A DNA stretch of 64,000 nt from Candidatus Latescibacterota bacterium (GCA_965219995.1 CBDCOX010000002.1:2816001-2880000); one strand, 5' to 3'. Positions 1 through 64,000 are shown, counted from the stretch's first letter. Notes: generated from the sequence alone by a model not told the origin. Numbers and translations: made by a program.

Positions 1-1
1 G

Positions 2-898
2 CGAGCGTTACACCGGGCGCACGAAATTCCCGAGCGGGTCGTGCGCGACAGCATGGATCAGATTTACCTGAGAGGCGTAACGTGCAGCGAAATCTTCGGC
101 CGGTGGGGCCTGGACGGACACGCGGCCCGCTGGCTGGCCAATTTCCTCCGCGGCGACATCTACGCCCTGGGCCGCCTCGAACACCAGTTCAACGTGATGA
201 ACGACCCGTTTCGCGTCTATCGCCACCGGGAGTCGTCCATGGTCGTCGCGCTGAGCGAAGACGACGTCTCCTATCGCCCGGACGGCCAGCGGCAACGGGG
301 CGGAGATCCGCCGGCGGCGTGGACCTCCCGGCTCCTGGTCACAAGAGACAAGATCGCCGGTCACCCCGTCCTCCCCACCGGCTGCGCCATTGAAGAGTTG
401 GTGACGCTCGACGCGGCCGACTGGGTTCCTGTCCTTCAGCGCGGCGATCCCGTGCTTTATTTTCACATTCCAGGCGGAATCCCGCTGGAGCATGCCGCGT
501 GTGGAGAATCGTTCAGGGCGGCAATGGACTTCTTTCCCCGGCATTTTCCCGATCGCCCGTACAAAGCATTCTTCTGCGGCTCCTGGTTGCTGGACACGCA
601 GTTGGAAGACTGGCTGCCGGCGGGGTCAAATCTGGTGCGTTTCCTGCGGGAGTTCTACCTGGTGCCCGGCGGCATTTCCAAACGGTCCATTCTGCAGACG
701 GTGTTCGGGACCGCGGCCGACGATCTGAGCAGGGCGCCCGTCGACACGTCGCTCCAGCGGGCAATGCTGAAACATGTTTCGCTGGGCAGGCCGATCGATC
801 CCCGGGCCGGAAAATGCTTTATGTTCCCCGAAGACCTGGACTGGGGTCGACAGGTTTACCGAACGTCGAAGTTTCCACGGCATCTGGTCGGTGAATGA
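2..898 (+). CDS. Acyltransferase-domain protein (GNAT-like C-terminal domain, Orf11*/Dbv8-like family); 5' end truncated by the window edge
   Basis: Frame is open from nt 2. Motifs LGRLE, FHIPGG.PL, AFFCGSWLLD and SNLVRF match the NAT_N/GNAT_C acyltransferase pattern. Confidence 0.65.
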   Translation, partial: RALHRAHEIPERVVRDSMDQIYLRGVTCSEIFGRWGLDGHAARWLANFLRGDIYALGRLEHQFNVMNDPFRVYRHRESSMVVALSEDDVSYRPDGQRQRGGDPPAAWTSRLLVTRDKIAGHPVLPTGCAIEELVTLDAADWVPVLQRGDPVLYFHIPGGIPLEHAACGESFRAAMDFFPRHFPDRPYKAFFCGSWLLDTQLEDWLPAGSNLVRFLREFYLVPGGISKRSILQTVFGTAADDLSRAPVDTSLQRAMLKHVSLGRPIDPRAGKCFMFPEDLDWGRQVYRTSKFPRHLVGE

Positions 899-1006
899 TT
901 CGAAATACGCGTCGGATTCGGGGAGAGAACGCAACGCTGTCATTCGGTCACAAGGGCCGGACGCGGCCCGGATGGACTCTATCAACGGGCTGATAAGGAG
1001 GTCGAC

Positions 1007-2137
1007 ATGGAGCGGTTCGGACAGCTCGAACTGGACTACCTGGCGAAAGTAATCGCCAGCGGGACGCTGAACAGCAAGACAGGCAAGTTCACGTCGCAAT
1101 TGGAGGAGCGATTTGCAAAGTGGGTGGGCGCCGAATACGCCGTGGCGATGAACAGCGCGATGAGCGTGCTGCACACCGCTGTGGCGGCCTCGGGCGTTGG
1201 ACCGGGCGTGGAGGTGATATGCGACCCGGTGGTCCACTTCGGGGGCGCGGCGGTGATGTACCACAACGGGGTGCCGGTATTCTGCGATATTTTCGAGGAT
1301 AGCTGGAATATGGATCCCGAATCGCTGGAGGCGTCCATCACGGAACACACGGGCGCCGTCATCTGCACGCCGATGTGGGGCAATCCGCCGGACTACGACG
1401 GGATTCTCCGGGTGGCGGACAGGTACGGCCTGCCCGTGATCGAAGACGTGGCGCATGGGGTCGGGGGTTCGTACCGCGGCAGGCCCCTGGGAACGCTTGG
1501 GGCGATCGGATCGTACAGCTTTCAGGAGGCCAAACACCTCACCAGCGGCGACGGCGGCATGGCGGTGACCGACCGTCCCGAAATGCTGCAGAAGATGCTC
1601 GAGATGAGGATCATCAAGACGTCGCTCGGCTGGAATTATCGCATGACGGAACTACAGGCCGGTGTGATGCTGGCGCAGATGGACCGGGCCGATGACATCA
1701 TCGCGGCGCATCACAGGGCCGGGGCGCTCTACCGCGAGGCCGCGAAGGAATCCCCCTGGCTCGTTCCCCAGCGCGTGGACGAGGGATGCGTCAACGCATA
1801 TCACGCCGTTGCCTTTCGGTTCGAAGGCGACAGCGTGGGAATTCCGGTGGAACGTTTCCAGAAGTCCATGGCCGAGCACGGATGTCCGGTCTCGATCGGG
1901 TACAAGCGACGTTCTGCCGCTGAGGATCCGATTTTCACGGAGGTCCTCGCCTATGGGAAAGGGTGTCCCATCCGGTGCCCCCATTACGGAGGCCAGGCGC
2001 GCTACGGACCAGGCGTGACGCCCGTGGCCGACCGCGCGGTCCCCCGCATGGTGGTGATGCCGATGGATGTGTATACACCGGGGAAGACCGAGGAGTACGC
2101 GGAACGGATCCAGGCGGGGTTGAGCGCGCTTGCGTGA
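1007..2137 (+). CDS. DegT/DnrJ/EryC1/StrS family PLP-dependent aminotransferase
   Basis: VIEDVAHG, SYSFQEAKHLTSGDGG (PLP lysine) and GWNYRMTELQA motifs; AAGGAGG RBS upstream. Confidence 0.9.
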   Translation: MERFGQLELDYLAKVIASGTLNSKTGKFTSQLEERFAKWVGAEYAVAMNSAMSVLHTAVAASGVGPGVEVICDPVVHFGGAAVMYHNGVPVFCDIFEDSWNMDPESLEASITEHTGAVICTPMWGNPPDYDGILRVADRYGLPVIEDVAHGVGGSYRGRPLGTLGAIGSYSFQEAKHLTSGDGGMAVTDRPEMLQKMLEMRIIKTSLGWNYRMTELQAGVMLAQMDRADDIIAAHHRAGALYREAAKESPWLVPQRVDEGCVNAYHAVAFRFEGDSVGIPVERFQKSMAEHGCPVSIGYKRRSAAEDPIFTEVLAYGKGCPIRCPHYGGQARYGPGVTPVADRAVPRMVVMPMDVYTPGKTEEYAERIQAGLSALA

Positions 2138-2219
2138 TCGATGGGCGAGGGTTTCCAGTTCTGGATCGGTTCCATTACTTGGGGGGAACCGGCAGCCACG
2201 ACGGATCGCGCTCCGAGAT

Positions 2220-3137
2220 CTACTGATAAATCCTTTCCAGGTTGAAATTTCCAATGTCCTCCGACTCGACTGCACGGATGATCTGTTCCCGGGTCGAACC
2301 GACAAATGTAAACGGACGGGATAATCGTACGAGGAGTGCGAACCGGTACATCTCCATGTCTATCTCACCATATCCCTCCAGTATATGATCTCGCGTCCAT
2401 GACAGCCCGAAGCGCATGCCCCAGCACTCCCAGTTTGTGAAGTCCCACATTGGCCAGCCTACACCGATTTCCTCCACGTCGACAAACCCGGCGACTTTCG
2501 GCTTCGAACGATCAAAGACGATGATATTGCTGAAGTGGGTATCCGTAAAACACAGCGTCCTGATCAATTCTCCGGGAATGGACGCAGCGTATTTCTCAAA
2601 CAATCGCCGGTATTTTCTTTCGAAATCCTTATCGATCAACTCCGCCTCACGAAGCTGCCCGACGAAATCCTCCATGCGCTGATACGCGCCGGCTCTGGTG
2701 TGCTTGAAAATATACTCCGGGATCGGCGCGGCCACGTTTACGTCGTGCAAGCGGCGCAGCGCCCGGCCCAGCTCCCGACAGAGCGCGTGGCTCTTCTCTC
2801 CCGGTCCTTCTCTTCCGATGATCTCGGATGATGGCACCGCCTCGATCCAGGATATCAGCAGACAGCCGTTCGGAAAATCCGAATCGGGTTCAATCGTTGC
2901 CTCTACGTGCGGACACGGCACGCCCCCCTTGCGCATCTGCTCGTACGCCCATTTCTGCCGAAGAAGCGGGATTGGACTGTTCTCGATTCGAAGTAGATGC
3001 CGTCGCCCTGACTTGCACGTCACCAACAGGTCATCTCGTTCGTCTTTTACAGGCGCAACGGAGACAACAGGAGATTTGTCGATGGACTCGATCAGGTCCC
3101 GCAGTTTGGAATTGAGACCGCTTTGGGGGGATGTCAT
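2220..3137 (-). CDS. Aminoglycoside phosphotransferase (APH)/choline kinase-like protein
   Basis: GVPCP, LGRALRRLH, a Brenner-like xTDTHFSNI motif, GFVDVEE and GWPMWD. Confidence 0.75.
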   Translation of the reverse strand: MTSPQSGLNSKLRDLIESIDKSPVVSVAPVKDERDDLLVTCKSGRRHLLRIENSPIPLLRQKWAYEQMRKGGVPCPHVEATIEPDSDFPNGCLLISWIEAVPSSEIIGREGPGEKSHALCRELGRALRRLHDVNVAAPIPEYIFKHTRAGAYQRMEDFVGQLREAELIDKDFERKYRRLFEKYAASIPGELIRTLCFTDTHFSNIIVFDRSKPKVAGFVDVEEIGVGWPMWDFTNWECWGMRFGLSWTRDHILEGYGEIDMEMYRFALLVRLSRPFTFVGSTREQIIRAVESEDIGNFNLERIYQ

Positions 3138-3365
3138 TGCGGGTCTTTGCGAAGTGATTCGGTGCCCGGCGAGTTCACAAGGGATGTGGTTCGGCGAATA
3201 CCGCCGTTTCCGTCTCGAGTGGATCGGCGTTCAAAACGGACGACAAGAGAACATACGTCTCCGGGCAGGCCAATCGATCCCGACACCGGGAAATGACTGA
3301 TGTTTCAGCACGCTCCAGCAACGGATCGGCGGACCATTGAAAGTCGAGATGCCGCACCGTTGTGT

Positions 3366-4226
3366 TCAATGACCGTGCACTTCTTCCATTCCGTGAACGG
3401 CGCTGGATTCAACGAAATAGAGGGCGTAGGCCAGACCGATTCCCACAAGAAGCGCTGCAATGAGTTTGCCGCGGTCGTGGCTGTGGAAATGGATCTCGGG
3501 CAGCAGATCGCTCAAAGCAATGCACAGGAACGCGCCGGCGGCAAATGCAAGCACATAGCCGACGACCGAGCCATCGTCCGGGCCGAGAAGTCCCACGCCC
3601 CAGAAACTGGCAAGAGCGACAATCGGACACAGTGAAGCAAACGCGACGTTCGCCGCCGCGCGCGCGCGCGCGCCGTGGCCCGCGAACTTCATCATGCCGA
3701 TGATGGAATACGCATCCAGCGGCTTGTGAAGCACGATGGCGAGGAAAACACCGAGCGCGGGCAGCGCCCCTCCGTCTTCATGCGGCGAACTCACCCGCAT
3801 GCTGGTGCCCAGGGCGACGCCTTCTGTTACGGTATGTACCCCGAGGCCCATGGCGACCCCGAACATGCTTCGCGTCTGCGCGCCTGAATGTCCGTGGTCG
3901 TGATGGTCGTACAGTTCGCCCGCCTCGGTACTGAAGTCGTGCTGATGGAAATGGAAGATGCGCAGCAGGAATATCATCAGGATCATGCCGAAGACCACCC
4001 ACGCCACGGCTCTTTCAACATTTCCGGGTCCGCTGATCCGTTCCAGACTGTGAGGGAAGAGATGGTACATGGCGATTCCCAGGATAAAACCCGCCACGAG
4101 GCTCATCAGGACCTGTATCCGCGTATGGGTCATGGATCCCAGAACGGCCAGTCTCCCGCCGATGAAGGAAACGGCAAAGATACCGAGTGAATATCCGAAA
4201 ATGATCAATAACCCGTCGTAATCCAC
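3366..4226 (-). CDS. ZIP family metal (Zn/Fe/Mn) transporter
   Basis: About 8 hydrophobic segments, His-rich loop (FHFHQH...DHHDHGH), GVHTVTEG and IVLHKPLD metal-site motifs, LSDLLPE. Confidence 0.9.
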   Translation of the reverse strand: MDYDGLLIIFGYSLGIFAVSFIGGRLAVLGSMTHTRIQVLMSLVAGFILGIAMYHLFPHSLERISGPGNVERAVAWVVFGMILMIFLLRIFHFHQHDFSTEAGELYDHHDHGHSGAQTRSMFGVAMGLGVHTVTEGVALGTSMRVSSPHEDGGALPALGVFLAIVLHKPLDAYSIIGMMKFAGHGARARAAANVAFASLCPIVALASFWGVGLLGPDDGSVVGYVLAFAAGAFLCIALSDLLPEIHFHSHDRGKLIAALLVGIGLAYALYFVESSAVHGMEEVHGH

Positions 4227-4459
4227 AATAACCTCACCTCAATTTTCCCGGGGAAGCCGCACTGTCCTCTCCGGCACGTGTGCCCGCGCACGTGCCCTGG
4301 CGGCGACTCAATTTGGCCGGATGCCAGACCGGAAACTCCCTCAAGTAACCCCGTGGTCGCACAAACCGTTTCTTCAATAGGAATTGTTCGGGGGCAACCC
4401 ATGATTTCCGCCCCGGATTGCCCCCGAAGAATCCATGTCCCGCGACGACCGAAAGGATT

Positions 4460-4948
4460 TCAGAAGAACCACATCAGAAGTATAATGGCGCTCAGCCCAC
4501 CCAGCATGAACCCCCCTATGCTGACCGCGCCCGACGCCAGTGAATAGTCGGCGATACGAAACGTCTGATCGCCCAGAGTGAAGAGTACCTCGGTACGGTT
4601 GATCTCCCCGTCGACGAATCGTTTCAGTGCCTCTTCCGCGCTGTGGGCTTCTTTCACCGAGACCATGGCCACCAGAATCATCGTCGCCGCGGACGCGAGG
4701 GTTCCGATCGCAAAAATTAGCAGTGTCGTGAGGGCCACCCAGTGGTAGGCCGCGTCCTCGGTTCCCGAAGGAGAACTCATGAATCCGATAATCAGCGCGG
4801 CGCCGCCCGCGTTGCCCAGCAGCAACAGGCGGGCCGACTCGGTAATCAGCCTGAACATCGTACCGCGCCGCATGTGGACGACCTTGTAGAGTTCGCGCAA
4901 CCACTCTTCGCCGATTTCTTCAACGGTAAACTCATCCACCTTTTTCAA
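4460..4948 (-). CDS. Small hypothetical membrane protein (3-4 TM)
   Basis: TTG start 3 nt after the upstream stop, GGAG RBS, hydrophobic segments including LLLGNAGGAALIIGF. Confidence 0.65.
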   Translation of the reverse strand: MKKVDEFTVEEIGEEWLRELYKVVHMRRGTMFRLITESARLLLLGNAGGAALIIGFMSSPSGTEDAAYHWVALTTLLIFAIGTLASAATMILVAMVSVKEAHSAEEALKRFVDGEINRTEVLFTLGDQTFRIADYSLASGAVSIGGFMLGGLSAIILLMWFF

Positions 4949-4951
4949 GGG

Positions 4952-6103
4952 TCAATCTCCTCCGAGATCGATCAGCCGGACGTAGCGCGAACCTGAGTTG
5001 GTTCCGGGCTCGAACGCGAGCTTCCAATCGTCGATTGCAACCGGTCCCGACGTCAATGCCTGTTCCAGGAAGTTCTCCCGCGTCAACCTGTCGCCCATGC
5101 GCCCCAGCACCTCAACGACGAAGCGGCCGAGAATATATCCTTCGAGCGAGACCTCGTTGATGCCGTAACTCCCGTTCCCCGCCTGTTGCCTTTCCGCCGC
5201 CCCCATGGCGCGATGGAAATTGCGCACAACCTGCATGTTCGTATCTTCCGCATCGGGCATCACTTCGGAGACCAGGATTCTGTCGTTCGGCGCGTCGATT
5301 CTCTTCTTCAACTCGTATGACAGGACGAATGACAGGTTGGCCATGATGTATCTGTAGCCCAGGGAGTGCGCCAGGTTGATGATTTCAGCGTTGGAAGCAT
5401 AGGCGCCCACGATCATGATGGCTTCCAGGTCCGCCTTGGCCAGGGCGAACAGACTTGCCTGTACTGCGTGTGTATTCCTCGAAAAGGCAGTCTTCCCCAG
5501 AATGGGAATCCCCATCCCGTCGAGCACCGACTTATAGTTCCTGAGGACGGAGCGCCCGAAAGCGTCGTCCTGATAGATAATGCCGAACCGCTTCTTGCCG
5601 CGCTTCCTCAGGATGTGGTTCACCAGAACGCGGGTCTCGTCCAGATAACCGGCTCTGAGGTTTACGACGTTGGGAAACCGCCTGGCGTTGCGCAGAAACG
5701 AGGCGCCCGTAAAGGGACCCACAAAGGGAATCGTCGCCGTCTTCAGCACCGGCGCAATGCGTTTCGCCGTGGGTGTACCCACACCGCCGATGACGGCGAA
5801 CACGTCGTTTTCGGCTGCGAAACGTTCCGCGTTGGCGGCCGCCAGTTCCGGCTCGTACGCGTCGTCCAGGGAAATCAGCCTGAGAATTCTGCCGTTGACG
5901 CCGCCGCGGCGGTTCGCCTCGTGCAAGGCCGCGCGAATGCCTGCCCGATAGTTGAATCCCAACTGCCTGTTCGGCCCGGAGAAACACGCGCTTTGACCGA
6001 AGACAATCGTCGTATCGCTGACACCTTGCGCCGCGAGGGACGTCGCGACAGGCAGCAGCGCGAGCCAGAATACCAATAGCCCACTGACGATGTGTGCCGC
6101 CAT
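4952..6103 (-). CDS. Periplasmic binding protein, LIV/branched-chain amino acid type (PBP1)
   Basis: Signal peptide; FGQSACFSGP, GGVNGR, DDAYEP, VGTPT and YQDDAFG motifs. Confidence 0.88.
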   Translation of the reverse strand: MAAHIVSGLLVFWLALLPVATSLAAQGVSDTTIVFGQSACFSGPNRQLGFNYRAGIRAALHEANRRGGVNGRILRLISLDDAYEPELAAANAERFAAENDVFAVIGGVGTPTAKRIAPVLKTATIPFVGPFTGASFLRNARRFPNVVNLRAGYLDETRVLVNHILRKRGKKRFGIIYQDDAFGRSVLRNYKSVLDGMGIPILGKTAFSRNTHAVQASLFALAKADLEAIMIVGAYASNAEIINLAHSLGYRYIMANLSFVLSYELKKRIDAPNDRILVSEVMPDAEDTNMQVVRNFHRAMGAAERQQAGNGSYGINEVSLEGYILGRFVVEVLGRMGDRLTRENFLEQALTSGPVAIDDWKLAFEPGTNSGSRYVRLIDLGGD

Positions 6104-6133
6104 TCGCTACCCTCTTCCCGAGGCGTGTCACAT

Positions 6134-7570
6134 CTACTTCGACGTGGCGCCACCCTCCCCCTTCGTTCCCGATTTGCCGGCAGCCACGTCCTGCTTCCCC
6201 TGCTTGACGGCGGCCTTCGCTTTCTTTTTCTTGCCCTGCCCCGGGGCGACCTTCGTTTTCTTCACGGATTTGACGCCTGTCATTGCCTGCGTCGTCGACC
6301 TTGCATCCTCCTCAGGGAGCACCTCCACCATCGGCTTCTCCTGCTGCTGCCGGCTGAACCGTTTGCCTCGCACAACGTGGCTATGAGAGAATATCGAAGG
6401 TGTGTCGAAAATGAGCGACCGGGGGTTGGCCACGAGCAGGTGATCGCGTTCCGCGCGCACTCTGTGAAACTGGCCGTCGAGCGTGAGTCTGTCCTCATCG
6501 ACGTTTTCGATCTTATGTATATCGGGCATTTGCGTTGATGATAACGCCATCCTGCCGGCCGCCGCGCCACCTCCGGCGGGCGGTTCCCCCAGCGCCAGGT
6601 CCGCAGGCGTGAATCCGTCTCCCACGCCGTCGATCATGTTGATATCGATGGCAGACTGATTGGCCGGGTTGACCGCCGCCAGGCTTGCCTCCGAGAAAAT
6701 CTGGCGCATTCGATCCCAGTAGCGCGTGATTCGAACGTGCGAGGGTTGCTTCCGGTATTCCGACAGCAGTGCGGTAAACGCTCCGGCGCTGCTTCCGGCC
6801 TGCACAATCCGCTCTTGCGCCCTCGCCTTTGCCTCCAGCACCAGCGCCTCGGCCTGTCCGCGGCTGCGGGCGATCAACTGCTCCTTCTGGCGGTTGGCGT
6901 CACTGACCGCCTTTGCACGTTCCGCGAACGCGTCGCTGACGTCTCGAAACGCGGCGATGGTTTCCTCAATCGGGCGCACGTCGACGATGTCGAGCGAAAC
7001 AAGTTCGATCCCGATCTCGCGGTTCTCGAGCCAGCCGGTAACCCGTTCGAACAACCGGCTTTGAATTATGTTTCGATTCGAGGTGAGAATCAGGTCGATG
7101 AAATTCTCGCCCAGGACGTCGATCAACTCTTCCCTGGTGTATGCGGTCAACATCGCAGTGGGATCGGAGGAAGTGAACAGGAAGTTTTTGAGATTGTCGA
7201 TCCGGTACTGAAGGGCCACGTCCACTTCGAGCAGATTCACGTCTCCGGACAATATCGTGAAGTTGACCTTGCTTCCCTCCCGGCTGGCCACCTGGAACCG
7301 GGTGACCCGCTTGACCTTGCGGAGGTGTACCTTGTCGATGAAGGGGATGCAATACCGTATTCCGGGGCTGACGTTTTCTTCGACCAACCTGCCGAATCGG
7401 AGCACAACGCCGCGTTCTTCCTTCTTGACAATGTAGAACCCGCTGGCCAGGATGCATACGACCGAGGCGACCGCCGTCCAGACCAGGATTCGCCGCTGGT
7501 GTTTCGAGTAGTAATCGAACACGGCGTAGATGATCCGCGTACTTTGCGGCAATGACGTCTGTTCACTCAT
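6134..7570 (-). CDS. hflK: HflK-like SPFH protein with long C-terminal extension
   Basis: N-terminal TM; SGFYIV..EERGVVLRFG, LSGDVNLLEVDVALQYRI, AAFRDVSDA and ARSRGQA motifs; coiled coil. Confidence 0.8.
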   Translation of the reverse strand: MSEQTSLPQSTRIIYAVFDYYSKHQRRILVWTAVASVVCILASGFYIVKKEERGVVLRFGRLVEENVSPGIRYCIPFIDKVHLRKVKRVTRFQVASREGSKVNFTILSGDVNLLEVDVALQYRIDNLKNFLFTSSDPTAMLTAYTREELIDVLGENFIDLILTSNRNIIQSRLFERVTGWLENREIGIELVSLDIVDVRPIEETIAAFRDVSDAFAERAKAVSDANRQKEQLIARSRGQAEALVLEAKARAQERIVQAGSSAGAFTALLSEYRKQPSHVRITRYWDRMRQIFSEASLAAVNPANQSAIDINMIDGVGDGFTPADLALGEPPAGGGAAAGRMALSSTQMPDIHKIENVDEDRLTLDGQFHRVRAERDHLLVANPRSLIFDTPSIFSHSHVVRGKRFSRQQQEKPMVEVLPEEDARSTTQAMTGVKSVKKTKVAPGQGKKKKAKAAVKQGKQDVAAGKSGTKGEGGATSK

Positions 7571-7588
7571 TTCAGTCGAACTCTCGGA

Positions 7589-8479
7589 TTATCGGGGTGA
7601 GGACCTGCTGTTGAGGTATTTGAAGAGCTCGTTGTCGGCCGGCAGCATCAACGTGGTGTTCCGGTCGATGATCAGATCGTAGCTGTCCAGAGCGCGGATG
7701 AAGCTGTAGAAACCCGGATCCTGCCGGTACGCCTTGCCCAGCAGCGCCATCGCCTCGGCCTCGGCCTTACCGAGAATGGCCGTTGCCTCCGCGTGGGCGT
7801 CCGCCAGCAGCTTTTCGTGTTCGTTAATGGCCAGGGCCTCGATGCGCAGGGCCATTTCCTCGCCCTCGCTGCGGTATCGGGCGGCAATGCGTGCCCGTTC
7901 CGCGATCATTCGCTGAATGACGCTCGGGCGGTTCTCCGTCGGCAGCGTGTATTCGACGATGCCTGCTTCGATCACGTCGATCCCGTAGCTTTCTCTCGCA
8001 ATTGGCGCGATTCGAGCGTGTATTTCCCGCGAAGCCTCGTTCAGGTCTTCGTGTTCCAGTCCCAGCCCGATGAAGGCGTCCAGAGATTTGTTGCTGATGA
8101 TGATCCCGCTGCTGGACAGATAGAGATCCTGCAATCGCTCGACGGCGTTCTTGCCGGTGCGGATCGCCTCCACGAAGAGAATCGGGTCCACGGTCTTCCA
8201 GAGCAGGTATCCGTCGACGCGAACGCTTTTCTGATCGTCGGTGATCAACTCGTGGGGGACGTTCGTCAGCGTATGGATGCGTCGATCCACCTTATAAATT
8301 CTGGAAATCGGGCGGGGCCACTTCACGTGCAATCCCGGTTGCCTCACCGGCGGCGAGATCCTGCCGAAGTGTGTCAATACGCCCTGTTGGGTTTCGTGGA
8401 TAATGTAGATGCTGTCGTAGACGATTGCGCCGACAACCACGGCGAGGGTCGCGGTAATCGTGGCTTTCTTGAGCGTCAT
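7589..8479 (-). CDS. hflC: HflC-like SPFH protein
   Basis: PGLHVKWP, LITDDQK, RMIAERARIAARYRSEGEE and AYRQDPGFYSFIRALDSY motifs. Confidence 0.88.
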   Translation of the reverse strand: MTLKKATITATLAVVVGAIVYDSIYIIHETQQGVLTHFGRISPPVRQPGLHVKWPRPISRIYKVDRRIHTLTNVPHELITDDQKSVRVDGYLLWKTVDPILFVEAIRTGKNAVERLQDLYLSSSGIIISNKSLDAFIGLGLEHEDLNEASREIHARIAPIARESYGIDVIEAGIVEYTLPTENRPSVIQRMIAERARIAARYRSEGEEMALRIEALAINEHEKLLADAHAEATAILGKAEAEAMALLGKAYRQDPGFYSFIRALDSYDLIIDRNTTLMLPADNELFKYLNSRSSPR

Positions 8480-8599
8480 TGCCTTTCCTCGTCAATTAGG
8501 GCGTGCGGGGCGCCCGGTGTCAACGGAATGTCTCTCTATGCTTTCCGGCCGGCATGCGGCTCCGCTGCAAAATGACCGGCCGGCAATGCTTCTTTGAGA

Positions 8600-10912
8600 T
8601 CACGGTTTCGACTTCGGAACGGCCTTCTTTCCGTGCCTGGGAGACGCGCCGTGGCTGGCGCCTGCGGAGTTTCTCTTCCACAGCGCGACCTTTTCGAGAC
8701 TCTTCTTGTTTGGAACGATAATCTTGGGATTGCCGGACAGCGCCGTTTCCAGTTTTTCCCGCCAAAGCATGTTCCGCAAAACGCCCGGCGCGCTTCTGAC
8801 GGCTTTGGCTACCGTTGAAATGGCATCGGCCTCGGCGGCTGAGGTCTTCACTTTCCGATAGGCCTCGCCGTCGGCCTGCTGCACCTCCCACGCCGCGTTT
8901 CCGTGCGCCTGTGGCACCAGCGATACCAGGAAACGCTGAGCGTTTACGATGATGCGCTCCCTGTCCTCCTGCGCGCTGGAAACATCCCTGAAAGCGCTCA
9001 TGGTCTCCGCCACGGGGCTGACGTCCAGCAGGTTGATCTTGACGACTTCAACGGTTTTCAGCACCGGATTCGTGAAATGTACGTCCACGTCGAAGGAATC
9101 GGTGAGGTGCTCTTCAAGCGTTTCGCGATGCACGTTCAGCAGTTTCTCGAGGTCCCTCGCGGAAATGAAGGAGCGGATATGGGCCTTCATAACGTCGGCG
9201 ATGACCTTCTGTGGATCCCCGGTCCGATAATGGTAATTATACGGGTCCTTGACCCGATACTGGACGTTGACGGTCAGGGAAAGCAGGTTGAGGTCGCCCG
9301 AGACGTACTCTTCCGGCGTTTCGCACAGGATGGACTTCACTTCCCGTACCGGCCATTTGTCGACCTTGACGAAGGGCCAGGGGGCGAGATAGCTCAAGCC
9401 CGGCTGGATGTCACGCCAGTAGACTTCGCCCAAAAGCCTGCCGTAGCCTACCGAATTGGGAGGAATGGTTGTGAATCCGCTGGCCAGGAAAAGGACGAGC
9501 AGCAGCACCCAGAGCATCTTGCCCATGGGTGTTGCGGGAGTAATGATCCCCCTGAAGCTCCGGTTGCGGGTCAGACGCTCCCAGGCCTGGCGCCAGGGCT
9601 TCGACAGGGGCCGGATGTTCAACAGCAGGTCTTCCCACCCGCTGCGGAGCGCGCCCGCACGGAAACGCCAGACGATGAGCGCGATGAGAATGAGGCCTGA
9701 CCCCCACTGAAGGATCTGTATCGTCGGGGATTCCGAGGGGCCAAGGTACACCGGTATCGTAAAACCGGTGGCAATCAGCAGGGCGTCGATCAGAATACCG
9801 AGCGCCACCGTGACGGCGATGACCGCCGCGACGTATATGGTTGCGAAACGAGCGCCGAACTGGCTGACGATAATCGCGATCGTACCCGTATTGGTGGCCG
9901 GCCCGGTCATCAGAAAAATCAGCGCGGCGCCAGGGCTGAATCCCTTGGCGACGAGGGCCGCCGCGATCGGCGTGCTCGCGGATGCGCAGATATAGAGAGG
10001 GACGCCGACCAGCACCATCACGGGATAGGAGACCCAGCGGGCGTATTCGTTCGTCATCAGATCGCCCGGTATCACCAGAAAGAGCACGCCGCCCAGGGCC
10101 ACGCCAACCAGCAGCGCGAAGAGGATGTCGTCCGCAATCTCCACGAAACCGTAGTGAAAGACGTGCTTCACCAGCTTTTTGAAGTCCAGCGCCTGATCGT
10201 CTTCCGAGGGCGAGGCCTTTTCCGCCGCGGACGCCTCCACCGCGTCGCGGTAAAAGGCAGGCTTCACCCAGGAAAGGGACTTCCATCGCCCGGCCATGGT
10301 CGCAACGTTCTTCAGCCATTGCACGAAAAGGCCCTTCAGCCGCGAAAAGCTGACGTAGCAGTCGTCAGTTTCGGGAATGAGGGGTTCGTGCGAACCGTGG
10401 TCATGGTCGTGATCGTGGTCGTGCCCGTGATCATGGTCATGGTCATGCCCATGTCCGTCGTGGCTGTGGTCCGACGCGGTTTCTTCAGGGTCGTTGCGTA
10501 TCAGGCCGATACAGAAGATGCCGGCGACGACTGCCGTGATGAAACTGATGACCGGCCGGACGACCGCGGCGACGAATCCGAAGAAGGCGTTTGTGACCAG
10601 GATCGAGTCCGCCCCCGTCTCCGGAGCGGTTATCAGGAAAGACATGCAGGACGAACGGGACGCACCCTTCCGCCGCATCTCGGCGACCACGGGGACAACG
10701 GAACAACTGCACAAAGGCACGGGTACGCCGACGGCCGAACTCACCGCAACGGATTTCAGGCTGTCGTCCTTGAGCCACCGGAGGATGGCCTCACGGGAGA
10801 TGAATACATGGATGACGCCCGACAGGAACAGGCCCAGCAGCAGCATGGGCGCCAGCAACAGGGACGACATCCAGAGAAAGTCGAAAAAACTGATCAGGGT
10901 CTGCTGTACCAC
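8600..10912 (-). CDS. SO_0444/DUF318 (ArsP-like) metal permease fused to a C-terminal HflK-like SPFH domain
   Basis: N-half: GVPVPLCSCSVVP, FLITAPETG.DS, a loop with 13 His, PLYICASASTP, GPATN. C-half (about 9517-8600): TM, PGLSYLAPWP, SGDLNLL..VNVQYRV, AFRDVSSAQED, VPQAHG.A. GGAGG RBS before the GTG start. Confidence 0.85.
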   Translation of the reverse strand: MVQQTLISFFDFLWMSSLLLAPMLLLGLFLSGVIHVFISREAILRWLKDDSLKSVAVSSAVGVPVPLCSCSVVPVVAEMRRKGASRSSCMSFLITAPETGADSILVTNAFFGFVAAVVRPVISFITAVVAGIFCIGLIRNDPEETASDHSHDGHGHDHDHDHGHDHDHDHDHGSHEPLIPETDDCYVSFSRLKGLFVQWLKNVATMAGRWKSLSWVKPAFYRDAVEASAAEKASPSEDDQALDFKKLVKHVFHYGFVEIADDILFALLVGVALGGVLFLVIPGDLMTNEYARWVSYPVMVLVGVPLYICASASTPIAAALVAKGFSPGAALIFLMTGPATNTGTIAIIVSQFGARFATIYVAAVIAVTVALGILIDALLIATGFTIPVYLGPSESPTIQILQWGSGLILIALIVWRFRAGALRSGWEDLLLNIRPLSKPWRQAWERLTRNRSFRGIITPATPMGKMLWVLLLVLFLASGFTTIPPNSVGYGRLLGEVYWRDIQPGLSYLAPWPFVKVDKWPVREVKSILCETPEEYVSGDLNLLSLTVNVQYRVKDPYNYHYRTGDPQKVIADVMKAHIRSFISARDLEKLLNVHRETLEEHLTDSFDVDVHFTNPVLKTVEVVKINLLDVSPVAETMSAFRDVSSAQEDRERIIVNAQRFLVSLVPQAHGNAAWEVQQADGEAYRKVKTSAAEADAISTVAKAVRSAPGVLRNMLWREKLETALSGNPKIIVPNKKSLEKVALWKRNSAGASHGASPRHGKKAVPKSKP

Positions 10913-11070
10913 GCAATCGCCTCCACCGCATTGGGTGATGCAAGGGGACGCCTGGCAGGCGTTTCGGAAACCGGGAACGGGAGGCGCCGATCACAACGAC
11001 ACGCGAGCAGCTTCGTCGACAGGCCCGTTCACTGATGAAAAAGCCCGCTCCCCTTCAGGGAACAGGGCGG

Positions 11071-11101
11071 CAATAATAGTGATTATTGAATGTCAAGTCA
11101 A
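11071..11101 (-). promoter_or_regulatory. Sigma70-like promoter (TTGACT-17-TATTAT) overlapped by the palindrome CAATAAT-agtg-ATTATTG
   Basis: -35 at 11101-11096, -10 at 11078-11073, perfect 7-4-7 inverted repeat at 11071-11088, upstream of the permease-SPFH operon. Confidence 0.6.
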
Positions 11102-11168
11102 GGGCTACGTAGGTTATTATGTGCGTATTATTAATATAGTATATTTCGTCGCCGCTGCAAGGGAAGAT

Positions 11169-11360
11169 ATGCATATGGACGCACTCCGGTTTGTCAGGTC
11201 CGGCGGTCCATCGGCGGAAGGCCGCTCACGGTGTTATGCGACCATTCAGGCTGCCCTCGATGACCGGAGCGGGAGCGATACTCTGACATTGGCACAGGGT
11301 CCGTTTCACGGTCCGCCAGACACGGGGTCGCAGCCGGCCCGGCTCGTACTTCTGACATAG
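11169..11360 (+). pseudogene. Probable relic N-terminus of a parallel beta-helix protein
   Basis: The short ORF contains YATIQAALD...SDTLTLAQGPF, resembling the Y.TIQ.AID.A..GD.I.V..G.Y lead-in motif, and stops after 63 codons. Confidence 0.4.
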
Positions 11361-12142
11361 CGCGGTCGGTTGTGTATCGGGCGGAACCCGACCCTGCCAT
11401 ATACCCTTTCGGCAACGCTTCCGGCCGCCACTTCAAGTCCGGTCCATCGATTGCCCATCTCCCGGGAGTCCGCGACCGCACGCGCGGTCAAACCGGACGC
11501 CACGCCCCTGCGGCGGTATTCCGGCAGCGTGCCGACGAAGTCCACGCAACCCACGCCGTATTCCGTGTAGAGCAAGGCGGTTCCCGCCGGCTTTCCATCC
11601 ACGGTTGCGAGGTAGAGCCGTACTGCGGGAATGTCGAGCACCCTTCGGCCCAGTACGCCTACGTCGGCCGGAAAATCGAAGCTGCGGCACATGGTGTCCG
11701 CCCAGATTCCGTACCGGCCCGGTACCGGTTCTTCGATCCGAACGGATTCCGGAACGACGGGCTGTGCTGCCCGGTCGCAACGCATCGCCACGGCCTGCAT
11801 GGCAAGACTGAAACCGCGTCGTTCCAGACGTTCGGCAAGATCTGAGGGCCGGTCCAGGGGCGACAGGGTAAACGCGCATTCAAAGTCCCTCTCCCGGAAG
11901 TAGTCAAGGGCGCTGTCGATCAATGTATCCACCCCCGTCTCCGGCACGTCTATCTGTACGACACGATGCAGCATGGGCACTTTGACGTCATCGTGGCTGA
12001 ACGCAGTGGCCCCTCCCAGGTCGTGGCTGTCGCACCAGCGTGCACGGAAGCCGACCCAGAGTCTTTCGAAAATTTCCGTGAACCGGTCAGGCACGGGACT
12101 TGAAACCCTCCGGGAATCTGTTACGTTTCGTGGCGCCGGCAC
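11306..12142 (-). CDS. GNAT family acetyltransferase
   Basis: VGTLPEYRRRGVASGL acetyl-CoA motif and VYGRVGF. Start position uncertain. Confidence 0.85.
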   Translation of the reverse strand: MPAPRNVTDSRRVSSPVPDRFTEIFERLWVGFRARWCDSHDLGGATAFSHDDVKVPMLHRVVQIDVPETGVDTLIDSALDYFRERDFECAFTLSPLDRPSDLAERLERRGFSLAMQAVAMRCDRAAQPVVPESVRIEEPVPGRYGIWADTMCRSFDFPADVGVLGRRVLDIPAVRLYLATVDGKPAGTALLYTEYGVGCVDFVGTLPEYRRRGVASGLTARAVADSREMGNRWTGLEVAAGSVAERVYGRVGFRPIHNRPRYVRSTSRAGCDPVSGGP

Positions 12143-12374
12143 AATCGTGATGGCTTGCTCTCGATTGACTACCTGTCGAATTCAAACCGGACGTCCTTTG
12201 CGTTCGCCTGCCACATTTGTATATTGTCTTGCCTCTGGAAGCGGGTTGGCCAGCCGGGAATTGCAACTTCCCGCCCTGTGTTCCGTCTTAATGGTCGTAT
12301 CGGACGATCGGTCCGCCGTGGCGGACGACTTCGCCGGCTCCTTATAACATCTGCGGAAAACGAGGTCTTGCAAA

Positions 12375-13364
12375 ATGAGGTTTATCGTAACCGGCAGCAA
12401 CGGCTTCATCGGCCAGAATTCATGCCGCCGCCTGGCCGCACTTGGACACGAAGTCATCGGTGTGGACGATCTGTCTTCCGGGACCCCTCCCAACGGCGTG
12501 AACGGCGTACATTACCACAACCGCAGCGTCGTGGATGCGGATTGGCTCGTGGGACTCCTGAAAGACACGGTCCCGGACGCGGTCCTTCACCTGGCGGCAA
12601 AGCCGAGGGTCCCGTATTCGGTGCGGAATCCGCTGCGCAGCGCCGAGGCGAACGCGATGGGAACGCTGTCTGTTCTCAGCGGGATTCTAAAGGCTGAACT
12701 GGCAGAGAAAACCCGGCTGGTTTTCGCCAGCAGCAGCGCGGTTTTCGGCGACGCGACGGCCCTCCCGACCCCGGAGACATACCCCTCGAATCCACAGTCG
12801 CCGTACGCGCTGGCAAAGCTTCAGGGCGAGCAGTGGTGCGACCTGTTTCATCGATTGTACGGCCTGGACGTGGTGAGCCTGCGGTATTTCAATGTGTTCG
12901 GACCCGGCGCGCTGTACGGGGGCGCCTATTCCACGGTCCTGTCGGCCTGGCCCTACCATCTCTTCGTAGATCCTTCCAACCGGCCCTTCCTGGAGGGCGA
13001 CGGAACCCAGACACGGGACTTCTGCTTTGTCGACAACGTCGTCGAGGCGAATATCGCCGCGGCCACCCGGGAACGCGGCTTCGCGGCGGACGTTCTGAAC
13101 GTGGGACAGGGCGAGGCCCACACCCTGCTTGAGGTCAAGGGAATTCTGGAGGAAGTTGCCGGCAGGAAGCTCAATCTTGAACGCCGGCCGCCCCGTGTTG
13201 GCGACGTTGCCCACACCCTGGCCGACATCAGGCGCACGCGGTTGGAACTCGGGTTCGAACCGTCGACCGACTTCACCACCCAGGTCGAACGAACGGCGAT
13301 ATGGTTCCGTGACTGTTATCCGAAGGGGCGTTCGAAAGGTCAGCGTGGCAAGGGGAGCGGATGA
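12375..13364 (+). CDS. NAD-dependent epimerase/dehydratase (UDP-sugar 4-epimerase-like)
   Basis: VTGSNGFIG, ASSSAVFG, SPYALAK (YxxxK), LRYFNVFGP and GDGTQTRDF. Confidence 0.92.
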   Translation: MRFIVTGSNGFIGQNSCRRLAALGHEVIGVDDLSSGTPPNGVNGVHYHNRSVVDADWLVGLLKDTVPDAVLHLAAKPRVPYSVRNPLRSAEANAMGTLSVLSGILKAELAEKTRLVFASSSAVFGDATALPTPETYPSNPQSPYALAKLQGEQWCDLFHRLYGLDVVSLRYFNVFGPGALYGGAYSTVLSAWPYHLFVDPSNRPFLEGDGTQTRDFCFVDNVVEANIAAATRERGFAADVLNVGQGEAHTLLEVKGILEEVAGRKLNLERRPPRVGDVAHTLADIRRTRLELGFEPSTDFTTQVERTAIWFRDCYPKGRSKGQRGKGSG

Positions 13365-13414
13365 AGTCGCCGCGATCGCCTGAAAGTGGAAACCAGAAGC
13401 TCGGGCTGGAAGAT

Positions 13415-13491
13415 TGGTGGGCGATACTGGATTCGAACCAGTGACCTCCTGCTTGTAAGGCAGGCGCTCTAACCGGCTGAGCTAACCGCCC
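13415..13491 (-). tRNA. tRNA-Val(TAC)
   Basis: Reverse complement reads GGGCGGTTAGCTCAGCCGGTTAGAGCGCCTGCCTTACAAGCAGGAGGTCACTGGTTCGAATCCAGTATCGCCCACCA: cloverleaf, TAC anticodon, encoded CCA. Confidence 0.97.
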
Positions 13492-13793
13492 ACGGACTTG
13501 CCGGACGCCTCGTCGGGCGGTTTTCTCGATTCGCCCAGCAGCAGGCCGAGCGGGATCAGCACGCAATAGCCGATTACCAGCAGAATGGGCGCAAGCGTGA
13601 GTGACAGGAAACCGTCGACCGGGGGTTGGGACAGGCAAAGGTAACCAATCAGTATTGTCAGTACCCCCGCCCCCAGGAAGGTCCAGTTCCTGCGGGTATA
13701 TGGCAGCGGACTCCCGGCCGGCTCCCGCCGCTGTGTCTGAGCCCTGCGTCCGGTGCGGCCGCGAGGGCGTCGTCCTGGATTGCGCGTCGGCAT
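13482..13793 (-). CDS. Small 2-TM membrane protein (DUF3098-like)
   Basis: LPYTRRNW.FLGAG...IGY...GFLSLTLAPILLVIGY pattern; directly downstream of rplS. Confidence 0.65.
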   Translation of the reverse strand: MPTRNPGRRPRGRTGRRAQTQRREPAGSPLPYTRRNWTFLGAGVLTILIGYLCLSQPPVDGFLSLTLAPILLVIGYCVLIPLGLLLGESRKPPDEASGKSVGG

Positions 13794-13814
13794 CCGATTA
13801 ACCCGTGTGGTCGA

Positions 13815-14168
13815 TTACGTGGCTCGTTTCTCCGCAATCCTCGCGGCCCGGCCCTGCAGCTCGCGCAGGTAGGTAATGCGGTTCCTGCGGACCTTACCGC
13901 TACGAATCCGCTCGACTTTCGCAACCCGCGGTGAGTGGAGTGGGAAAATCCTTTCAACGCCCACACCGCCCACCACCATCTTTCGTACGGTAAAGGTCTC
14001 GTGGATCCCGTGGCCCCGACGCTGGATCACCACGCCTTCGAACAACTGCGTGCGCTCCTTCTCGCCTTCCACCACCCGCACGTGCACCCGCACGGTGTCC
14101 CCGGCCCCGAATGCCGGCACGTCGGACTTGATCTGTTCCTCCGATAACGATCTCAACAACGCATCCAT
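13815..14168 (-). CDS. rplS: 50S ribosomal protein L19
   Basis: [26 protein letters not shown] and GVERIFP. Start re-set to MDALL behind an AGGAG RBS. Confidence 0.97.
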
Positions 14169-14257
14169 GGCAACACTCCTGAAACGATGAAATTCGCCTG
14201 TCGAAAACCTGACGCCGGTATCCATTCTGAATGCGCGGCGGAAACCCTGCCAGGGGA

Positions 14258-15004
14258 TTATCTCCCGTGCCCGCCGGCATTGTGGCCTCCTGCGCCGGAA
14301 CTTTCGTCTGACACTCTGACATTGTAAAGGTCCGGGCGCCGTTTCCGGGTCCGTTCTACCGCCGCGTCGTGCCGCCATCTGGCAATCTGCCGATGGTCGC
14401 CGCTCAACAGAACATCCGGAACCCGCAGCCCTTCGAACTCCCTCGGCCTCGTATACCACGGGCAATCCAGAAGTCCGTTCTGAAACGAATCCTCCAGAGC
14501 GGATTCCGCATCTCCCATCGACCCCGGGATCAGTCGAACGATCGCATCCGTCAACGCCAGCGCGGGCAATTCGCCGCCGCTCAAGACGTAATCGCCAACA
14601 GATATCTCTTCGGTCACGTACAGTTCGCGAACGCGTTCGTCGATACCCCGGTACCGTCCGCACAAAAACACCAGATTCGGCGCAAGGGATAGCCGGTTCA
14701 CCGTCTTCTGATCCAGCCGCTTCCCCTCCGGCGTCAGAAAAATCACGTGCCCCAGGGGCCGCCCGGCCTCCTGAATGGCCCCCAGCGCTCGCGCGATCGG
14801 TCCCGCCATGTACACCATGCCCGCGCCGCCGCCGTAGGGCGTGTCGTCCACCGTACGATGTGCGTCGTCGGCAAAATCCCGCAGATCGTGCGCAACGACC
14901 TTAACCAGACCCGACCGGATCGCACGACCCGTAATGCCGTACGTAACGACGTCGCGGATCAAATCCGGAAAAATGGTGAGGAAGTCGATATGCATTGGTC
15001 GCAT
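14258..15004 (-). CDS. trmD: tRNA (guanine-N1)-methyltransferase
   Basis: [34 protein letters not shown] and YTRP. Confidence 0.97.
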
Positions 15005-15024
15005 CGCGGCGGCTCGCGCGTACT

Positions 15025-15555
15025 TTAATTGAGGAGTCCTTCCACGTTCTTCACGACCAGACGCCCGCCCGCCAGATCGACCCGAACCAGGTCCCTTGCG
15101 GCGGGTACCAGAACCTCCGTCCCATCTTCCCTGCTGATCACGTACAGATCGTTTCCCGGGTGGGAAATGACATCCTTCACATTTCCGATTTTCGCGCCTG
15201 CTTCCGTCTCCGCATTCAGCCCCACGATCTCAAACACGTAGAACGTGTCTTCAGGAAGCCGATACACCTGGTCGGCGGAGACCAGCAACTCGCTTCCCCG
15301 CAACGGCGCGACCGCCTCGGGCGTATCGATACCCGCGAACTTGATGGCCATCCGCCGCCCGTAGGTCCGCACATGATCGATCCCGAGTGTCAACCGACTC
15401 CCATCGGGTTTTTGGAGCAGGGATTCGGCGAGTTCCTGAAACCGTTCCGGAAAATCCGTCAGGGGATGCAGAAACGCCTCGCCCCCGAGGCCCCTCGGTT
15501 TCAGAACCCTGCCGATGGCGACGAATCGTCCCCCGCCTGCCGGATTCCTGGACAA
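15025..15555 (-). CDS. rimM: 16S rRNA processing protein RimM
   Basis: IGRVLKPRGLGGE, TDFPERF and NDLYVI; position in the rpsP-rimM-trmD-rplS operon. Confidence 0.93.
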   Translation of the reverse strand: MSRNPAGGGRFVAIGRVLKPRGLGGEAFLHPLTDFPERFQELAESLLQKPDGSRLTLGIDHVRTYGRRMAIKFAGIDTPEAVAPLRGSELLVSADQVYRLPEDTFYVFEIVGLNAETEAGAKIGNVKDVISHPGNDLYVISREDGTEVLVPAARDLVRVDLAGGRLVVKNVEGLLN

Positions 15556-15558
15556 GGA

Positions 15559-15864
15559 CTACTCCTCGACTTCAGGATCCACGCCGTCCGTCTCGTCCGA
15601 ATCCGCCGCGGACCCGTCGCCTTCGTCCAGAATCCCCTGCTGTCGAAACAGGCTCATCACGGTTCCTGACGGCACTGCGCCCAGGTCCAGCCAGTGGCGC
15701 GCCCGCTCGGCATTCAAGCTCACGATCTGCGGACTCTCCGTTGGATCGTAATACCCCAGGCTTTCAATGAACCGACCGTCCCTGGGGGACCGGCTGTCCG
15801 CGACCACGACCCTGTAAAACGGCGCGTTCCTTGCGCCCTTGCGGGTCAATCGAATCCTTACCAA
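15559..15864 (-). CDS. rpsP: 30S ribosomal protein S16
   Basis: VRIRLTR.G....[26 protein letters not shown]; TTG start behind GGAGG. Confidence 0.96.
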
Positions 15865-15931
15865 AATCCATCCTCCCGATCTGAGAACCAACTGCCCGAG
15901 TTCTTTTGCTTTGTGGATCACTGTCTGCACT

Positions 15932-17260
15932 TCATCCCGAAAACGGCACCCCAGCCCCGCGGCCGTTCTTCTCCATCCGCGTCATCCGTTTCATCATCTT
16001 GCGCATCATCCCGAACTGCTTGATCAGCCTGTTGACTTCCTGGATGCTGCACCCGCTCCCCTTTGCAATGCGCCGGCGCCTGCTGCCGTTCAGAATCCGG
16101 GGACTTGCCCGTTCCTGCTTCGTCATCGACAGGATGATCGCTTCCGTATGCGCGAACGCGTCTTCATCCACCTGCATGCCCTTCATTGCCTTTCCGGCGC
16201 CTGGAATAAGGTCCATCAACTGGTTCAACGGTCCCATCCTGCGAACCTGGTCCAGTTGCTGTAGAAAGTCATCGAACGTAAATGCGGCGTTCCGAAGCTT
16301 TTTCTCCAGCTTCTCCGCCTGTTTCACATCCACAGCGTCCTGAGCACGTTCCACCAGCGTCACCACGTCGCCCATACCCAGAATCCGGGACGCCATCCGA
16401 TCCGGATGGAACGGCTCGATTCCTTCCATCTTTTCGCTGACGCCCGCGTACTTGATGGGCACGCCCGTGACTTCACGAATGGATAGCGCCGCACCACCCC
16501 GCGTATCGCTATCGAGACGCGTGAGTACCACTCCCGTAAATGTGAGCTGCTCGTAAAACGCCGTCGCCGCCGAGACCGCGTCCTGCCCCGTCATCCCGTC
16601 CGCCACAAACAGAATCTCACCCGGCGAGACCGTATCGCTTATTCGCTTCAACTCCCCCATCCGGTCGTCGTCCACGTGCAGGCGGCCGGCCGTATCCAGA
16701 ATCACCGGGTCCATCCCGTCCGCCCGCGCCGCGCCCAGGGCATCGGCGCAAATCACCACCGGATCGGTCCCCCCCGCCGCGGTGTGGACGGGAACGTCTA
16801 TCGACGCACCGAGTACGCATAGCTGGTCGATCGCGGCGGGCCGGTATACGTCGGCGGCCACGAGAAGCGGCCGCCTTCCCTTCGCTTTCAGGAGCCGGGC
16901 GAGCTTGGCGCACAGCGTTGTCTTGCCCGACCCCTGGAGACCGACAACCATGACCACGTTGGGCGCCGGTCCGGGCAGATTCAACTCCTGATGCTCGTCT
17001 CCCAGGAGGTGGATCAGCTCATCGTGCACGACCTTGACGACCTGCTGGCCGGGTGTTATGCTCCGCAAGACCTCCCGTCCAATCGCCCGCTCCCGGACTC
17101 GGGCGATAAACGTCCTCGCGACCTTATAGTTGACGTCCGCCTCCAGAAGGGCGCGACGTACGTCTCTCAGCGCTTCGTCGATATCGGCTTCGGCCAGCAT
17201 GCCGCGGCCGCGAAGCTTCCTGAAAACCCCTTCGAGCTTTTGAGTGAGATGATCGAACAT
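15932..17260 (-). CDS. ffh: Signal recognition particle protein Ffh
   Basis: [28 protein letters not shown] and [15 protein letters not shown]; M domain. Start at MFDHL. Confidence 0.97.
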
Positions 17261-17304
17261 GGGGCGAACCTGACGTTCATTCTCAAATGGGACGCAAAAC
17301 TCTA

Positions 17305-17333
17305 AAAATACGGGAAGACAGGTTTTTACGCAA
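17305..17333 (-). promoter_or_regulatory. Possible sigma70 promoter for ffh (TTGCGT-17-TATTTT)
   Basis: Correct spacing in an AT-rich patch about 45 nt upstream of the ffh start. Confidence 0.4.
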
Positions 17334-17516
17334 CAAAAAACGCCAGAATCGAGCCTTGCGGAGAGCCGGCCAAAATGCCGAATCAACCCGCGGTCTCCAG
17401 CCGAGGTACGCCCTGGAGTCGAGTACGCATCACGGGAACGACGTTGTGGTCCGTCCCGCTGGCCCGGCTTTCCCGGTGTTCGCCCGATTAACGGACCGCT
17501 GGAGCCCGCTGTTGTT

Positions 17517-18182
17517 CTATGGCAGTCCCGCGAGTGCCGCCCGTCTTAGCGCAGCGACATTTGCGGCCACCTTGCCATTCCGGAAAGCGGCCGATCCCGC
17601 CACGAGTACTTGCGCACCTGCAGCAACTGCCCGGCCTGCGTTTTCTACCCCGATTCCGCCGTCGATTTCAATCTCCACGTCCATGCCCTGACGCATAACC
17701 TCCGCCCTCAATCTCCGGACCTTTTCGAGTGACTCCGGCATAAATGCCTGACCGCCGAATCCGGGTTCCACCGACATGACCAGCGCAAGGTCCAGCGACG
17801 GCAGCAGGGGATATAACGCCTCCACGGGTGTTGCCGGCTTCACCGTGGCGCCGGGCCTCATGCCCATCTCCCGGATTGCGCCCAGCAGGGTTGGCAAATC
17901 CGCGTTGACCTCTACGTGTACGGTACAGATATCGGCGCCGCTATCCGCGAAATCCCTCAGGTACCGGCCGGGATCGGCAATCATGAGATGCACGTCCAGG
18001 GTCAACGTCGTCGCTTTTCGAATCGCTTCCACAACCATTGGACCGAACGTGATATTCGGCACAAAATGGCCGTCCATCACATCCAGATGGATATACTCCG
18101 CACCCGCGGCTTCCACCGCCCGAATCTCGCGTTCCAACGCGACAAAATCAGCTGCCAGAAATGACGGAGCGATTTTGACCAT
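17517..18182 (-). CDS. rpe: Ribulose-phosphate 3-epimerase
   Basis: IAPS.LAADF, HLDVMDGHFVPNITFG, MSVEPGFGGQ and IEIDGG. Confidence 0.97.
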   Translation of the reverse strand: MVKIAPSFLAADFVALEREIRAVEAAGAEYIHLDVMDGHFVPNITFGPMVVEAIRKATTLTLDVHLMIADPGRYLRDFADSGADICTVHVEVNADLPTLLGAIREMGMRPGATVKPATPVEALYPLLPSLDLALVMSVEPGFGGQAFMPESLEKVRRLRAEVMRQGMDVEIEIDGGIGVENAGRAVAAGAQVLVAGSAAFRNGKVAANVAALRRAALAGLP

Positions 18183-18263
18183 AAAAAAACTCCACTTTTC
18201 AGCAACCGGCGTCCGTGAGGCGGGGCATGCAAATGGAAACCAATGCGGGACAGCGGCCCGACG

Positions 18264-18998
18264 CTACAATTTACTCACCACCAGCCGCACACGCGTTCCC
18301 TGCTTCACCTCTTCTCCGAACTCCGGAATATGCCGGATCACCACGTTCAACAGGTGCTGCGTGCTGAATTCATAGCGAATTTCCCGCACCTTCAGCCCGG
18401 CCTCCTCCAACGCCGCCCGGGCGGTCTCCAGCGGCATGCCCACCAGATTCGGCATCGGGACCATCTCACCCGGAGGCCCGTTGCTGATCGTTACCGAAAC
18501 GGGGGTGCCGCTCCGTACCTGTTGTCCGGGCGGGGGATCCTGGCCGATGATCAATCCCTCCCTGACAACTTCTGACGCATCCTCGAGTGTATCTCCCATG
18601 GCCAGACCCGCCTGTGCAATCCACAACTGCGCCTGGCGCAGCGACTTTTCCGTGAGGTCCGGTACTTCGTAGAGCCGGACCCCCAGACTCGGAACCGCAT
18701 AAACCGTTCGGTTGATTTTCACTTTCGAATAGGCACGCGGATTCTGTCGCACCAGCTTGCCTTCGGCAACGGATGTGTCCCATCGGCCGGGCTGCAGCTT
18801 CAACCTGAGCCCCCGTTGAGACAGCGTCAGTCTGGCATCTTCGGGCGACAGATCGACGATATCGGGGACCTCAACACGCTGGCCGGCCCGAACCAGACGG
18901 GGCATAATGAACCGATCGAGCAGGATCAGGCCCACGATACCCGTGATTACCGCGCAGCCCGCGAACAGTCCTGCCTCCCGCAGAATCCTCTTGACCAT
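18264..18998 (-). CDS. PASTA domain-containing membrane protein (3 PASTA repeats)
   Basis: N-terminal TM; VPDIVD, VPDLTE and MPNLVG repeat starts with Q.P..G motifs. Confidence 0.88.
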   Translation of the reverse strand: MVKRILREAGLFAGCAVITGIVGLILLDRFIMPRLVRAGQRVEVPDIVDLSPEDARLTLSQRGLRLKLQPGRWDTSVAEGKLVRQNPRAYSKVKINRTVYAVPSLGVRLYEVPDLTEKSLRQAQLWIAQAGLAMGDTLEDASEVVREGLIIGQDPPPGQQVRSGTPVSVTISNGPPGEMVPMPNLVGMPLETARAALEEAGLKVREIRYEFSTQHLLNVVIRHIPEFGEEVKQGTRVRLVVSKL

Positions 18999-19122
18999 CC
19001 TTCTCGCAATCCGTCTCTGGAAAAACCAAAAAACCGCGCTCTATGTCAGGATCTTAACCCTCCGGACGATGCACGGTTCAAAAATAGGACAAGGTCCCGC
19101 CGGTGTCAAGGTCGCGCGCCAA

Positions 19123-19938
19123 TCAATTTCCCACCGTAAGAGAAACCCTGTGCGACAGTCCAAGTACGGTGTGGTACAGGGTCGCATAGTCGATCCGGAA
19201 GCCCCTGTGAATCACACCTGCCCCCACAGACAATCGCTCGGCCCTTGCCCCGACGCCCATCCGCAGCATAACCCGGCGGGCGGGTTTGTATTCCGCCCCC
19301 GCGCTCACCCCCGTTTGCCGTCCGGCCTCCTTACGAACATCCACGAGCAGCGCCAGATTCGGCAGGATCTGAAACCCGGCGCCCGCCGTGCCGCCCTGGC
19401 CCAGCACATCCACCCACGCCCCACCCGCATTCCATGCCGCCAGCCCCAGGGTGACCTTGGGCCTCACGAGGATCTTCGCACCCAGGTCGAATGCCGTCCA
19501 CCCCCGGTCCGCGCCGCCGGCAACCGACAGCCGCATGCGCCGGATTCTCACCCCGAGCCCCAGCCGGGATGCCAGCCGGATGCCGAATGTCAGACCGGCT
19601 GTACGCTCCCTGTACAGGCTGAAGCCGTACTCCTGATAACCAAGGCCGACCGCCGTCCGGCCCGTCGACGCGACCGTCCCGATCGCATGGGCATCCAGCA
19701 CCGCCATGCCGAACGGCCGCTCATAGCCTCCCGTGATACTGACGCCCTCGCCCCAGGCTACCGCGCCCGCATTCCAGAAGACGCCTTCGACCCCTTCAGC
19801 CCGACCCACAAACGTGTCCCCCAATCCGCCGGACCGGGCGCCCACCGCCTGAAACTCGAATGCTGCGGCAGCGGGCACAGGCATCAGGGCAATGCAGGAG
19901 AGCACGCCGCGCGCCGCGTTTTTCAGAAATGGCTTCAT
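19123..19938 (-). CDS. Outer-membrane beta-barrel protein, PorV/PorQ-like
   Basis: Signal peptide, GARSGGLG...G.EGVFWNAG, amphipathic beta strands, IDYA...H..LG.SHRVSL C-terminus. Confidence 0.6.
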   Translation of the reverse strand: MKPFLKNAARGVLSCIALMPVPAAAAFEFQAVGARSGGLGDTFVGRAEGVEGVFWNAGAVAWGEGVSITGGYERPFGMAVLDAHAIGTVASTGRTAVGLGYQEYGFSLYRERTAGLTFGIRLASRLGLGVRIRRMRLSVAGGADRGWTAFDLGAKILVRPKVTLGLAAWNAGGAWVDVLGQGGTAGAGFQILPNLALLVDVRKEAGRQTGVSAGAEYKPARRVMLRMGVGARAERLSVGAGVIHRGFRIDYATLYHTVLGLSHRVSLTVGN

Positions 19939-20002
19939 TCTGTCCGTACACAATCCGCAACCCCTGTGCCCGGCGCTGCCGTATTCTGAAATATTCGACT
20001 AT

Positions 20003-20021
20003 ATTAAATATTATCATTATC
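20003..20021 (-). promoter_or_regulatory. Fur-box-like site
   Basis: The minus strand reads GATAATGATAATATTTAAT, 15/19 identical to the E. coli Fur consensus GATAATGATAATCATTATC. Confidence 0.4.
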
Positions 20022-20204
20022 TTGTGAAAATCCGCCTCATGTCGCCCGTCGAGCGTAAGTCCGGGGAAACGCCATGGCGAACGTTACAGTCCACCCGGTA
20101 ATTGTCGTCCGGAAATGGACAGAAAAGCCCGCGGGCAATTGCCCACGGGCGAAATTGAAATAGACCGCACTACCCGGCGGCGTTATATTTAGCGCGTGAT
20201 CATG

Positions 20205-21149
20205 TCAATGAACAACGGCTGGACCTATCACAACCTCGTTCAGCGCGAAGCCGAAGGGGAAACCGTCCTTCAATTCTACCTCCGGCGTTACCCTCATTCC
20301 TCCGCGGAAGCCTGGCGGCAACGGATCCTGTGCGGCGACGTGCGGGTGAATGACCGGCCGGTCTCGCCCGATACACCGCTTGCGGCGGGTCAGCGGCTCA
20401 CCTACCGCAGGAGGCCGTGGCGGGAACCGGACGCCCCCTGTTCGTTCGCGCTGCTCTACGAGGATGAGCACCTGATTGCCGTCGCCAAACCCTCCGGCCT
20501 GCCCGTGCTGGCAGGCGGCCGGCATCTCCGGAACACCCTGCTCGCCCGGGTTCGGGAACGCTATTCTGAGACTCCGGGGCCCGCGCCTCTCCATCGCCTT
20601 GGCCGGGGGACGTCGGGCGTCGTCCTGTTCGCGCGTTCCGATACGGCGAGACGACATCTATCGGAGGACTTTCGAAACCGGCGGATATGCAAGATCTACC
20701 GCACACTGGTTGCCGGCACCGAAGTACCCGACCGGTTTACAGTGGATGTGCCCATCGGGCGGATTCCCTATGCCCCGACCGGAACCCTCTTCGCGGCAAC
20801 CGGCGCGGGCAAGCCGGCCAGGACGATATGCCGCGTTCTCAACCGTGATTCCGATGCCAATCGGAGCCTGGTCCGTGTCAATCTCGTCAGCGGCCGCGCC
20901 CATCAGATCCGGATCCACCTCGCTGCCGCCGGACATCCTCTGATTGACGACCCTCTCTATCGCGCCGGCGGCCTGCCGGTCATTACGCCCGATGGGAACC
21001 GCGCTCCGCTCCCTGGCGACACCGGGTACCACCTTCACGCGCACCAACTCCGATTCATCCATCCGGCCACGCGCCGGCGCGTTCTCCTCACCTGCCCGCC
21101 CCCTCCGAACCTCCGCACGCCTGAAGAGAACAAGGAAACGCCCCGATAG
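20205..21149 (+). CDS. RluA family pseudouridine synthase
   Basis: AVAKPSGLPV, LHRLGRGTSG, SGRAHQIRIHLA..GHPL and LHAHQL.F.HP. Confidence 0.9.
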   Translation, partial: SMNNGWTYHNLVQREAEGETVLQFYLRRYPHSSAEAWRQRILCGDVRVNDRPVSPDTPLAAGQRLTYRRRPWREPDAPCSFALLYEDEHLIAVAKPSGLPVLAGGRHLRNTLLARVRERYSETPGPAPLHRLGRGTSGVVLFARSDTARRHLSEDFRNRRICKIYRTLVAGTEVPDRFTVDVPIGRIPYAPTGTLFAATGAGKPARTICRVLNRDSDANRSLVRVNLVSGRAHQIRIHLAAAGHPLIDDPLYRAGGLPVITPDGNRAPLPGDTGYHLHAHQLRFIHPATRRRVLLTCPPPPNLRTPEENKETPR

Positions 21150-21155
21150 TAAGGC

Positions 21156-21294
21156 AAATTGCCACAAAAGCAACTATCCTGTTACCGGGCGTATAGCCGA
21201 AAGACAGGGAAATTTCCGCATCGTCACGGCGTTACGACACACGCCGTTTCGCACCGATTCCTCTTGTGCCTTTTGTGCTTTTTGTGGCCAATTT
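21156..21294. repeat. Intergenic element with inverted ends (AATTGCCACAAAAG / TTTTGTGGCCAATT) and a tandem TTTTGTGC unit
   Basis: The right end has three about-10-nt units (TTGTGCC TTTTGTGC TTTTTGTGGC) complementary to the left end; lies between convergent genes. Confidence 0.5.
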
Positions 21295-21320
21295 ATCGGT
21301 TGTCGTTTTTCGAATTGAGA

Positions 21321-22103
21321 CTATTCCCTGATTCTGGTCGACTCATCGGTACGCGCCTGCTCAATGTGTCTGCCGGTGAAGCCGACGGCAAATCGCAGGT
21401 CTGCGCCGCGCAGGTCTGCATTCCGGAGGTTGGCTTTGTATAGATCGGTGTTTTGCATTCGGGCCTTGACGAGGCTCGCGCACCGCAGGTCGGCCTGCAT
21501 CAGGTCGGCATTCCGCAGCCTTGCGCTTCGCAGATCGGCGCTCCTGAGGTCCACGCCCTGAAGGTTCGCACCCTCGAGGTTCGCGCTTCTCAGATTGGCG
21601 CCGCGCAGGTCCGCGTTGAGAAGATTGGCGTCCTGGAGGCGCGCCTTCCGCAGATCGGCTCCGTGAAGCGTGGCATCGCGAAGGTTGGCGCCACGCAGTG
21701 TGGCGTCCCGAAGCCGGGCCCCGGAAAGTTCGGCATTCGTCAGGTCGGCGAGTTCCAGGTCCGCGGGCGCGAGTCCGGCGTCTCTGAGGTTTGCGCCGCG
21801 GAACAGGGCTCCCTGGAGGCGGGCGCCGGAGAGGTCTGCGTCCCGGAGGTTTGCATCGCGGAAGTTGGCCTCGTAAAGCCTGGCGCGCTGGAGATTGGCG
21901 CCGTGCAGGACCGCGTTCTGGAACCGTGCGCCGCTAAGGATGGCTTCGCTCAGGTCGGCGCTTTCGAGCCTCGCGCCCTGGAGCTCCGCACGGTTCAGAT
22001 TCACGCCGGACAATCTGGCCCGTTCTCCTGTTGCTCCTTCGGAATCGATCCACGCCCGGTGCCGGTCGATGACAAGACGGAGCTCAGCGGGTGACATTGG
22101 CAT
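21321..22103 (-). CDS. Pentapeptide repeat protein
   Basis: Long run of A(D/N)Lxx repeats after an H..W....G.RA.L lead-in. Confidence 0.93.
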   Translation of the reverse strand: MPMSPAELRLVIDRHRAWIDSEGATGERARLSGVNLNRAELQGARLESADLSEAILSGARFQNAVLHGANLQRARLYEANFRDANLRDADLSGARLQGALFRGANLRDAGLAPADLELADLTNAELSGARLRDATLRGANLRDATLHGADLRKARLQDANLLNADLRGANLRSANLEGANLQGVDLRSADLRSARLRNADLMQADLRCASLVKARMQNTDLYKANLRNADLRGADLRFAVGFTGRHIEQARTDESTRIRE

Positions 22104-22107
22104 TATT

Positions 22108-22677
22108 TCATCCCTTGCCGGTCTCGTGGATATCAGATTCGGTAACGACCAGGTCCATCGAGATGTCGCGAGGGTCGGCCGGCAGACGATCGACGAGCTG
22201 GAAGTCGAACGCCAGGCCGATTCTGATCGCAGGAGTCAGCGAAAGGAAGCGGTCGTAGTACCCCGCGCCGAATCCGATGCGATTTCCTGTGCGGTCGAAG
22301 GCCAGACCGGGAACGACAATAACGTCAAAGGCGCCAGGTGGTACGACGGATCCCGTCTCGCCGGACGGTTCCATAAGGCCCAGGGTCGAGGGCTTTAATT
22401 CCGCGAGGCCTCGAATCTCCCGGTGGACCAGCATGCGGTTCGGCAACGCAACGGGTACCGCGACCCGCTTGCCGCCTCCCAGGGCGGACTCGATGAGCGA
22501 ATGGGTGCGGACTTCGTTCCTTACCGAGACGTAACTCGCCAGACATCCCGCCCGGCGGTAGGCTTCCTGGCCGACCAGGCGCGCGATGACGTGTTCACTC
22601 CTGGCGCGGACTTCCTCCGGCGTCAGCCCGGACCGTTGTCTCTTCATGGAATCTCGAAATTTCTCTTTGGGCTGCAT
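22108..22677 (-). CDS. 5-formyltetrahydrofolate cyclo-ligase
   Basis: K..FR..M...R, DVIVVPGLAFDRTGNRIGFGAGYYDRFL and D.SMD.VVTE. Confidence 0.95.
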   Translation of the reverse strand: MQPKEKFRDSMKRQRSGLTPEEVRARSEHVIARLVGQEAYRRAGCLASYVSVRNEVRTHSLIESALGGGKRVAVPVALPNRMLVHREIRGLAELKPSTLGLMEPSGETGSVVPPGAFDVIVVPGLAFDRTGNRIGFGAGYYDRFLSLTPAIRIGLAFDFQLVDRLPADPRDISMDLVVTESDIHETGKG

Positions 22678-22723
22678 CGGTGCCGCTCCGCCTCAAGCGT
22701 TGTACTCAATCCATGGGATCATA

Positions 22724-22752
22724 ACTATACTTCCGGGGTGACGGGTTGTCAA
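22724..22752 (-). promoter_or_regulatory. Sigma70 promoter TTGACA-17-TATAGT
   Basis: Near-consensus hexamers with 17-nt spacing upstream of the cyclo-ligase gene. Confidence 0.7.
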
Positions 22753-22818
22753 GGCGCGAGCGCGTTCGCTGAAGGGTGTTGCCGGTCTCGGCCGGCGCGG
22801 TCGGACGGAAAAGTTCCC

Positions 22819-22847
22819 TTGACTTTGACCGTGTGGAATTTTACATT
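22819..22847 (+). promoter_or_regulatory. Sigma70 promoter TTGACT-17-TACATT
   Basis: Divergent promoter upstream of uppS. Confidence 0.55.
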
Positions 22848-22896
22848 TACAAATGCCGATTTATTAGGTAATAACGGCAAATTTGGAGACGGAATC

Positions 22897-23724
22897 TTGG
22901 ATCGCCACGACGTCGAAATGCAGAGCAGATTGAAGTCAGACGACAACCTGCCCAGGCACGTTGCCATCATCATGGACGGGAATGGTCGCTGGGCGCAGAT
23001 GCATGGCCTCGTCAGGACTCAGGGGCACCGTTCCGCGCGAAAAGTCGTGCGCGACATCGTGCGGGCTTGCGGCGAACTGGGAATCGATATTCTCACTTTG
23101 TTTGCGTTCGGCACGGACAATTGGCGGCGTCCGTGGGCAGAAGTCCTGTCGTTAATGCAATTGTTGCGTGACGTTGCGGTTGAGGAACTGAAGGAACTCC
23201 TCGAAAACAACGTACGTCTGATTGCTACCGGAGATACGGACCGCCTGGCCAGGCAGGCGAGGCAGGCGATGAAATACGCCATGTTCAGGACAGCGGAAAA
23301 CACCGGGCTGACGCTGAATCTGGCCATGAGTTACGACGGTCGCGGCGATATTCTTCAGGCCGTCAGACGCATCGCCAACGAGGTCGATCGGGGAAGGTTA
23401 AGCAGCGATGAAATCGACGGAAGCCTGTTTTCCCGGATGCTTTACACCGTCGACCTGCCCGATCCCGATTTGCTGATCCGCACGAGCGGAGAGTTTCGTC
23501 TGAGTAATTTCATGCTGTGGCAATGCGCGTACACGGAGTTCTGGTTCACGCCGGTCCTGTGGCCCGATTTCAGGCGCGAACATCTGTACGAAGCCATTCG
23601 GGCGTATCAGTCCAGGGAACGCCGTTTTGGAAAGACCAGCGCACAGGTCCGGTCTACGGTGGTCGGCGCCGGGAACGGGCGAGCGGAACGGATCGGCGCG
23701 ACGACGGGCGCGAAGCCTGCATAA
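22897..23724 (+). CDS. uppS: Undecaprenyl diphosphate synthase
   Basis: PRHVAIIMDGNGRWA, PDPDLLIRTSGEFRLSNFMLWQ and RERRFG. TTG start behind GGAG (alternative ATG at 22918). Confidence 0.96.
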   Translation: MDRHDVEMQSRLKSDDNLPRHVAIIMDGNGRWAQMHGLVRTQGHRSARKVVRDIVRACGELGIDILTLFAFGTDNWRRPWAEVLSLMQLLRDVAVEELKELLENNVRLIATGDTDRLARQARQAMKYAMFRTAENTGLTLNLAMSYDGRGDILQAVRRIANEVDRGRLSSDEIDGSLFSRMLYTVDLPDPDLLIRTSGEFRLSNFMLWQCAYTEFWFTPVLWPDFRREHLYEAIRAYQSRERRFGKTSAQVRSTVVGAGNGRAERIGATTGAKPA

Positions 23725-23760
23725 CGGTTTCACGCCAACTCTCGCTTCCGTCAAGCAGGG

Positions 23761-24591
23761 GTGGATTTGGCGGTACGGTCGAATTTGCTTCACCGGATCT
23801 CTGCGGCGGCGGTCTTCGGGCCGCTTTTTCTGGTACTGTTCTGGGTTGGCGGCATACCGCTCCTGGTCGGTGTGTGCGCGGTGGCCGGGCTTGGGACATG
23901 GGAATATTGCCGGATGCAGAAAAATCGGGGGCTGCATCCCTGGACGGGCGTCGGGGTTGCGGCCTCTTTGGTTTGGTGCCTTTGGCTGTACTGGTTCGAA
24001 GAGCGACTCTGGCCGATTCCGACCGTGCTGATTCCGGTTGTTCTGCTGACCCTGGCATTCAGGCAGAGGGCGGGGCGATTTCGGCTTGCCGACGCCGAAG
24101 CGACCTTTGTCGGTACATGCTATGTTGGATTGCTTCCCGCTTTTGCGCTGTTGGTCCGGAACTACTCCGGCTTCCGTTCCGGCGAAACCGGCGCCGCCGG
24201 GTTTGCCGTTCTGGTACTTCTGGGAATCTGGGGCACGGACATTCTTGCCTATTTCTCGGGGCGTCTCCGGGGCAAGCGACATCCTTTCCCGAAGATCAGC
24301 CCGGGCAAGACGGGCGCGGGTTTCGCGGGAGGAATCGTCGGAGCAGTCGCGGTTATGTCCGTTGGCGGCCACGTCTTGACGTTGTACGCGCCAGCGGAGG
24401 GGATCGTACTGGGAATCGTGGTGGGATTCAGCGCGTTCTGGGGAGATCTGGTCGAGTCGATGATCAAGAGGAACGCGGGGGTCAAGGACGCCTCGGCCCT
24501 GATTCCCGGACACGGCGGCGTGCTGGACAGATTCGACAGTTTTCTGTTCGTGTACCCGGCGGTGTATTTTTACCTGCTCGTCCTGTATTAA
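23761..24591 (+). CDS. cdsA: Phosphatidate cytidylyltransferase
   Basis: DILAYFSG, ISPGKT and GDLVESMIKR..GVKD...IPGHGGVLDRFDS. Confidence 0.95.
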   Translation: MDLAVRSNLLHRISAAAVFGPLFLVLFWVGGIPLLVGVCAVAGLGTWEYCRMQKNRGLHPWTGVGVAASLVWCLWLYWFEERLWPIPTVLIPVVLLTLAFRQRAGRFRLADAEATFVGTCYVGLLPAFALLVRNYSGFRSGETGAAGFAVLVLLGIWGTDILAYFSGRLRGKRHPFPKISPGKTGAGFAGGIVGAVAVMSVGGHVLTLYAPAEGIVLGIVVGFSAFWGDLVESMIKRNAGVKDASALIPGHGGVLDRFDSFLFVYPAVYFYLLVLY

Positions 24592-24653
24592 CCCTCCGTA
24601 CATTCCGGGAACCTGAGATTACGTTCACCCGTTGACAGGAACGGGACCTGGGT

Positions 24654-25811
24654 ATGAAGCGAGTTGCACTGCTGGGGTCCACGGGATCGATCGGAACCAG
24701 TACGCTGGATGTACTGGCTGGCCTGCCGGACAGGTTCGAAGTGGAATCCCTCAGCGCAGGACGCAATATCAATCTGCTATGCGGGCAGGTGAGGCGTTTC
24801 CGGCCGAAGCGGGTCTGCGTGGCGGACGAGAACGCGACAGACGCCGGCGAAAGGCCCGAGTTGCAGGGCGTTGAGGTGTTGCACGGTCCTGACGGACTCA
24901 TCGCATTGGCAACGGACGCCAACGTGGATCTGGTAATCAACGGGCTGGTTGCGGGCGTCGGATTGCGGCCGACGCTGGCGGCGGTCGAGGCCGGAAAGGA
25001 CGTCGCCATCGCGAATAAGGAATCACTGGTTGTAGCGGGGCACCTGATCACGGAACTCGCGGCGCGGAACGGCGTGCGTTTGATTCCGCTGGATAGCGAA
25101 CTGACTCCCCTGTGGCAGAGCCTGCAGGAAGTCCCTCAGCAGCAGGTGGCACGCATCGTACTTTCCGCCTCCGGGGGACCGTTTTTCGAGATGTCACTGG
25201 ACGAGATGGCCCGCGCGACACCCGACGACGCCCTGCGTCATCCGACGTGGCGAATGGGTCCGAAAATCACGATCGATTCCGCAACATTGATGAACAAGGG
25301 TTTCGAGGTGATCGAGTCCCGCTGGTTTCTCGGGCTCGATATCGAACAGATCGACGTGGTGATCCACCGTCAGTCGGTCGTGCATTGCCTGGTGGAATTC
25401 CTAGACGGAAGCCTGACCGCGCATTTGAGCCGGCCCGACATGCGGCTGCCGATTCAGCAGGCGCTGACCCATCCGGACCGGCTGCCGACGGCTGTGTCTT
25501 CGCTGGACCTGGTGTCCACGGGTTCCCTGAGCTTTCACGCGCCGGACCTGGAGCGGTTTCCATGCCTTGCGATTGCATATGACGTGGGACGCGCGGGCGG
25601 TACGGCGGCAGCGGTGCTGAACGCGGCCAACGAGATCGGTGTGTATTCCTTTCTGTCAGGGCGAATCGGATTTCTGGATGTCCCGGACGTCGTACGCCGG
25701 ACCCTGGATGCGCATGTCAACGCATCGGGCTCGAAACTTGATGCGGTATTGGAAGCGGACCGCTGGGGGCGGGAAAAGGCAAGGGAGGTCGTCGCGCGCC
25801 TGGCGAAATAA
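24654..25811 (+). CDS. dxr: 1-deoxy-D-xylulose 5-phosphate reductoisomerase
   Basis: LGSTGSIG, ANKESLV, HPTWRMGPKITIDSATLMNKG and NAANE. Confidence 0.97.
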   Translation: MKRVALLGSTGSIGTSTLDVLAGLPDRFEVESLSAGRNINLLCGQVRRFRPKRVCVADENATDAGERPELQGVEVLHGPDGLIALATDANVDLVINGLVAGVGLRPTLAAVEAGKDVAIANKESLVVAGHLITELAARNGVRLIPLDSELTPLWQSLQEVPQQQVARIVLSASGGPFFEMSLDEMARATPDDALRHPTWRMGPKITIDSATLMNKGFEVIESRWFLGLDIEQIDVVIHRQSVVHCLVEFLDGSLTAHLSRPDMRLPIQQALTHPDRLPTAVSSLDLVSTGSLSFHAPDLERFPCLAIAYDVGRAGGTAAAVLNAANEIGVYSFLSGRIGFLDVPDVVRRTLDAHVNASGSKLDAVLEADRWGREKAREVVARLAK

Positions 25812-25937
25812 ACCCGAAGACTCCTCGCCGGGACCGGAGTGCCGCGCGGACGGCCATCGCACGGATCGCCGTTCCCGGTAATCGATCCGGCTCCACCGAC
25901 CCGGAGTGAGGGGAATTCCCTACAGGAGTTCAGCGCT

Positions 25938-27245
25938 TTGGAATTTCTGGAAACCATCTTCTATTTCATACTCGTACTCGGTGTGCTGGTTTTCGTGCAC
26001 GAATTCGGACATTTCGTGGTGGCCAAGAAGTCCGGGGTTCGCGTGGAACAGTTCTCGCTGGGATTTCCTCCCAAGGCGTTTGGGATTACGGTTGGCGAGA
26101 CCGAGTACTGCATTTCCTGGCTGCCCCTGGGCGGGTACGTGAAAGTCGCCGGAATGTCGGACTTTGGCAGCGCGGAGGTCAGGCAGGAGCCCTGGGAATT
26201 TCAGTCGAAACCCAGGGGAATCCAGATGGCGGTTTTCATCGCCGGGCCCATCATGAATTTCCTGCTGGGATTCCTGATCATTCTTGGGCTGCGTCTTTCG
26301 CTGGGGGACTATGTTCTGCAGACGACGAAGGTTGGCAGGATCGAGGCGACGTCTCCGTTTTATGAAGCGGGCCTGCGCTCGAACGACCGCATCCTCTCAG
26401 TGAATGGGACACCCGTGGAAGACTGGGGCGGGCTGATGGATGCATACAACGCGACTGGCGACGGCGACGTTGCCCTGGAAGTGGCTCGCGACGAGGGCGT
26501 GGTGTTCCTTGTGGCCACAACCGATAAAGGGCAGGAGCCGGGGTTCGATCCTTTCCTGCCCCCCGTTGCCGGATCGGTGATGCCCGGGTACCCTGCCGAC
26601 AAAGGGGGCATGGCGCCCGGCGACCGCGTGCTTTCGATCGCCGGCGAATCGGTGAGCGGATGGGACGAGATGAGGCGGAAAATCTCCGCAAGGCCGGGGC
26701 AGGAGACTGAGATCCGCTGGTTGCGCGGCGACGTGGAAGTCGCGGCCCGAGTCGTGCCTAAGCCGCAACGGGGAGAGGGGCGAACCATCGGCGTGATTGG
26801 CATCGGACCGTCCCTCGAGCCCAGCGCGAGGGTGCCGGTGACCCTTGGCGCCGCCATCGAGCGCAGCGGAAGGGATCTGGTGGGATATACCACGCTTATC
26901 TTCACGTTGATCAAGCGTCTGGTCATGGGAGAGGTATCCGGAGGAATGATCGCGGGACCGGTAGGCATTGCCCAGATGGCGGGGAGCAAGGCGCGGCAGG
27001 GTTGGGAGGCGCTGCTCGATTTCATGGCAATGTTGAGCATTAACCTCGCCGTCCTGAACCTGTTGCCGATACCCGCGCTGGACGGGGGCCACCTGATGAT
27101 CCTGAGCGTGGAAGCCATATCGCGGCGCTCGCTTTCCACGCGGCAGAAGGAGCGCCTCCAGCAGATCGGTTTCGTGTTCCTGCTCGGACTCATGGTGTAC
27201 GTGACCTTTGGCGACATCGGCCGGATCTGGGGGCTGTTCTATTGA
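25938..27245 (+). CDS. rseP: RIP metalloprotease RseP (two PDZ domains)
   Basis: HEFGH, PLGGYV and NLLPIPALDGG; TTG start behind AGGAG. Confidence 0.95.
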   Translation: MEFLETIFYFILVLGVLVFVHEFGHFVVAKKSGVRVEQFSLGFPPKAFGITVGETEYCISWLPLGGYVKVAGMSDFGSAEVRQEPWEFQSKPRGIQMAVFIAGPIMNFLLGFLIILGLRLSLGDYVLQTTKVGRIEATSPFYEAGLRSNDRILSVNGTPVEDWGGLMDAYNATGDGDVALEVARDEGVVFLVATTDKGQEPGFDPFLPPVAGSVMPGYPADKGGMAPGDRVLSIAGESVSGWDEMRRKISARPGQETEIRWLRGDVEVAARVVPKPQRGEGRTIGVIGIGPSLEPSARVPVTLGAAIERSGRDLVGYTTLIFTLIKRLVMGEVSGGMIAGPVGIAQMAGSKARQGWEALLDFMAMLSINLAVLNLLPIPALDGGHLMILSVEAISRRSLSTRQKERLQQIGFVFLLGLMVYVTFGDIGRIWGLFY

Positions 27246-27281
27246 CACGAATGAAGTGAAGTGTATCCGTAACGCTGAGAG

Positions 27282-27320
27282 AATGAAGCCGGGTTCGAAA
27301 ACCCGGCTTCATTTTTTTTT
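27282..27320 (+). terminator. Rho-independent terminator after rseP
   Basis: AATGAAGCCGGGT-tcgaaa-ACCCGGCTTCATT followed by a T run. Confidence 0.85.
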
Positions 27321-27671
27321 GCGCACGTCGCGCCTGACCGCGGTTTCTCTCTTCCCGGTCTTCTTCCATCGTACGAAAACGCTGTCGGCTTTCAGCGACT
27401 CCATGACAGTGCCGGCCAGGAGTTCCAACGCTTCGGGGTCCGTCTTCCAGGCCGCAGTCAGGCGTTCCAGGTCTTTCTCGGTAAATCGGACTCCCTGAAG
27501 TACGGCCTTTCGCTTGATGGCCAGGCTGTCGGGCTGTTCCGCGTACCGATGATGCAGTTGGATGACTTCCACGACAACGCGCGCCAGTTGTCGTTCGTCG
27601 AGTTCGGATCCACTCCGGGACGTGCACGCCAGCAGGCCCGGGAACAGGAGCGTGTATAGTACCGGTTTCAT
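27309..27671 (-). CDS. Small putative lipoprotein
   Basis: MKPVLYTLLFPGLLAC lipobox and a helical body. Confidence 0.55.
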   Translation of the reverse strand: MKPVLYTLLFPGLLACTSRSGSELDERQLARVVVEVIQLHHRYAEQPDSLAIKRKAVLQGVRFTEKDLERLTAAWKTDPEALELLAGTVMESLKADSVFVRWKKTGKRETAVRRDVRKKK

Positions 27672-27959
27672 TGCGGAAAAGATATCCGGACGCTGCGGGA
27701 GGGTCAAGGCCAATCAACCAGCAACATCATGGTGTGGGGGAGGACGGTAAGGAAGGGAATCCGCGCCGTCCTGTGAGCGCTGCCGTAACGATGGGACCGG
27801 TGCGGGAGGCGCCCTTCCACAATATCTGGTATCCGCTGTCGCCTGTACTTCTCCATTCCCACCACATTTACCTCTCGGGCGTCGTCGCGACGAAATGTGT
27901 GAATGTGGTCACGGGCTTGTTTTTTTTAGAGATAAGCAGAAAAATCGGTTAGAAATCCC

Positions 27960-28016
27960 TTGACTTTTATATGTCGAGGCCCTAATTTTGGTGGTGGAAA
28001 GTGGTGGAAAGTGGTG
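27960..28016 (+). promoter_or_regulatory. dcw promoter (TTGACT-17-TAATTT) followed by MraZ-binding direct repeats
   Basis: GTGGTGGAAA GTGGTGGAAA GTGGTG at 27991-28016: GTGG boxes with 10-nt periodicity, typical of mraZ leaders. Confidence 0.8.
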
Positions 28017-28189
28017 CATCAGGGAAGATTTGGCAGACTGCGAGAATTTCGCTTGAGCAGAATGAGCCCCGGCACGATAGTCGGGGCTTTTCTCCCGATC
28101 CGGTTCCCGGACAGAGCGAATTCGAAACGCCTTTGTCGCCCCCGCGGATCCTGGCGCCACAGGGCCTCCCAATACTCCGAGTGACGCAC

Positions 28190-28645
28190 ATGCCTGACGA
28201 AATGCCGCTGTTCATCGGAGAATACGAGGAAATTCCCGTCGACAACAAGGGCCGGCTGATTGTCCCCGCCGCCATTCGCCGGGTTTTGCCTACGCATGTC
28301 ACTTCGCTTGTCATCGCAAGGTGGTTTGACGGCTGCCTGGCCGGATTCGATCCCGTAGGTTGGCAGCAGGTCCTGCAGCAGATACGGGACGGGAGCCATA
28401 AGGGCAGGGTGAAGCGGCAGATCGCCCGCTGGGTTATGGGGGGAGCGGCGGAGACCAGAATTGACCGGCAGGGTCGTCTGCTGGTTCCGCGAAAGCTGCT
28501 CGATACGGCGGAAATCGCGGATCGCGCGACGCTCAGTGGGGTGGGCAACAGGATAGAAATCTGGAATCCGGCGCGATACAGCGACGATATGAGTGATGTC
28601 GGCCAGAACCTGGAAGAATTCGCGGAAGACCTCGACATTCTCTGA
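28190..28645 (+). CDS. mraZ: Transcriptional regulator MraZ
   Basis: F.GEY...VDNKGRLIVP, IDRQGRLLVP and G.GNRIEIW. Confidence 0.95.
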   Translation: MPDEMPLFIGEYEEIPVDNKGRLIVPAAIRRVLPTHVTSLVIARWFDGCLAGFDPVGWQQVLQQIRDGSHKGRVKRQIARWVMGGAAETRIDRQGRLLVPRKLLDTAEIADRATLSGVGNRIEIWNPARYSDDMSDVGQNLEEFAEDLDIL

Positions 28646-29585
28646 GTCAGGGCTCGGGGCCGAGGAATTTCACACGCCGGTTATGGCGCCGGAAACGGCC
28701 GGCCGGATCGTTAACGACCCGAACGGCATTTACGTAGACGGGACAGTGGGCGGCGGCGGCCATGCCGAGCATTTGCTGTCGCGGATGGGACGGCAGGGAC
28801 GACTGATCGGGTTGGACCGGGATCCGGAGGCGATCGCGGCCGCTTCCAGTCGCCTGCGCAGGTTTTCCGAGCAGGTGGAATTCGTCCGTACACCTTTCAG
28901 CGAACTGCCGCGGGTTCTGGACGATCTCGGCGTGAAACGGATTTCGGGGGCGCTCTTCGACCTCGGGGTGTCTTCGCATCAGATAGAGGAGCCCTCCCGC
29001 GGCTTCAGTTATCTTCGAAACGGACCGCTGGATATGCGGATGGGGCCCGATGCCGTTCGATCCGCACGGGCGGTCGTGAATACGTATCCCCTCGAAGAAT
29101 TGACCCGGATTTTCATGGAATTCGGCGAGGAGCGTGCGGCGGGCCGGATTGCGCGGGCAATATGCCGGCGGCGGGACCGGAAACCGGTTGAAGAAACATT
29201 GGAATTGGCCGCTCTCATTGCGGAAAGCGCGCGTGGACACCGGACCAGAAAAGCCATGGCCAGGATCTTCCAGTCGATACGCATGGAAGTCAACGGTGAG
29301 ATGGAGCAGCTGCGGGAGACCCTCGATTCGACCATCGGGAGGCTGGTGCAGGGCGGACGGATGGGCGTTCTGTCCTATCACTCGCTGGAAGACCGCGCGG
29401 TGAAGACGGCGTTTCGTTCGGCAGCCCGGGGTTGTGTTTGCCCGCCGAATCTTCCGGTTTGCGGATGCGGACGAGTGCCGCAGATCCATGTCCTGGCACC
29501 TGGCGGCATTCGACCGGAACCGGATGAGCAACGGCGAAACCCGAGGTCCAGGAGCGCCACGCTGCGGATCGCCGAGAGACTGTGA
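28596..29585 (+). CDS. rsmH: 16S rRNA m4C1402 methyltransferase
   Basis: HTPVM, YVDGTVGGGGH, DLGVSS.Q, GPLDMRM, SYHSLEDR and NPRSRSA. Start position uncertain. Confidence 0.95.
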   Translation: MSARTWKNSRKTSTFSESGLGAEEFHTPVMAPETAGRIVNDPNGIYVDGTVGGGGHAEHLLSRMGRQGRLIGLDRDPEAIAAASSRLRRFSEQVEFVRTPFSELPRVLDDLGVKRISGALFDLGVSSHQIEEPSRGFSYLRNGPLDMRMGPDAVRSARAVVNTYPLEELTRIFMEFGEERAAGRIARAICRRRDRKPVEETLELAALIAESARGHRTRKAMARIFQSIRMEVNGEMEQLRETLDSTIGRLVQGGRMGVLSYHSLEDRAVKTAFRSAARGCVCPPNLPVCGCGRVPQIHVLAPGGIRPEPDEQRRNPRSRSATLRIAERL

Positions 29586-29616
29586 AGCCGGGCGTTCGGA
29601 ATAAGAAAAGCCGCGT

Positions 29617-29949
29617 ATGAACACGAATACCGAAGGTAAGACGACGGGGGGGTATCGATACGTCCTCCTCGCCGTGGTGATGATGGTTGCGGGCCTTCTG
29701 GGTTACCTGTGGGCACAGGCACAGACCGTAAGGCAGGGAGACGAGATCGCGCGGCTTCGAACCGCGCATCAGCAGTTGCTCCGTCATCAGGAGCGTCTCC
29801 GGGCAGAAATCTCGGGACTCCGAAAAAGCAGCCGAATCCGGAAAATCGCTACGGTTAAACTCGGGATGGTGTTTCCACAGGGTCCGCCTCAAAACCTGTA
29901 CCTGGACGGACAACCCGGCCGCCAGGCGCTTTCCGGCCACAAAAAATGA
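29617..29949 (+). CDS. ftsL: Cell division protein FtsL-like
   Basis: Single TM plus coiled coil, RIRKIA..KLGM..P; between rsmH and ftsI. Confidence 0.8.
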   Translation: MNTNTEGKTTGGYRYVLLAVVMMVAGLLGYLWAQAQTVRQGDEIARLRTAHQQLLRHQERLRAEISGLRKSSRIRKIATVKLGMVFPQGPPQNLYLDGQPGRQALSGHKK

Positions 29950-29952
29950 ACC

Positions 29953-32049
29953 ATGCGGATTGAAGTGCGCCATATTCGCCGGTTGAGAGCGATCTGCCTG
30001 CTGGGCGGTATCTTCGTACTGGTCCTGGTCTACAGATTGACCGCGCTTCAGGTCTGGACGGGCGACTTCTACAGCGCACGGGCAAAAAGGCAGCACGAAA
30101 AGCCGACGGTGTTGCAGGCGAGCCGCGGTCGAATTCTGGACCGGCAGGGCCGGGTGCTCGCGACAAACCTCGAGGCCCAATCGTTCTTTGTCAACAGAGT
30201 AGCCGAACTGGACAGCCTCCGATCCATCGCGGTGCGATTTTCCGGAAGCGATGGCGAGCAGAACGCCGCCCTCCTGCGACGGCTGAAGAAGAGGCAGTTC
30301 GTCTGGCTGGCTCGAAAGGTCTTAAGCGACCCGCGGCAGGATCCGTTGCCGAAAGGGGTTGGCCGGATTGTCGAGATGAAGCGAACCTATCCGATGGCTG
30401 AGCTTGGTGGGCAGATTCTGGGGTACACCGACATCGACAACCTGGGAATCGAGGGCGTCGAACTGGCTAGCAACTCGCTTCTGCAGGGCAAACACGGAGA
30501 CATGACGTCCAGGCGGGACGCGCGCGGTGAGGCGCTGGGCGCCCTGGGTGTCGTACGCAGAATGCCCGAGGACGGCGAGGATGTCATGTTGACCCTGGAC
30601 GTCGATTACCAGTCGATCGTGGAGGAGGAGCTGGCCGCCGCCGTAACGGAATTCCAGGCGGTGCACGGAATGGCGATCGTCACTTCGCCCCGGACAGGTG
30701 AAATCCTGGCGATGGCCAATGTGCCGCTGTACGATCCCAATCATTTCGGGAAATACGATGCGGCGGTCCGGCGCAACCGCGCGGTAACCGATCTCTTCGA
30801 GCCCGGATCGACGTTCAAGGCGTTCACTGTCGCGGGCGCGCTACAGGAAGGCCTCTGGCGCCGCGAAGATCGGATCTTCTGTGAGTTCGGCCGACTGCAG
30901 ATTCCCGGCGGAGTGATCCGGGACACCCATCCTTGCGGGTGGTTGACGGTACAGCAGGTCGTGGAAGAATCCAGCAACATCGGTACCGTGAAAATCGCCC
31001 GAAAACTGAAACAGGCGGGATTGTACGAATATGTCAGGCTGTTCGGATTCGGTACCAAGACTGCCGTGGATCTGCCGGGTGAAGTACCGGGAAACGTCAA
31101 GAAACCGACACGTTGGTCGGGAAGAACGCTGGCATCGATGGCGATCGGACAGGAAATCGGCGTGACGGCGTTACAGATGGCGATGGCATACGGCGCAATC
31201 GCAAACGGCGGTCGTTTGATGGCGCCGCAAATCTATCGCCGCCGTTCTCCGGACGGCGCCTGGATGTCCGAGCGACCCAATGTGCTGCGCGAGGTCGTTT
31301 CCGAGGAGACGGCAAGGAACGTCGCCGAAATCCTTGAGGGGGTCGTGCTGCGAGGCACGGGCGCAAACGCGGGGGTGCCCGGCTATCGCGTTGCCGGCAA
31401 AACGGGCACCGCGCAGCGGGCAAGAGAAGGCGGGAGGGGCTATGATCCGCATCGGTATATTTCCTCATTTGTCGGATTTCTGCCGGTCGAGCGTGCCGAA
31501 TTCGTGTGTATCGTGGTTGTTGACAGTCCGAAGGGAACTTACTGGGGCAGCAAGGTGGCGGCACCCGTCTTCAGGCGGATCATGAAACGTATCCTGAGTC
31601 TGCGCGACACGGAAATGCGACATCGAGCAGTCATTGAAGCCCGCGAGAGGGAAGATGCGGAAACATCCGCACCGGTCCTGGCGGGACTGCCCGCGAACGT
31701 AGCGAAACGGGTGATGGACCGGCAGGGCTTCAATCCGACGCGGGTTCACGCGGGTGCGACATCGTCGGTAAAGTCACAGGTCCTGTCGACTGAAATCAGG
31801 GAATCCCAGCGGGCGACTGCTTCGGTGGATTCGGCGAAGACCGATGAGTCCGTAGCAATGCCCGATGTTGTGGGGGTTCCCCTGCGCCAGGCTGTGGTAC
31901 AGTTGACCTCTTCGGGGTTGGTGGTAAGCGCCTCGGGTAGCGGAAGCGTCGTTTCGCAGAGTCCCGGCGCCGGGATGCTGGTTGCCCGCGGCACGGCCTG
32001 CAATGTGGTGTGCAGCCCGCGAAAAGCGCCAATTCCGAACGACATGTGA
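29953..32049 (+). CDS. ftsI: Class B penicillin-binding protein (FtsI/PBP3) with PASTA
   Basis: RGRILDR, EPGSTFK (SxxK), SSN, KTGT and a C-terminal MPDVVG PASTA. Confidence 0.93.
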   Translation: MRIEVRHIRRLRAICLLGGIFVLVLVYRLTALQVWTGDFYSARAKRQHEKPTVLQASRGRILDRQGRVLATNLEAQSFFVNRVAELDSLRSIAVRFSGSDGEQNAALLRRLKKRQFVWLARKVLSDPRQDPLPKGVGRIVEMKRTYPMAELGGQILGYTDIDNLGIEGVELASNSLLQGKHGDMTSRRDARGEALGALGVVRRMPEDGEDVMLTLDVDYQSIVEEELAAAVTEFQAVHGMAIVTSPRTGEILAMANVPLYDPNHFGKYDAAVRRNRAVTDLFEPGSTFKAFTVAGALQEGLWRREDRIFCEFGRLQIPGGVIRDTHPCGWLTVQQVVEESSNIGTVKIARKLKQAGLYEYVRLFGFGTKTAVDLPGEVPGNVKKPTRWSGRTLASMAIGQEIGVTALQMAMAYGAIANGGRLMAPQIYRRRSPDGAWMSERPNVLREVVSEETARNVAEILEGVVLRGTGANAGVPGYRVAGKTGTAQRAREGGRGYDPHRYISSFVGFLPVERAEFVCIVVVDSPKGTYWGSKVAAPVFRRIMKRILSLRDTEMRHRAVIEAREREDAETSAPVLAGLPANVAKRVMDRQGFNPTRVHAGATSSVKSQVLSTEIRESQRATASVDSAKTDESVAMPDVVGVPLRQAVVQLTSSGLVVSASGSGSVVSQSPGAGMLVARGTACNVVCSPRKAPIPNDM

Positions 32050-32062
32050 CGAAAGTCACGTT

Positions 32063-33508
32063 ATGAGGATGGTCGACTTCATTTCCCGGGTGCCAGGGGC
32101 ACAATGGCTTCACAGGGGCAATCCATGGGTTACCGGTCTGGCCACGGATTCGCGAAGGGTCCGACCGGGAGATCTGTTCGTCGCCATCAGGGGCGGACAG
32201 CTTCAGGACCGCCATGCGTTCGTGCCTCAGGCCGTGGCTGCGGGGGCCGTGGGAGTGGTGGTCGAAGAACCGGTTGAGGCGGACGTTGCCGTCGTCCGGG
32301 TACCCTCAGCCCGGAAGGCGCTGGGAATACTCGCCGAAAGACTATACGGGTCGCCCTCGCGCAAGCTTCGGATGGTGGGGGTAACGGGAACCAATGGAAA
32401 GACCACGACGGCAATGCTGTTACAGGCGTCACTGGACGCCTCCGCCGGGCCCTGTGGATTGCTCGGCACGGTTGAATACAGACTGGGCCGGCGGAGGATA
32501 CCGTCTGTCATCGGAACGCCTGAAGCCCACGATTTGCACCGATTGCTGAAAGAGATGACGGACAACGGCTGCGATGCGGCCGTGATGGAAGTGACGTCGC
32601 ACGGATTGGCGCTGGACCGTGTACACGGGATCGAATTCAATACGGCGGTATTTACCAATTTTTCGCGGGACCATCTGGATTTTCACGATTCGCTGGAATC
32701 CTATCTGGCCGCAAAGAAGCTGCTCTTTGACAACTTGAATCCGGATGCGCAGGCCGTGGTTAACGCGGACGACGAGGCGACTGACCGCCTCTTGAGCGAC
32801 TGCCGCGCCAGGGTCTTGTCCTTCGGCCGTTCGCCAGGAGCGGATGTACGAATCGCATCCGCGAATGCGGACGGCGGCGGCACGCGGATGGAACTGGAAA
32901 CGCATTGGGGAACCCTGCGTTTTGCGCTGGCGCTTCAGGGCCGTTTCCATCAGATGAACGCCGCGGCTGCAATCGCCGCGGGGCTGGCGATGGATGCGGA
33001 CGTGGAGACGATTGCCGCGTCCATTCGGGACGTACAGGTGCCCGGCCGCTTCGAGAGCGTTCGGGAGGGTCAGGATTTCAGCGTGATTGTGGATTATGCA
33101 CATACTCCCGACGCGCTCGGGAACGTATTGCGGGCGGCCCGCGAGTTTACGGAAGGTCGACTGATCTGCGTGTTTGGATGCGGCGGCGATCGTGACCGCG
33201 GCAAGCGGCCGCAGATGGGACGTATTTCGGCTCGGATGTCCGATCTGACCATTGTGACGTCCGACAATCCCAGAACCGAAGACCCGGAGTCGATTCTCAG
33301 AGATATACTGACGGGTGTTGGACACGCTGACTATCGGGTCGAAGTTGACCGGCGGAAGGCGATTGCACTGGCCGTTGAATCTGCTTCGGCCGGCGACCTC
33401 GTCGTCATCGCCGGCAAGGGACATGAGAATTATCAGGATTTCGGAGTACAGAAGGTCCACTTCGACGACCGGCAGGTGGCGCGGGACGTCCTGAGGGGTC
33501 GCAATTAG
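32063..33508 (+). CDS. murE: UDP-MurNAc-tripeptide synthetase (DNPR, meso-DAP type)
   Basis: GVTGTNGKTT, MEVTSH, DHLDFH, VDYAHTPD, DNPR and AGKGHE. Confidence 0.96.
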   Translation: MRMVDFISRVPGAQWLHRGNPWVTGLATDSRRVRPGDLFVAIRGGQLQDRHAFVPQAVAAGAVGVVVEEPVEADVAVVRVPSARKALGILAERLYGSPSRKLRMVGVTGTNGKTTTAMLLQASLDASAGPCGLLGTVEYRLGRRRIPSVIGTPEAHDLHRLLKEMTDNGCDAAVMEVTSHGLALDRVHGIEFNTAVFTNFSRDHLDFHDSLESYLAAKKLLFDNLNPDAQAVVNADDEATDRLLSDCRARVLSFGRSPGADVRIASANADGGGTRMELETHWGTLRFALALQGRFHQMNAAAAIAAGLAMDADVETIAASIRDVQVPGRFESVREGQDFSVIVDYAHTPDALGNVLRAAREFTEGRLICVFGCGGDRDRGKRPQMGRISARMSDLTIVTSDNPRTEDPESILRDILTGVGHADYRVEVDRRKAIALAVESASAGDLVVIAGKGHENYQDFGVQKVHFDDRQVARDVLRGRN

Positions 33509-33573
33509 CCCTTGGCGGGGCGCCGAACGCCCGCGGGATCGAGACTGGCAGATCGTCACCCGGAACGCGGAAT

Positions 33574-34998
33574 ATGGAAGGAATGACACTGGCGGAAGCG
33601 GCGGCGGTAATGGACGGAGCGTTGGTCGGCGCCGTCGATCCGGCAATCTGTCCGACGGGTGGGTGCATCGATACGCGGGTGTTGAACGCGGGCGAGTTGT
33701 TCTTCGCGATCGAGGGAGAGCGCGAAGACGGAAACCGGGATGGGCATCAATTTGTGGACGACGCCCTGAATAAAGGGGCGGCGGCGGCTGTCGTATCACG
33801 ACAGTGGGCCAAAGACCGGAATTCCCGAAGACGACCCGGAACGCTGATCGTCGTCGAGACTCCGGGCCTCGCGCTGGGCGCTCTCGGCAGCGCGTACCGC
33901 CGGCGATTTCGGATTCCGGTGGTGGGCATTACCGGAAGCAGTGGGAAGACAACGACCAAGGACATGGCGGCCGCTGTGTTGAGCACCCGGTACCGGGTGC
34001 TGTCCACGGAAGGCAACCTGAACAACAGGCTTGGGGTCCCACTGACTATGCTGCGGCTTTCAGACGACCACGAAGCCGCGGTCGTTGAACTGGGGATCAG
34101 CGAACACGGCGGTTTGAAATACCTGTGCCAAATTGCCGATCCGACAATCGGCGTGATTACAAATATTGGACCTGCACACCTTGAGTTTTTAGGCTCTGTA
34201 GAGGGGGTGGCCAAAGCCAAAGGGGAACTCCTGGATCATCTTGAAGAGTCTTCAATGGCTATCTTGAATCTCGATAACCTGTACGTGTCCAAGGAGCGAG
34301 CAAGACTAAAGGGGAGACTCCTGGGCTTTGGTATCGAGAAGATATGTCAGTTTCGTGGGGAGGGACTTGTCATAGACCAGGAGGGCTGCGGTCATTTCTC
34401 TCTGCAGGGCTGTTTTTTTCATCTGGCTGTACCCGGCCGGCACCAGGTGTATAACGCACTGGCAGCGGTGGCGGTGGGTGCGGCGCTGGATGTGCCCGTT
34501 GAACACGCCGCACGAGCACTTGGTGAATTTCGCCCTTCGAAGCTGCGGGGCCAGGTGGTCGAACGGGATGGAATCCGGCTGTTGAACGATTCGTACAATG
34601 CCAACCCAGCCTCAATGCGGGCGGCTCTGGAAACGTTGGCGCAGATGTCCGTCACGGGCGTCGGACGGCGGGTAGCTGTGCTGGGCGACATGCTTGAACT
34701 GGGCGCGTCCGCCGTCCAAAGCCACCGGCGCCTGGGTCTGCTTGCGGCCGGACTCGGAATCGACGCCGTATTCGCGTTCGGCGAGATGTCGGCGTACGTA
34801 TCTGAAGGCGGCGTATCGGGTGGTCTTTCACCGAAGCGGTCACAGGCATTCATGGACCGTGATACCCTGGTGGCTAGGCTCAGGGCTTTTCTCAAACCCG
34901 GCGATCTGGTTCTGATGAAGGGGTCGCGCGGACTGGCAATGGAAACAACAGCCGAAGCGCTGGGGTTTGAAACGAAACCGTCAGAAATGGGCGGCTGA
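33574..34998 (+). CDS. murF: UDP-MurNAc-pentapeptide synthetase
   Basis: GITGSSGKTTTK, NLNNRLGVP, DSYNANP, LGDMLELG and KGSRG. Confidence 0.96.
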   Translation: MEGMTLAEAAAVMDGALVGAVDPAICPTGGCIDTRVLNAGELFFAIEGEREDGNRDGHQFVDDALNKGAAAAVVSRQWAKDRNSRRRPGTLIVVETPGLALGALGSAYRRRFRIPVVGITGSSGKTTTKDMAAAVLSTRYRVLSTEGNLNNRLGVPLTMLRLSDDHEAAVVELGISEHGGLKYLCQIADPTIGVITNIGPAHLEFLGSVEGVAKAKGELLDHLEESSMAILNLDNLYVSKERARLKGRLLGFGIEKICQFRGEGLVIDQEGCGHFSLQGCFFHLAVPGRHQVYNALAAVAVGAALDVPVEHAARALGEFRPSKLRGQVVERDGIRLLNDSYNANPASMRAALETLAQMSVTGVGRRVAVLGDMLELGASAVQSHRRLGLLAAGLGIDAVFAFGEMSAYVSEGGVSGGLSPKRSQAFMDRDTLVARLRAFLKPGDLVLMKGSRGLAMETTAEALGFETKPSEMGG

Positions 34999-35122
34999 CG
35001 ACGTTTCGATCCTGTACGTCGGGAGTCTGCAGCTTCTGAAATCTGGTCCTGAATTCACAATCCCGTTCCTTGATCCCAAGCCGGTCTCCGTATCGGGATC
35101 TCGTTTCCGATAAGCTGAATCA

Positions 35123-36298
35123 ATGACGACCGCAGGCAAAGAACGTCAGACCTATCTGCTGATGTTGCTGGTGATCGGGCTGGTTGGATTCGGCCTCGTG
35201 ATGGTGTATAGCGCCAGCACGGCCCTGGGTCAGGTGCGGTTCGAGAGCGGCCACTTTTTCCTGAAGCGGTGGGCGGTCCGCACGGTGGTCGGTCTCGTGG
35301 CGATGCTTTTGATTATGCGGGTGGACTATCGCTTCTGGGCACGATTTGCCCGGGTGTTGCTGGCCATCGGTTTTCTGGGATTGGCGGTTGTCCTGGTCTT
35401 CAAACTGGCCGGCATCGGCAAGGTGCGTGGCGCATACCGGTGGATACCGTTGCCGGGAGGCACGCTGCAGCCCTCGGATCTGATGCGTCTCGCGCTGGTC
35501 GTTTACCTGGCGGAGTCGCTTAGCAGGCGCCAGGGTCTGGTAAAAGACCTCGTTCAGGGTTATCTCCCGCATATCGCCATCATCGGCGCCGCAATGGGAA
35601 TGGTCATGCTTCAGCCGGACCTGGGAACGGCACTGGCGATTGGACTGACATGCACGCTGATGTTGTATCTGGCCGGTGTGCGGGTAAAGCACCTGGCCGG
35701 AACGGGGATGGTGCTGCTGCCGTTATTGTATATCGTCGTATTTGTTCTGGGATATCGAAAGGAACGGATGATGACGTTCCTGAGTCCGACGGACGACGTA
35801 CAGGGCGCCGGTTATCATGTGATGCAGTCTCTGCTGGCGCTTGGGAGTGGTGGATGGACGGGCGTGGGGCTCGGACAGAGTCTGCAGAAATATTTCTTTT
35901 TGCCGGAGCCGCATACCGACTTCGTGTTCAGCATCGTGGGCGAGGAACTCGGATTGGCCGGCACCGCCGGCCTGGTGGCCTGTTTCCTTCTCATCGCCCG
36001 CTGCGGTTTTCAGATCGCCCGTCGCGCGCCGGACCTGCACGGGTTCTTTCTGGCGTCAGGCATTACATTCATGATTCTGGTTTACGCGCTCGTGAACATG
36101 GGCGTATGCACGGGACTGGTACCTGCCACCGGACTTCCCCTGCCGTTCATCAGTTACGGCGGGTCTTCTCTGCTATTCACGTTGCTTGCCGTTGGAATTC
36201 TGATCAACATCGGGCGGCGCGGCGCGGCCGACCCGGGAACGCTTCCCCAACGTACCGGTACCGTCAGAATGTACAGGATGGGAGATCGCAGGATCTGA
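35123..36298 (+). CDS. ftsW: SEDS peptidoglycan polymerase FtsW
   Basis: MVYSAS, QPSD, QPDLG, LPEPHTDFVFS..GEE.G and LPFISYGGSS. Confidence 0.95.
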   Translation: MTTAGKERQTYLLMLLVIGLVGFGLVMVYSASTALGQVRFESGHFFLKRWAVRTVVGLVAMLLIMRVDYRFWARFARVLLAIGFLGLAVVLVFKLAGIGKVRGAYRWIPLPGGTLQPSDLMRLALVVYLAESLSRRQGLVKDLVQGYLPHIAIIGAAMGMVMLQPDLGTALAIGLTCTLMLYLAGVRVKHLAGTGMVLLPLLYIVVFVLGYRKERMMTFLSPTDDVQGAGYHVMQSLLALGSGGWTGVGLGQSLQKYFFLPEPHTDFVFSIVGEELGLAGTAGLVACFLLIARCGFQIARRAPDLHGFFLASGITFMILVYALVNMGVCTGLVPATGLPLPFISYGGSSLLFTLLAVGILINIGRRGAADPGTLPQRTGTVRMYRMGDRRI

Positions 36299-37404
36299 TG
36301 CCATTACGCCTGTTATTTGCCGTTACCCTGACCGGCGGCCACACGATACCCGCACTTGGCGTGGCGGCCGCGGTTCGTCAGAGGCGCCCGGATACGGTGA
36401 TCAGATTCGTCGGTGTTGCCCGAGGCGTCGAGGCCCGGCTGGTTCCGCGCGCCGGCTATGTCCTGGAGACGTTGCCGGTTATCGGTCTAAAACGCCAATT
36501 GCATCTGGATCTGCTGCAATTCCCGTGGTTGCTCCTGAAGGCCCTCTGTTCCGCTGTACGCATCCTCGTTTTCTATCATCCGCATGCGGTAATCTGTACC
36601 GGCGGGCATGTGGGCGGGCCGGTGGGCGTCGCCGCACGGCTGCTTGGTATTCCGCTGGTGCTGCACGAGTCGAACAATTTCCCCGGTCTCACCGTTCGCC
36701 TGCTCTCCCGCGCAGCCAGGCAGGTCTACCTGGCATTCGAAGGCGCGCGGCGACGCGTGGGCGGGCGTGAGAGATTCGTCGTGGGCAACCCGATCCGGGA
36801 TGGATGGCGGCGTGTAGACAGGAACACGGCTCGCCGGCGGTTTGGTCTGGACGTTGACCGGACCACGCTTCTTGTCATTGGAGGCAGCCAGGGTTCAATG
36901 GGAATCAACCGCGCAGTGGCGGAAGCGCTGCCGGTATTGACCGAACGCGGCTATCAGATTCTCTGGCAGACCGGCAGTGTGGGTTACGATGCAGCGGCAT
37001 CCGCGGCTCGCCCCTGCGGAGACCGCGTCGTCGTGAGGGGATTTATCGACGACATGGCGGGCGCCTACAGCGCGGCGGACCTCGCCCTGTCCCGGGCGGG
37101 CGCCATTACAGTAACCGAAATGACACATTTGGGTGTGCCCGCATTGATGGTGCCTTTGCCGCTCGCGACCGAGAACCATCAGGAATTCAATGCCCGTGCT
37201 GTTGTGCGAGCCGGAGCTGCGAGGATGGTGCTCGAATCGGAACTGAGCGGGGACAGGCTGGTAGAGGAGGTTATCGGGATGGTCGATTCGAACGGCCTTC
37301 TTTCGGAAATGGCCCGTTGCAGCCGCGATCTGGCCATTCCGGACGCGGCCGCGCGGATGGTGGTTGGAATGGCGCGAAGCGGACTCCTGCGTGGTGAGCG
37401 ATAG
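36298..37404 (+). CDS. murG: Undecaprenyl-PP-MurNAc-pentapeptide GlcNAc transferase
   Basis: TGGH, HE.N..PG, GNPIR, GGSQG, SRAGA and HQEFNA; TGATG overlap with ftsW. Confidence 0.94.
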   Translation: MPLRLLFAVTLTGGHTIPALGVAAAVRQRRPDTVIRFVGVARGVEARLVPRAGYVLETLPVIGLKRQLHLDLLQFPWLLLKALCSAVRILVFYHPHAVICTGGHVGGPVGVAARLLGIPLVLHESNNFPGLTVRLLSRAARQVYLAFEGARRRVGGRERFVVGNPIRDGWRRVDRNTARRRFGLDVDRTTLLVIGGSQGSMGINRAVAEALPVLTERGYQILWQTGSVGYDAAASAARPCGDRVVVRGFIDDMAGAYSAADLALSRAGAITVTEMTHLGVPALMVPLPLATENHQEFNARAVVRAGAARMVLESELSGDRLVEEVIGMVDSNGLLSEMARCSRDLAIPDAAARMVVGMARSGLLRGER

Positions 37405-37408
37405 CCGC

Positions 37409-38797
37409 ATGGTCAAATTGAAGCCGGGTTGCCGGGTTCATTTAGTGGGCATCGGTGGGGTGGGCATGAGCGCGGTCGCGGAACTGCTCGCCGAGCAGGG
37501 ATGCGTTGTGACCGGATCCGACCGCGAGGCCTCCGATCTGACGGATCGGTTGCGGACGCTGGGAATTCCGGTTCGGATCGGACATACGGAGGAGGCAGTA
37601 AGAGATGCAGACCTGGTGGTATACACCTCCGCCGCGGGAACGGACAATTCGGAGTTGAGGGAAGCCCGATCGAAAGGGATTCCAACGGTCAGGCGGGCCG
37701 ACCTCCTTGGTCAATTGACGACAGGGCATCGGGTCGTGGGCGTGACCGGTACCCACGGGAAGACGACGACGACAGCCATGGTGGGCGGGGTTCTCGAGGC
37801 GGCCGATCTGGACCCCACGGTGCTGGTGGGCGGAATTGTTCGCGGTCCTGAAAGAAACCTGCGGCCGGGCTCGCGAACGCTGTGGGCGGTCGAGGCCGAT
37901 GAGTTCGACCGTTCTTTTCTCACTTTGAGACCCGAGGTCGCGGTCGTGACGTCGCTTGAGGCGGACCATCTCGACTGTTACGGAGACATGCCGGCATTGT
38001 CTCGAGCGTTTCAGCAGTTTCTGGATCAGACGAGCCGATGCGCCGTGCTGGCCTACGACGCACCGTTCGTGCGGGAATTGAACGCGACGCATCTTGAGAT
38101 TCTCTCCTATGGGCTGGAAGAGGAAACGAGGATTTCCGCCCAACGATTGCTGCGCGACGGCCGCGAAAGCCGGTTTCGGGTATTCGACCGTGGAAAACCG
38201 CTCGGCGATGTTGTCCTCAGGGTTCCCGGAGGGCACAATGTCAGCAATGCGCTGGCGGCCGTGGGCGTGGGCATGGCGCTGCAGCTGCCCTGGAAGGCCA
38301 TCCGTTCCGGTCTTGAAGAATTCGGGGGCGTGCGACGGCGGCTGGAGGTGCTCGGCGATCCCGGCGGTGTGAGGGTGGTGAACGACTACGCCCATCATCC
38401 CACGGAGGTTCGCGCAGTCCTGGAGGCGATCAGGGAGGGATGGACGGGACGCCTCGTGGCTGTTTTCCAGCCCCATCTGTACTCGAGGACCAGAGATTTC
38501 GCGGTTGAATTCGGACAGGCGCTGAGTGAAGCCGACCAGGTCTGGGTGGCCGACATCTACGCCGCGCGAGAAGAAGCGATTCCCGGTGTGTGCGGTGAGA
38601 CGGTGGCTCGTCAGGTACGGATCGCCGGCTGTTCCGAAGTATTCTATGTCCCGGCCCTGGACGACCTCGAGCGTCGGCTGTCGGAGGCGCTTGCGCCGGA
38701 CGACCTCGTATTGGTGATGGGCGCCGGCGACGTGGAGCAGGTTGCCTACGGGCTTATTGACCGGTTGTCCGAGGGAGCACCGCGGGCCGATGCATGA
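37409..38797 (+). CDS. murC: UDP-MurNAc-L-alanine ligase
   Basis: VGIGGVGMS, GTHGKTTTT, EADEFDRSF, DYAHHPTE and FQPHLYSRT. Confidence 0.96.
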   Translation: MVKLKPGCRVHLVGIGGVGMSAVAELLAEQGCVVTGSDREASDLTDRLRTLGIPVRIGHTEEAVRDADLVVYTSAAGTDNSELREARSKGIPTVRRADLLGQLTTGHRVVGVTGTHGKTTTTAMVGGVLEAADLDPTVLVGGIVRGPERNLRPGSRTLWAVEADEFDRSFLTLRPEVAVVTSLEADHLDCYGDMPALSRAFQQFLDQTSRCAVLAYDAPFVRELNATHLEILSYGLEEETRISAQRLLRDGRESRFRVFDRGKPLGDVVLRVPGGHNVSNALAAVGVGMALQLPWKAIRSGLEEFGGVRRRLEVLGDPGGVRVVNDYAHHPTEVRAVLEAIREGWTGRLVAVFQPHLYSRTRDFAVEFGQALSEADQVWVADIYAAREEAIPGVCGETVARQVRIAGCSEVFYVPALDDLERRLSEALAPDDLVLVMGAGDVEQVAYGLIDRLSEGAPRADA

Positions 38798-39728
38798 CGC
38801 TTCGAAACGGACGTCGCTCGCCCGTGAAATCCGGGCGCGCTGCAGGGGCGAACTTCTGGTTGATGAACCCTTGAAGAAGCACACCCATTTTGGTCTGGGC
38901 GGCGGCGCGGATCTGTTCTTCCGCCCCGCGGATCTGGATGATCTGATTGCCGCGGTGCCACTCGTTCTGGACTCCGAACTGCGGGTGCTGCCCCTCGGCG
39001 GCGGAACCAACATGCTGGTGAACGACGCCGGGTTCAGGGGGCTCGTTATCTGTCTGACCCGCGGACTCGCGGGAATGGCGGTCGAATCGGATCAGGGAGT
39101 TGCACAAGCGGGCGCAAGCCTTCAGGTGTTTTCCAGACGCTGCCAGCGTGCCGGACGAGCCGGGATGGAGTTCGGCTGCGGAATCCCGGGCACCGTGGGG
39201 GGCGCGATACGCGGCAACGCAGGGGCGTGGGGCGGGCAGATCATGGAGCGTGCGGCGTGGGTGAGAGGTCTGGACCTCCGGTCGGGCCGGGCGGTGGAGT
39301 TGCAGAAAGAATCAATATCGTACTCGTACCGCCATACGGCACTTCCACCGGGATTCCTGATCGTGGAAGCAGGATTTCAACTGGAAGAGGACGATCCGGC
39401 TATGGTCCAGACACGCATGGACGAAATGCTTACCCAGCGAAGGGGCTCCCAGCCCCTGTGGGCGCGTAATGCCGGTTGCATTTTCAAGAATCCGCCCGGC
39501 ACGTCGGCGGGGTTGCTCATCGACAGGGCCGGATGCAAGGGGCTGTCCGTAGGCGACGTCGAAGTGTCGGACGTTCATGCGAATTTCATCGTGAACCGGG
39601 GCGGCGGCACCGCTGCGGACGTGATCTCGCTGGTCCGCAGGGTTCAGGAAAGAGTACAGCAGACTTTTGGCATCGAAATGGCTATGGAAGTTCGCATCGT
39701 GGGCCAGCGGGGAATCGAGAACGCCTGA
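38790..39728 (+). CDS. murB: UDP-N-acetylenolpyruvoylglucosamine reductase
   Basis: GGGTN, GIPGTVGGA...NAGA, AGCIFKNP and HANFIVN. Confidence 0.95.
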   Translation: MHDASKRTSLAREIRARCRGELLVDEPLKKHTHFGLGGGADLFFRPADLDDLIAAVPLVLDSELRVLPLGGGTNMLVNDAGFRGLVICLTRGLAGMAVESDQGVAQAGASLQVFSRRCQRAGRAGMEFGCGIPGTVGGAIRGNAGAWGGQIMERAAWVRGLDLRSGRAVELQKESISYSYRHTALPPGFLIVEAGFQLEEDDPAMVQTRMDEMLTQRRGSQPLWARNAGCIFKNPPGTSAGLLIDRAGCKGLSVGDVEVSDVHANFIVNRGGGTAADVISLVRRVQERVQQTFGIEMAMEVRIVGQRGIENA

Positions 39729-39828
39729 AGCCGGGTACCGCAAGCGGTCCGGAATCCCCGGAATAACGTCTGTCTCGGAATCTTCTTGCATGTGCCCCAC
39801 GGCCTGCACTTAAATCGACGGAGGTCAT

Positions 39829-40623
39829 ATGTCCAGCCATCGACCGATCTATTCCCGGACGCAGGAACGTGAGCGGATTCCTGCCGAGGAACCGGAGAGC
39901 CGGCCGCCGGTCCTGGTATTGCGGTGGATTGTCATTCTGGCGCTTGTCGGATTGCTGCTTTTCGGGATTCAGAACGCATACTCCGCCCTCACCGATTCCG
40001 ACCTGTTCCGCCTGGACCACATTTCCGTCGCCGGTAACCGGCTCCTGGAGGAGAACGAAGTCACGGTACGCTCCGGTCTCGAAATCGGCGTCAACCTGTT
40101 TGCGGCCGACCTCAAGTCGGCCACGCAGCGACTGGTGGCCGATCCCGCGGTCAAGGATGCATTGCTGTTGAGGCAACCTCCGGGCGGGCTGCTTATTCAA
40201 CTGCAGGAGCGGCGTCCGCTTGCGCTGGCCGCCATGGCGGACGGATTGTACGGGTTGGACGAGGATGGCGTGCTCTTTCCACTGCCGCAGAAGCCGTTTA
40301 ATCTGCCGATCGTGACAGGTATCGATGCGATCGTGGACACGCCGGGGGTCCACCGGTTTTCCCGCCTTGTCGCGTTTCTGGAGCAGATTCGGTCGAATGC
40401 GCCGGCGTTCCTGGATGAGGTCTCCGAGGTACACCTGGTGTCTGCCACGGAGGTTCGCGTCTATCTGGTGGGAGATGGTCTGACACTTCGGATGCGGCTT
40501 GAAGACGCGGTCGACCAGGTCCGTCGTTTTGACGCGTTCGTAAACGCGGGGGCGCACAGAATCAGGACGCCCGTGTACGTCGATCTCCGGTTTTCAAATC
40601 AGGTCGTTGTGGGTACAGGCTGA
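39829..40623 (+). CDS. ftsQ: Cell division protein FtsQ/DivIB
   Basis: Single TM, POTRA-like V.GN segment, I...ER.P and YVDLRF; precedes ftsA. Confidence 0.88.
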   Translation: MSSHRPIYSRTQERERIPAEEPESRPPVLVLRWIVILALVGLLLFGIQNAYSALTDSDLFRLDHISVAGNRLLEENEVTVRSGLEIGVNLFAADLKSATQRLVADPAVKDALLLRQPPGGLLIQLQERRPLALAAMADGLYGLDEDGVLFPLPQKPFNLPIVTGIDAIVDTPGVHRFSRLVAFLEQIRSNAPAFLDEVSEVHLVSATEVRVYLVGDGLTLRMRLEDAVDQVRRFDAFVNAGAHRIRTPVYVDLRFSNQVVVGTG

Positions 40624-40680
40624 ATTTTTCGCGGACCTGTATACGGCACATGTCCGGCAGAAGCCGGAAAGGAAGCGAGG

Positions 40681-41916
40681 ATGGCCAAAGGGGACCAGAT
40701 CGTTGGAATGGATATCGGTACGACCAAGATCTGCGTGGTCGTGGCCGAGGCAGAGGAAGACGATCAGCTCAGGATTACGGGCATTGGCACCAGCCCGTCC
40801 AACGGACTGAAACGCGGAGTTGTGGTGAACGTTGCACAAACCGTCCAATCCATCCAACGCGCCGTCGAAGAAGCGGAACAGGCTTCCGAAGTACGAATAG
40901 GGGCCGTTTACGCCGGGATCGCGGGGGATCACATTCGCAGCCTCAATTGCCGAGGTGTGATCGCCGTTTCCGGAAACGACAACGAGATTACCGCTCAGGA
41001 CGAAGCGCGTGTGATCGAAACCGCCAAGGCCGTTTCGATTCCCATGGACCGGGAAATCATACACGTGTTGCCTCAATCGTTCGTCGTGGACGACCAGCCC
41101 GGCGTCAAGAATCCCATTGGAATGTCGGGCGTGCGTCTCGAGGCCGACGTACATATGGTAACCGGGGCCGTGACTTCGGCGCAGAACATCTGCAAGAGCA
41201 TCCGACGGGCGGGTGTTGAGGTCGTGGATCTCGTGCTGGAACCGCTGGCATCCAGCTACGCCGTTTTGTCGCCCGAAGAAGAGGAGATGGGCGTAACCGT
41301 GGTCGACATCGGCGGCGGCACCACCGACGTCGCGGTATTTTACGACGGCAGCATTCGACATACGGCGGTCGTGGGGTTGGGCGGCGTGAACGTGACCAAC
41401 GACATTTCGATCGGCCTGAGAACGCCGCTGGTCCAGGCGGAGAGCATCAAACGCTCCCGCGGCTGTTCGTCGAGGTCGAAGGACGATAAGGATGAGACCA
41501 TAAAGGTTCCAGGAATTGGCGGACGGCCCTCCTACGATGTGCCTCGCGTGGAACTGACGGCGATTATCGAGGCGCGCATGGAGGAAATCTTCACCCTGGT
41601 CCATCGGGAAATACGCAGGACCGACTATGCGGATCTGCTGGCGGCAGGCGTCGTCATTACCGGCGGCGGATCGATGCTCGAGGGGACCGCTGAGCTGGCT
41701 GAGGAGGTATTTGGAATGCCCGTCAGCGTGGGCATGCCGAACGGCGTTACCGGCCTTTCGGACGACGCCACCGCCCCCATTTACGCGACTGGCGTCGGCC
41801 TTGTGAAATTCGGTCTGCAGCAGCGGGAATCCGGCGGAACGATGCGTGTTGGGGGAAATGGTTCTATCGGATCCGTACTGGGCAGAATGAAGGCGTGGGT
41901 GAAGGATTTTTTCTAG
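40681..41916 (+). CDS. ftsA: Cell division protein FtsA
   Basis: DIGTTKI, PIGMSG.RLE, VDIGGGTT and VITGGGS. Confidence 0.97.
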   Translation: MAKGDQIVGMDIGTTKICVVVAEAEEDDQLRITGIGTSPSNGLKRGVVVNVAQTVQSIQRAVEEAEQASEVRIGAVYAGIAGDHIRSLNCRGVIAVSGNDNEITAQDEARVIETAKAVSIPMDREIIHVLPQSFVVDDQPGVKNPIGMSGVRLEADVHMVTGAVTSAQNICKSIRRAGVEVVDLVLEPLASSYAVLSPEEEEMGVTVVDIGGGTTDVAVFYDGSIRHTAVVGLGGVNVTNDISIGLRTPLVQAESIKRSRGCSSRSKDDKDETIKVPGIGGRPSYDVPRVELTAIIEARMEEIFTLVHREIRRTDYADLLAAGVVITGGGSMLEGTAELAEEVFGMPVSVGMPNGVTGLSDDATAPIYATGVGLVKFGLQQRESGGTMRVGGNGSIGSVLGRMKAWVKDFF

Positions 41917-41980
41917 GAAACGGATGGGCCGATCGAACGGGTCCGCACCCTCCACAATGCGAATTGAAAGGAGAGACTGA

Positions 41981-43144
41981 ATGGTGACATTTTCGATCGC
42001 TGACAATGACGACCAGGCGAAGATGCGGGTTGTGGGGGTCGGGGGAGCTGGCGGAAACGCGGTAAACCGGATGATTGCGGCGGATCTCAAGGGTGTGGAT
42101 TTTATCGCGGTTAATTCGGATTTGCAGGACCTGGACAAATCCGAGGCAACGAAACGCGTGCAGATCGGCCAGTCGATTACAAGAGGGCTGGGCGCAGGCG
42201 CCAATCCTGAAACCGGACGGCAGGCCATGGAGGAAGACCGGAACCACGTCGCGGAACTTCTCGCCGGTTCGGATATGGTGTTCGTGACCGCCGGTATGGG
42301 GGGTGGAACCGGTACGGGCGCTGCGCCGGTCGTGGCGGAAATCGCAAGAGAGGTCGGTGCGCTGACGGTGGGCATCGTGACCAAACCATTCAATATGGAG
42401 GGAGCGCCCCGCTCGCGCAACGCGGAGACCGGTATTGCTCAGCTGAAGGAATTCGTGGACACGCTCATCGTGATTCCAAACCAGCGTCTCCTGGACATTT
42501 GCTCCGACGACACGACGCTGCGAGAGGCCTTTAGACTCGCCGACGACGTGCTGCTGCAGGCAACACGCGGGATTTCGGATCTGATTGCGATACCCGGCGA
42601 AGTGAATCTGGATTTCAATGACGTACGCACCGTAATGCAGCAGGGCGGAGACGCTTTGATGGGAACCGGCACGGCAGAGGGGGAAGGCCGCGCGATCCAG
42701 GCGGCCGAGGCAGCCATCAAGAGCCCCTTGCTGGAGGATCTGTCCATTGACGGCGCAAGGTGCGTCCTGGTGAATATCGCAGCCGGCAGCGACTTGAAGC
42801 TGTTCGAAGTGGACGAATCGGTATCTACCGTTACCAAGGCGGTTGGACCCGAGGCCAATATTATCTGGGGTACCGTTCTGGATGACGCACTCAGCGATGA
42901 ACTGCGCGTGACGGTGATCGCCACCGGTTTCGCCGTACAAGAGGATCTTGCTGAAACGAAAGCGCGACGAGTGACCTCGGACAACCCGCTCGGCCTGGAT
43001 GTACCGGCATATTTGCGCAAGGCCGACACCTCCGCGGTCACGGAGCCGCAGGTCGCGCCGGAGGAAGACGCGGAAGTGGACATATCTCTGGACGACCTCG
43101 AAATACCGTCGTTTCTGAGGCGGCGCCTGAAAGATACAGCCTGA
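41981..43144 (+). CDS. ftsZ: Cell division protein FtsZ
   Basis: GVGGAGGNAVNRM, GGGTGTG tubulin motif and NLDFND. Confidence 0.98.
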   Translation: MVTFSIADNDDQAKMRVVGVGGAGGNAVNRMIAADLKGVDFIAVNSDLQDLDKSEATKRVQIGQSITRGLGAGANPETGRQAMEEDRNHVAELLAGSDMVFVTAGMGGGTGTGAAPVVAEIAREVGALTVGIVTKPFNMEGAPRSRNAETGIAQLKEFVDTLIVIPNQRLLDICSDDTTLREAFRLADDVLLQATRGISDLIAIPGEVNLDFNDVRTVMQQGGDALMGTGTAEGEGRAIQAAEAAIKSPLLEDLSIDGARCVLVNIAAGSDLKLFEVDESVSTVTKAVGPEANIIWGTVLDDALSDELRVTVIATGFAVQEDLAETKARRVTSDNPLGLDVPAYLRKADTSAVTEPQVAPEEDAEVDISLDDLEIPSFLRRRLKDTA

Positions 43145-43201
43145 CGCACGGCTGCGTTTCGGCCCTGCGTGTGCTTTCGGGGACGATTGAGGATCAAGGA
43201 A

Positions 43202-44182
43202 ATGGACAGCGTGCGGTGGGGCATCGTGGGATGCGGCGATGTCACGGAGGTGAAGAGCGGACCCGGATTTCAGAATGCGAACGGGTCCGGGCTTGTGGCG
43301 GTGATGAGGCGGGACGTGGACAAGGCCGCCGACTACGCGCGCAGACACGGCGTACCGCGGTTTTACGGGCAGGCGGAAGCACTGATTGAGGACTCCGAGG
43401 TCGACGCCGTGTATGTGGCGACCCCGCCATCTTCTCATCTGGACCTGGCCCTGAAAGTGGCGGACGCCGGCAAGCCGTGTCTTGTGGAAAAGCCCATGGC
43501 GATGAATCTCAGCGAGTGCGAGCAGATGGTCGCGGCCTTCCGAAAGACAGGACGGCCGCTCTTTGTGGCCTATTACAGGCGGGCGCTGCCTCGATTCCTG
43601 CGCGTTCGCGAGTTGCTGCGGGATGGGGCGGTCGGCGACCTGAGTTCAGTACATATTACACACTACGATCCGCTCGCGCGGGGCGACGACGCGAATAACT
43701 GGCGATTCAGGCCGGAGATTTCGGGTGGGGGGCTGTTTATGGATTTGGGGTCTCACGGCCTGGATCTGCTGGATTTTCTCGTAAGCCCCGTCAGACGGGA
43801 GTGGGGATGCGCCGCAAACACGGGCGGCACGTACGAGGCCGAGGACGTGGTCGCGGGAGGCTTTGAATTCGAATCCGGAATTGTCGGAACGGGGATCTGG
43901 AATTTCAACGCGGATCATTCGGAAGACCGAATCACGTTCACCGGATCCGACGGGGAGGTGCATTGTCCGGTTTTTTCGGATTCCGACATCCTGGTCAGGA
44001 AAGGCGACGATACGGCGACGCTGGAATACCGGAACCCTCCCCATGTACATCAGCCGCTCATACAGACGGTGGTGGATGATCTCCTGGGCAGGGGAAAATG
44101 TGAGTCAACAGGCGAGAGTGCCGCCAGAACGGCCCGGGTGATGGACCGGTGTTTGAAATCGTACTACGAAGAACGCAATTGA
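43202..44182 (+). CDS. Gfo/Idh/MocA oxidoreductase
   Basis: WGIVGCG, YVATPP, VEKPMA, AYYRR and DLGSH. Confidence 0.92.
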   Translation: MDSVRWGIVGCGDVTEVKSGPGFQNANGSGLVAVMRRDVDKAADYARRHGVPRFYGQAEALIEDSEVDAVYVATPPSSHLDLALKVADAGKPCLVEKPMAMNLSECEQMVAAFRKTGRPLFVAYYRRALPRFLRVRELLRDGAVGDLSSVHITHYDPLARGDDANNWRFRPEISGGGLFMDLGSHGLDLLDFLVSPVRREWGCAANTGGTYEAEDVVAGGFEFESGIVGTGIWNFNADHSEDRITFTGSDGEVHCPVFSDSDILVRKGDDTATLEYRNPPHVHQPLIQTVVDDLLGRGKCESTGESAARTARVMDRCLKSYYEERN

Positions 44183-44257
44183 ACGTCCTGGTGGCACGAG
44201 CGCGTCGAAGGGTCGGCGAAGGCGCGGGTTTCATTTTGTTGTTGAGATACAGAAACG

Positions 44258-44310
44258 CGGGCATTTCGACAAGCCGTTTCGACAGGCTCAACGCAGGCAA
44301 TGACCACGTT
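44258..44310. repeat. REP-like TTCGAC(A/G)(A/G)GCTCA element, nested copy
   Basis: GGGCATTTCGACAAGC[CGTTTCGACAGGCTCAACGCAGGC]AATGACCACGTT; the uninterrupted version is at about 63519-63548. Confidence 0.65.
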
Positions 44311-44412
44311 GCGATAAACCGTGCGACAGGCTGGGCGAACGTAGGCCGGGCATCAAGACTGGATGAATCGGCGGTTGAAGGGCAGCTCATTTCCTTGACG
44401 GGGCAATACAGA

Positions 44413-45510
44413 TCAAGCGGTTTTCCCGGTACGGAGATACGCTTTCAGCACGCTCTCATCCATCCCGGCGATGCCCAGATCATCAACGTCTCTGCCGCTG
44501 GTCCAGCCATCCGTTCCCATTACGATAGATCCGATGTCGACCATCGCGCGAATTGTGGGCGCGGGTACACCGTACTGGGCGCCTACGGAGTGCCAGGCTG
44601 CCAGACCGTAGGGAACGTCTTCTGTTAGCCATCGGCTGTCCAGGGAACCGGGCGCCTTGAGGCGGGTGAGCATGTAGCTGCCATTGATGGTGGCCCAGAG
44701 GTCCCCTGCCGGTCCGAAGCCGGCCCGATGAAAGGCGACATTCACCGGGGCCAGGTCATATCCGAGTCGCCTGGCAATTGCGCGGCGTTCGTCGTCCACC
44801 CGCGTGATCACTCTGGCCACGGCTGGCGTCACCCCCTCTTCGTAAAAGTAGAATTCGCCTCGGGAATATTCCACGCGGCCTGCATTCAGGAGCACACCGG
44901 CGGGATGGACCACGGGGTTCATCGCGGCCAGACCGCACGCCAACACGTCGGGATAACAAGATACCCCCGGAAAAAGCCGGTCCAGGCATGCACGCACGGG
45001 TTCGAATTCACTGGCCGGCAGCACGCCCAGGCCCAGGCCCGTGACGATGCCCCAGATGGTGGCTGTATCGGGTGTCGTCTTCCGGCAGACGAACGGCGCC
45101 GTATCCACTTCGGCGAGCACGACGCCCTCGGCGCCGGCCTCGCGGAGGATGCGCGCCCATTCGAGGGTCCCGAGGGTGCCGGGCATGATGACAACGGTCT
45201 GACCCGGCCGCAGGAACGGGGCACAGACTTCGGCAAACGCCTTGTGAGCGTACGCCGGTACGATGAGCAGCACCAGGTCCGGCGATTCAAGAGCCTCCTC
45301 GATATCGGCGGTGACGCGATGAATTCTGGCCGGACCCTGTTCACCGGCGCCGAGCAGATGGATGATGCCGTCGTCTGCAATCGGATCGAGAGACTCCCTG
45401 AATTCGGGAATCTCGTATAACGTGATCTCAAAGCCCTTCAGGCTGAGATTGGCAGCCACGGCAAACGCCGTGTTTCCGCCGCCGAGAACGGTTACTGTTT
45501 TTACATGCAT
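44413..45510 (-). CDS. NAD/NADP octopine/nopaline (opine) dehydrogenase family
   Basis: VLGGGN, VPAYAH, N..VHP, FYFY.EGVT, VDDER and R.LTEDVPYGL. Confidence 0.9.
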   Translation of the reverse strand: MHVKTVTVLGGGNTAFAVAANLSLKGFEITLYEIPEFRESLDPIADDGIIHLLGAGEQGPARIHRVTADIEEALESPDLVLLIVPAYAHKAFAEVCAPFLRPGQTVVIMPGTLGTLEWARILREAGAEGVVLAEVDTAPFVCRKTTPDTATIWGIVTGLGLGVLPASEFEPVRACLDRLFPGVSCYPDVLACGLAAMNPVVHPAGVLLNAGRVEYSRGEFYFYEEGVTPAVARVITRVDDERRAIARRLGYDLAPVNVAFHRAGFGPAGDLWATINGSYMLTRLKAPGSLDSRWLTEDVPYGLAAWHSVGAQYGVPAPTIRAMVDIGSIVMGTDGWTSGRDVDDLGIAGMDESVLKAYLRTGKTA

Positions 45511-45786
45511 GGAATACGCCTCAGCATGATGTGGAAAATCGCTATGTAGAAAAGGAATCTCGCCGGTTCGCGATTGGACTCGCGAACCGGCTTCAGGTCA
45601 TTGCAGGCACAAATATAAACCCGGCGCATCGGCGGGACAAGAACCGAATCGTTGAGAGCCGCTGTCGTTCCCGCGGCCGAGTCGACCGGTTCATCCGCGC
45701 GCTCCGGCCGGAATTCAGGTCGGAGGTCCACTTGGCCGGCGAGTTGGCCTGTTCGCGTCCGACAATCCAACACGAGGAGGAACCCG

Positions 45787-46296
45787 TTGCCCTACGAGGA
45801 CCACAAGAAACAGGCGCAGGGCGCCGTCAATTGCGCCGTACTCACGATCAGCGACACGAGGACGGAAGCCGACGACAAGAGCGGCAGAATTATCAGAGAT
45901 CTGCTCGAAACCGGTGGTCACACAACAGGATTTTATCAGGTTGTCCCGGACGATCCGGCCCGTATCCGGGAGCTGGTCATCGGAATAACCGGCAGAGGAG
46001 ATTGCCAGGCGATCCTGACCAGCGGCGGCACGGGCATCGCTGCCCGGGACACCACGTACGAAGCCGTGGTCGGTCTGCTCGAGAAACGGCTGGACGGCTT
46101 TGGGGAACTCTTCCGATTCCTGAGCTGGGATGATATCGGCTCCGGCGCCATGCTCTCGCGCGCCGTCGCCGGCGTCTACCGCGACACGATGATTTTCTGC
46201 ATGCCCGGCTCCTCCGGCGCTGTACGCCTCGCCATGGAAAAACTGATCGTTCCCGAACTCTCGCACCTTGTCTGGGAAATCTGGCGGCAGAAGTAA
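45787..46296 (+). CDS. moaB: Molybdenum cofactor biosynthesis protein MoaB/MogA
   Basis: VLTISDTR....D.SG, TSGGTG...RD.T.EA, GFGELFR and PGS..A; TTG start behind GAGGAGG. Confidence 0.92.
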   Translation: MPYEDHKKQAQGAVNCAVLTISDTRTEADDKSGRIIRDLLETGGHTTGFYQVVPDDPARIRELVIGITGRGDCQAILTSGGTGIAARDTTYEAVVGLLEKRLDGFGELFRFLSWDDIGSGAMLSRAVAGVYRDTMIFCMPGSSGAVRLAMEKLIVPELSHLVWEIWRQK

Positions 46297-46487
46297 CCCC
46301 GGGGTGCGGCGGATTCCCGGGCATCCTGACAAAGCCCATGGGTCTTCAGGTTCGCGCTCCGGAACCAAGGGACCGTTACGCCCGGCAGATCCCGCCCGCG
46401 TTCGGGGAGCCGGCGGCAGGCCCTGAATCCAGGGACTCCCTACGGGACTGTTCGACGGATACCCCTTGGACTTTATTGAGGGATACC

Positions 46488-47831
46488 ATGCCTGCCCGTA
46501 CGACTCATATGCTTGTGTTTTCGCTCTTCTTCAGCTGCGCCGGCCTCGACCGCGCACAGGAAGCAAGTCATTCCAGCCGGCACAATGCATCCTACGACTC
46601 GGCCGCCCACGACGCCCGTCCCTCTCCCGTACCCGACCGCATCGTACTCACGTGGGACGGCGATCCGTCGACATCCCAGGCCGTCACCTGGCGGACCGAC
46701 GCATCCGTCGTCGAGGCGGCAGTCGAGATTGCGCCGGCCACGGCATCCCCCAGGTTTATGCTCGGCGTTCGGGAAGTCCCGGCCCGAACGCAGGCCGTCG
46801 TCACTGAAAACGGTGCTTCACACTACCATTCGGCCACCGTTACCGATCTCCAGCCCGGTACCCTTTACGCTTATCGGGTGGGCAGCGACGACACGTGGAG
46901 CGAATGGTTCCACTTCCGGACGGCCCTGGACGAACCCGCACCCTTTTCGTTCATCTATCTTGGCGATGCCCAGAACAACATCCTGTCCCTGTGGTCCCGG
47001 ACCATCCGCGCGTCCTATGCGACCGCGCCGCATGCAAGCTTCATCCTTCACGCGGGGGACCTGGTTAACCGCGCCAATAAGGACGGCGAATGGGGGGAAT
47101 GGTTTCGGGCCGGCGCTTTTATACATGCAACGCTCAATGCCGTCCCAACTCCCGGCAACCACGAATACGCCAAAAACCAGCAGGGGGTACGTCGGCTCTC
47201 CCGCCTCTGGCGCCCCCAATTCACACTGCCGCAAAACGGCCCGGACGGGCTGAATGAGACTGTATATTACATAGACTATCAGGGCGCCCGCATCATCTCT
47301 CTCAATTCCAACGAAGAACGCGGCGACCAGGTCCCCTGGCTTGAAGCCGTCCTTCGGGAGAACCCGAACCGCTGGACGCTCGTCACCTTCCACCATCCAT
47401 TATACGCAACCGGAGAAGGCAGGGACAACAAGGCGTTGCGCAAGCTGTGGAAACCTCTGTTCGACAGGTACCGGGTAGACCTCGTCCTTCAGGGACACGA
47501 CCATTCCTACGGCCGCGGTTCCAATCTGCCCACGGGCGCCATTGCCCGCGACGAAGGAGACGGCACCGTCTACGTCGTCTCCGTGAGCGGACCCAAACAG
47601 TACAAACTCACGTCAAAGCGATGGTGGCGGCGCGCCGCCGAGAATACCCAGCTCTACCAGACCATCGACGTGGATGGGGACACCCTGCGGTACGAAGCCC
47701 GGACAGCCACGTCAGAGCTCTACGACGCATTTGACCTGATCAAACAAAAGGATGCTCCCAACCTGCTCGTGGACCGCGTGCCGGACACGCCTCCGCGCAC
47801 TCACCGCAACACGATCGGGGGCCGGGAATAG
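46488..47831 (+). CDS. Purple acid phosphatase-like metallophosphoesterase with FN3 N-domain
   Basis: GDAQ, AGDLV, GNHE, FHHP and GHDH motifs; N-terminal signal or lipobox-like segment. Confidence 0.9.
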   Translation: MPARTTHMLVFSLFFSCAGLDRAQEASHSSRHNASYDSAAHDARPSPVPDRIVLTWDGDPSTSQAVTWRTDASVVEAAVEIAPATASPRFMLGVREVPARTQAVVTENGASHYHSATVTDLQPGTLYAYRVGSDDTWSEWFHFRTALDEPAPFSFIYLGDAQNNILSLWSRTIRASYATAPHASFILHAGDLVNRANKDGEWGEWFRAGAFIHATLNAVPTPGNHEYAKNQQGVRRLSRLWRPQFTLPQNGPDGLNETVYYIDYQGARIISLNSNEERGDQVPWLEAVLRENPNRWTLVTFHHPLYATGEGRDNKALRKLWKPLFDRYRVDLVLQGHDHSYGRGSNLPTGAIARDEGDGTVYVVSVSGPKQYKLTSKRWWRRAAENTQLYQTIDVDGDTLRYEARTATSELYDAFDLIKQKDAPNLLVDRVPDTPPRTHRNTIGGRE

Positions 47832-47849
47832 CCGGAAACCGGAGGAGTC

Positions 47850-48800
47850 ATGTCACGGGTAGGGCTGGTTTCGCATCCTGACTTTTCGCGGCATGATACC
47901 GGCCATGGGCACCCGGAACGTCCTGAACGGCTCCACGCCATCCAGAGCCGGCTGGACGAGACCGGTCTCAGGGAACGGCTCGTGCACGTTGCGCCGAGAA
48001 TCCTTGGCGTCAACTGGCTGGAGCGAGTCCACACTCCCCGTCATGTCGCGGATGTTCAGCGCCGCTGCGAACGAAACATGCCCCTTATGGACGCGGGGGA
48101 CACGTACATATGTCCTGAATCCTTCGACGTCGGACGTCTTGCGGCGGGGGCGGCCTGCGAGGCCGTCGATGCGGTCATGGACGACCGCGCGGACGCCGTG
48201 TTTTGCGCCACACGGCCGCCGGGCCACCACGCGGAACGCGACAGGGCCATGGGCTTCTGCCTGTTCAACAACGTGGCGGTCGCCGCGCGGTACGTTCAGT
48301 CCGCCCACCGGCTGAAACGCGTCCTCATCGTCGACTGGGACGTACATCATGGAAACGGTACCCAGCACATCTTCGAAGAAGACCCCGATGTGTTTTATTT
48401 CAGCATTCATCAGTACCCCCACTATCCCTGGTTCAGCGGCAGCGGCGGCGAGACGGGAATCCGCGCCGGCCAGGGAGCGAACCTGAACGCGCCGATGCCC
48501 GCCGGAGCCGGCGACGATCAATTCCTTCGCGCGTTCGACGAACTCCTGGCCCCCGCAGTGGCACGTTTCCGCCCCGACTTCGTCATCGTCTCCGCGGGGT
48601 TCGACGGGCACGTCAGCGACCCCCTCTCCGGCACACGCGTCACGGAAGACGGGTTTGCCGAAATGACGCGCCGGGTACGCCGGATTGCAGAGACCTACGC
48701 CGATGATCGTCTCGTTTCGGTCCTGGAAGGCGGCTACGACCTCGACAGCCTCTCCCGTTGCGTCGAAACCCACCTGAACGCCCTGTTGGAGGATAATTAG
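47850..48800 (+). CDS. Histone deacetylase family amidohydrolase
   Basis: HPERPERL, RPPGHHA, GFCLFNN, DWDVHHGNGTQ, SAGFD and LEGGY. Confidence 0.95.
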   Translation: MSRVGLVSHPDFSRHDTGHGHPERPERLHAIQSRLDETGLRERLVHVAPRILGVNWLERVHTPRHVADVQRRCERNMPLMDAGDTYICPESFDVGRLAAGAACEAVDAVMDDRADAVFCATRPPGHHAERDRAMGFCLFNNVAVAARYVQSAHRLKRVLIVDWDVHHGNGTQHIFEEDPDVFYFSIHQYPHYPWFSGSGGETGIRAGQGANLNAPMPAGAGDDQFLRAFDELLAPAVARFRPDFVIVSAGFDGHVSDPLSGTRVTEDGFAEMTRRVRRIAETYADDRLVSVLEGGYDLDSLSRCVETHLNALLEDN

Positions 48801-48838
48801 CGCCGGCAGGCGATCCGGAATCCGATCGCCTGCCGGCG
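48801..48838. other. Perfect 15-bp GC-rich hairpin (terminator, processing site or REP-like)
   Basis: CGCCGGCAGGCGATC-cggaatcc-GATCGCCTGCCGGCG directly after the HDAC stop. Confidence 0.55.
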
Positions 48839-48931
48839 GAACCTTTAACACAGCCCGGTCGTCTGCTACCTCGACTTCCCGAAATTCGGCCGCTGTTGTT
48901 CCTTCGGGTCGGACTCGTTAATGGAGGCTCA

Positions 48932-49801
48932 GTGAGTTCTAACGATCCCGTCGTCGCATTCCAGGGTGAAATGGGCGCGTTCAGCGAAATGGCCGCCCGC
49001 AGTTATTTCAGCGACTCCGTGCATGTGGTCCCGCAGCACGATTTCCAGAGTCTGTTCAGCGCGGTCTCCGGCGGAGAATGCACGCACGGCATGGTGCCCA
49101 TTGAGAACTCTCTCATGGGAAGCATTCACGAAAACTACGATCTGCTCCTCCAGCAGGATCTCTACATCGTCGGTGAAATCAAGCTGCGAATCGTGCACAA
49201 CCTCATTGCCAATCCCGGCGTGAGGATGGAAGACGTCAGACAGATTTACTCGCAAGCCCCCGCCCTGGCGCAATGTACCGAGTTCATTCGATCCACCGAG
49301 GGCGTCGAAGCGGTGGTTGCAAAAGACACGGCAGGCGCGGTCAGACAGATCAAGGAAGAGAAAGCAAGAAATGCCGCTGCCATCGCCAGCGCACAGGCAG
49401 CGATCGACTACGACCTGGAAATTCTCCGGGAAGGTCTTGAAAACGACCACCGGAATTATACCCGGTTTCTGGTCGTGAACTCCAGAGCGGCCGAACCCGT
49501 CGATCCCGCAAAAACCACCGTCGTCTATGCCCTGGACCACATTCCCGGCGCCCTGTTCAAGAGTCTTGGGGTATTTGCAATGCGGGATATCAATCTGCTG
49601 AAAATCGAATCGCGCCCCTTGAGCGGCCGGCCATGGGAGTACGTCTTCTATCTGGACTTCGAAGGCCACCTCGCCAGCGATCGATGTCGACAGGCGGTGG
49701 AACACCTCGAACAAATGGCCAGCTTCCTCAAGATCCTCGGCTCTTACACGCAGGGCAGGACTGTCGAAGGCAGTCTGCGCGAAAAAAGGGTGGTCCCATG
49801 A
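48932..49801 (+). CDS. pheA: Prephenate dehydratase (monofunctional, with ACT domain)
   Basis: AFQG..GAFSE, PIENS..G, NYTRF, PGAL, NLLKIESRP and LGSY. Confidence 0.93.
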   Translation: MSSNDPVVAFQGEMGAFSEMAARSYFSDSVHVVPQHDFQSLFSAVSGGECTHGMVPIENSLMGSIHENYDLLLQQDLYIVGEIKLRIVHNLIANPGVRMEDVRQIYSQAPALAQCTEFIRSTEGVEAVVAKDTAGAVRQIKEEKARNAAAIASAQAAIDYDLEILREGLENDHRNYTRFLVVNSRAAEPVDPAKTTVVYALDHIPGALFKSLGVFAMRDINLLKIESRPLSGRPWEYVFYLDFEGHLASDRCRQAVEHLEQMASFLKILGSYTQGRTVEGSLREKRVVP

Positions 49802-50967
49802 ACCTGGCGGGCAGAATGGCGCAGCTTGGTACCGAATCCGCATTCGACGTCCTCGTCAAAGCGCGAGACCTCGAAGCCAAGGGGCGGGACGTGGTCCACC
49901 TCGAAATCGGCGAGCCGGATTTCGATACACCGGCTCATATCGTCAACGCGGCCCAACAGGCGCTTCAATCGGGTTATACCCACTACGGTCCCCCGGTGGG
50001 CCTGCCGGAGCTCCGCGAGGCCATCGCAACCGACGTCTCGCGGTTCCGTGGGATCCCCGTCGATCCGGATCAGGTTGTGGTCACCCCGGGCGCCAAGCCG
50101 ATTATGTTCTATGCCATTCTGGCCCTTGCGCAGGCGGGGGACGAGGTGATCTATCCCGATCCGGGATTTCCCATCTACGAGTCGGTCATCAGGTTTGCGG
50201 GAGCCAGACCGGTCCCGATTGCGCTAACCGAGGAACGCGGCTTCAGTTTCGACGTAAACGAACTTTCGGACCTGATCACGGACCGCACCCGGCTTCTCAT
50301 CATCAATTCCCCTCAAAACCCTACCAGTGGAATCATTCCGCCGGAAGACCTGAAGGCAATCGCTGAAATCGTCGTCGACAAGGGGATTCCGGTACTGGCC
50401 GACGAAATCTATTCCAGAATCCTGTACGAAGGCGCCTTCCACAGCATCTCCGTTTACGAGGGGATGGCGGACCAGACCATTATTCTGGACGGCTTCTCCA
50501 AGACGTACGCGATGACGGGATGGCGCATCGGGTACGGGGTGATGCCGCGAAACCTGGCGGAAGAATTCGGACTCCTGATGGTCAACAGCAATTCCTGCAC
50601 CGCGTCGTTCACCCAGCGCGCCGCTCTGGCCGCACTCCAGGGGCCGCAGGACGACGTCCACGCGATGGTGGCTGAATTCAGACGGCGGCGCGACATCTTT
50701 GTCGCGGGACTCCGCGAGATTCCGGGCATTCGCTGCCCGTTGCCCGGCGGCGCATTCTACCTCTTTCCGAATATCGCGGACCTGGGTCTCTCCTCCCAGG
50801 AATTCGCCGACTTCCTCCTGTACGAAGGAAATGTCGCGGCCCTGTCGGGGCATGGATTCGGCGCCTGCGGCGAAGGCCACCTGCGCTTCTCCTTCGCCAA
50901 TTCGGTCGAGAATATCCGGAGGGCGCTGGACCGCATCGCGGATTGCGTGCGGAAAATCACTGGATAA
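49798..50967 (+). CDS. Class I PLP aminotransferase (aspartate aminotransferase-like)
   Basis: IGEPDF, TPGAK, NSPQNPT, DEIY and GFSKTYAMTGWRIG; ATGA overlap with pheA. Confidence 0.93.
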   Translation: MNLAGRMAQLGTESAFDVLVKARDLEAKGRDVVHLEIGEPDFDTPAHIVNAAQQALQSGYTHYGPPVGLPELREAIATDVSRFRGIPVDPDQVVVTPGAKPIMFYAILALAQAGDEVIYPDPGFPIYESVIRFAGARPVPIALTEERGFSFDVNELSDLITDRTRLLIINSPQNPTSGIIPPEDLKAIAEIVVDKGIPVLADEIYSRILYEGAFHSISVYEGMADQTIILDGFSKTYAMTGWRIGYGVMPRNLAEEFGLLMVNSNSCTASFTQRAALAALQGPQDDVHAMVAEFRRRRDIFVAGLREIPGIRCPLPGGAFYLFPNIADLGLSSQEFADFLLYEGNVAALSGHGFGACGEGHLRFSFANSVENIRRALDRIADCVRKITG

Positions 50968-51009
50968 CACGCCGTTTCTACATGGGACCGGCTCGCGGCC
51001 GGGACCGGA

Positions 51010-51042
51010 ACAGCCCCGATAACGAATCGTCATCGGGGCTGT
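51010..51042. terminator. Hairpin between convergent genes
   Basis: ACAGCCCCGAT...ATCGGGGCTGT inverted repeat. Confidence 0.5.
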
Positions 51043-51119
51043 CTGCATTGGGTGCGGATCGTTTCTTCAGTTGTGCACACGGCAAGGAATCCCGCGCCTG
51101 AGGCCGTACTCGCGGCAGC

Positions 51120-53234
51120 TTACCACATCACACGGAATGTCGTCGCACTGCTCGCCTCCTGACGGCTGTTCAGGTCCAGCACGTTCACGCGGAACTCCCT
51201 GGGCCCGGGAAACATTTCCAGGTTCAACACCTGGTAAATCGGCTCCCACGCCTGCGAACCCTTGTGGGTATAGGAAACCGCCGTCGTCCATTCCGGCTCC
51301 GCGGCCGCTGCGTCTTCCTTTACGGTTCGGATCTGATAGGTCACCTGATAGTTGGTGGCGCCGAAACGGTCTTTCTGCAAGTTGTAAATCTCATAATAGA
51401 AATACGCCTGTGCGCCCTGTTGGTACTGTTTGAGCGGATTGGGCAGAATGAGGTACCGCTCGCGACCGTAAGGCGCCTGTTCCCGCTCGACGATCCGGCG
51501 CGCAAGCAGCATATCGCTCACGCTCAGCGAATCGTACCCGAATGTATCAACGCGCAGTACGCTCCTGAACGTACCAATCGATTTCGTCTTCCGGTCCTCT
51601 GCCTCCGCCGCGATGAAATATTTCCCCGGCGCCAGCATCAGCTTCTCGCTGGCGAACAGATATCCGTCCCGGTTGGCTCCATATTGTACCCAGGGCATCA
51701 TCTCCACCCTTCCGACGTCCTTCCGCAACGTATCCCAATTCGCGTCGAACAGAAACAGCCCCTGGCGCATTGCTACGGATTGCGCCCCGGTTTGCGCCTT
51801 CTTGCGCTGCACTTCCTCTCCGGGCAACGCGTAATAGACCTCCACCCTGGCCGTGTCGCCGTCGCCTCGAAACCGGGCCATCTGGTACGGCGCATCGTAC
51901 CGCTCCCATTTGTACGGATCCTTATAGTACTCCGGAACTTTCGTCGTGAGCGCGTCGAAATCCACCGGCTGCCTTCCGACCCATCCCACCCGGTAACGCC
52001 AGGTATCCCTGGTATCCGTATTGGCGAACACCAGCCGGATCCCGCCATAGTCCCACATTTCCAGACGGGGACGGTGCTTGTACGGCACCGATCCCTGCTG
52101 ATTCAACCAGTACAGGTGATCCTGGTACCACACCGGCTCATCCAGACCGGTATCGACCTCGGGCGGCCGGACGCTTCTCGCTTCGGGCCGTCCGTATCGG
52201 ATATAAGCCTGCCCCTTGTCCGTCGACCATCCCCCAATGCCCCGTTCCGGATCTCCGAAGCGCAGGTTCGCATAGGCCACGCGTCCACAGTGTTCCATCA
52301 GGCGTTCGTTTACCGGTGTCAGAAACAGCGGATCCCGGCCGGTCCAGAATGCACGCAGCGCCTCCTCATCCGGCAGATCCCGGCCTGCCTCCATACTGTC
52401 TTTGCCGACCAGCATGAAGACAGACATCATGAACTGCTGCTTATGGAACGACATCCGCTGCAGTCCGTTCACATAGGCCGGATACGCGCGCTTGAGTTCG
52501 TCCTGCGCCTGGAGTGCCAGCCCCAGAAAGAAATAGGCGTCCGGGTCATCCGGGTGGCGAACCAGGTATTCCTGAAAAAGCGCCGCCATTCTTGCCGACA
52601 TTTGCGCTTCGTAATACACCAGGCCCAGCAGAAGCAGCGAAGGCCTGTGGTCCGGATCGACCGTCAGCGCCCTGGTCAGATATCCGATCGCCTGATCCCG
52701 GTCTTCCTCGCCGAATCTCTCCAGGCTGAACGAGCGCACCCGCTGATAACCCCGGTCGTCGTACTGATAGTCGATCCGTTCGCCCTCGAGGTACCGCGAC
52801 ATCTGCCAGGCCGCGTACCGGCCGGCCAGGTAAAGCGCGCCGACGTGGTTCGGGTCCAGGTCTATGGCCTGCTTTGCATTCTTGTAGGCGTGACCCCGCC
52901 GGCCGAGCGCCCAGAGGACTTTTGCATACGCAATGCGAAAGTCCATGTTTTTCCTGTCTTTCCGCATCGCCCGCTGCAGCCACGTGGATGCCTGACGACG
53001 CGAACCCGGCGTTCTCTCATCGCTATACAGTTCCGCCAGGTCGTGCATCGCCCAGCCGGAATCGTCATCCCGAATTGCCTTCTTGATCAACCGCACCCGT
53101 TTCTCGTATTCCATTGTCGTGTCGGACGCGGCCGAAAGGAGCGAATCCACCCGCGCGGAAACCGCTCTCGCGGCGTCGGCGGGCGCCGCGCAGGCCAGAA
53201 CGGCCCCCACAATCATGTAAGCCAATGACCGCAT
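51120..53234 (-). CDS. Secreted TPR + GWxTD domain protein
   Basis: Signal peptide, TPR-like repeats, FW...DP...T.VNE...EH..RV.YA...F and GWSTDKGQAYIRYGRP. Confidence 0.88.
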   Translation of the reverse strand: MRSLAYMIVGAVLACAAPADAARAVSARVDSLLSAASDTTMEYEKRVRLIKKAIRDDDSGWAMHDLAELYSDERTPGSRRQASTWLQRAMRKDRKNMDFRIAYAKVLWALGRRGHAYKNAKQAIDLDPNHVGALYLAGRYAAWQMSRYLEGERIDYQYDDRGYQRVRSFSLERFGEEDRDQAIGYLTRALTVDPDHRPSLLLLGLVYYEAQMSARMAALFQEYLVRHPDDPDAYFFLGLALQAQDELKRAYPAYVNGLQRMSFHKQQFMMSVFMLVGKDSMEAGRDLPDEEALRAFWTGRDPLFLTPVNERLMEHCGRVAYANLRFGDPERGIGGWSTDKGQAYIRYGRPEARSVRPPEVDTGLDEPVWYQDHLYWLNQQGSVPYKHRPRLEMWDYGGIRLVFANTDTRDTWRYRVGWVGRQPVDFDALTTKVPEYYKDPYKWERYDAPYQMARFRGDGDTARVEVYYALPGEEVQRKKAQTGAQSVAMRQGLFLFDANWDTLRKDVGRVEMMPWVQYGANRDGYLFASEKLMLAPGKYFIAAEAEDRKTKSIGTFRSVLRVDTFGYDSLSVSDMLLARRIVEREQAPYGRERYLILPNPLKQYQQGAQAYFYYEIYNLQKDRFGATNYQVTYQIRTVKEDAAAAEPEWTTAVSYTHKGSQAWEPIYQVLNLEMFPGPREFRVNVLDLNSRQEASSATTFRVMW

Positions 53235-53495
53235 TGTTCCTCCTGTTGCACGTGGTTTCCGATGTCGGGAAACTATTGAAAACGTAATAAATGGCAGTTT
53301 GACAATGAAATGAATCCCCGCTATCATGTATACGAACCATCCGTTGAAAAGTTCTATGCCAATGCCCCCGGATCAGCGCATAAATCCGGAAGTGTGCGAC
53401 GTTTTGGCGTCCAGTCCGCGGGAACCCGCAATCGCGGGCGATGACACGGGCCGGCCTTCGCGTATCAATACAGAGTGTACTTCCCGGAGACAGCC

Positions 53496-54572
53496 ATGTC
53501 CAACCCCTACCGCCAGCCTCCTGAGGTCGTCAATCGCTGGATCAACGACCGCCAGCGGTTGCTTCGAAACGAATCCGAAGAATACCTTCGCAACGAAGTC
53601 CTGAACTACGGCCCGCGGCAGGCGGCGTACTGGAATCGGGACTACACTTCGGTCGAAGCCTTTAAAGCCTCCGTTGAAGCCAACCGCCGCTGCTGGCAGG
53701 AGACGATCGGCATCTTCGAGGACGACGGCACCCCCCTCGAACCGGTACTGGATCCGTGGTACGAAGACGACAGGTTCACGGCCTGGTGGCTGACCATCGG
53801 GCTGTCGGGCAACCTCAGGGGCCGCGGAATACTCGCCATTCCCAGGGGAAGGAACAGTCCCGCCCCACTCGTTGTCGCCCAGCACGGCATCGGATCGTCA
53901 CCGGAGAAGGTTTTCGGACTGGGGGACCCGGACGACACGTACAAGTCCTACGGGCGACGCCTGGCCGAAGAGGGATTTGCCGTCATCGCCCCCATGAATA
54001 TCTCGGGCGGCGCGCCTCGAGCCCGGCAGGAACGCCTCTGCAAGCTCCTTGGCAAGACCCTCTGGGGCCTCGAAATCCTCCGTACCCGGCGCCTTCTGGA
54101 CTATCTGGAAACCCGTCCCGAAATCGACGTCGAACGCACGGCCATGTATGGGATCAGCCTTGGCGGCGCCTACACCATGTTCACAACGCCGGTCGAACCC
54201 CGCATCAGGGCGGCCGTGGTATGCGCCTGGTTCAACCACAGGCGCAACAAGATGGCGGTGGACGACCCCCGGTACAGCTGTTTTCTATCCGTCAACGAAG
54301 AGCACGTATGGATTCCAGGCTGGCTGAGCGCGTTTACCGACAGCGACCTGGTTTCGCTCATCTGTCCCCGTCCGTTGCTGGTGGAACAGGGCAAGGCCGA
54401 CGGCATCGCCTGGTGGCCGATGATGCTCGAAGAGTATCACCTGGCCTGCGAACACTACGCCAGACTCGGTTTATCGGACAATATTGAAATTGATCTTCAC
54501 GAAGGCGGGCATGAGATTCGGCTCAGTAAGAGCCTTCAATTCCTGAGGAAATGGTTGAAGCCTCAGCAGTAG
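53496..54572 (+). CDS. Alpha/beta hydrolase (dienelactone hydrolase-like)
   Basis: VVAQHG, YGISLGG nucleophile elbow, LICPRPL and GGHE. Confidence 0.85.
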   Translation: MSNPYRQPPEVVNRWINDRQRLLRNESEEYLRNEVLNYGPRQAAYWNRDYTSVEAFKASVEANRRCWQETIGIFEDDGTPLEPVLDPWYEDDRFTAWWLTIGLSGNLRGRGILAIPRGRNSPAPLVVAQHGIGSSPEKVFGLGDPDDTYKSYGRRLAEEGFAVIAPMNISGGAPRARQERLCKLLGKTLWGLEILRTRRLLDYLETRPEIDVERTAMYGISLGGAYTMFTTPVEPRIRAAVVCAWFNHRRNKMAVDDPRYSCFLSVNEEHVWIPGWLSAFTDSDLVSLICPRPLLVEQGKADGIAWWPMMLEEYHLACEHYARLGLSDNIEIDLHEGGHEIRLSKSLQFLRKWLKPQQ

Positions 54573-54658
54573 CCGTTCCCAATCGGGTTGCCGGATCTTG
54601 AACCAATCCCGTGGGTTTTACCGGACATTCCATAATACGAAACACAAAGGAAAAAACC

Positions 54659-55657
54659 ATGGTTAAACTCGGTGTCTTCGGCTGCGCGGGCATTGCGACC
54701 CATCAACTGAATTCCGTCTGGGAAGACAATCGCTTCGAATTGGTCGCCGGGGCGGACGTCCGGCCGGCGCAGCTCGATGTATTCAGGAAGAAATTCGGCA
54801 TGCGGCACGGGTACGCCGACTACCGGGTTCTGCTTGCCGAGGCCGATATCGAAGCCGTCATGATTTGTACACCCACCTTCCTCCACCCGGAAATGGCAGT
54901 CGCGGCCGCGGAAGCCGGGAAACAGATCTTCTGCCAGAAACCCATGGCGATGAGTTCGTACGACTGTTATCGCATGATTCAGGCCTGCCGGAGACACGAG
55001 GTTGGCCTCCAGATCGGTTTCGTCCGGCGCTTCGACAACGATTGGGGCACGGTCAAACGGATCGTTGAATCCGGCCGGCTCGGAAGCCCGCTTCTCTGGC
55101 GCCAGACCTCTGGCGGTTCACCGCCGGGCAGCCCGTTTTTCATGGACCGCTTTCAGGGCGGAGGGCCCATGATCGACGGCATGGTCCACAACTACGACTT
55201 CGCGGTGCATTGCTTCGGCAAACCCGTGGAAGTCAAGTCGATGCCCATGAAAATCCATCACACCTCGACCGCCCTGGACACGGGTACCGTCCTCGTCCGC
55301 TTCGAACGGGGCGACGCCATCATGGTTTCCTGGACGTGGGGACTGCCTGCCGGCGTTCGCGCCGGAGGCGGTACGGACATCATCGGGCCCAATGGTGTGC
55401 TGCGGTTTCCCGGCAACTGCGACCCGGAGAAAGTCGAAGGCAAATTCAACGCCGACACGCAGGGCGCCTACCTCCTGACTCTTGCCGGCGGCGAAGAGGA
55501 AGTCATCACCTTCGAAAAGAAGAACATGTTTCGGGATGAGATGCTGCATTTCGCCGATTGGGTTCAAAATGGCGGCGCGCCGCTCGTAACGGGCGAAGAC
55601 GGCCTGCGCGCCACCAGAATCGCGGAACTTGCCCTCAACGGGGGCGGGTTGTGTTAA
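54659..55657 (+). CDS. Gfo/Idh/MocA oxidoreductase
   Basis: GVFGCAGIA, ICTPTFLH, FCQKPMA, GFVRRF and D..VH.YD. Confidence 0.9.
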   Translation: MVKLGVFGCAGIATHQLNSVWEDNRFELVAGADVRPAQLDVFRKKFGMRHGYADYRVLLAEADIEAVMICTPTFLHPEMAVAAAEAGKQIFCQKPMAMSSYDCYRMIQACRRHEVGLQIGFVRRFDNDWGTVKRIVESGRLGSPLLWRQTSGGSPPGSPFFMDRFQGGGPMIDGMVHNYDFAVHCFGKPVEVKSMPMKIHHTSTALDTGTVLVRFERGDAIMVSWTWGLPAGVRAGGGTDIIGPNGVLRFPGNCDPEKVEGKFNADTQGAYLLTLAGGEEEVITFEKKNMFRDEMLHFADWVQNGGAPLVTGEDGLRATRIAELALNGGGLC

Positions 55658-55713
55658 CGCTGGGGAAAACCATCGAAAAGCTTTAACGAATGTACCGGCA
55701 TTAGGAAGTCAAC

Positions 55714-56574
55714 ATGGACCTGTTACGTATCGCCCTGGCGCAGACCCGACAGACCGCGGATCGCGAGGACAACCGCCGCGCCGTTCTCGACGCGATCGAT
55801 CATGCGGCCTCACGCGGCGCGCAGATCCTGTGTTTTCCCGAGACACAGACGATCGGCTATCGGGTCGATATTGCTTCGGCCGACGCACCCGTGCCTGTCG
55901 ATTGGCTCAATGAGGTCCACGCCGAGGTTTCGGCGCGTTGTGCGAAGCACGGAATGGCCTGCATCCTGGGTACGGAGACGCCGTCGGACACCGGAAAACC
56001 GTACAACTCCGCCCTTGTGATCGACAGGGACGGGGACGTTCTGGGCAGGCACCACAAGACCATGCTCACGCCGCTGGACGCCATGGCCTACGAGCGGGGA
56101 GACGCACAGCACACGTTCGATCTTGCAGGCGTGCGCATCGGCGTGGTCATCTGCTTCGAGGCATTGCGCTTCGCGGAAACGACGGCCGAATGCGTTCGGC
56201 GCGGCGCGCAGGTCGTCTTCCATCCACAGAACAACACGACCCGCCCCAACGACTGGAAGATCCCAATCCACCACGCCATGATTGTCACTCGCGCCGCCGA
56301 AAACACCGTCTGGTTCGCCTCCTGCAACGCCTGCCTGCCGCACCAGAACAGCCGCAGCCTGATCGTCGCCCCCGACGGACGAATACACGGGCAGGCGGCG
56401 CTGGGACATGAGGAACTGCTGGTCCGTGACATCGACGTCAGGAAGGCAACGCGAGCCATGTTCCGCCTGGGAGAAGACGGCCCGGCCACGGGGGCGCTGG
56501 AACAAAGCGCAAGCCTGCTGTTCGCGGACACGGTGAAGGCGAAAGAGTATTCCGCCTCGCTAAAGCTGGAGTAG
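55714..56574 (+). CDS. Carbon-nitrogen hydrolase (nitrilase superfamily)
   Basis: E-K-C triad in FPET, HHKT and ICFE; TRAAEN. Confidence 0.9.
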   Translation: MDLLRIALAQTRQTADREDNRRAVLDAIDHAASRGAQILCFPETQTIGYRVDIASADAPVPVDWLNEVHAEVSARCAKHGMACILGTETPSDTGKPYNSALVIDRDGDVLGRHHKTMLTPLDAMAYERGDAQHTFDLAGVRIGVVICFEALRFAETTAECVRRGAQVVFHPQNNTTRPNDWKIPIHHAMIVTRAAENTVWFASCNACLPHQNSRSLIVAPDGRIHGQAALGHEELLVRDIDVRKATRAMFRLGEDGPATGALEQSASLLFADTVKAKEYSASLKLE

Positions 56575-56594
56575 CCCCGATCCGGGGCATCGCA

Positions 56595-58640
56595 ATGACC
56601 GCTCGATCCCATCTGATTCTGGCCGCACTTCTGTGCGCGGCGTCAACCCTGCAAGCGCAGGGCAGTGAGACGCCGCCCGAAGCCGACTTCAACGCCGACG
56701 GCAACGTCGATTTCCAGGACTTCATCCTGCTCGCACAGGCCTTCGGCACCGGACAGGTCCTTTTCGACCTGGACCGGGACGGCACGGTTGGCTTCGGTGA
56801 CTTCCTGCTGTTCGCCCGGTCATTCGGCCGGACCGGCGAGCCGACTCTTCGTGTCCGGGATATCGGGATCCCGGTACGTTCCGTAAACTGGGTCCGCCTT
56901 CATCCGGGCACGGACAGTGAAAACCGTCCGCGCGTGTACGTCACCATGGGGCAGCAGGCCGACAACCTGTTCGTCCTGCAGGTCGACCCGGAAACCGGGG
57001 TGTTCAAACAGTTTGTCTCCGAGGTACCGCGATCCAACTACCCGACCGCCACCCTGATGAGTCGTTCCGGCCGGCTCTACATCGGATCCGCGTACGCCGG
57101 CCACCTCCTCTGCTTCGATCCCCGTCTGAACGCCCTTCTGGACCTCGGCGCCATCAATCCGGGCGCCGCAACGTTCCCGTGCCGAATGGACGAAGACGTG
57201 AACGGACGCATCTGGATCGGCAGCTACCCGGGGGCCGACCTGACGGTCTACGACCCCAAAACCGGCGAGTTCACGCGCTACGGCCGCATGTCAAACGTGG
57301 ACAAGTACAACTATCCCCTGGTCGCTCCTGACGGAAAGATCGCATGCCTCATCAGACAGACGCGGCCTCACGTCGTCGTCTTCGATCCCGCCACAAGGGG
57401 AAGCTTTCTCGCCGGTCCGATTACGTTCAAAGGACAGGGCACGCTGAATCTGGAGAGAAGGCGGGACGGCAACCTCTACGTCATCACGTCGGACTACGGC
57501 AATTTCCTGATCTCCGGGAACGAGGGAATCGCCGTTGCGACGCTGCCGGGCCGCGCGCCGCGGCCGACGCTTCCCGACGGCAGTACGTTCGTTTTTTCGG
57601 ACGCCACGGAACAGATCTATCGTACCCTCAGCATCCGCCGCTCCTTCGGCAGCGTCCGCACTTTCGAACTCGATTACGAGGCCAGCGGCACTGACATTTT
57701 CTACATTCACACGGGCCCGGACGGCCTGATCTACGGCTCCAGCATCCTGCCGTTGCACCTCTTCAGATTCAACCCGGCCTCCAGTGAACTGGTCGACCTG
57801 GGCAAGTGCTCTCGTTCCGCCGGGGAAGCCTACTCCATGGCGAATCTGGACGGCCGGCTTTATATCTCGTCCTATCCCGCCGCCCGCATTTCTGTCTACG
57901 ACCCTTCACTTCCGTATCACTACGGCACGGGCCCGGACGACAACCCCCGCGACCTGGGCCGGCTGGACGATATCTCCTACCGGCCCCGATCCACGCTCGC
58001 CGGTCCGATGGGCAGGGTCTGGCTCGCGTCCGTACCGGACTACGGCCGGTGGGGTGGCCCCCTCGCTTACTACGATCCCGGAACGGGTGAAAGGAAGTCC
58101 TATAAACGCATCGTGGGAGATGCGAGTTGTTATACACTTGCCCACCTCAAATCGCAGAAGCTCATTGCCGTGGGCACGACGATCCGCGGCGGCAGCGGGA
58201 CGGATCCCAAAGTCAGCGTAGCCACCCTCTTTCTCTGGGACTACCATGCCGAAAAAAAGGCCTGGGAGGGGACGATCCAGCGTCCCGACGCGCCCGCATC
58301 GGTCTTCAATGCGCTGCTCACGGGGCCCGACGGCCTGCTTTATGGGACGGTTCGTGGCCGCGGTCTCGAAGAGCTCTTTGTGTTCGATCCCGACACCCGC
58401 ACTTTTACCCACCGGCTTCCACTGCCCGCAGGCCGCCCCCTTGACCTCGGCCTGCAAAACGGTCCGGACGGCAAGATATACGGCTTCACCACGGCTCTGA
58501 TTTACAGTCTGGACCCCGCCACCCGCCAGGTCGAGGAGGTCCTCAGGGTGGATGACGGAATCCGGATCGCCGGTCCGATTCTGGACAAAGAGATTTATTT
58601 CGGCACCGGCGCCGTCCTTCGTTCGGCGACCATTTTCTGA
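56595..58640 (+). CDS. Secreted protein with an N-terminal dockerin/EF-hand-like tag and beta-propeller repeats
   Basis: Signal peptide; ADFNADGNVDFQDF...FG...DLDRDGTVGFGDFL.F...FG; repeated G.dG.iYgg / YDP.T blades. Confidence 0.8.
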   Translation: MTARSHLILAALLCAASTLQAQGSETPPEADFNADGNVDFQDFILLAQAFGTGQVLFDLDRDGTVGFGDFLLFARSFGRTGEPTLRVRDIGIPVRSVNWVRLHPGTDSENRPRVYVTMGQQADNLFVLQVDPETGVFKQFVSEVPRSNYPTATLMSRSGRLYIGSAYAGHLLCFDPRLNALLDLGAINPGAATFPCRMDEDVNGRIWIGSYPGADLTVYDPKTGEFTRYGRMSNVDKYNYPLVAPDGKIACLIRQTRPHVVVFDPATRGSFLAGPITFKGQGTLNLERRRDGNLYVITSDYGNFLISGNEGIAVATLPGRAPRPTLPDGSTFVFSDATEQIYRTLSIRRSFGSVRTFELDYEASGTDIFYIHTGPDGLIYGSSILPLHLFRFNPASSELVDLGKCSRSAGEAYSMANLDGRLYISSYPAARISVYDPSLPYHYGTGPDDNPRDLGRLDDISYRPRSTLAGPMGRVWLASVPDYGRWGGPLAYYDPGTGERKSYKRIVGDASCYTLAHLKSQKLIAVGTTIRGGSGTDPKVSVATLFLWDYHAEKKAWEGTIQRPDAPASVFNALLTGPDGLLYGTVRGRGLEELFVFDPDTRTFTHRLPLPAGRPLDLGLQNGPDGKIYGFTTALIYSLDPATRQVEEVLRVDDGIRIAGPILDKEIYFGTGAVLRSATIF

Positions 58641-58665
58641 TCCGCGGCCAGGGAGAGCACACCGA

Positions 58666-59733
58666 ATGGCGAGTACAGACGCAAACAGCAGGCTCCGCAT
58701 CGCCTTCATCGGCGCAGGAGGCATCGCGGGCACCCACATGCGCTGTTTCAAGGAGATGAACGACGTCGAAATGGTCGCCATGGCGGACATCTCGGAGGCG
58801 GCGCTCGAAACCCGTTCCGAGGAATACGACATTGCGAATTGCTTTTCGGACTACGAGACGATGCTGGGCAGCGTCAGGCCCGATGCCGTCAGCGTCTGCA
58901 CGCCGAACGGTCTCCACGCGCCCGCCGCTATTGCCGCGCTTTCCGCGGGCGCCCACGTCATTGTCGAAAAACCCCTGGCCATGAACGCCCGCGAAGGGCA
59001 AGCCATGCTCGACGCGGCGAGAGAGCACGGCCGCAAGCTCGTCATCGGCTTCCAGCAGCGCTTCGACCCGAGAACCCAATTCATCAGGAAGGCCGTCGAC
59101 AGCGGCCGGTTGGGGAGGATCCTGTTCGCCCGTCTACAGGCCCTGCGCAGGCGCGGCATTCCCAACTGGGGGGTTTTCGGCCGGAAAGAGCTCCAGGGAG
59201 GCGGCCCGCTCGTGGACATCGGCGTACACGTGCTGGAAGCCGTCCACTACCTTATGGGCTCACCCAAACCCGTCGCGGCCGGTGGAAACGTCTTTACGTA
59301 CCTGGGCGACAGAAAATCGGAAGCGGCCTGCAGGTGGCAGGACTGGGACTATGAGAACCACACCGTTGAAGATCTTGCGGTGGGCCAGATCCGTTTTGAA
59401 GACGGCGCCGTCATTCACATCGAGTCCAGTTTTGCCGCCCACGTCCCGTCCGACGTATGGAATTTTCAGCTCATGGGCGAAAAAGGCGGCGCCACCTGGG
59501 ACCCTCTCTCGATCGCACGGGATGACAACGGATACATGGTCAATACCGAACCCGGTTGGCTGCCCGAATCCGGTTTCGGATCCGCTTTCGGGGCGAAATT
59601 GCGCAATTTCGTCGACCACGTCCTCTACGACAGACCCACGCTGGCGCCGGCCGAGCATGGGCTGATGGTGCAGAAGATGATGGATGCGATTTACCTGTCC
59701 GCTGAAGAAGGGCGGGAAGTGGAAATCGAGTAA
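58666..59733 (+). CDS. Gfo/Idh/MocA oxidoreductase
   Basis: IGAGGIA, VCTPN..H, VEKPLA, RRRGIP.WG.F and GGPLVDIGVH. Confidence 0.92.
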   Translation: MASTDANSRLRIAFIGAGGIAGTHMRCFKEMNDVEMVAMADISEAALETRSEEYDIANCFSDYETMLGSVRPDAVSVCTPNGLHAPAAIAALSAGAHVIVEKPLAMNAREGQAMLDAAREHGRKLVIGFQQRFDPRTQFIRKAVDSGRLGRILFARLQALRRRGIPNWGVFGRKELQGGGPLVDIGVHVLEAVHYLMGSPKPVAAGGNVFTYLGDRKSEAACRWQDWDYENHTVEDLAVGQIRFEDGAVIHIESSFAAHVPSDVWNFQLMGEKGGATWDPLSIARDDNGYMVNTEPGWLPESGFGSAFGAKLRNFVDHVLYDRPTLAPAEHGLMVQKMMDAIYLSAEEGREVEIE

Positions 59734-59766
59734 ATACCAGTTTTTCCTGTCTCCCCGGGACACGGC

Positions 59767-61170
59767 ATGAATGAATCGATCGATACCGAAGCCCTCATTG
59801 CCGAATCGCGCCACCTGTGGCAGAACTATTTTCAAGGTGAGCGACCGGAAAAACAGCCAACCGCGATTACCCGCGGCGACGGCCTCTATATTTACGATGA
59901 CGAAGGGAACGAATACCTGGACACTTTCGCCTCGCTGCTCACGACCCTGTGCGGACACGGCCGTTTGGAAGTCGTCGACGCGGTCAGGAAGCAGATGGAG
60001 AAACTGGCCTATTTTCCCGGCGGCCAGGACGTCCTGATCGAACCTGCCGTCAGACTGGCTGCGAAGCTTGCCGAAATCGCACCGGGGCGGCTCTCGGTCT
60101 CATTCCTTGTCAACGACGGCTCGGAAGCCAACGAGGCGGCCATCAAACTGGCGCGCAGCTATCACTGGGCCAAAGGCGAGAAGAACCGCTACAAAGTCAT
60201 CTTTCGAAGGGGCTCATATCACGGCGCCACGCTGGGCGCGCTCTCCGCGACCGGCCTTGCAGGCACTCGTGAGCCCTATGAACCCCTGCTTCCGGGCTTC
60301 ACCCATGCCATGCCGGCGAACTGCTATCGCTGTGAACTCGGCCTGGATCCCGACACGTGCGCGCTGGCCTGCCTGAAGAATCTCGAATCGATTCTGGAAT
60401 GGGAGGGCGCCCGATCGGTCGCCGCCGTCATCATGGACCCCATCCCCGGCTCCAATACCGGCTTTCCCCTGCCCCCCGACGGGTATCTGCAGGGGGTGCG
60501 CGAACTCTGCGACAGGCATGGCGTGCTGCTCATCTTCGACGAAATCCAGACCGGCTTCGGCCGCACCGGAAAGATGTTCGCATGTGAAAACTGGGACGTT
60601 ACCCCTGATATCTTAACCGTCGCCAAGGGTTTCTCAGGGGGTTATCTGCCCATCGGCGCCGCGGTCGCGACCGAAGAGATCGCTGAAACCATTCAACAGG
60701 CCGGGACGGGATTCCGCCACATCCACACCTTTTCCGGCCATGCGGCCGCCTGCGCCGCCGCAGTCGCCCATATCGAAATCATCCAGAATGAAAACCTTGT
60801 GGCGCGCGCCGCCGACCTGGGTGTTTATCTTCAGGAAAAACTGAACGAGCTCTACCGGTATCCCGTGGTGGGAAACGTACGCGGCCTCGGCACGCTCTGG
60901 GCCGTCGAACTCGTGGGCAACCGCGAATCACGAGAGGCCCTGAATCCTTCAGGCCAGGCCGGAAGCTTTATCGCCGATTTCTGCCGGAAGGCCGGCATGA
61001 TCCTGCGCAACAACGGAGACATCCTCGTCCTGGCTCCCGCTCTCGTGATGACCGTCGAACAGGCAGACCGGATGCTCAACCTGCTGCACGACGCCATCGA
61101 TTCGGCGATGAACCATTGCGAACCGGAGAACGACGTTTATCAGTGGACCCGGGAAACGTCCGCGAACTAG
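59767..61170 (+). CDS. Class III (omega-amine) aminotransferase
   Basis: GSEANE.A.K.A, SYHG.T, LLIFDEIQTGFGRTG, VAKG.SGGY.P and HTFSGH. Confidence 0.93.
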   Translation: MNESIDTEALIAESRHLWQNYFQGERPEKQPTAITRGDGLYIYDDEGNEYLDTFASLLTTLCGHGRLEVVDAVRKQMEKLAYFPGGQDVLIEPAVRLAAKLAEIAPGRLSVSFLVNDGSEANEAAIKLARSYHWAKGEKNRYKVIFRRGSYHGATLGALSATGLAGTREPYEPLLPGFTHAMPANCYRCELGLDPDTCALACLKNLESILEWEGARSVAAVIMDPIPGSNTGFPLPPDGYLQGVRELCDRHGVLLIFDEIQTGFGRTGKMFACENWDVTPDILTVAKGFSGGYLPIGAAVATEEIAETIQQAGTGFRHIHTFSGHAAACAAAVAHIEIIQNENLVARAADLGVYLQEKLNELYRYPVVGNVRGLGTLWAVELVGNRESREALNPSGQAGSFIADFCRKAGMILRNNGDILVLAPALVMTVEQADRMLNLLHDAIDSAMNHCEPENDVYQWTRETSAN

Positions 61171-61234
61171 GTCCGGACCGCAGCCGGACGCCAGGTGACG
61201 CCGTCTCCCGCTTCTTTACCTGTGAGAAAATCCA

Positions 61235-62233
61235 ATGATGCCCGAAAAAGAAATGTGCCTCGACATGCTCCGGCGGATGTACCGCATCCGCTCTTTCGAA
61301 GCGCAGGTAAGGGACCACTACGACTACACCAGCTACCTTCGCGACAATCCCGAAGGCGAGGGGGTCATCTCCGGCGCGGCCCACCTGGCCATCGGCCAGG
61401 AAGCCGCCGAAGTCGGCGTCTGCGCCGCTCTCGAGCCGGATGACTTCGTGGCCAGCACGCACCGGGGTCACGGCCATGCCATCGCGAAAGGGGCCGACCT
61501 CAAGCCGATGATGGCGGAGTTGATGGGTCGGAAACACGGGTACAGCGGCGGATGCGGCGGCTCGATGCACATCTTCAGTTCCGAACTCGGACTGATTGGA
61601 GGCAACGGAATCGTGGGCGCTCAGATTCCCATTGCCACCGGCGCCGCTTTCTCCGCGAAGTACCGGGGCACGCGGCAGGTGGCCGTCGCATTTTTCAGCG
61701 AAGGGGCCGCGAACCAGGGCGCCTTTCACGAAGCCCTGAACATGGCCGCGCTCTGGGACCTCCCCGCCATCTACGTCTGCGAAAACAACCTCTACGCCGC
61801 CACGACGCCCGCTTCCATCACGCTTTCGCCGCCGGACGTCGCCGTCAAGGCCGCCGCGTATGACATGCCCGGTATCATCGTCGACGGTCAGAACGTCCTC
61901 GAAGTGCACCAGGTCGCTTCCGAGGCTGTCGCCAGAGCGCGCGGGGGAAACGGACCCACGCTCGTCGAATGCAAGACGTATCGCTTCGTCAGCCACGCGG
62001 GCGGCGGCAAAGGCGACCACAACAATCCCGAGGAGCTCGAGACCTGGAAACGCAAGGACCCGATCCGCATCTTCGAACGCTCGCTCTTCGAGGCCGGATT
62101 CCTGACCGACGAAGAAAGACAATCCATCGTCACCGAAGCCGCTACCGAAGCCGAAGACGCAGTCGCCTACGGCAAGCAATCGCCATATCCCGTTCCGGGA
62201 GATTTGCCTTTTGCCCCGGGAGTTGCCCTGTAA
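61235..62233 (+). CDS. TPP-dependent 2-oxoacid/acetoin dehydrogenase E1 alpha
   Basis: HLAIGQEA, STHRGHGH, GGSMH, SEGA.NQG.FHEALN.A and ENN.YA. Confidence 0.92.
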   Translation: MMPEKEMCLDMLRRMYRIRSFEAQVRDHYDYTSYLRDNPEGEGVISGAAHLAIGQEAAEVGVCAALEPDDFVASTHRGHGHAIAKGADLKPMMAELMGRKHGYSGGCGGSMHIFSSELGLIGGNGIVGAQIPIATGAAFSAKYRGTRQVAVAFFSEGAANQGAFHEALNMAALWDLPAIYVCENNLYAATTPASITLSPPDVAVKAAAYDMPGIIVDGQNVLEVHQVASEAVARARGGNGPTLVECKTYRFVSHAGGGKGDHNNPEELETWKRKDPIRIFERSLFEAGFLTDEERQSIVTEAATEAEDAVAYGKQSPYPVPGDLPFAPGVAL

Positions 62234-63195
62234 TGCCCCACGTTACGTATGCCCAGGCCATCAGCGACGCCATACGGGAAGAAATCGCCCGTGACGAGCG
62301 CGTCTTCACCATCGGCGAGGATATCGGCCCGGTACGCGATCCTCAAAGCCTCTGGGACCAGTTCCGCGAGCGCCGCACGTGGCAGACCCCCATTTCCGAA
62401 TCGGGCTTCGTGGGACTGGCGGTCGGCGCCGCCATGACCGGCCTGCGTCCGGTTGCGGTCATCATGTATTGCGATTTCGTCACCGTGTGCATGGACCCCA
62501 TTGTCAACCAGGCCGCCAAGATTCATCTGATGTCCGGCGGCAACGTCAACGTCCCGCTGGTGATCCGCACGCCGGGCGGGGCCGGCACGCGCGAGGCCGG
62601 CCATCACAGCCAGAGCCTCGAGAGCTGGTTCGTCCATACGCCCGGGCTGAAAGTGGTCATGCCCGCCACTGCCGCCGACGCCAAGGGCCTGATGAAGGCC
62701 GGCATCCGGGACGACGGCCCGGTCGTATTCATCCAGCACCGGCTGCTGGGCGATATCGAAGAAGCCGTACCGGACGGCGATCACGTCGTTCCGTTAGGCA
62801 GGGCCGACGTCAAGCGAGAGGGCGCCGACGTGACTGTCGTCGCCGTTTCCTACGCGCTGCCGAAGACGCTTCAGGCGGCTGAGTCCCTCTACCCTGAGAT
62901 CGGCGTGGAAGTGATCGATCCCCGCACGCTCGTCCCGCTCGACGTGGACACCATTCTCCGCTCGGTAAAGAAAACCGGCCGCCTGCTGGTCGTACACGAA
63001 GCGCCGGCGCGCGGCGGTGTTGGCGCCGAAATCGTCCGGCAGATTACCGAAAAAGGGTTTGAACTCCTTCGCGAACCCCCTCGCGTGCTCGGCGGCCTGA
63101 ATACGCCGATGCCCTACAGCGCCCCGCTCGAAGACGCCTGCCTGCCCCAACCCGACGACATCGCCGAAGCCATCAGAAACTGCGCCCGCGGTTAG
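62233..63195 (+). CDS. TPP-dependent dehydrogenase E1 beta
   Basis: GEDI, TPISE.GF.G...GAA..GLRP, HSQSLE, PGLKV and EVIDPRTL.PLD; TAATG overlap with the alpha gene. Confidence 0.92.
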   Translation: MPHVTYAQAISDAIREEIARDERVFTIGEDIGPVRDPQSLWDQFRERRTWQTPISESGFVGLAVGAAMTGLRPVAVIMYCDFVTVCMDPIVNQAAKIHLMSGGNVNVPLVIRTPGGAGTREAGHHSQSLESWFVHTPGLKVVMPATAADAKGLMKAGIRDDGPVVFIQHRLLGDIEEAVPDGDHVVPLGRADVKREGADVTVVAVSYALPKTLQAAESLYPEIGVEVIDPRTLVPLDVDTILRSVKKTGRLLVVHEAPARGGVGAEIVRQITEKGFELLREPPRVLGGLNTPMPYSAPLEDACLPQPDDIAEAIRNCARG

Positions 63196-63273
63196 CCTCG
63201 CCCGGCGCCGAAATGGCCGCCCCTTCCCGCCGCAACTTCCACCCGACTGTCATCAGGAAGAATCCGTTGTGAG

Positions 63274-63720
63274 GGTGGGGCAGACATTCCTGTCTGCCCG
63301 CTTCGCTCAGACTGAAAGGCTGACCAATGGCCAATGCTGTCATCCTGAGGAAGCCTGCCTGCCAGAGGTTCATTGGCGAGCTGGCTGACGAAGGATCTAC
63401 TGCGGCATCGCTTGATGCTTTAGCGTCTCTTGTCATTCGCCGTGACCTGGCGGGCGGCACGTCTGCGCCCACACGGTCAGGCCAAGGTGGCGCGAGTGTT
63501 GAAGGGATCTCGCGATACGGGCATTTCGACAAGCTCAATGACCACGTTTTGGTAGGCGATCTTAGACTCCGTTCGGAATGACATGCTGGCCGACCGGTAG
63601 AACCGTTGTAAGTGAACTCCCCGTTGCTGATAACAAGAGGCGGCGGAGTTGTTTTTGAAGGTGGGGCGGACATTCCTGTCTGCCCGCTTCGCTCAGACAG
63701 AAAGGCTGACCAATGGCCAA
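63274..63720. repeat. Cluster of REP-like repeats: two about-61-bp direct copies (63274-63334, 63660-63720) plus other palindromic units
   Basis: GGTGGGGC(A/G)GACATTCCTGTCTGCCCGCTTCGCTCAGAC(T/A)GAAAGGCTGACCAATGGCCAA twice with 2 mismatches. Between them are TGTCATCCTGAG...CGAAGGATCT, TTCGACAAGCTCA and CGTTCGGAATGACA units. Confidence 0.8.
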
Positions 63721-63835
63721 ACCTGTCATTGTAATGCCGCCTGAATCTCTTCGAATCAAAGTTGAGACTGCGGCGCCCGTCGGTCACCCCTATCGATACG
63801 CCGGCGTGAATGCCGGCATCCGTTGCACAACCGAA

Positions 63836-63971
63836 AAGGGCGATATATCGTTATGGGGGCGATATATCGCCCTTACGTTGTAACTGACTGTTTTTAATTT
63901 ATTAAAATTGACAACCGAGCCAGGCTGATTGTCACAGGGCGAAATATCGTCCGACAATTCAGCCTGGCTCG
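63836..63971. promoter_or_regulatory. Palindromic operator/enhancer-like array
   Basis: AAGGGCGATATATCG-N9-CGATATATCGCCCTT, an AT-rich spacer, then CGAGCCAGGCTGA...GGGCGAAATATCGTCC...TCAGCCTGGCTCG. Confidence 0.45.
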
Positions 63972-64000
63972 TTTTGTTATTTCGTCTTGTGATACTTCTA

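Follow-up and report, generated by a model that had tools for sequence, protein, structure and literature searches.

We have identified six co-directional genes on the minus strand of the window, by which we mean the whole 64,000-nucleotide stretch analysed. In order of transcription they encode a permease::HflK fusion (K1; 8600..10912, 770 aa, ArsP_1 and Band_7), an HflC-like protein (C; 7589..8479, 296 aa, Band_7), a second HflK-like protein (K2; 6134..7570, 478 aa, Band_7), a LIV-type (Peripla_BP_6) periplasmic binding protein (4952..6103, 383 aa), a small membrane protein (4460..4948, 162 aa) and a ZupT-like ZIP metal transporter (3366..4226, 286 aa; PF02535). Consecutive genes, from fusion to ZIP, are separated by 120, 18, 30, 3 and 233 nt. 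Open reading frames and a domain scan bear out the gene order given in the first-pass annotation and recover every family it had named (Band_7/SPFH, ArsP_1/DUF318 and Zip); ftsH and hflX are, as it had stated, absent from the window and map elsewhere on C2. The fusion is one open frame, a contig of run X5 (which may be the source sample) spans it without any difference (window 2900-10624), and permease::HflK fusions recur in hundreds of proteins; it is therefore not an assembly artefact. No paper on this fusion was found in the literature. Each of the six genes is partly covered by metatranscriptome contigs of relatives (88-95% identity; runs X1 and X2, one study); since contigs cannot show transcription or its level, they were left out of the evidence.

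The permease part of K1, of SO_0444/ArsP_1 (DUF318) type, occupies residues 1-~415 (window 10912-~9670), followed by a membrane linker (residues ~396-460) and an HflK-type transmembrane segment, SPFH domain and coiled coil (residues 462-750, window ~9529-8663), all on the minus strand. Pfam places ArsP_1 (PF03773) on residues 10-375 (E 7.9e-45) and Band_7 (PF01145) on residues 502-658 (E 9.5e-13). K1 passes the cut-off of NF033936, the SO_0444 family (322 bits, cut-off 300), and stays under that of TIGR01933 (hflK; 134 bits, cut-off 159). By both sequence and fold its SPFH part matches E. coli HflK (7vhq/7vhp), the best PDB matches being HflK; the AlphaFold2 model of K1 has a pLDDT of 85.4. 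The CSC and CASA motifs of the SO_0444 family are conserved in the permease domain, with C68, C70, R119 and C309 invariant in all 110 aligned fusions and E98 in 109 of them. A His/Asp-rich permease loop (10385..10471, minus strand, about residues 148-176, DHSHDGHGHDHDHDH...) is disordered in the AlphaFold2 model; 46/110 aligned fusions carry at least five histidines in this loop and 37/110 none or one. The K1-specific histidines 632 and 638, the cage-wall pair of most fusions, are absent from the copy studied. A sequence search returned no solved structure for an SO_0444-type permease domain; a single-sequence fold of the domain (pLDDT 45.6) was discarded, and complex prediction for two copies (residues 1-450) scored 0.00, a 'no answer' not used either way. 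K1 thus resembles the SO_0444 family (NF033936; PF03773/DUF318; PMC3219624) in cut-off and motifs, whereas known members stand alone, often under MerR/ArsR, and the permease of the cassette is fused to HflK in a zinc-uptake context.

C passes the cut-off of TIGR01932 (157 bits, cut-off 134) and K2 that of TIGR01933 (165 bits, cut-off 159); K2 has a C-terminal tail of ~160 aa, present in the close clade. With Band_7 in all three, K1, C and K2 belong to the HflK/HflC (SPFH3) subfamily. They are not the only such genes here, a point that the first-pass annotation had left to be checked: a separate two-gene hflKC lies at C2:1335-1337 kb (278 and 218 bits on the hflK/hflC models), the single Peptidase_M41 match of the genome (ftsH) at C2:435.5 kb, and hflX at C2:5080.6 kb, 2.25 Mb from the cassette. 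Unlike a two-gene hflK-hflC operon, often with hflX, the cassette has three SPFH genes in the order K1-C-K2. Phylogeny, also proposed there, separates them from the two-gene pairs. In the HflC tree the eight two-gene HflC form a clade (support 100/98) with all trio C outside, and a topology that places the cassette C beside the housekeeping HflC of this genome fails the AU test (p-AU 0.008); in the HflK tree a single change is enough for each of K1, K2 and housekeeping K (supports 79, 71 and 93). Branches are long for K1, C and K2 of the close clade. Locus G070, considered as a housekeeping hflKC, was rejected, since it turned out to be another trio. K1, C and K2 are almost certainly dedicated, old and separate lineages that travel together, apart from housekeeping hflKC.

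The arrangement is widespread. Of the 150 best-matching clusters (50% identity), 114 have both domains on one protein, and among 80 GTDB loci hflC comes next in 13/13 distant full fusions, with K2 also present in 12/13; the exception (L048; hflC, no K2) reaches a contig edge. Distant fusions occur in Acidobacteriota, Myxococcota, Planctomycetota, Pseudomonadota, Eiseniibacteriota, Tectimicrobiota and unnamed lineages, and the K1-C-K2 order is kept at 25-35% identity in at least six other phyla, so that the fusion-hflC-hflK neighbourhood is conserved well beyond the host phylum. None of 65 loci with an unfused permease, some on short contigs, has an SPFH gene beside it, and the plasmid collection holds no full-length fusion (0/45 records cover 80%). 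The LIV-type gene, which has three paralogs elsewhere in the genome, is found in 15/15 intact close cassettes and 0/13 distant fusion loci, and is a clade-local passenger; the small membrane gene has the same distribution, its product matching neither Pfam nor NCBIfam and having only unnamed clusters as Atlas look-alikes.

In these trios K1 always bears an N-terminal membrane domain, namely the permease, a CDF domain or an unnamed one. CDF::HflK-hflC-hflK was found on an Aquibium plasmid and in 10/10 full-length metagenome loci, often ahead of a heavy-metal P-type ATPase gene; a search of 401 sampled Pseudomonadota genomes (E 1e-70, without positive control) returned no CDF::HflK protein. The unnamed domain is carried by K1 in hflK-hflC-hflK-P1B-ATPase loci and in one trio directly after fur-znuACB (L173). 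Its hhalign probability against the ArsP permease is 0.6%, a reading of the hmtA-type K1 domain as degenerate CDF gained no support from a profile comparison (probability 0.1%, with a shallow CDF profile), and an Atlas search with it returned no named family. Homologue search with the hmtA-type K1 gave enterobacterial names, with no P. aeruginosa among the 120 matches listed. A ZIP domain considered on P0018 was rejected as well, being below cut-off and overlapping ArsP_1.

The first-pass annotation had mentioned HflK/C genes beside P-type ATPases as uncharacterised. Such loci exist, and the P. aeruginosa version (PA2434-PA2439) has been described at the level of expression. It likewise has three hflK/C genes (PA2437-2439) beside a metal transporter, hmtA; its transporter is a separate P1B-ATPase, whereas that of the cassette is fused. 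In loci tied to PA2437-2439 by gene order and annotation (L030, L169-L171), K1 has the unnamed membrane domain, and K1 and K2 form their own branch, so the cassette shares the three-gene order of hmtA-type trios and differs in the K1 domain; no P1B-ATPase gene occurs in the 13 distant fusion loci either. PA2437-2439 are reported to be induced in zinc shortage from a Zur-bound promoter (PMC4542158, PMC11761036, PMC8531726): they rise 9-14-fold in a znuA mutant (PMC4542158), and binding of Zur to the PA2439 promoter requires zinc (PMC8531726). One result speaks against the zinc-shortage reading, as hmtA mRNA was not zinc-repressed in one study (PMC8531726).

Would such trios simply be regulators of FtsH in zinc shortage? 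FtsH is a zinc protease, and the trio could still enclose it, the tethered permease supplying zinc, or FtsH removing or sparing metal transporters. The HflK/HflC cut-offs passed by C and K2 and the E. coli HflK fold agree with this reading, as do papers that take PA2437-2439 for FtsH modulators (PMC9431628, PMC11761036). E. coli HflK contacts FtsH through R141, E142 and R185 (PMC13220708). The R185 position is basic in 7/15 K1, 8/15 K2 and 7/8 housekeeping K, but within this genome it is A in K1, T in K2 and R in housekeeping K; the three positions do not separate trio from housekeeping HflK, with the alignment uncertain near an insertion, and vary as well among housekeeping HflK of bacteria other than E. 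coli. Against it, ftsH and hflX are absent from the scanned neighbours of 12 fusion loci as they are from the window, the genome's own hflKC scores far higher on the models, and regulating FtsH needs no tether to three different membrane domains. We consider this explanation unlikely and lean slightly towards an assembly that is mostly independent of FtsH.

Upstream of K1, on the minus strand, the promoter comprises a -35 box (TTGACT, 11101) and a -10 box (TATTAT, ending at 11073). The palindromic operator reported earlier is present (CAATAAT-CACT-ATTATTG, 11088-11071) and overlaps the -10 box, but its centre of 11079.5 does not stand: the symmetric centre best kept in relatives is 11081, that of a Fur-type 7-1-7 repeat. 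We therefore place the predicted Fur-family (probably Zur) operator at 11071..11091 (CAATAAT-C-ACTATTA), between and over the -35 and -10 boxes. A matrix built from eight relatives, leaving out the cassette's own site, ranks that site first in a scan of 5.4 Mb; the next ten sites include three at zinc clusters, one before znuC, one before the gene of a TonB receptor that follows a fur gene and one in a second fur cluster (a match at C2:4167102, inside a COG0523 coding region, was not counted). Sixty column-shuffled matrices gave no zinc-cluster site 55 times and one site five times, and matrices on the palindrome centre (index 22 or 23) placed 0-1 such sites in the top ten, versus three for centre 11081. 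In reverse, when the znuC and receptor sites supply a 21-bp matrix, the cassette site comes 8th; a 15-bp version ranks it only 36th-49th, which counts against the assignment. Both Fur-family genes sit in clusters with COG0523 genes, one also with znuCBA, and neither product passes the cut-off of a named Fur/Zur model. The operator was traced within the genus only, inspection by eye giving no clear copy in promoters of other families. A Fur-family box is thus common to the cassette promoter and the zinc-uptake genes of this genome, and because it picks the znuC and TonB-receptor promoters it points to Zur; on these motif comparisons, Zur-type control of the cassette here is likely. At the predicted transcript start a GC-rich hairpin precedes a T run (11044..11066, minus strand); 78% of cells are paired in nine orthologous sequences, whose covariation is not above shuffles, and an Rfam scan of window 1-16000 passed only a tRNA, leaving the leader without a riboswitch match.

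Gene neighbours point the same way. Among distant fusion loci with flanks, 6/11 have znuA/znuB or ZIP within 3 kb, against 2/38 stand-alone permease loci (Fisher p 0.0007, too strong a value, since related loci do not count as independent and the profiles drew in part on fusion neighbours); 5/11 lack a zinc-uptake gene in that range. In several phyla znuABC or ZIP is co-directional with the trio. Judged from these neighbourhoods and the operator, the cassette stands in a metal context, with zinc limitation as the most likely one. The alternative is metal export or detoxification (Zn, Cu, Cd, Co), in which the permease would export, as proposed for SO_0444, and the cage would hold metal or pass it to an RND pump. 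It draws on the 'Cu/Zn efflux' cut-off passed by K1, on SO_0444 itself, required in zinc or copper excess (mutants fail in ZnSO4 or CuCl2; PMC3219624), on a homologue induced by Cd and Cu (PMC10092412), and on two related loci tested (L117 and L121), where a CusA/CzcA efflux gene immediately precedes the cassette. CDF, the second K1 partner with a name, is moreover a mostly exporting family, often set before a heavy-metal P-type ATPase. The operator shared with znuC and the TonB receptor and the co-directional znuABC and ZIP genes speak against export, and the excess sensors MerR/ArsR, directly upstream of 12/38 stand-alone permeases, precede 0/12 fusions. An export or detoxification unit is in our view improbable, although the direction of the permease, import rather than export, is itself an even call. 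Of the metal-dedicated assembly first proposed, the metal context holds, most likely as zinc limitation; nothing favours sequestration in a periplasmic chamber for a copy lacking the two K1 histidines.

The six-gene unit described at first reduces to a conserved core of three genes, the LIV-type and small genes being confined to the close clade and the SPFH part having been deleted repeatedly in relatives. Across 168 genomes of the host phylum, probably Ca. Latescibacterota, 37 carry a truncated permease without SPFH part and 25 a full fusion; along the permease tree the label switches at least six times, and both of the closest relatives of the K1 copy are themselves truncated. Truncations stop at query residues 434, 438, 442, 446, 449, 451-452, 629 and 636, scraps of the small or LIV gene remain behind them, and ZIP stays beside the permease in most close loci without SPFH genes. 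Wherever a close full fusion comes with flanking DNA (15/15), the six genes are intact, and in no locus, close or distant, does the fusion occur on its own or the C-K2 pair apart from the fusion. One deletion would remove fusion part, C and K2 together anyway. That the SPFH genes add little, permease and ZIP being the working unit and the scaffold a generic stabiliser on its way out of this lineage, would suit the scattered end points, the excess of truncated genomes, the long branches and the lost K1 histidines, but it is very improbable given the three-gene order kept across phyla, the 15 intact cassettes and the unsplit trio, the last weakened by the single-deletion route.

The joining of a transporter to HflK, together with the box common to zinc-uptake genes, therefore looks like a cage around a metal transporter and not around FtsH, even though in close relatives the transporter often outlasts the cage. 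We favour, by a modest degree of confidence, the view that the three SPFH genes encode an HflK/HflC-type membrane assembly devoted to metal homeostasis and switched on under zinc shortage. By analogy with E. coli HflK/C, co-assembly of K1, C and K2 is very probable: C would alternate with the two K types, as in K1-C-K2-C, to form a ring whose SPFH domains and coiled coils lie on the periplasmic side. With C alternating with both K types, each K1 would bring a permease into the fenced membrane patch; on the same analogy, a permease inside the ring is somewhat the better guess. E. coli HflK binds its client FtsH non-covalently; the covalent tether would take the place of that contact. A Zur-type repressor would, judging from the operator, silence the operon at plentiful zinc, and in shortage the caged permease would be made along with the ZIP importer, or with ZnuABC in other phyla. 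Most likely the cage would concentrate and protect metal transporters; permease and ZIP do without it in many relatives, which makes it an accessory. More speculative, and rather doubtful, is the idea that bacteria possess a further type of HflK/C cage, independent of FtsH and built from three kinds of subunit, with K1 as a socket fused to varied metal-transport domains (ArsP permease, CDF, the unnamed domain). In zinc shortage such a cage would form a chamber over the transporter that faces the periplasm, lined with K1 histidines in most members, and would turn an export family to high-affinity uptake or recycling.

The cassette shares single-transmembrane HflK/HflC-type SPFH subunits with E. 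coli HflK/HflC-FtsH (7vhp/7vhq, 7wi3, 9cz2, 9paw; PMC13220708), but has three subunit types instead of two, one fused to a polytopic transporter, and its proteins fall in separate clades, without hflX/ftsH context and with a zinc-type operator. Human stomatin cages are reported to enclose AQP1 and UT-B (PMC12407830; PDB 9zd2) and are alike in being SPFH assemblies with transport proteins, not a protease, as clients; stomatin is, by contrast, a eukaryotic homo-oligomer of a distant subfamily with non-covalent clients. The fusion bears on how SPFH cages affect their enclosed proteins.

To our knowledge, FtsH is the only structurally studied HflK/C client in bacteria. A natural covalent fusion of client and cage settles which client is present and in what stoichiometry, while the many deletions found in nature pair caged with uncaged copies of one transporter. 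If true, our interpretation would account for the Zur-regulated PA2437-2439, which carry an untested annotation as FtsH modulators; across a large protein family, the labels 'Cu/Zn efflux' or 'FtsH modulator' would then need correcting.

The cassette is a genuine feature of the genome. Its six genes were confirmed at the places claimed in the first-pass annotation, all on the minus strand (3366-10912), with intergenic gaps of 120, 18, 30, 3 and 233 nt. The first, K1, is a single frame of 770 codons, in which Pfam and NCBIfam profiles recognise an ArsP_1/DUF318 permease domain, scoring above the SO_0444 family cut-off (322 vs 300 bits), and a C-terminal Band_7 (SPFH) domain nearest to HflK. The proposed fusion of both domains in this gene was upheld by the HMM scan, as were the next two assignments: the second gene (C) passes the hflC model and the third (K2) the hflK model. 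According to the profile scan, the fourth gene encodes a LIV-type binding protein and the sixth a ZIP transporter; the fifth, coding for a small protein, matched no family in the Pfam/NCBIfam scan and the Atlas search. K2 has a tail of ~160 aa (6134-6610), where the stretch DGQFH..R.ER.H..ANPRSLIFD.PS.FSH.H is kept in the close clade and is followed by a Lys-rich end. The flanking genes, a DegT-family aminotransferase (1007-2137), an APH-type kinase (2220-3137), a GNAT acetyltransferase (11306-12142) and a tRNA (13418-13491), do not appear tied to the cassette.

A word-based search yielded 720 homologues of K1; among the 120 listed, nearly all have both Pfam domains, at 60-96% identity. The best 150 HMMER matches among 1.84 billion representatives comprised 114 proteins with both halves, 33 with the permease only and three with SPFH only, and an alignment of 110 full-length fusions was built. 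The 80 GTDB loci fetched (the best 80 of 591 confirmed) were retrieved with search patterns from the permease half, which recover fused as well as unfused genes. Thirteen of them hold distant full fusions: hflC is next in 13/13, and a second hflK follows it in 12, the thirteenth stopping at a contig edge. Of two more fusions, one is cut by the end of its contig and the other is truncated, and no SPFH gene was found in the 65 loci of unfused permease, some of which are short. The LIV and small-protein genes occur in 0/13 distant fusion loci vs 15/15 close cassettes having enough DNA, so the conserved core is K1-C-K2; the six-gene arrangement envisaged earlier persists across distant loci in this core, with the LIV and small genes confined to close relatives. 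Two Pseudomonadota loci carry a fourth, hflC-like SPFH gene and an acetamidase/formamidase gene upstream of the fusion (L049:2691-4723; L059:6755-8858); L059 comes from the cultured Bradyrhizobium erythrophlei GAS478. The same permease also occurs in other fusions, a ZIP::ArsP_1 protein in a Planctomycetota genome (L066:8068-10029) and an ArsP_1::ABC ATPase fusion (protein P0255).

The cassette genes are distinct from the housekeeping HflK/C of the same organism. Its genome (5.4 Mb, 98.6% complete, 7.6% contamination) has six Band_7 matches, including, on contig C2 at 1335-1337 kb, a separate canonical hflK-hflC pair (278 and 218 bits, same models); the one ftsH (435 kb) and hflX (5081 kb) are both on C2 and both away from the cassette. 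In an HflC tree of 33 rows, eight two-gene HflC, including those of E. coli and of this genome, form a clade (100/98) with no trio member, and a constraint joining cassette C with the genome's own HflC was rejected (p-AU 0.008). A ninth row, from the Acidobacteriota genome G070 and first labelled housekeeping, was placed outside this clade; its locus is another trio. In an HflK tree of 51 rows, made with a quick method, K1, K2 and housekeeping K each occupy one side of a branch (supports 79, 71, 93). The phylogenetic separation from housekeeping HflKC looked for at the outset is found for all three subunits; below that split the trees give no firm branching order among the trios. A residue comparison showed that FtsH-contact residues do not discriminate trio from housekeeping proteins. 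A motif specific to K1, H-x-P-x-x-V-H-x-A-F-R-D, lies at fusion residues 632-638 (window 9019-8999); His632 is present in 97/110 and His638 in 74/110 fusions, both in 0/8 housekeeping HflK and 0/15 K2, and His632 also in 5/6 K1 of other trios. Both histidines are lost in the window K1 and its close clade. On a Vibrio plasmid (L031:4883-8270), an hflK-hflC pair falling within the two-gene clade is directly followed by nhaA (Na+/H+ antiporter).

The membrane domain on K1 is swappable. The best plasmid match to C, on Aquibium oceanicum plasmid NZ_CP018172.1, lies in an hflK-hflC-hflK trio (L029:6367-10012) whose first HflK is fused to the transmembrane domain of a CDF transporter, and the CDF::HflK-hflC-hflK order recurs in 10/10 full-length metagenome loci (L200-L209), with a P1B-ATPase downstream in four and upstream in one. 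In these loci the trio is followed by a PPIase-like gene and often by a heavy-metal P-type ATPase, and CDF::HflK is labelled merely HflK. A long hflK followed by hflC, hflK and a P1B-ATPase gene is present on plasmids of Paraburkholderia, Klebsiella and Rhizobium, and the trio was seen in a Burkholderia record; K1 of these P1B-ATPase trios carries yet another membrane domain, a third type, for which profile comparison finds no relation to permease or CDF. In G070 (L173:4349-11992), a fur-family gene, znuA, znuC and znuB directly precede a long K1, C and K2. This is a second trio: G070 has a permease fusion as well, and here K1 bears an unnamed domain of the hmtA-linked type. That one and the same site on K1 is occupied by three unlike membrane domains argues most strongly for the trio being a scaffold that serves metal transport proteins.

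znuA/znuB or ZIP genes lie within 3 kb in 6/11 distant fusion loci flanked by 1.5 kb or more on either side, vs 2/38 stand-alone permease loci; the Fisher p of 0.0007 is too strong, because the genomes share ancestry and the profiles draw in part on fusion neighbours. In the stand-alone set, a Pfam scan of 81 of 150 picked neighbours turned up a ZIP gene at one locus; another locus has a ZIP-permease fusion. MerR or ArsR is directly upstream in 12/38 stand-alone loci (81 of 150 picked neighbours scanned) and was found at none of 12 fusion loci (44 of 123 scanned, a 73-aa upstream ORF left out). A CusA/CzcA gene precedes the cassette in both related loci tested, and SO_0444 is required under Zn or Cu excess (PMC3219624); together these count against a pure uptake reading. 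A homologue of SO_0444 is reported to be induced by Cd and Cu (PMC10092412), and another paper lists family members whose CxC motif contains selenocysteine (PMC13188914).

The promoter palindrome described in the first-pass annotation exists, with its centre placed 1.5 nt off the best-kept one at 11081. The consensus over eight orthologous promoters, GATAAT-C-ATTAT, is presumably a Fur-family box. With a matrix from the eight relatives only, the cassette site ranks first in the genome; when it is masked, three of the ten best sites belong to the two clusters where the only Fur-family genes of the genome reside (C2:2926.8 kb and C2:4162.6 kb). These sites precede znuC, a TonB-dependent receptor gene and, in the second cluster, a His-rich gene. 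Both clusters contain COG0523 genes. Of 60 column-shuffled control matrices, 55 gave no zinc-cluster site and five gave one. In the reverse test the cassette site ranked 7th-8th with 21-bp and 36th-49th with 15-bp matrices. We read the operator as a probable member of a Zur-type regulon, traced within the genus only. The third-ranked match (C2:1313082; L167:2961-4691) falls where a gene for a CPA2/Kef-type cation antiporter begins, away from the zinc clusters.

The alignment-based model of K1 (pLDDT 85.4, pTM 0.63) predicts a permease domain built of helices, its His loop disordered, followed by a linker helix and an HflK-like part with TM, SPFH domain and coiled coil, and its top structural match in Foldseek and a wide search is E. 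coli HflK. No solved structure matched the permease domain by sequence. In the whole-model search, the modelled permease (residues 1-385, window 10912-9758) aligned with Pho90 (Z 13.6, rmsd 4.2, 270 aligned) and with other elevator-type transporters (ArsB, Z 12.1; INDY; TRAP), values within the range that helical bundles can reach by common arrangement. A single-chain model cannot place the permease relative to the predicted ring.

The analysis establishes that the subunits are a dedicated set of three, with a transporter domain tethered to one of them, and that the locus has zinc-linked neighbours and shares its promoter box with zinc-uptake genes; of the earlier reading, an SPFH cage around a metal permease, the feature is real and the whole stands only in part. 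In E. coli, HflK and HflC alternate in a periplasmic cage and the client is held by HflK (PMC13220708). By analogy, C would alternate with K1 and K2, every K1 bringing its permease into a fenced membrane patch. The unit would be produced in zinc shortage, together with ZIP or ZnuABC, and the cage may serve to concentrate and protect metal transporters. Enclosure of aquaporin-1 and UT-B by stomatin has been described (PMC12407830).

As a putative HflK/C-type SPFH assembly, the cassette is anticipated by PA2437-2439 of Pseudomonas aeruginosa, which is 9- to 14-fold up in a znuA mutant (PMC4542158) and whose proteins, described as FtsH modulators (PMC9431628), are more abundant in zinc depletion (PMC11761036). 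Binding of Zur to the PA2439 promoter requires zinc, and hmtA mRNA was not zinc-repressed (PMC8531726). A term search of a survey of prokaryotic SPFH proteins (PMC2636767) turned up none of the words permease, metal and transporter. Our full-text literature search, limited to the main texts of largely non-subscription papers, retrieved no description of a permease::HflK or CDF::HflK fusion; supplementary regulon tables could list such operons.

The full fusion occurs in 25 of 168 genomes from the phylum, and 37 carry a truncated permease belonging to the same clade. The truncations end at varying points, some loci retain fragments of the small-protein or LIV gene, and ZIP is usually next; in a permease tree of 59 rows the fused/truncated label changes at least six times, and the two nearest relatives of the window copy are truncated. 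The permease evidently persists without the cage in these relatives, which would make the cage dispensable. A deletion scar (L123:4142-4756; L124:7781-8395) encodes a 204-aa chimera with SPFH profile and LIV matches between permease and ZIP, and two truncated permease copies stand back to back ~4.5 kb apart in L190, L191 and L034. Although frequently lost in its own lineage, the K1 cassette is unstudied, widespread and directly testable.
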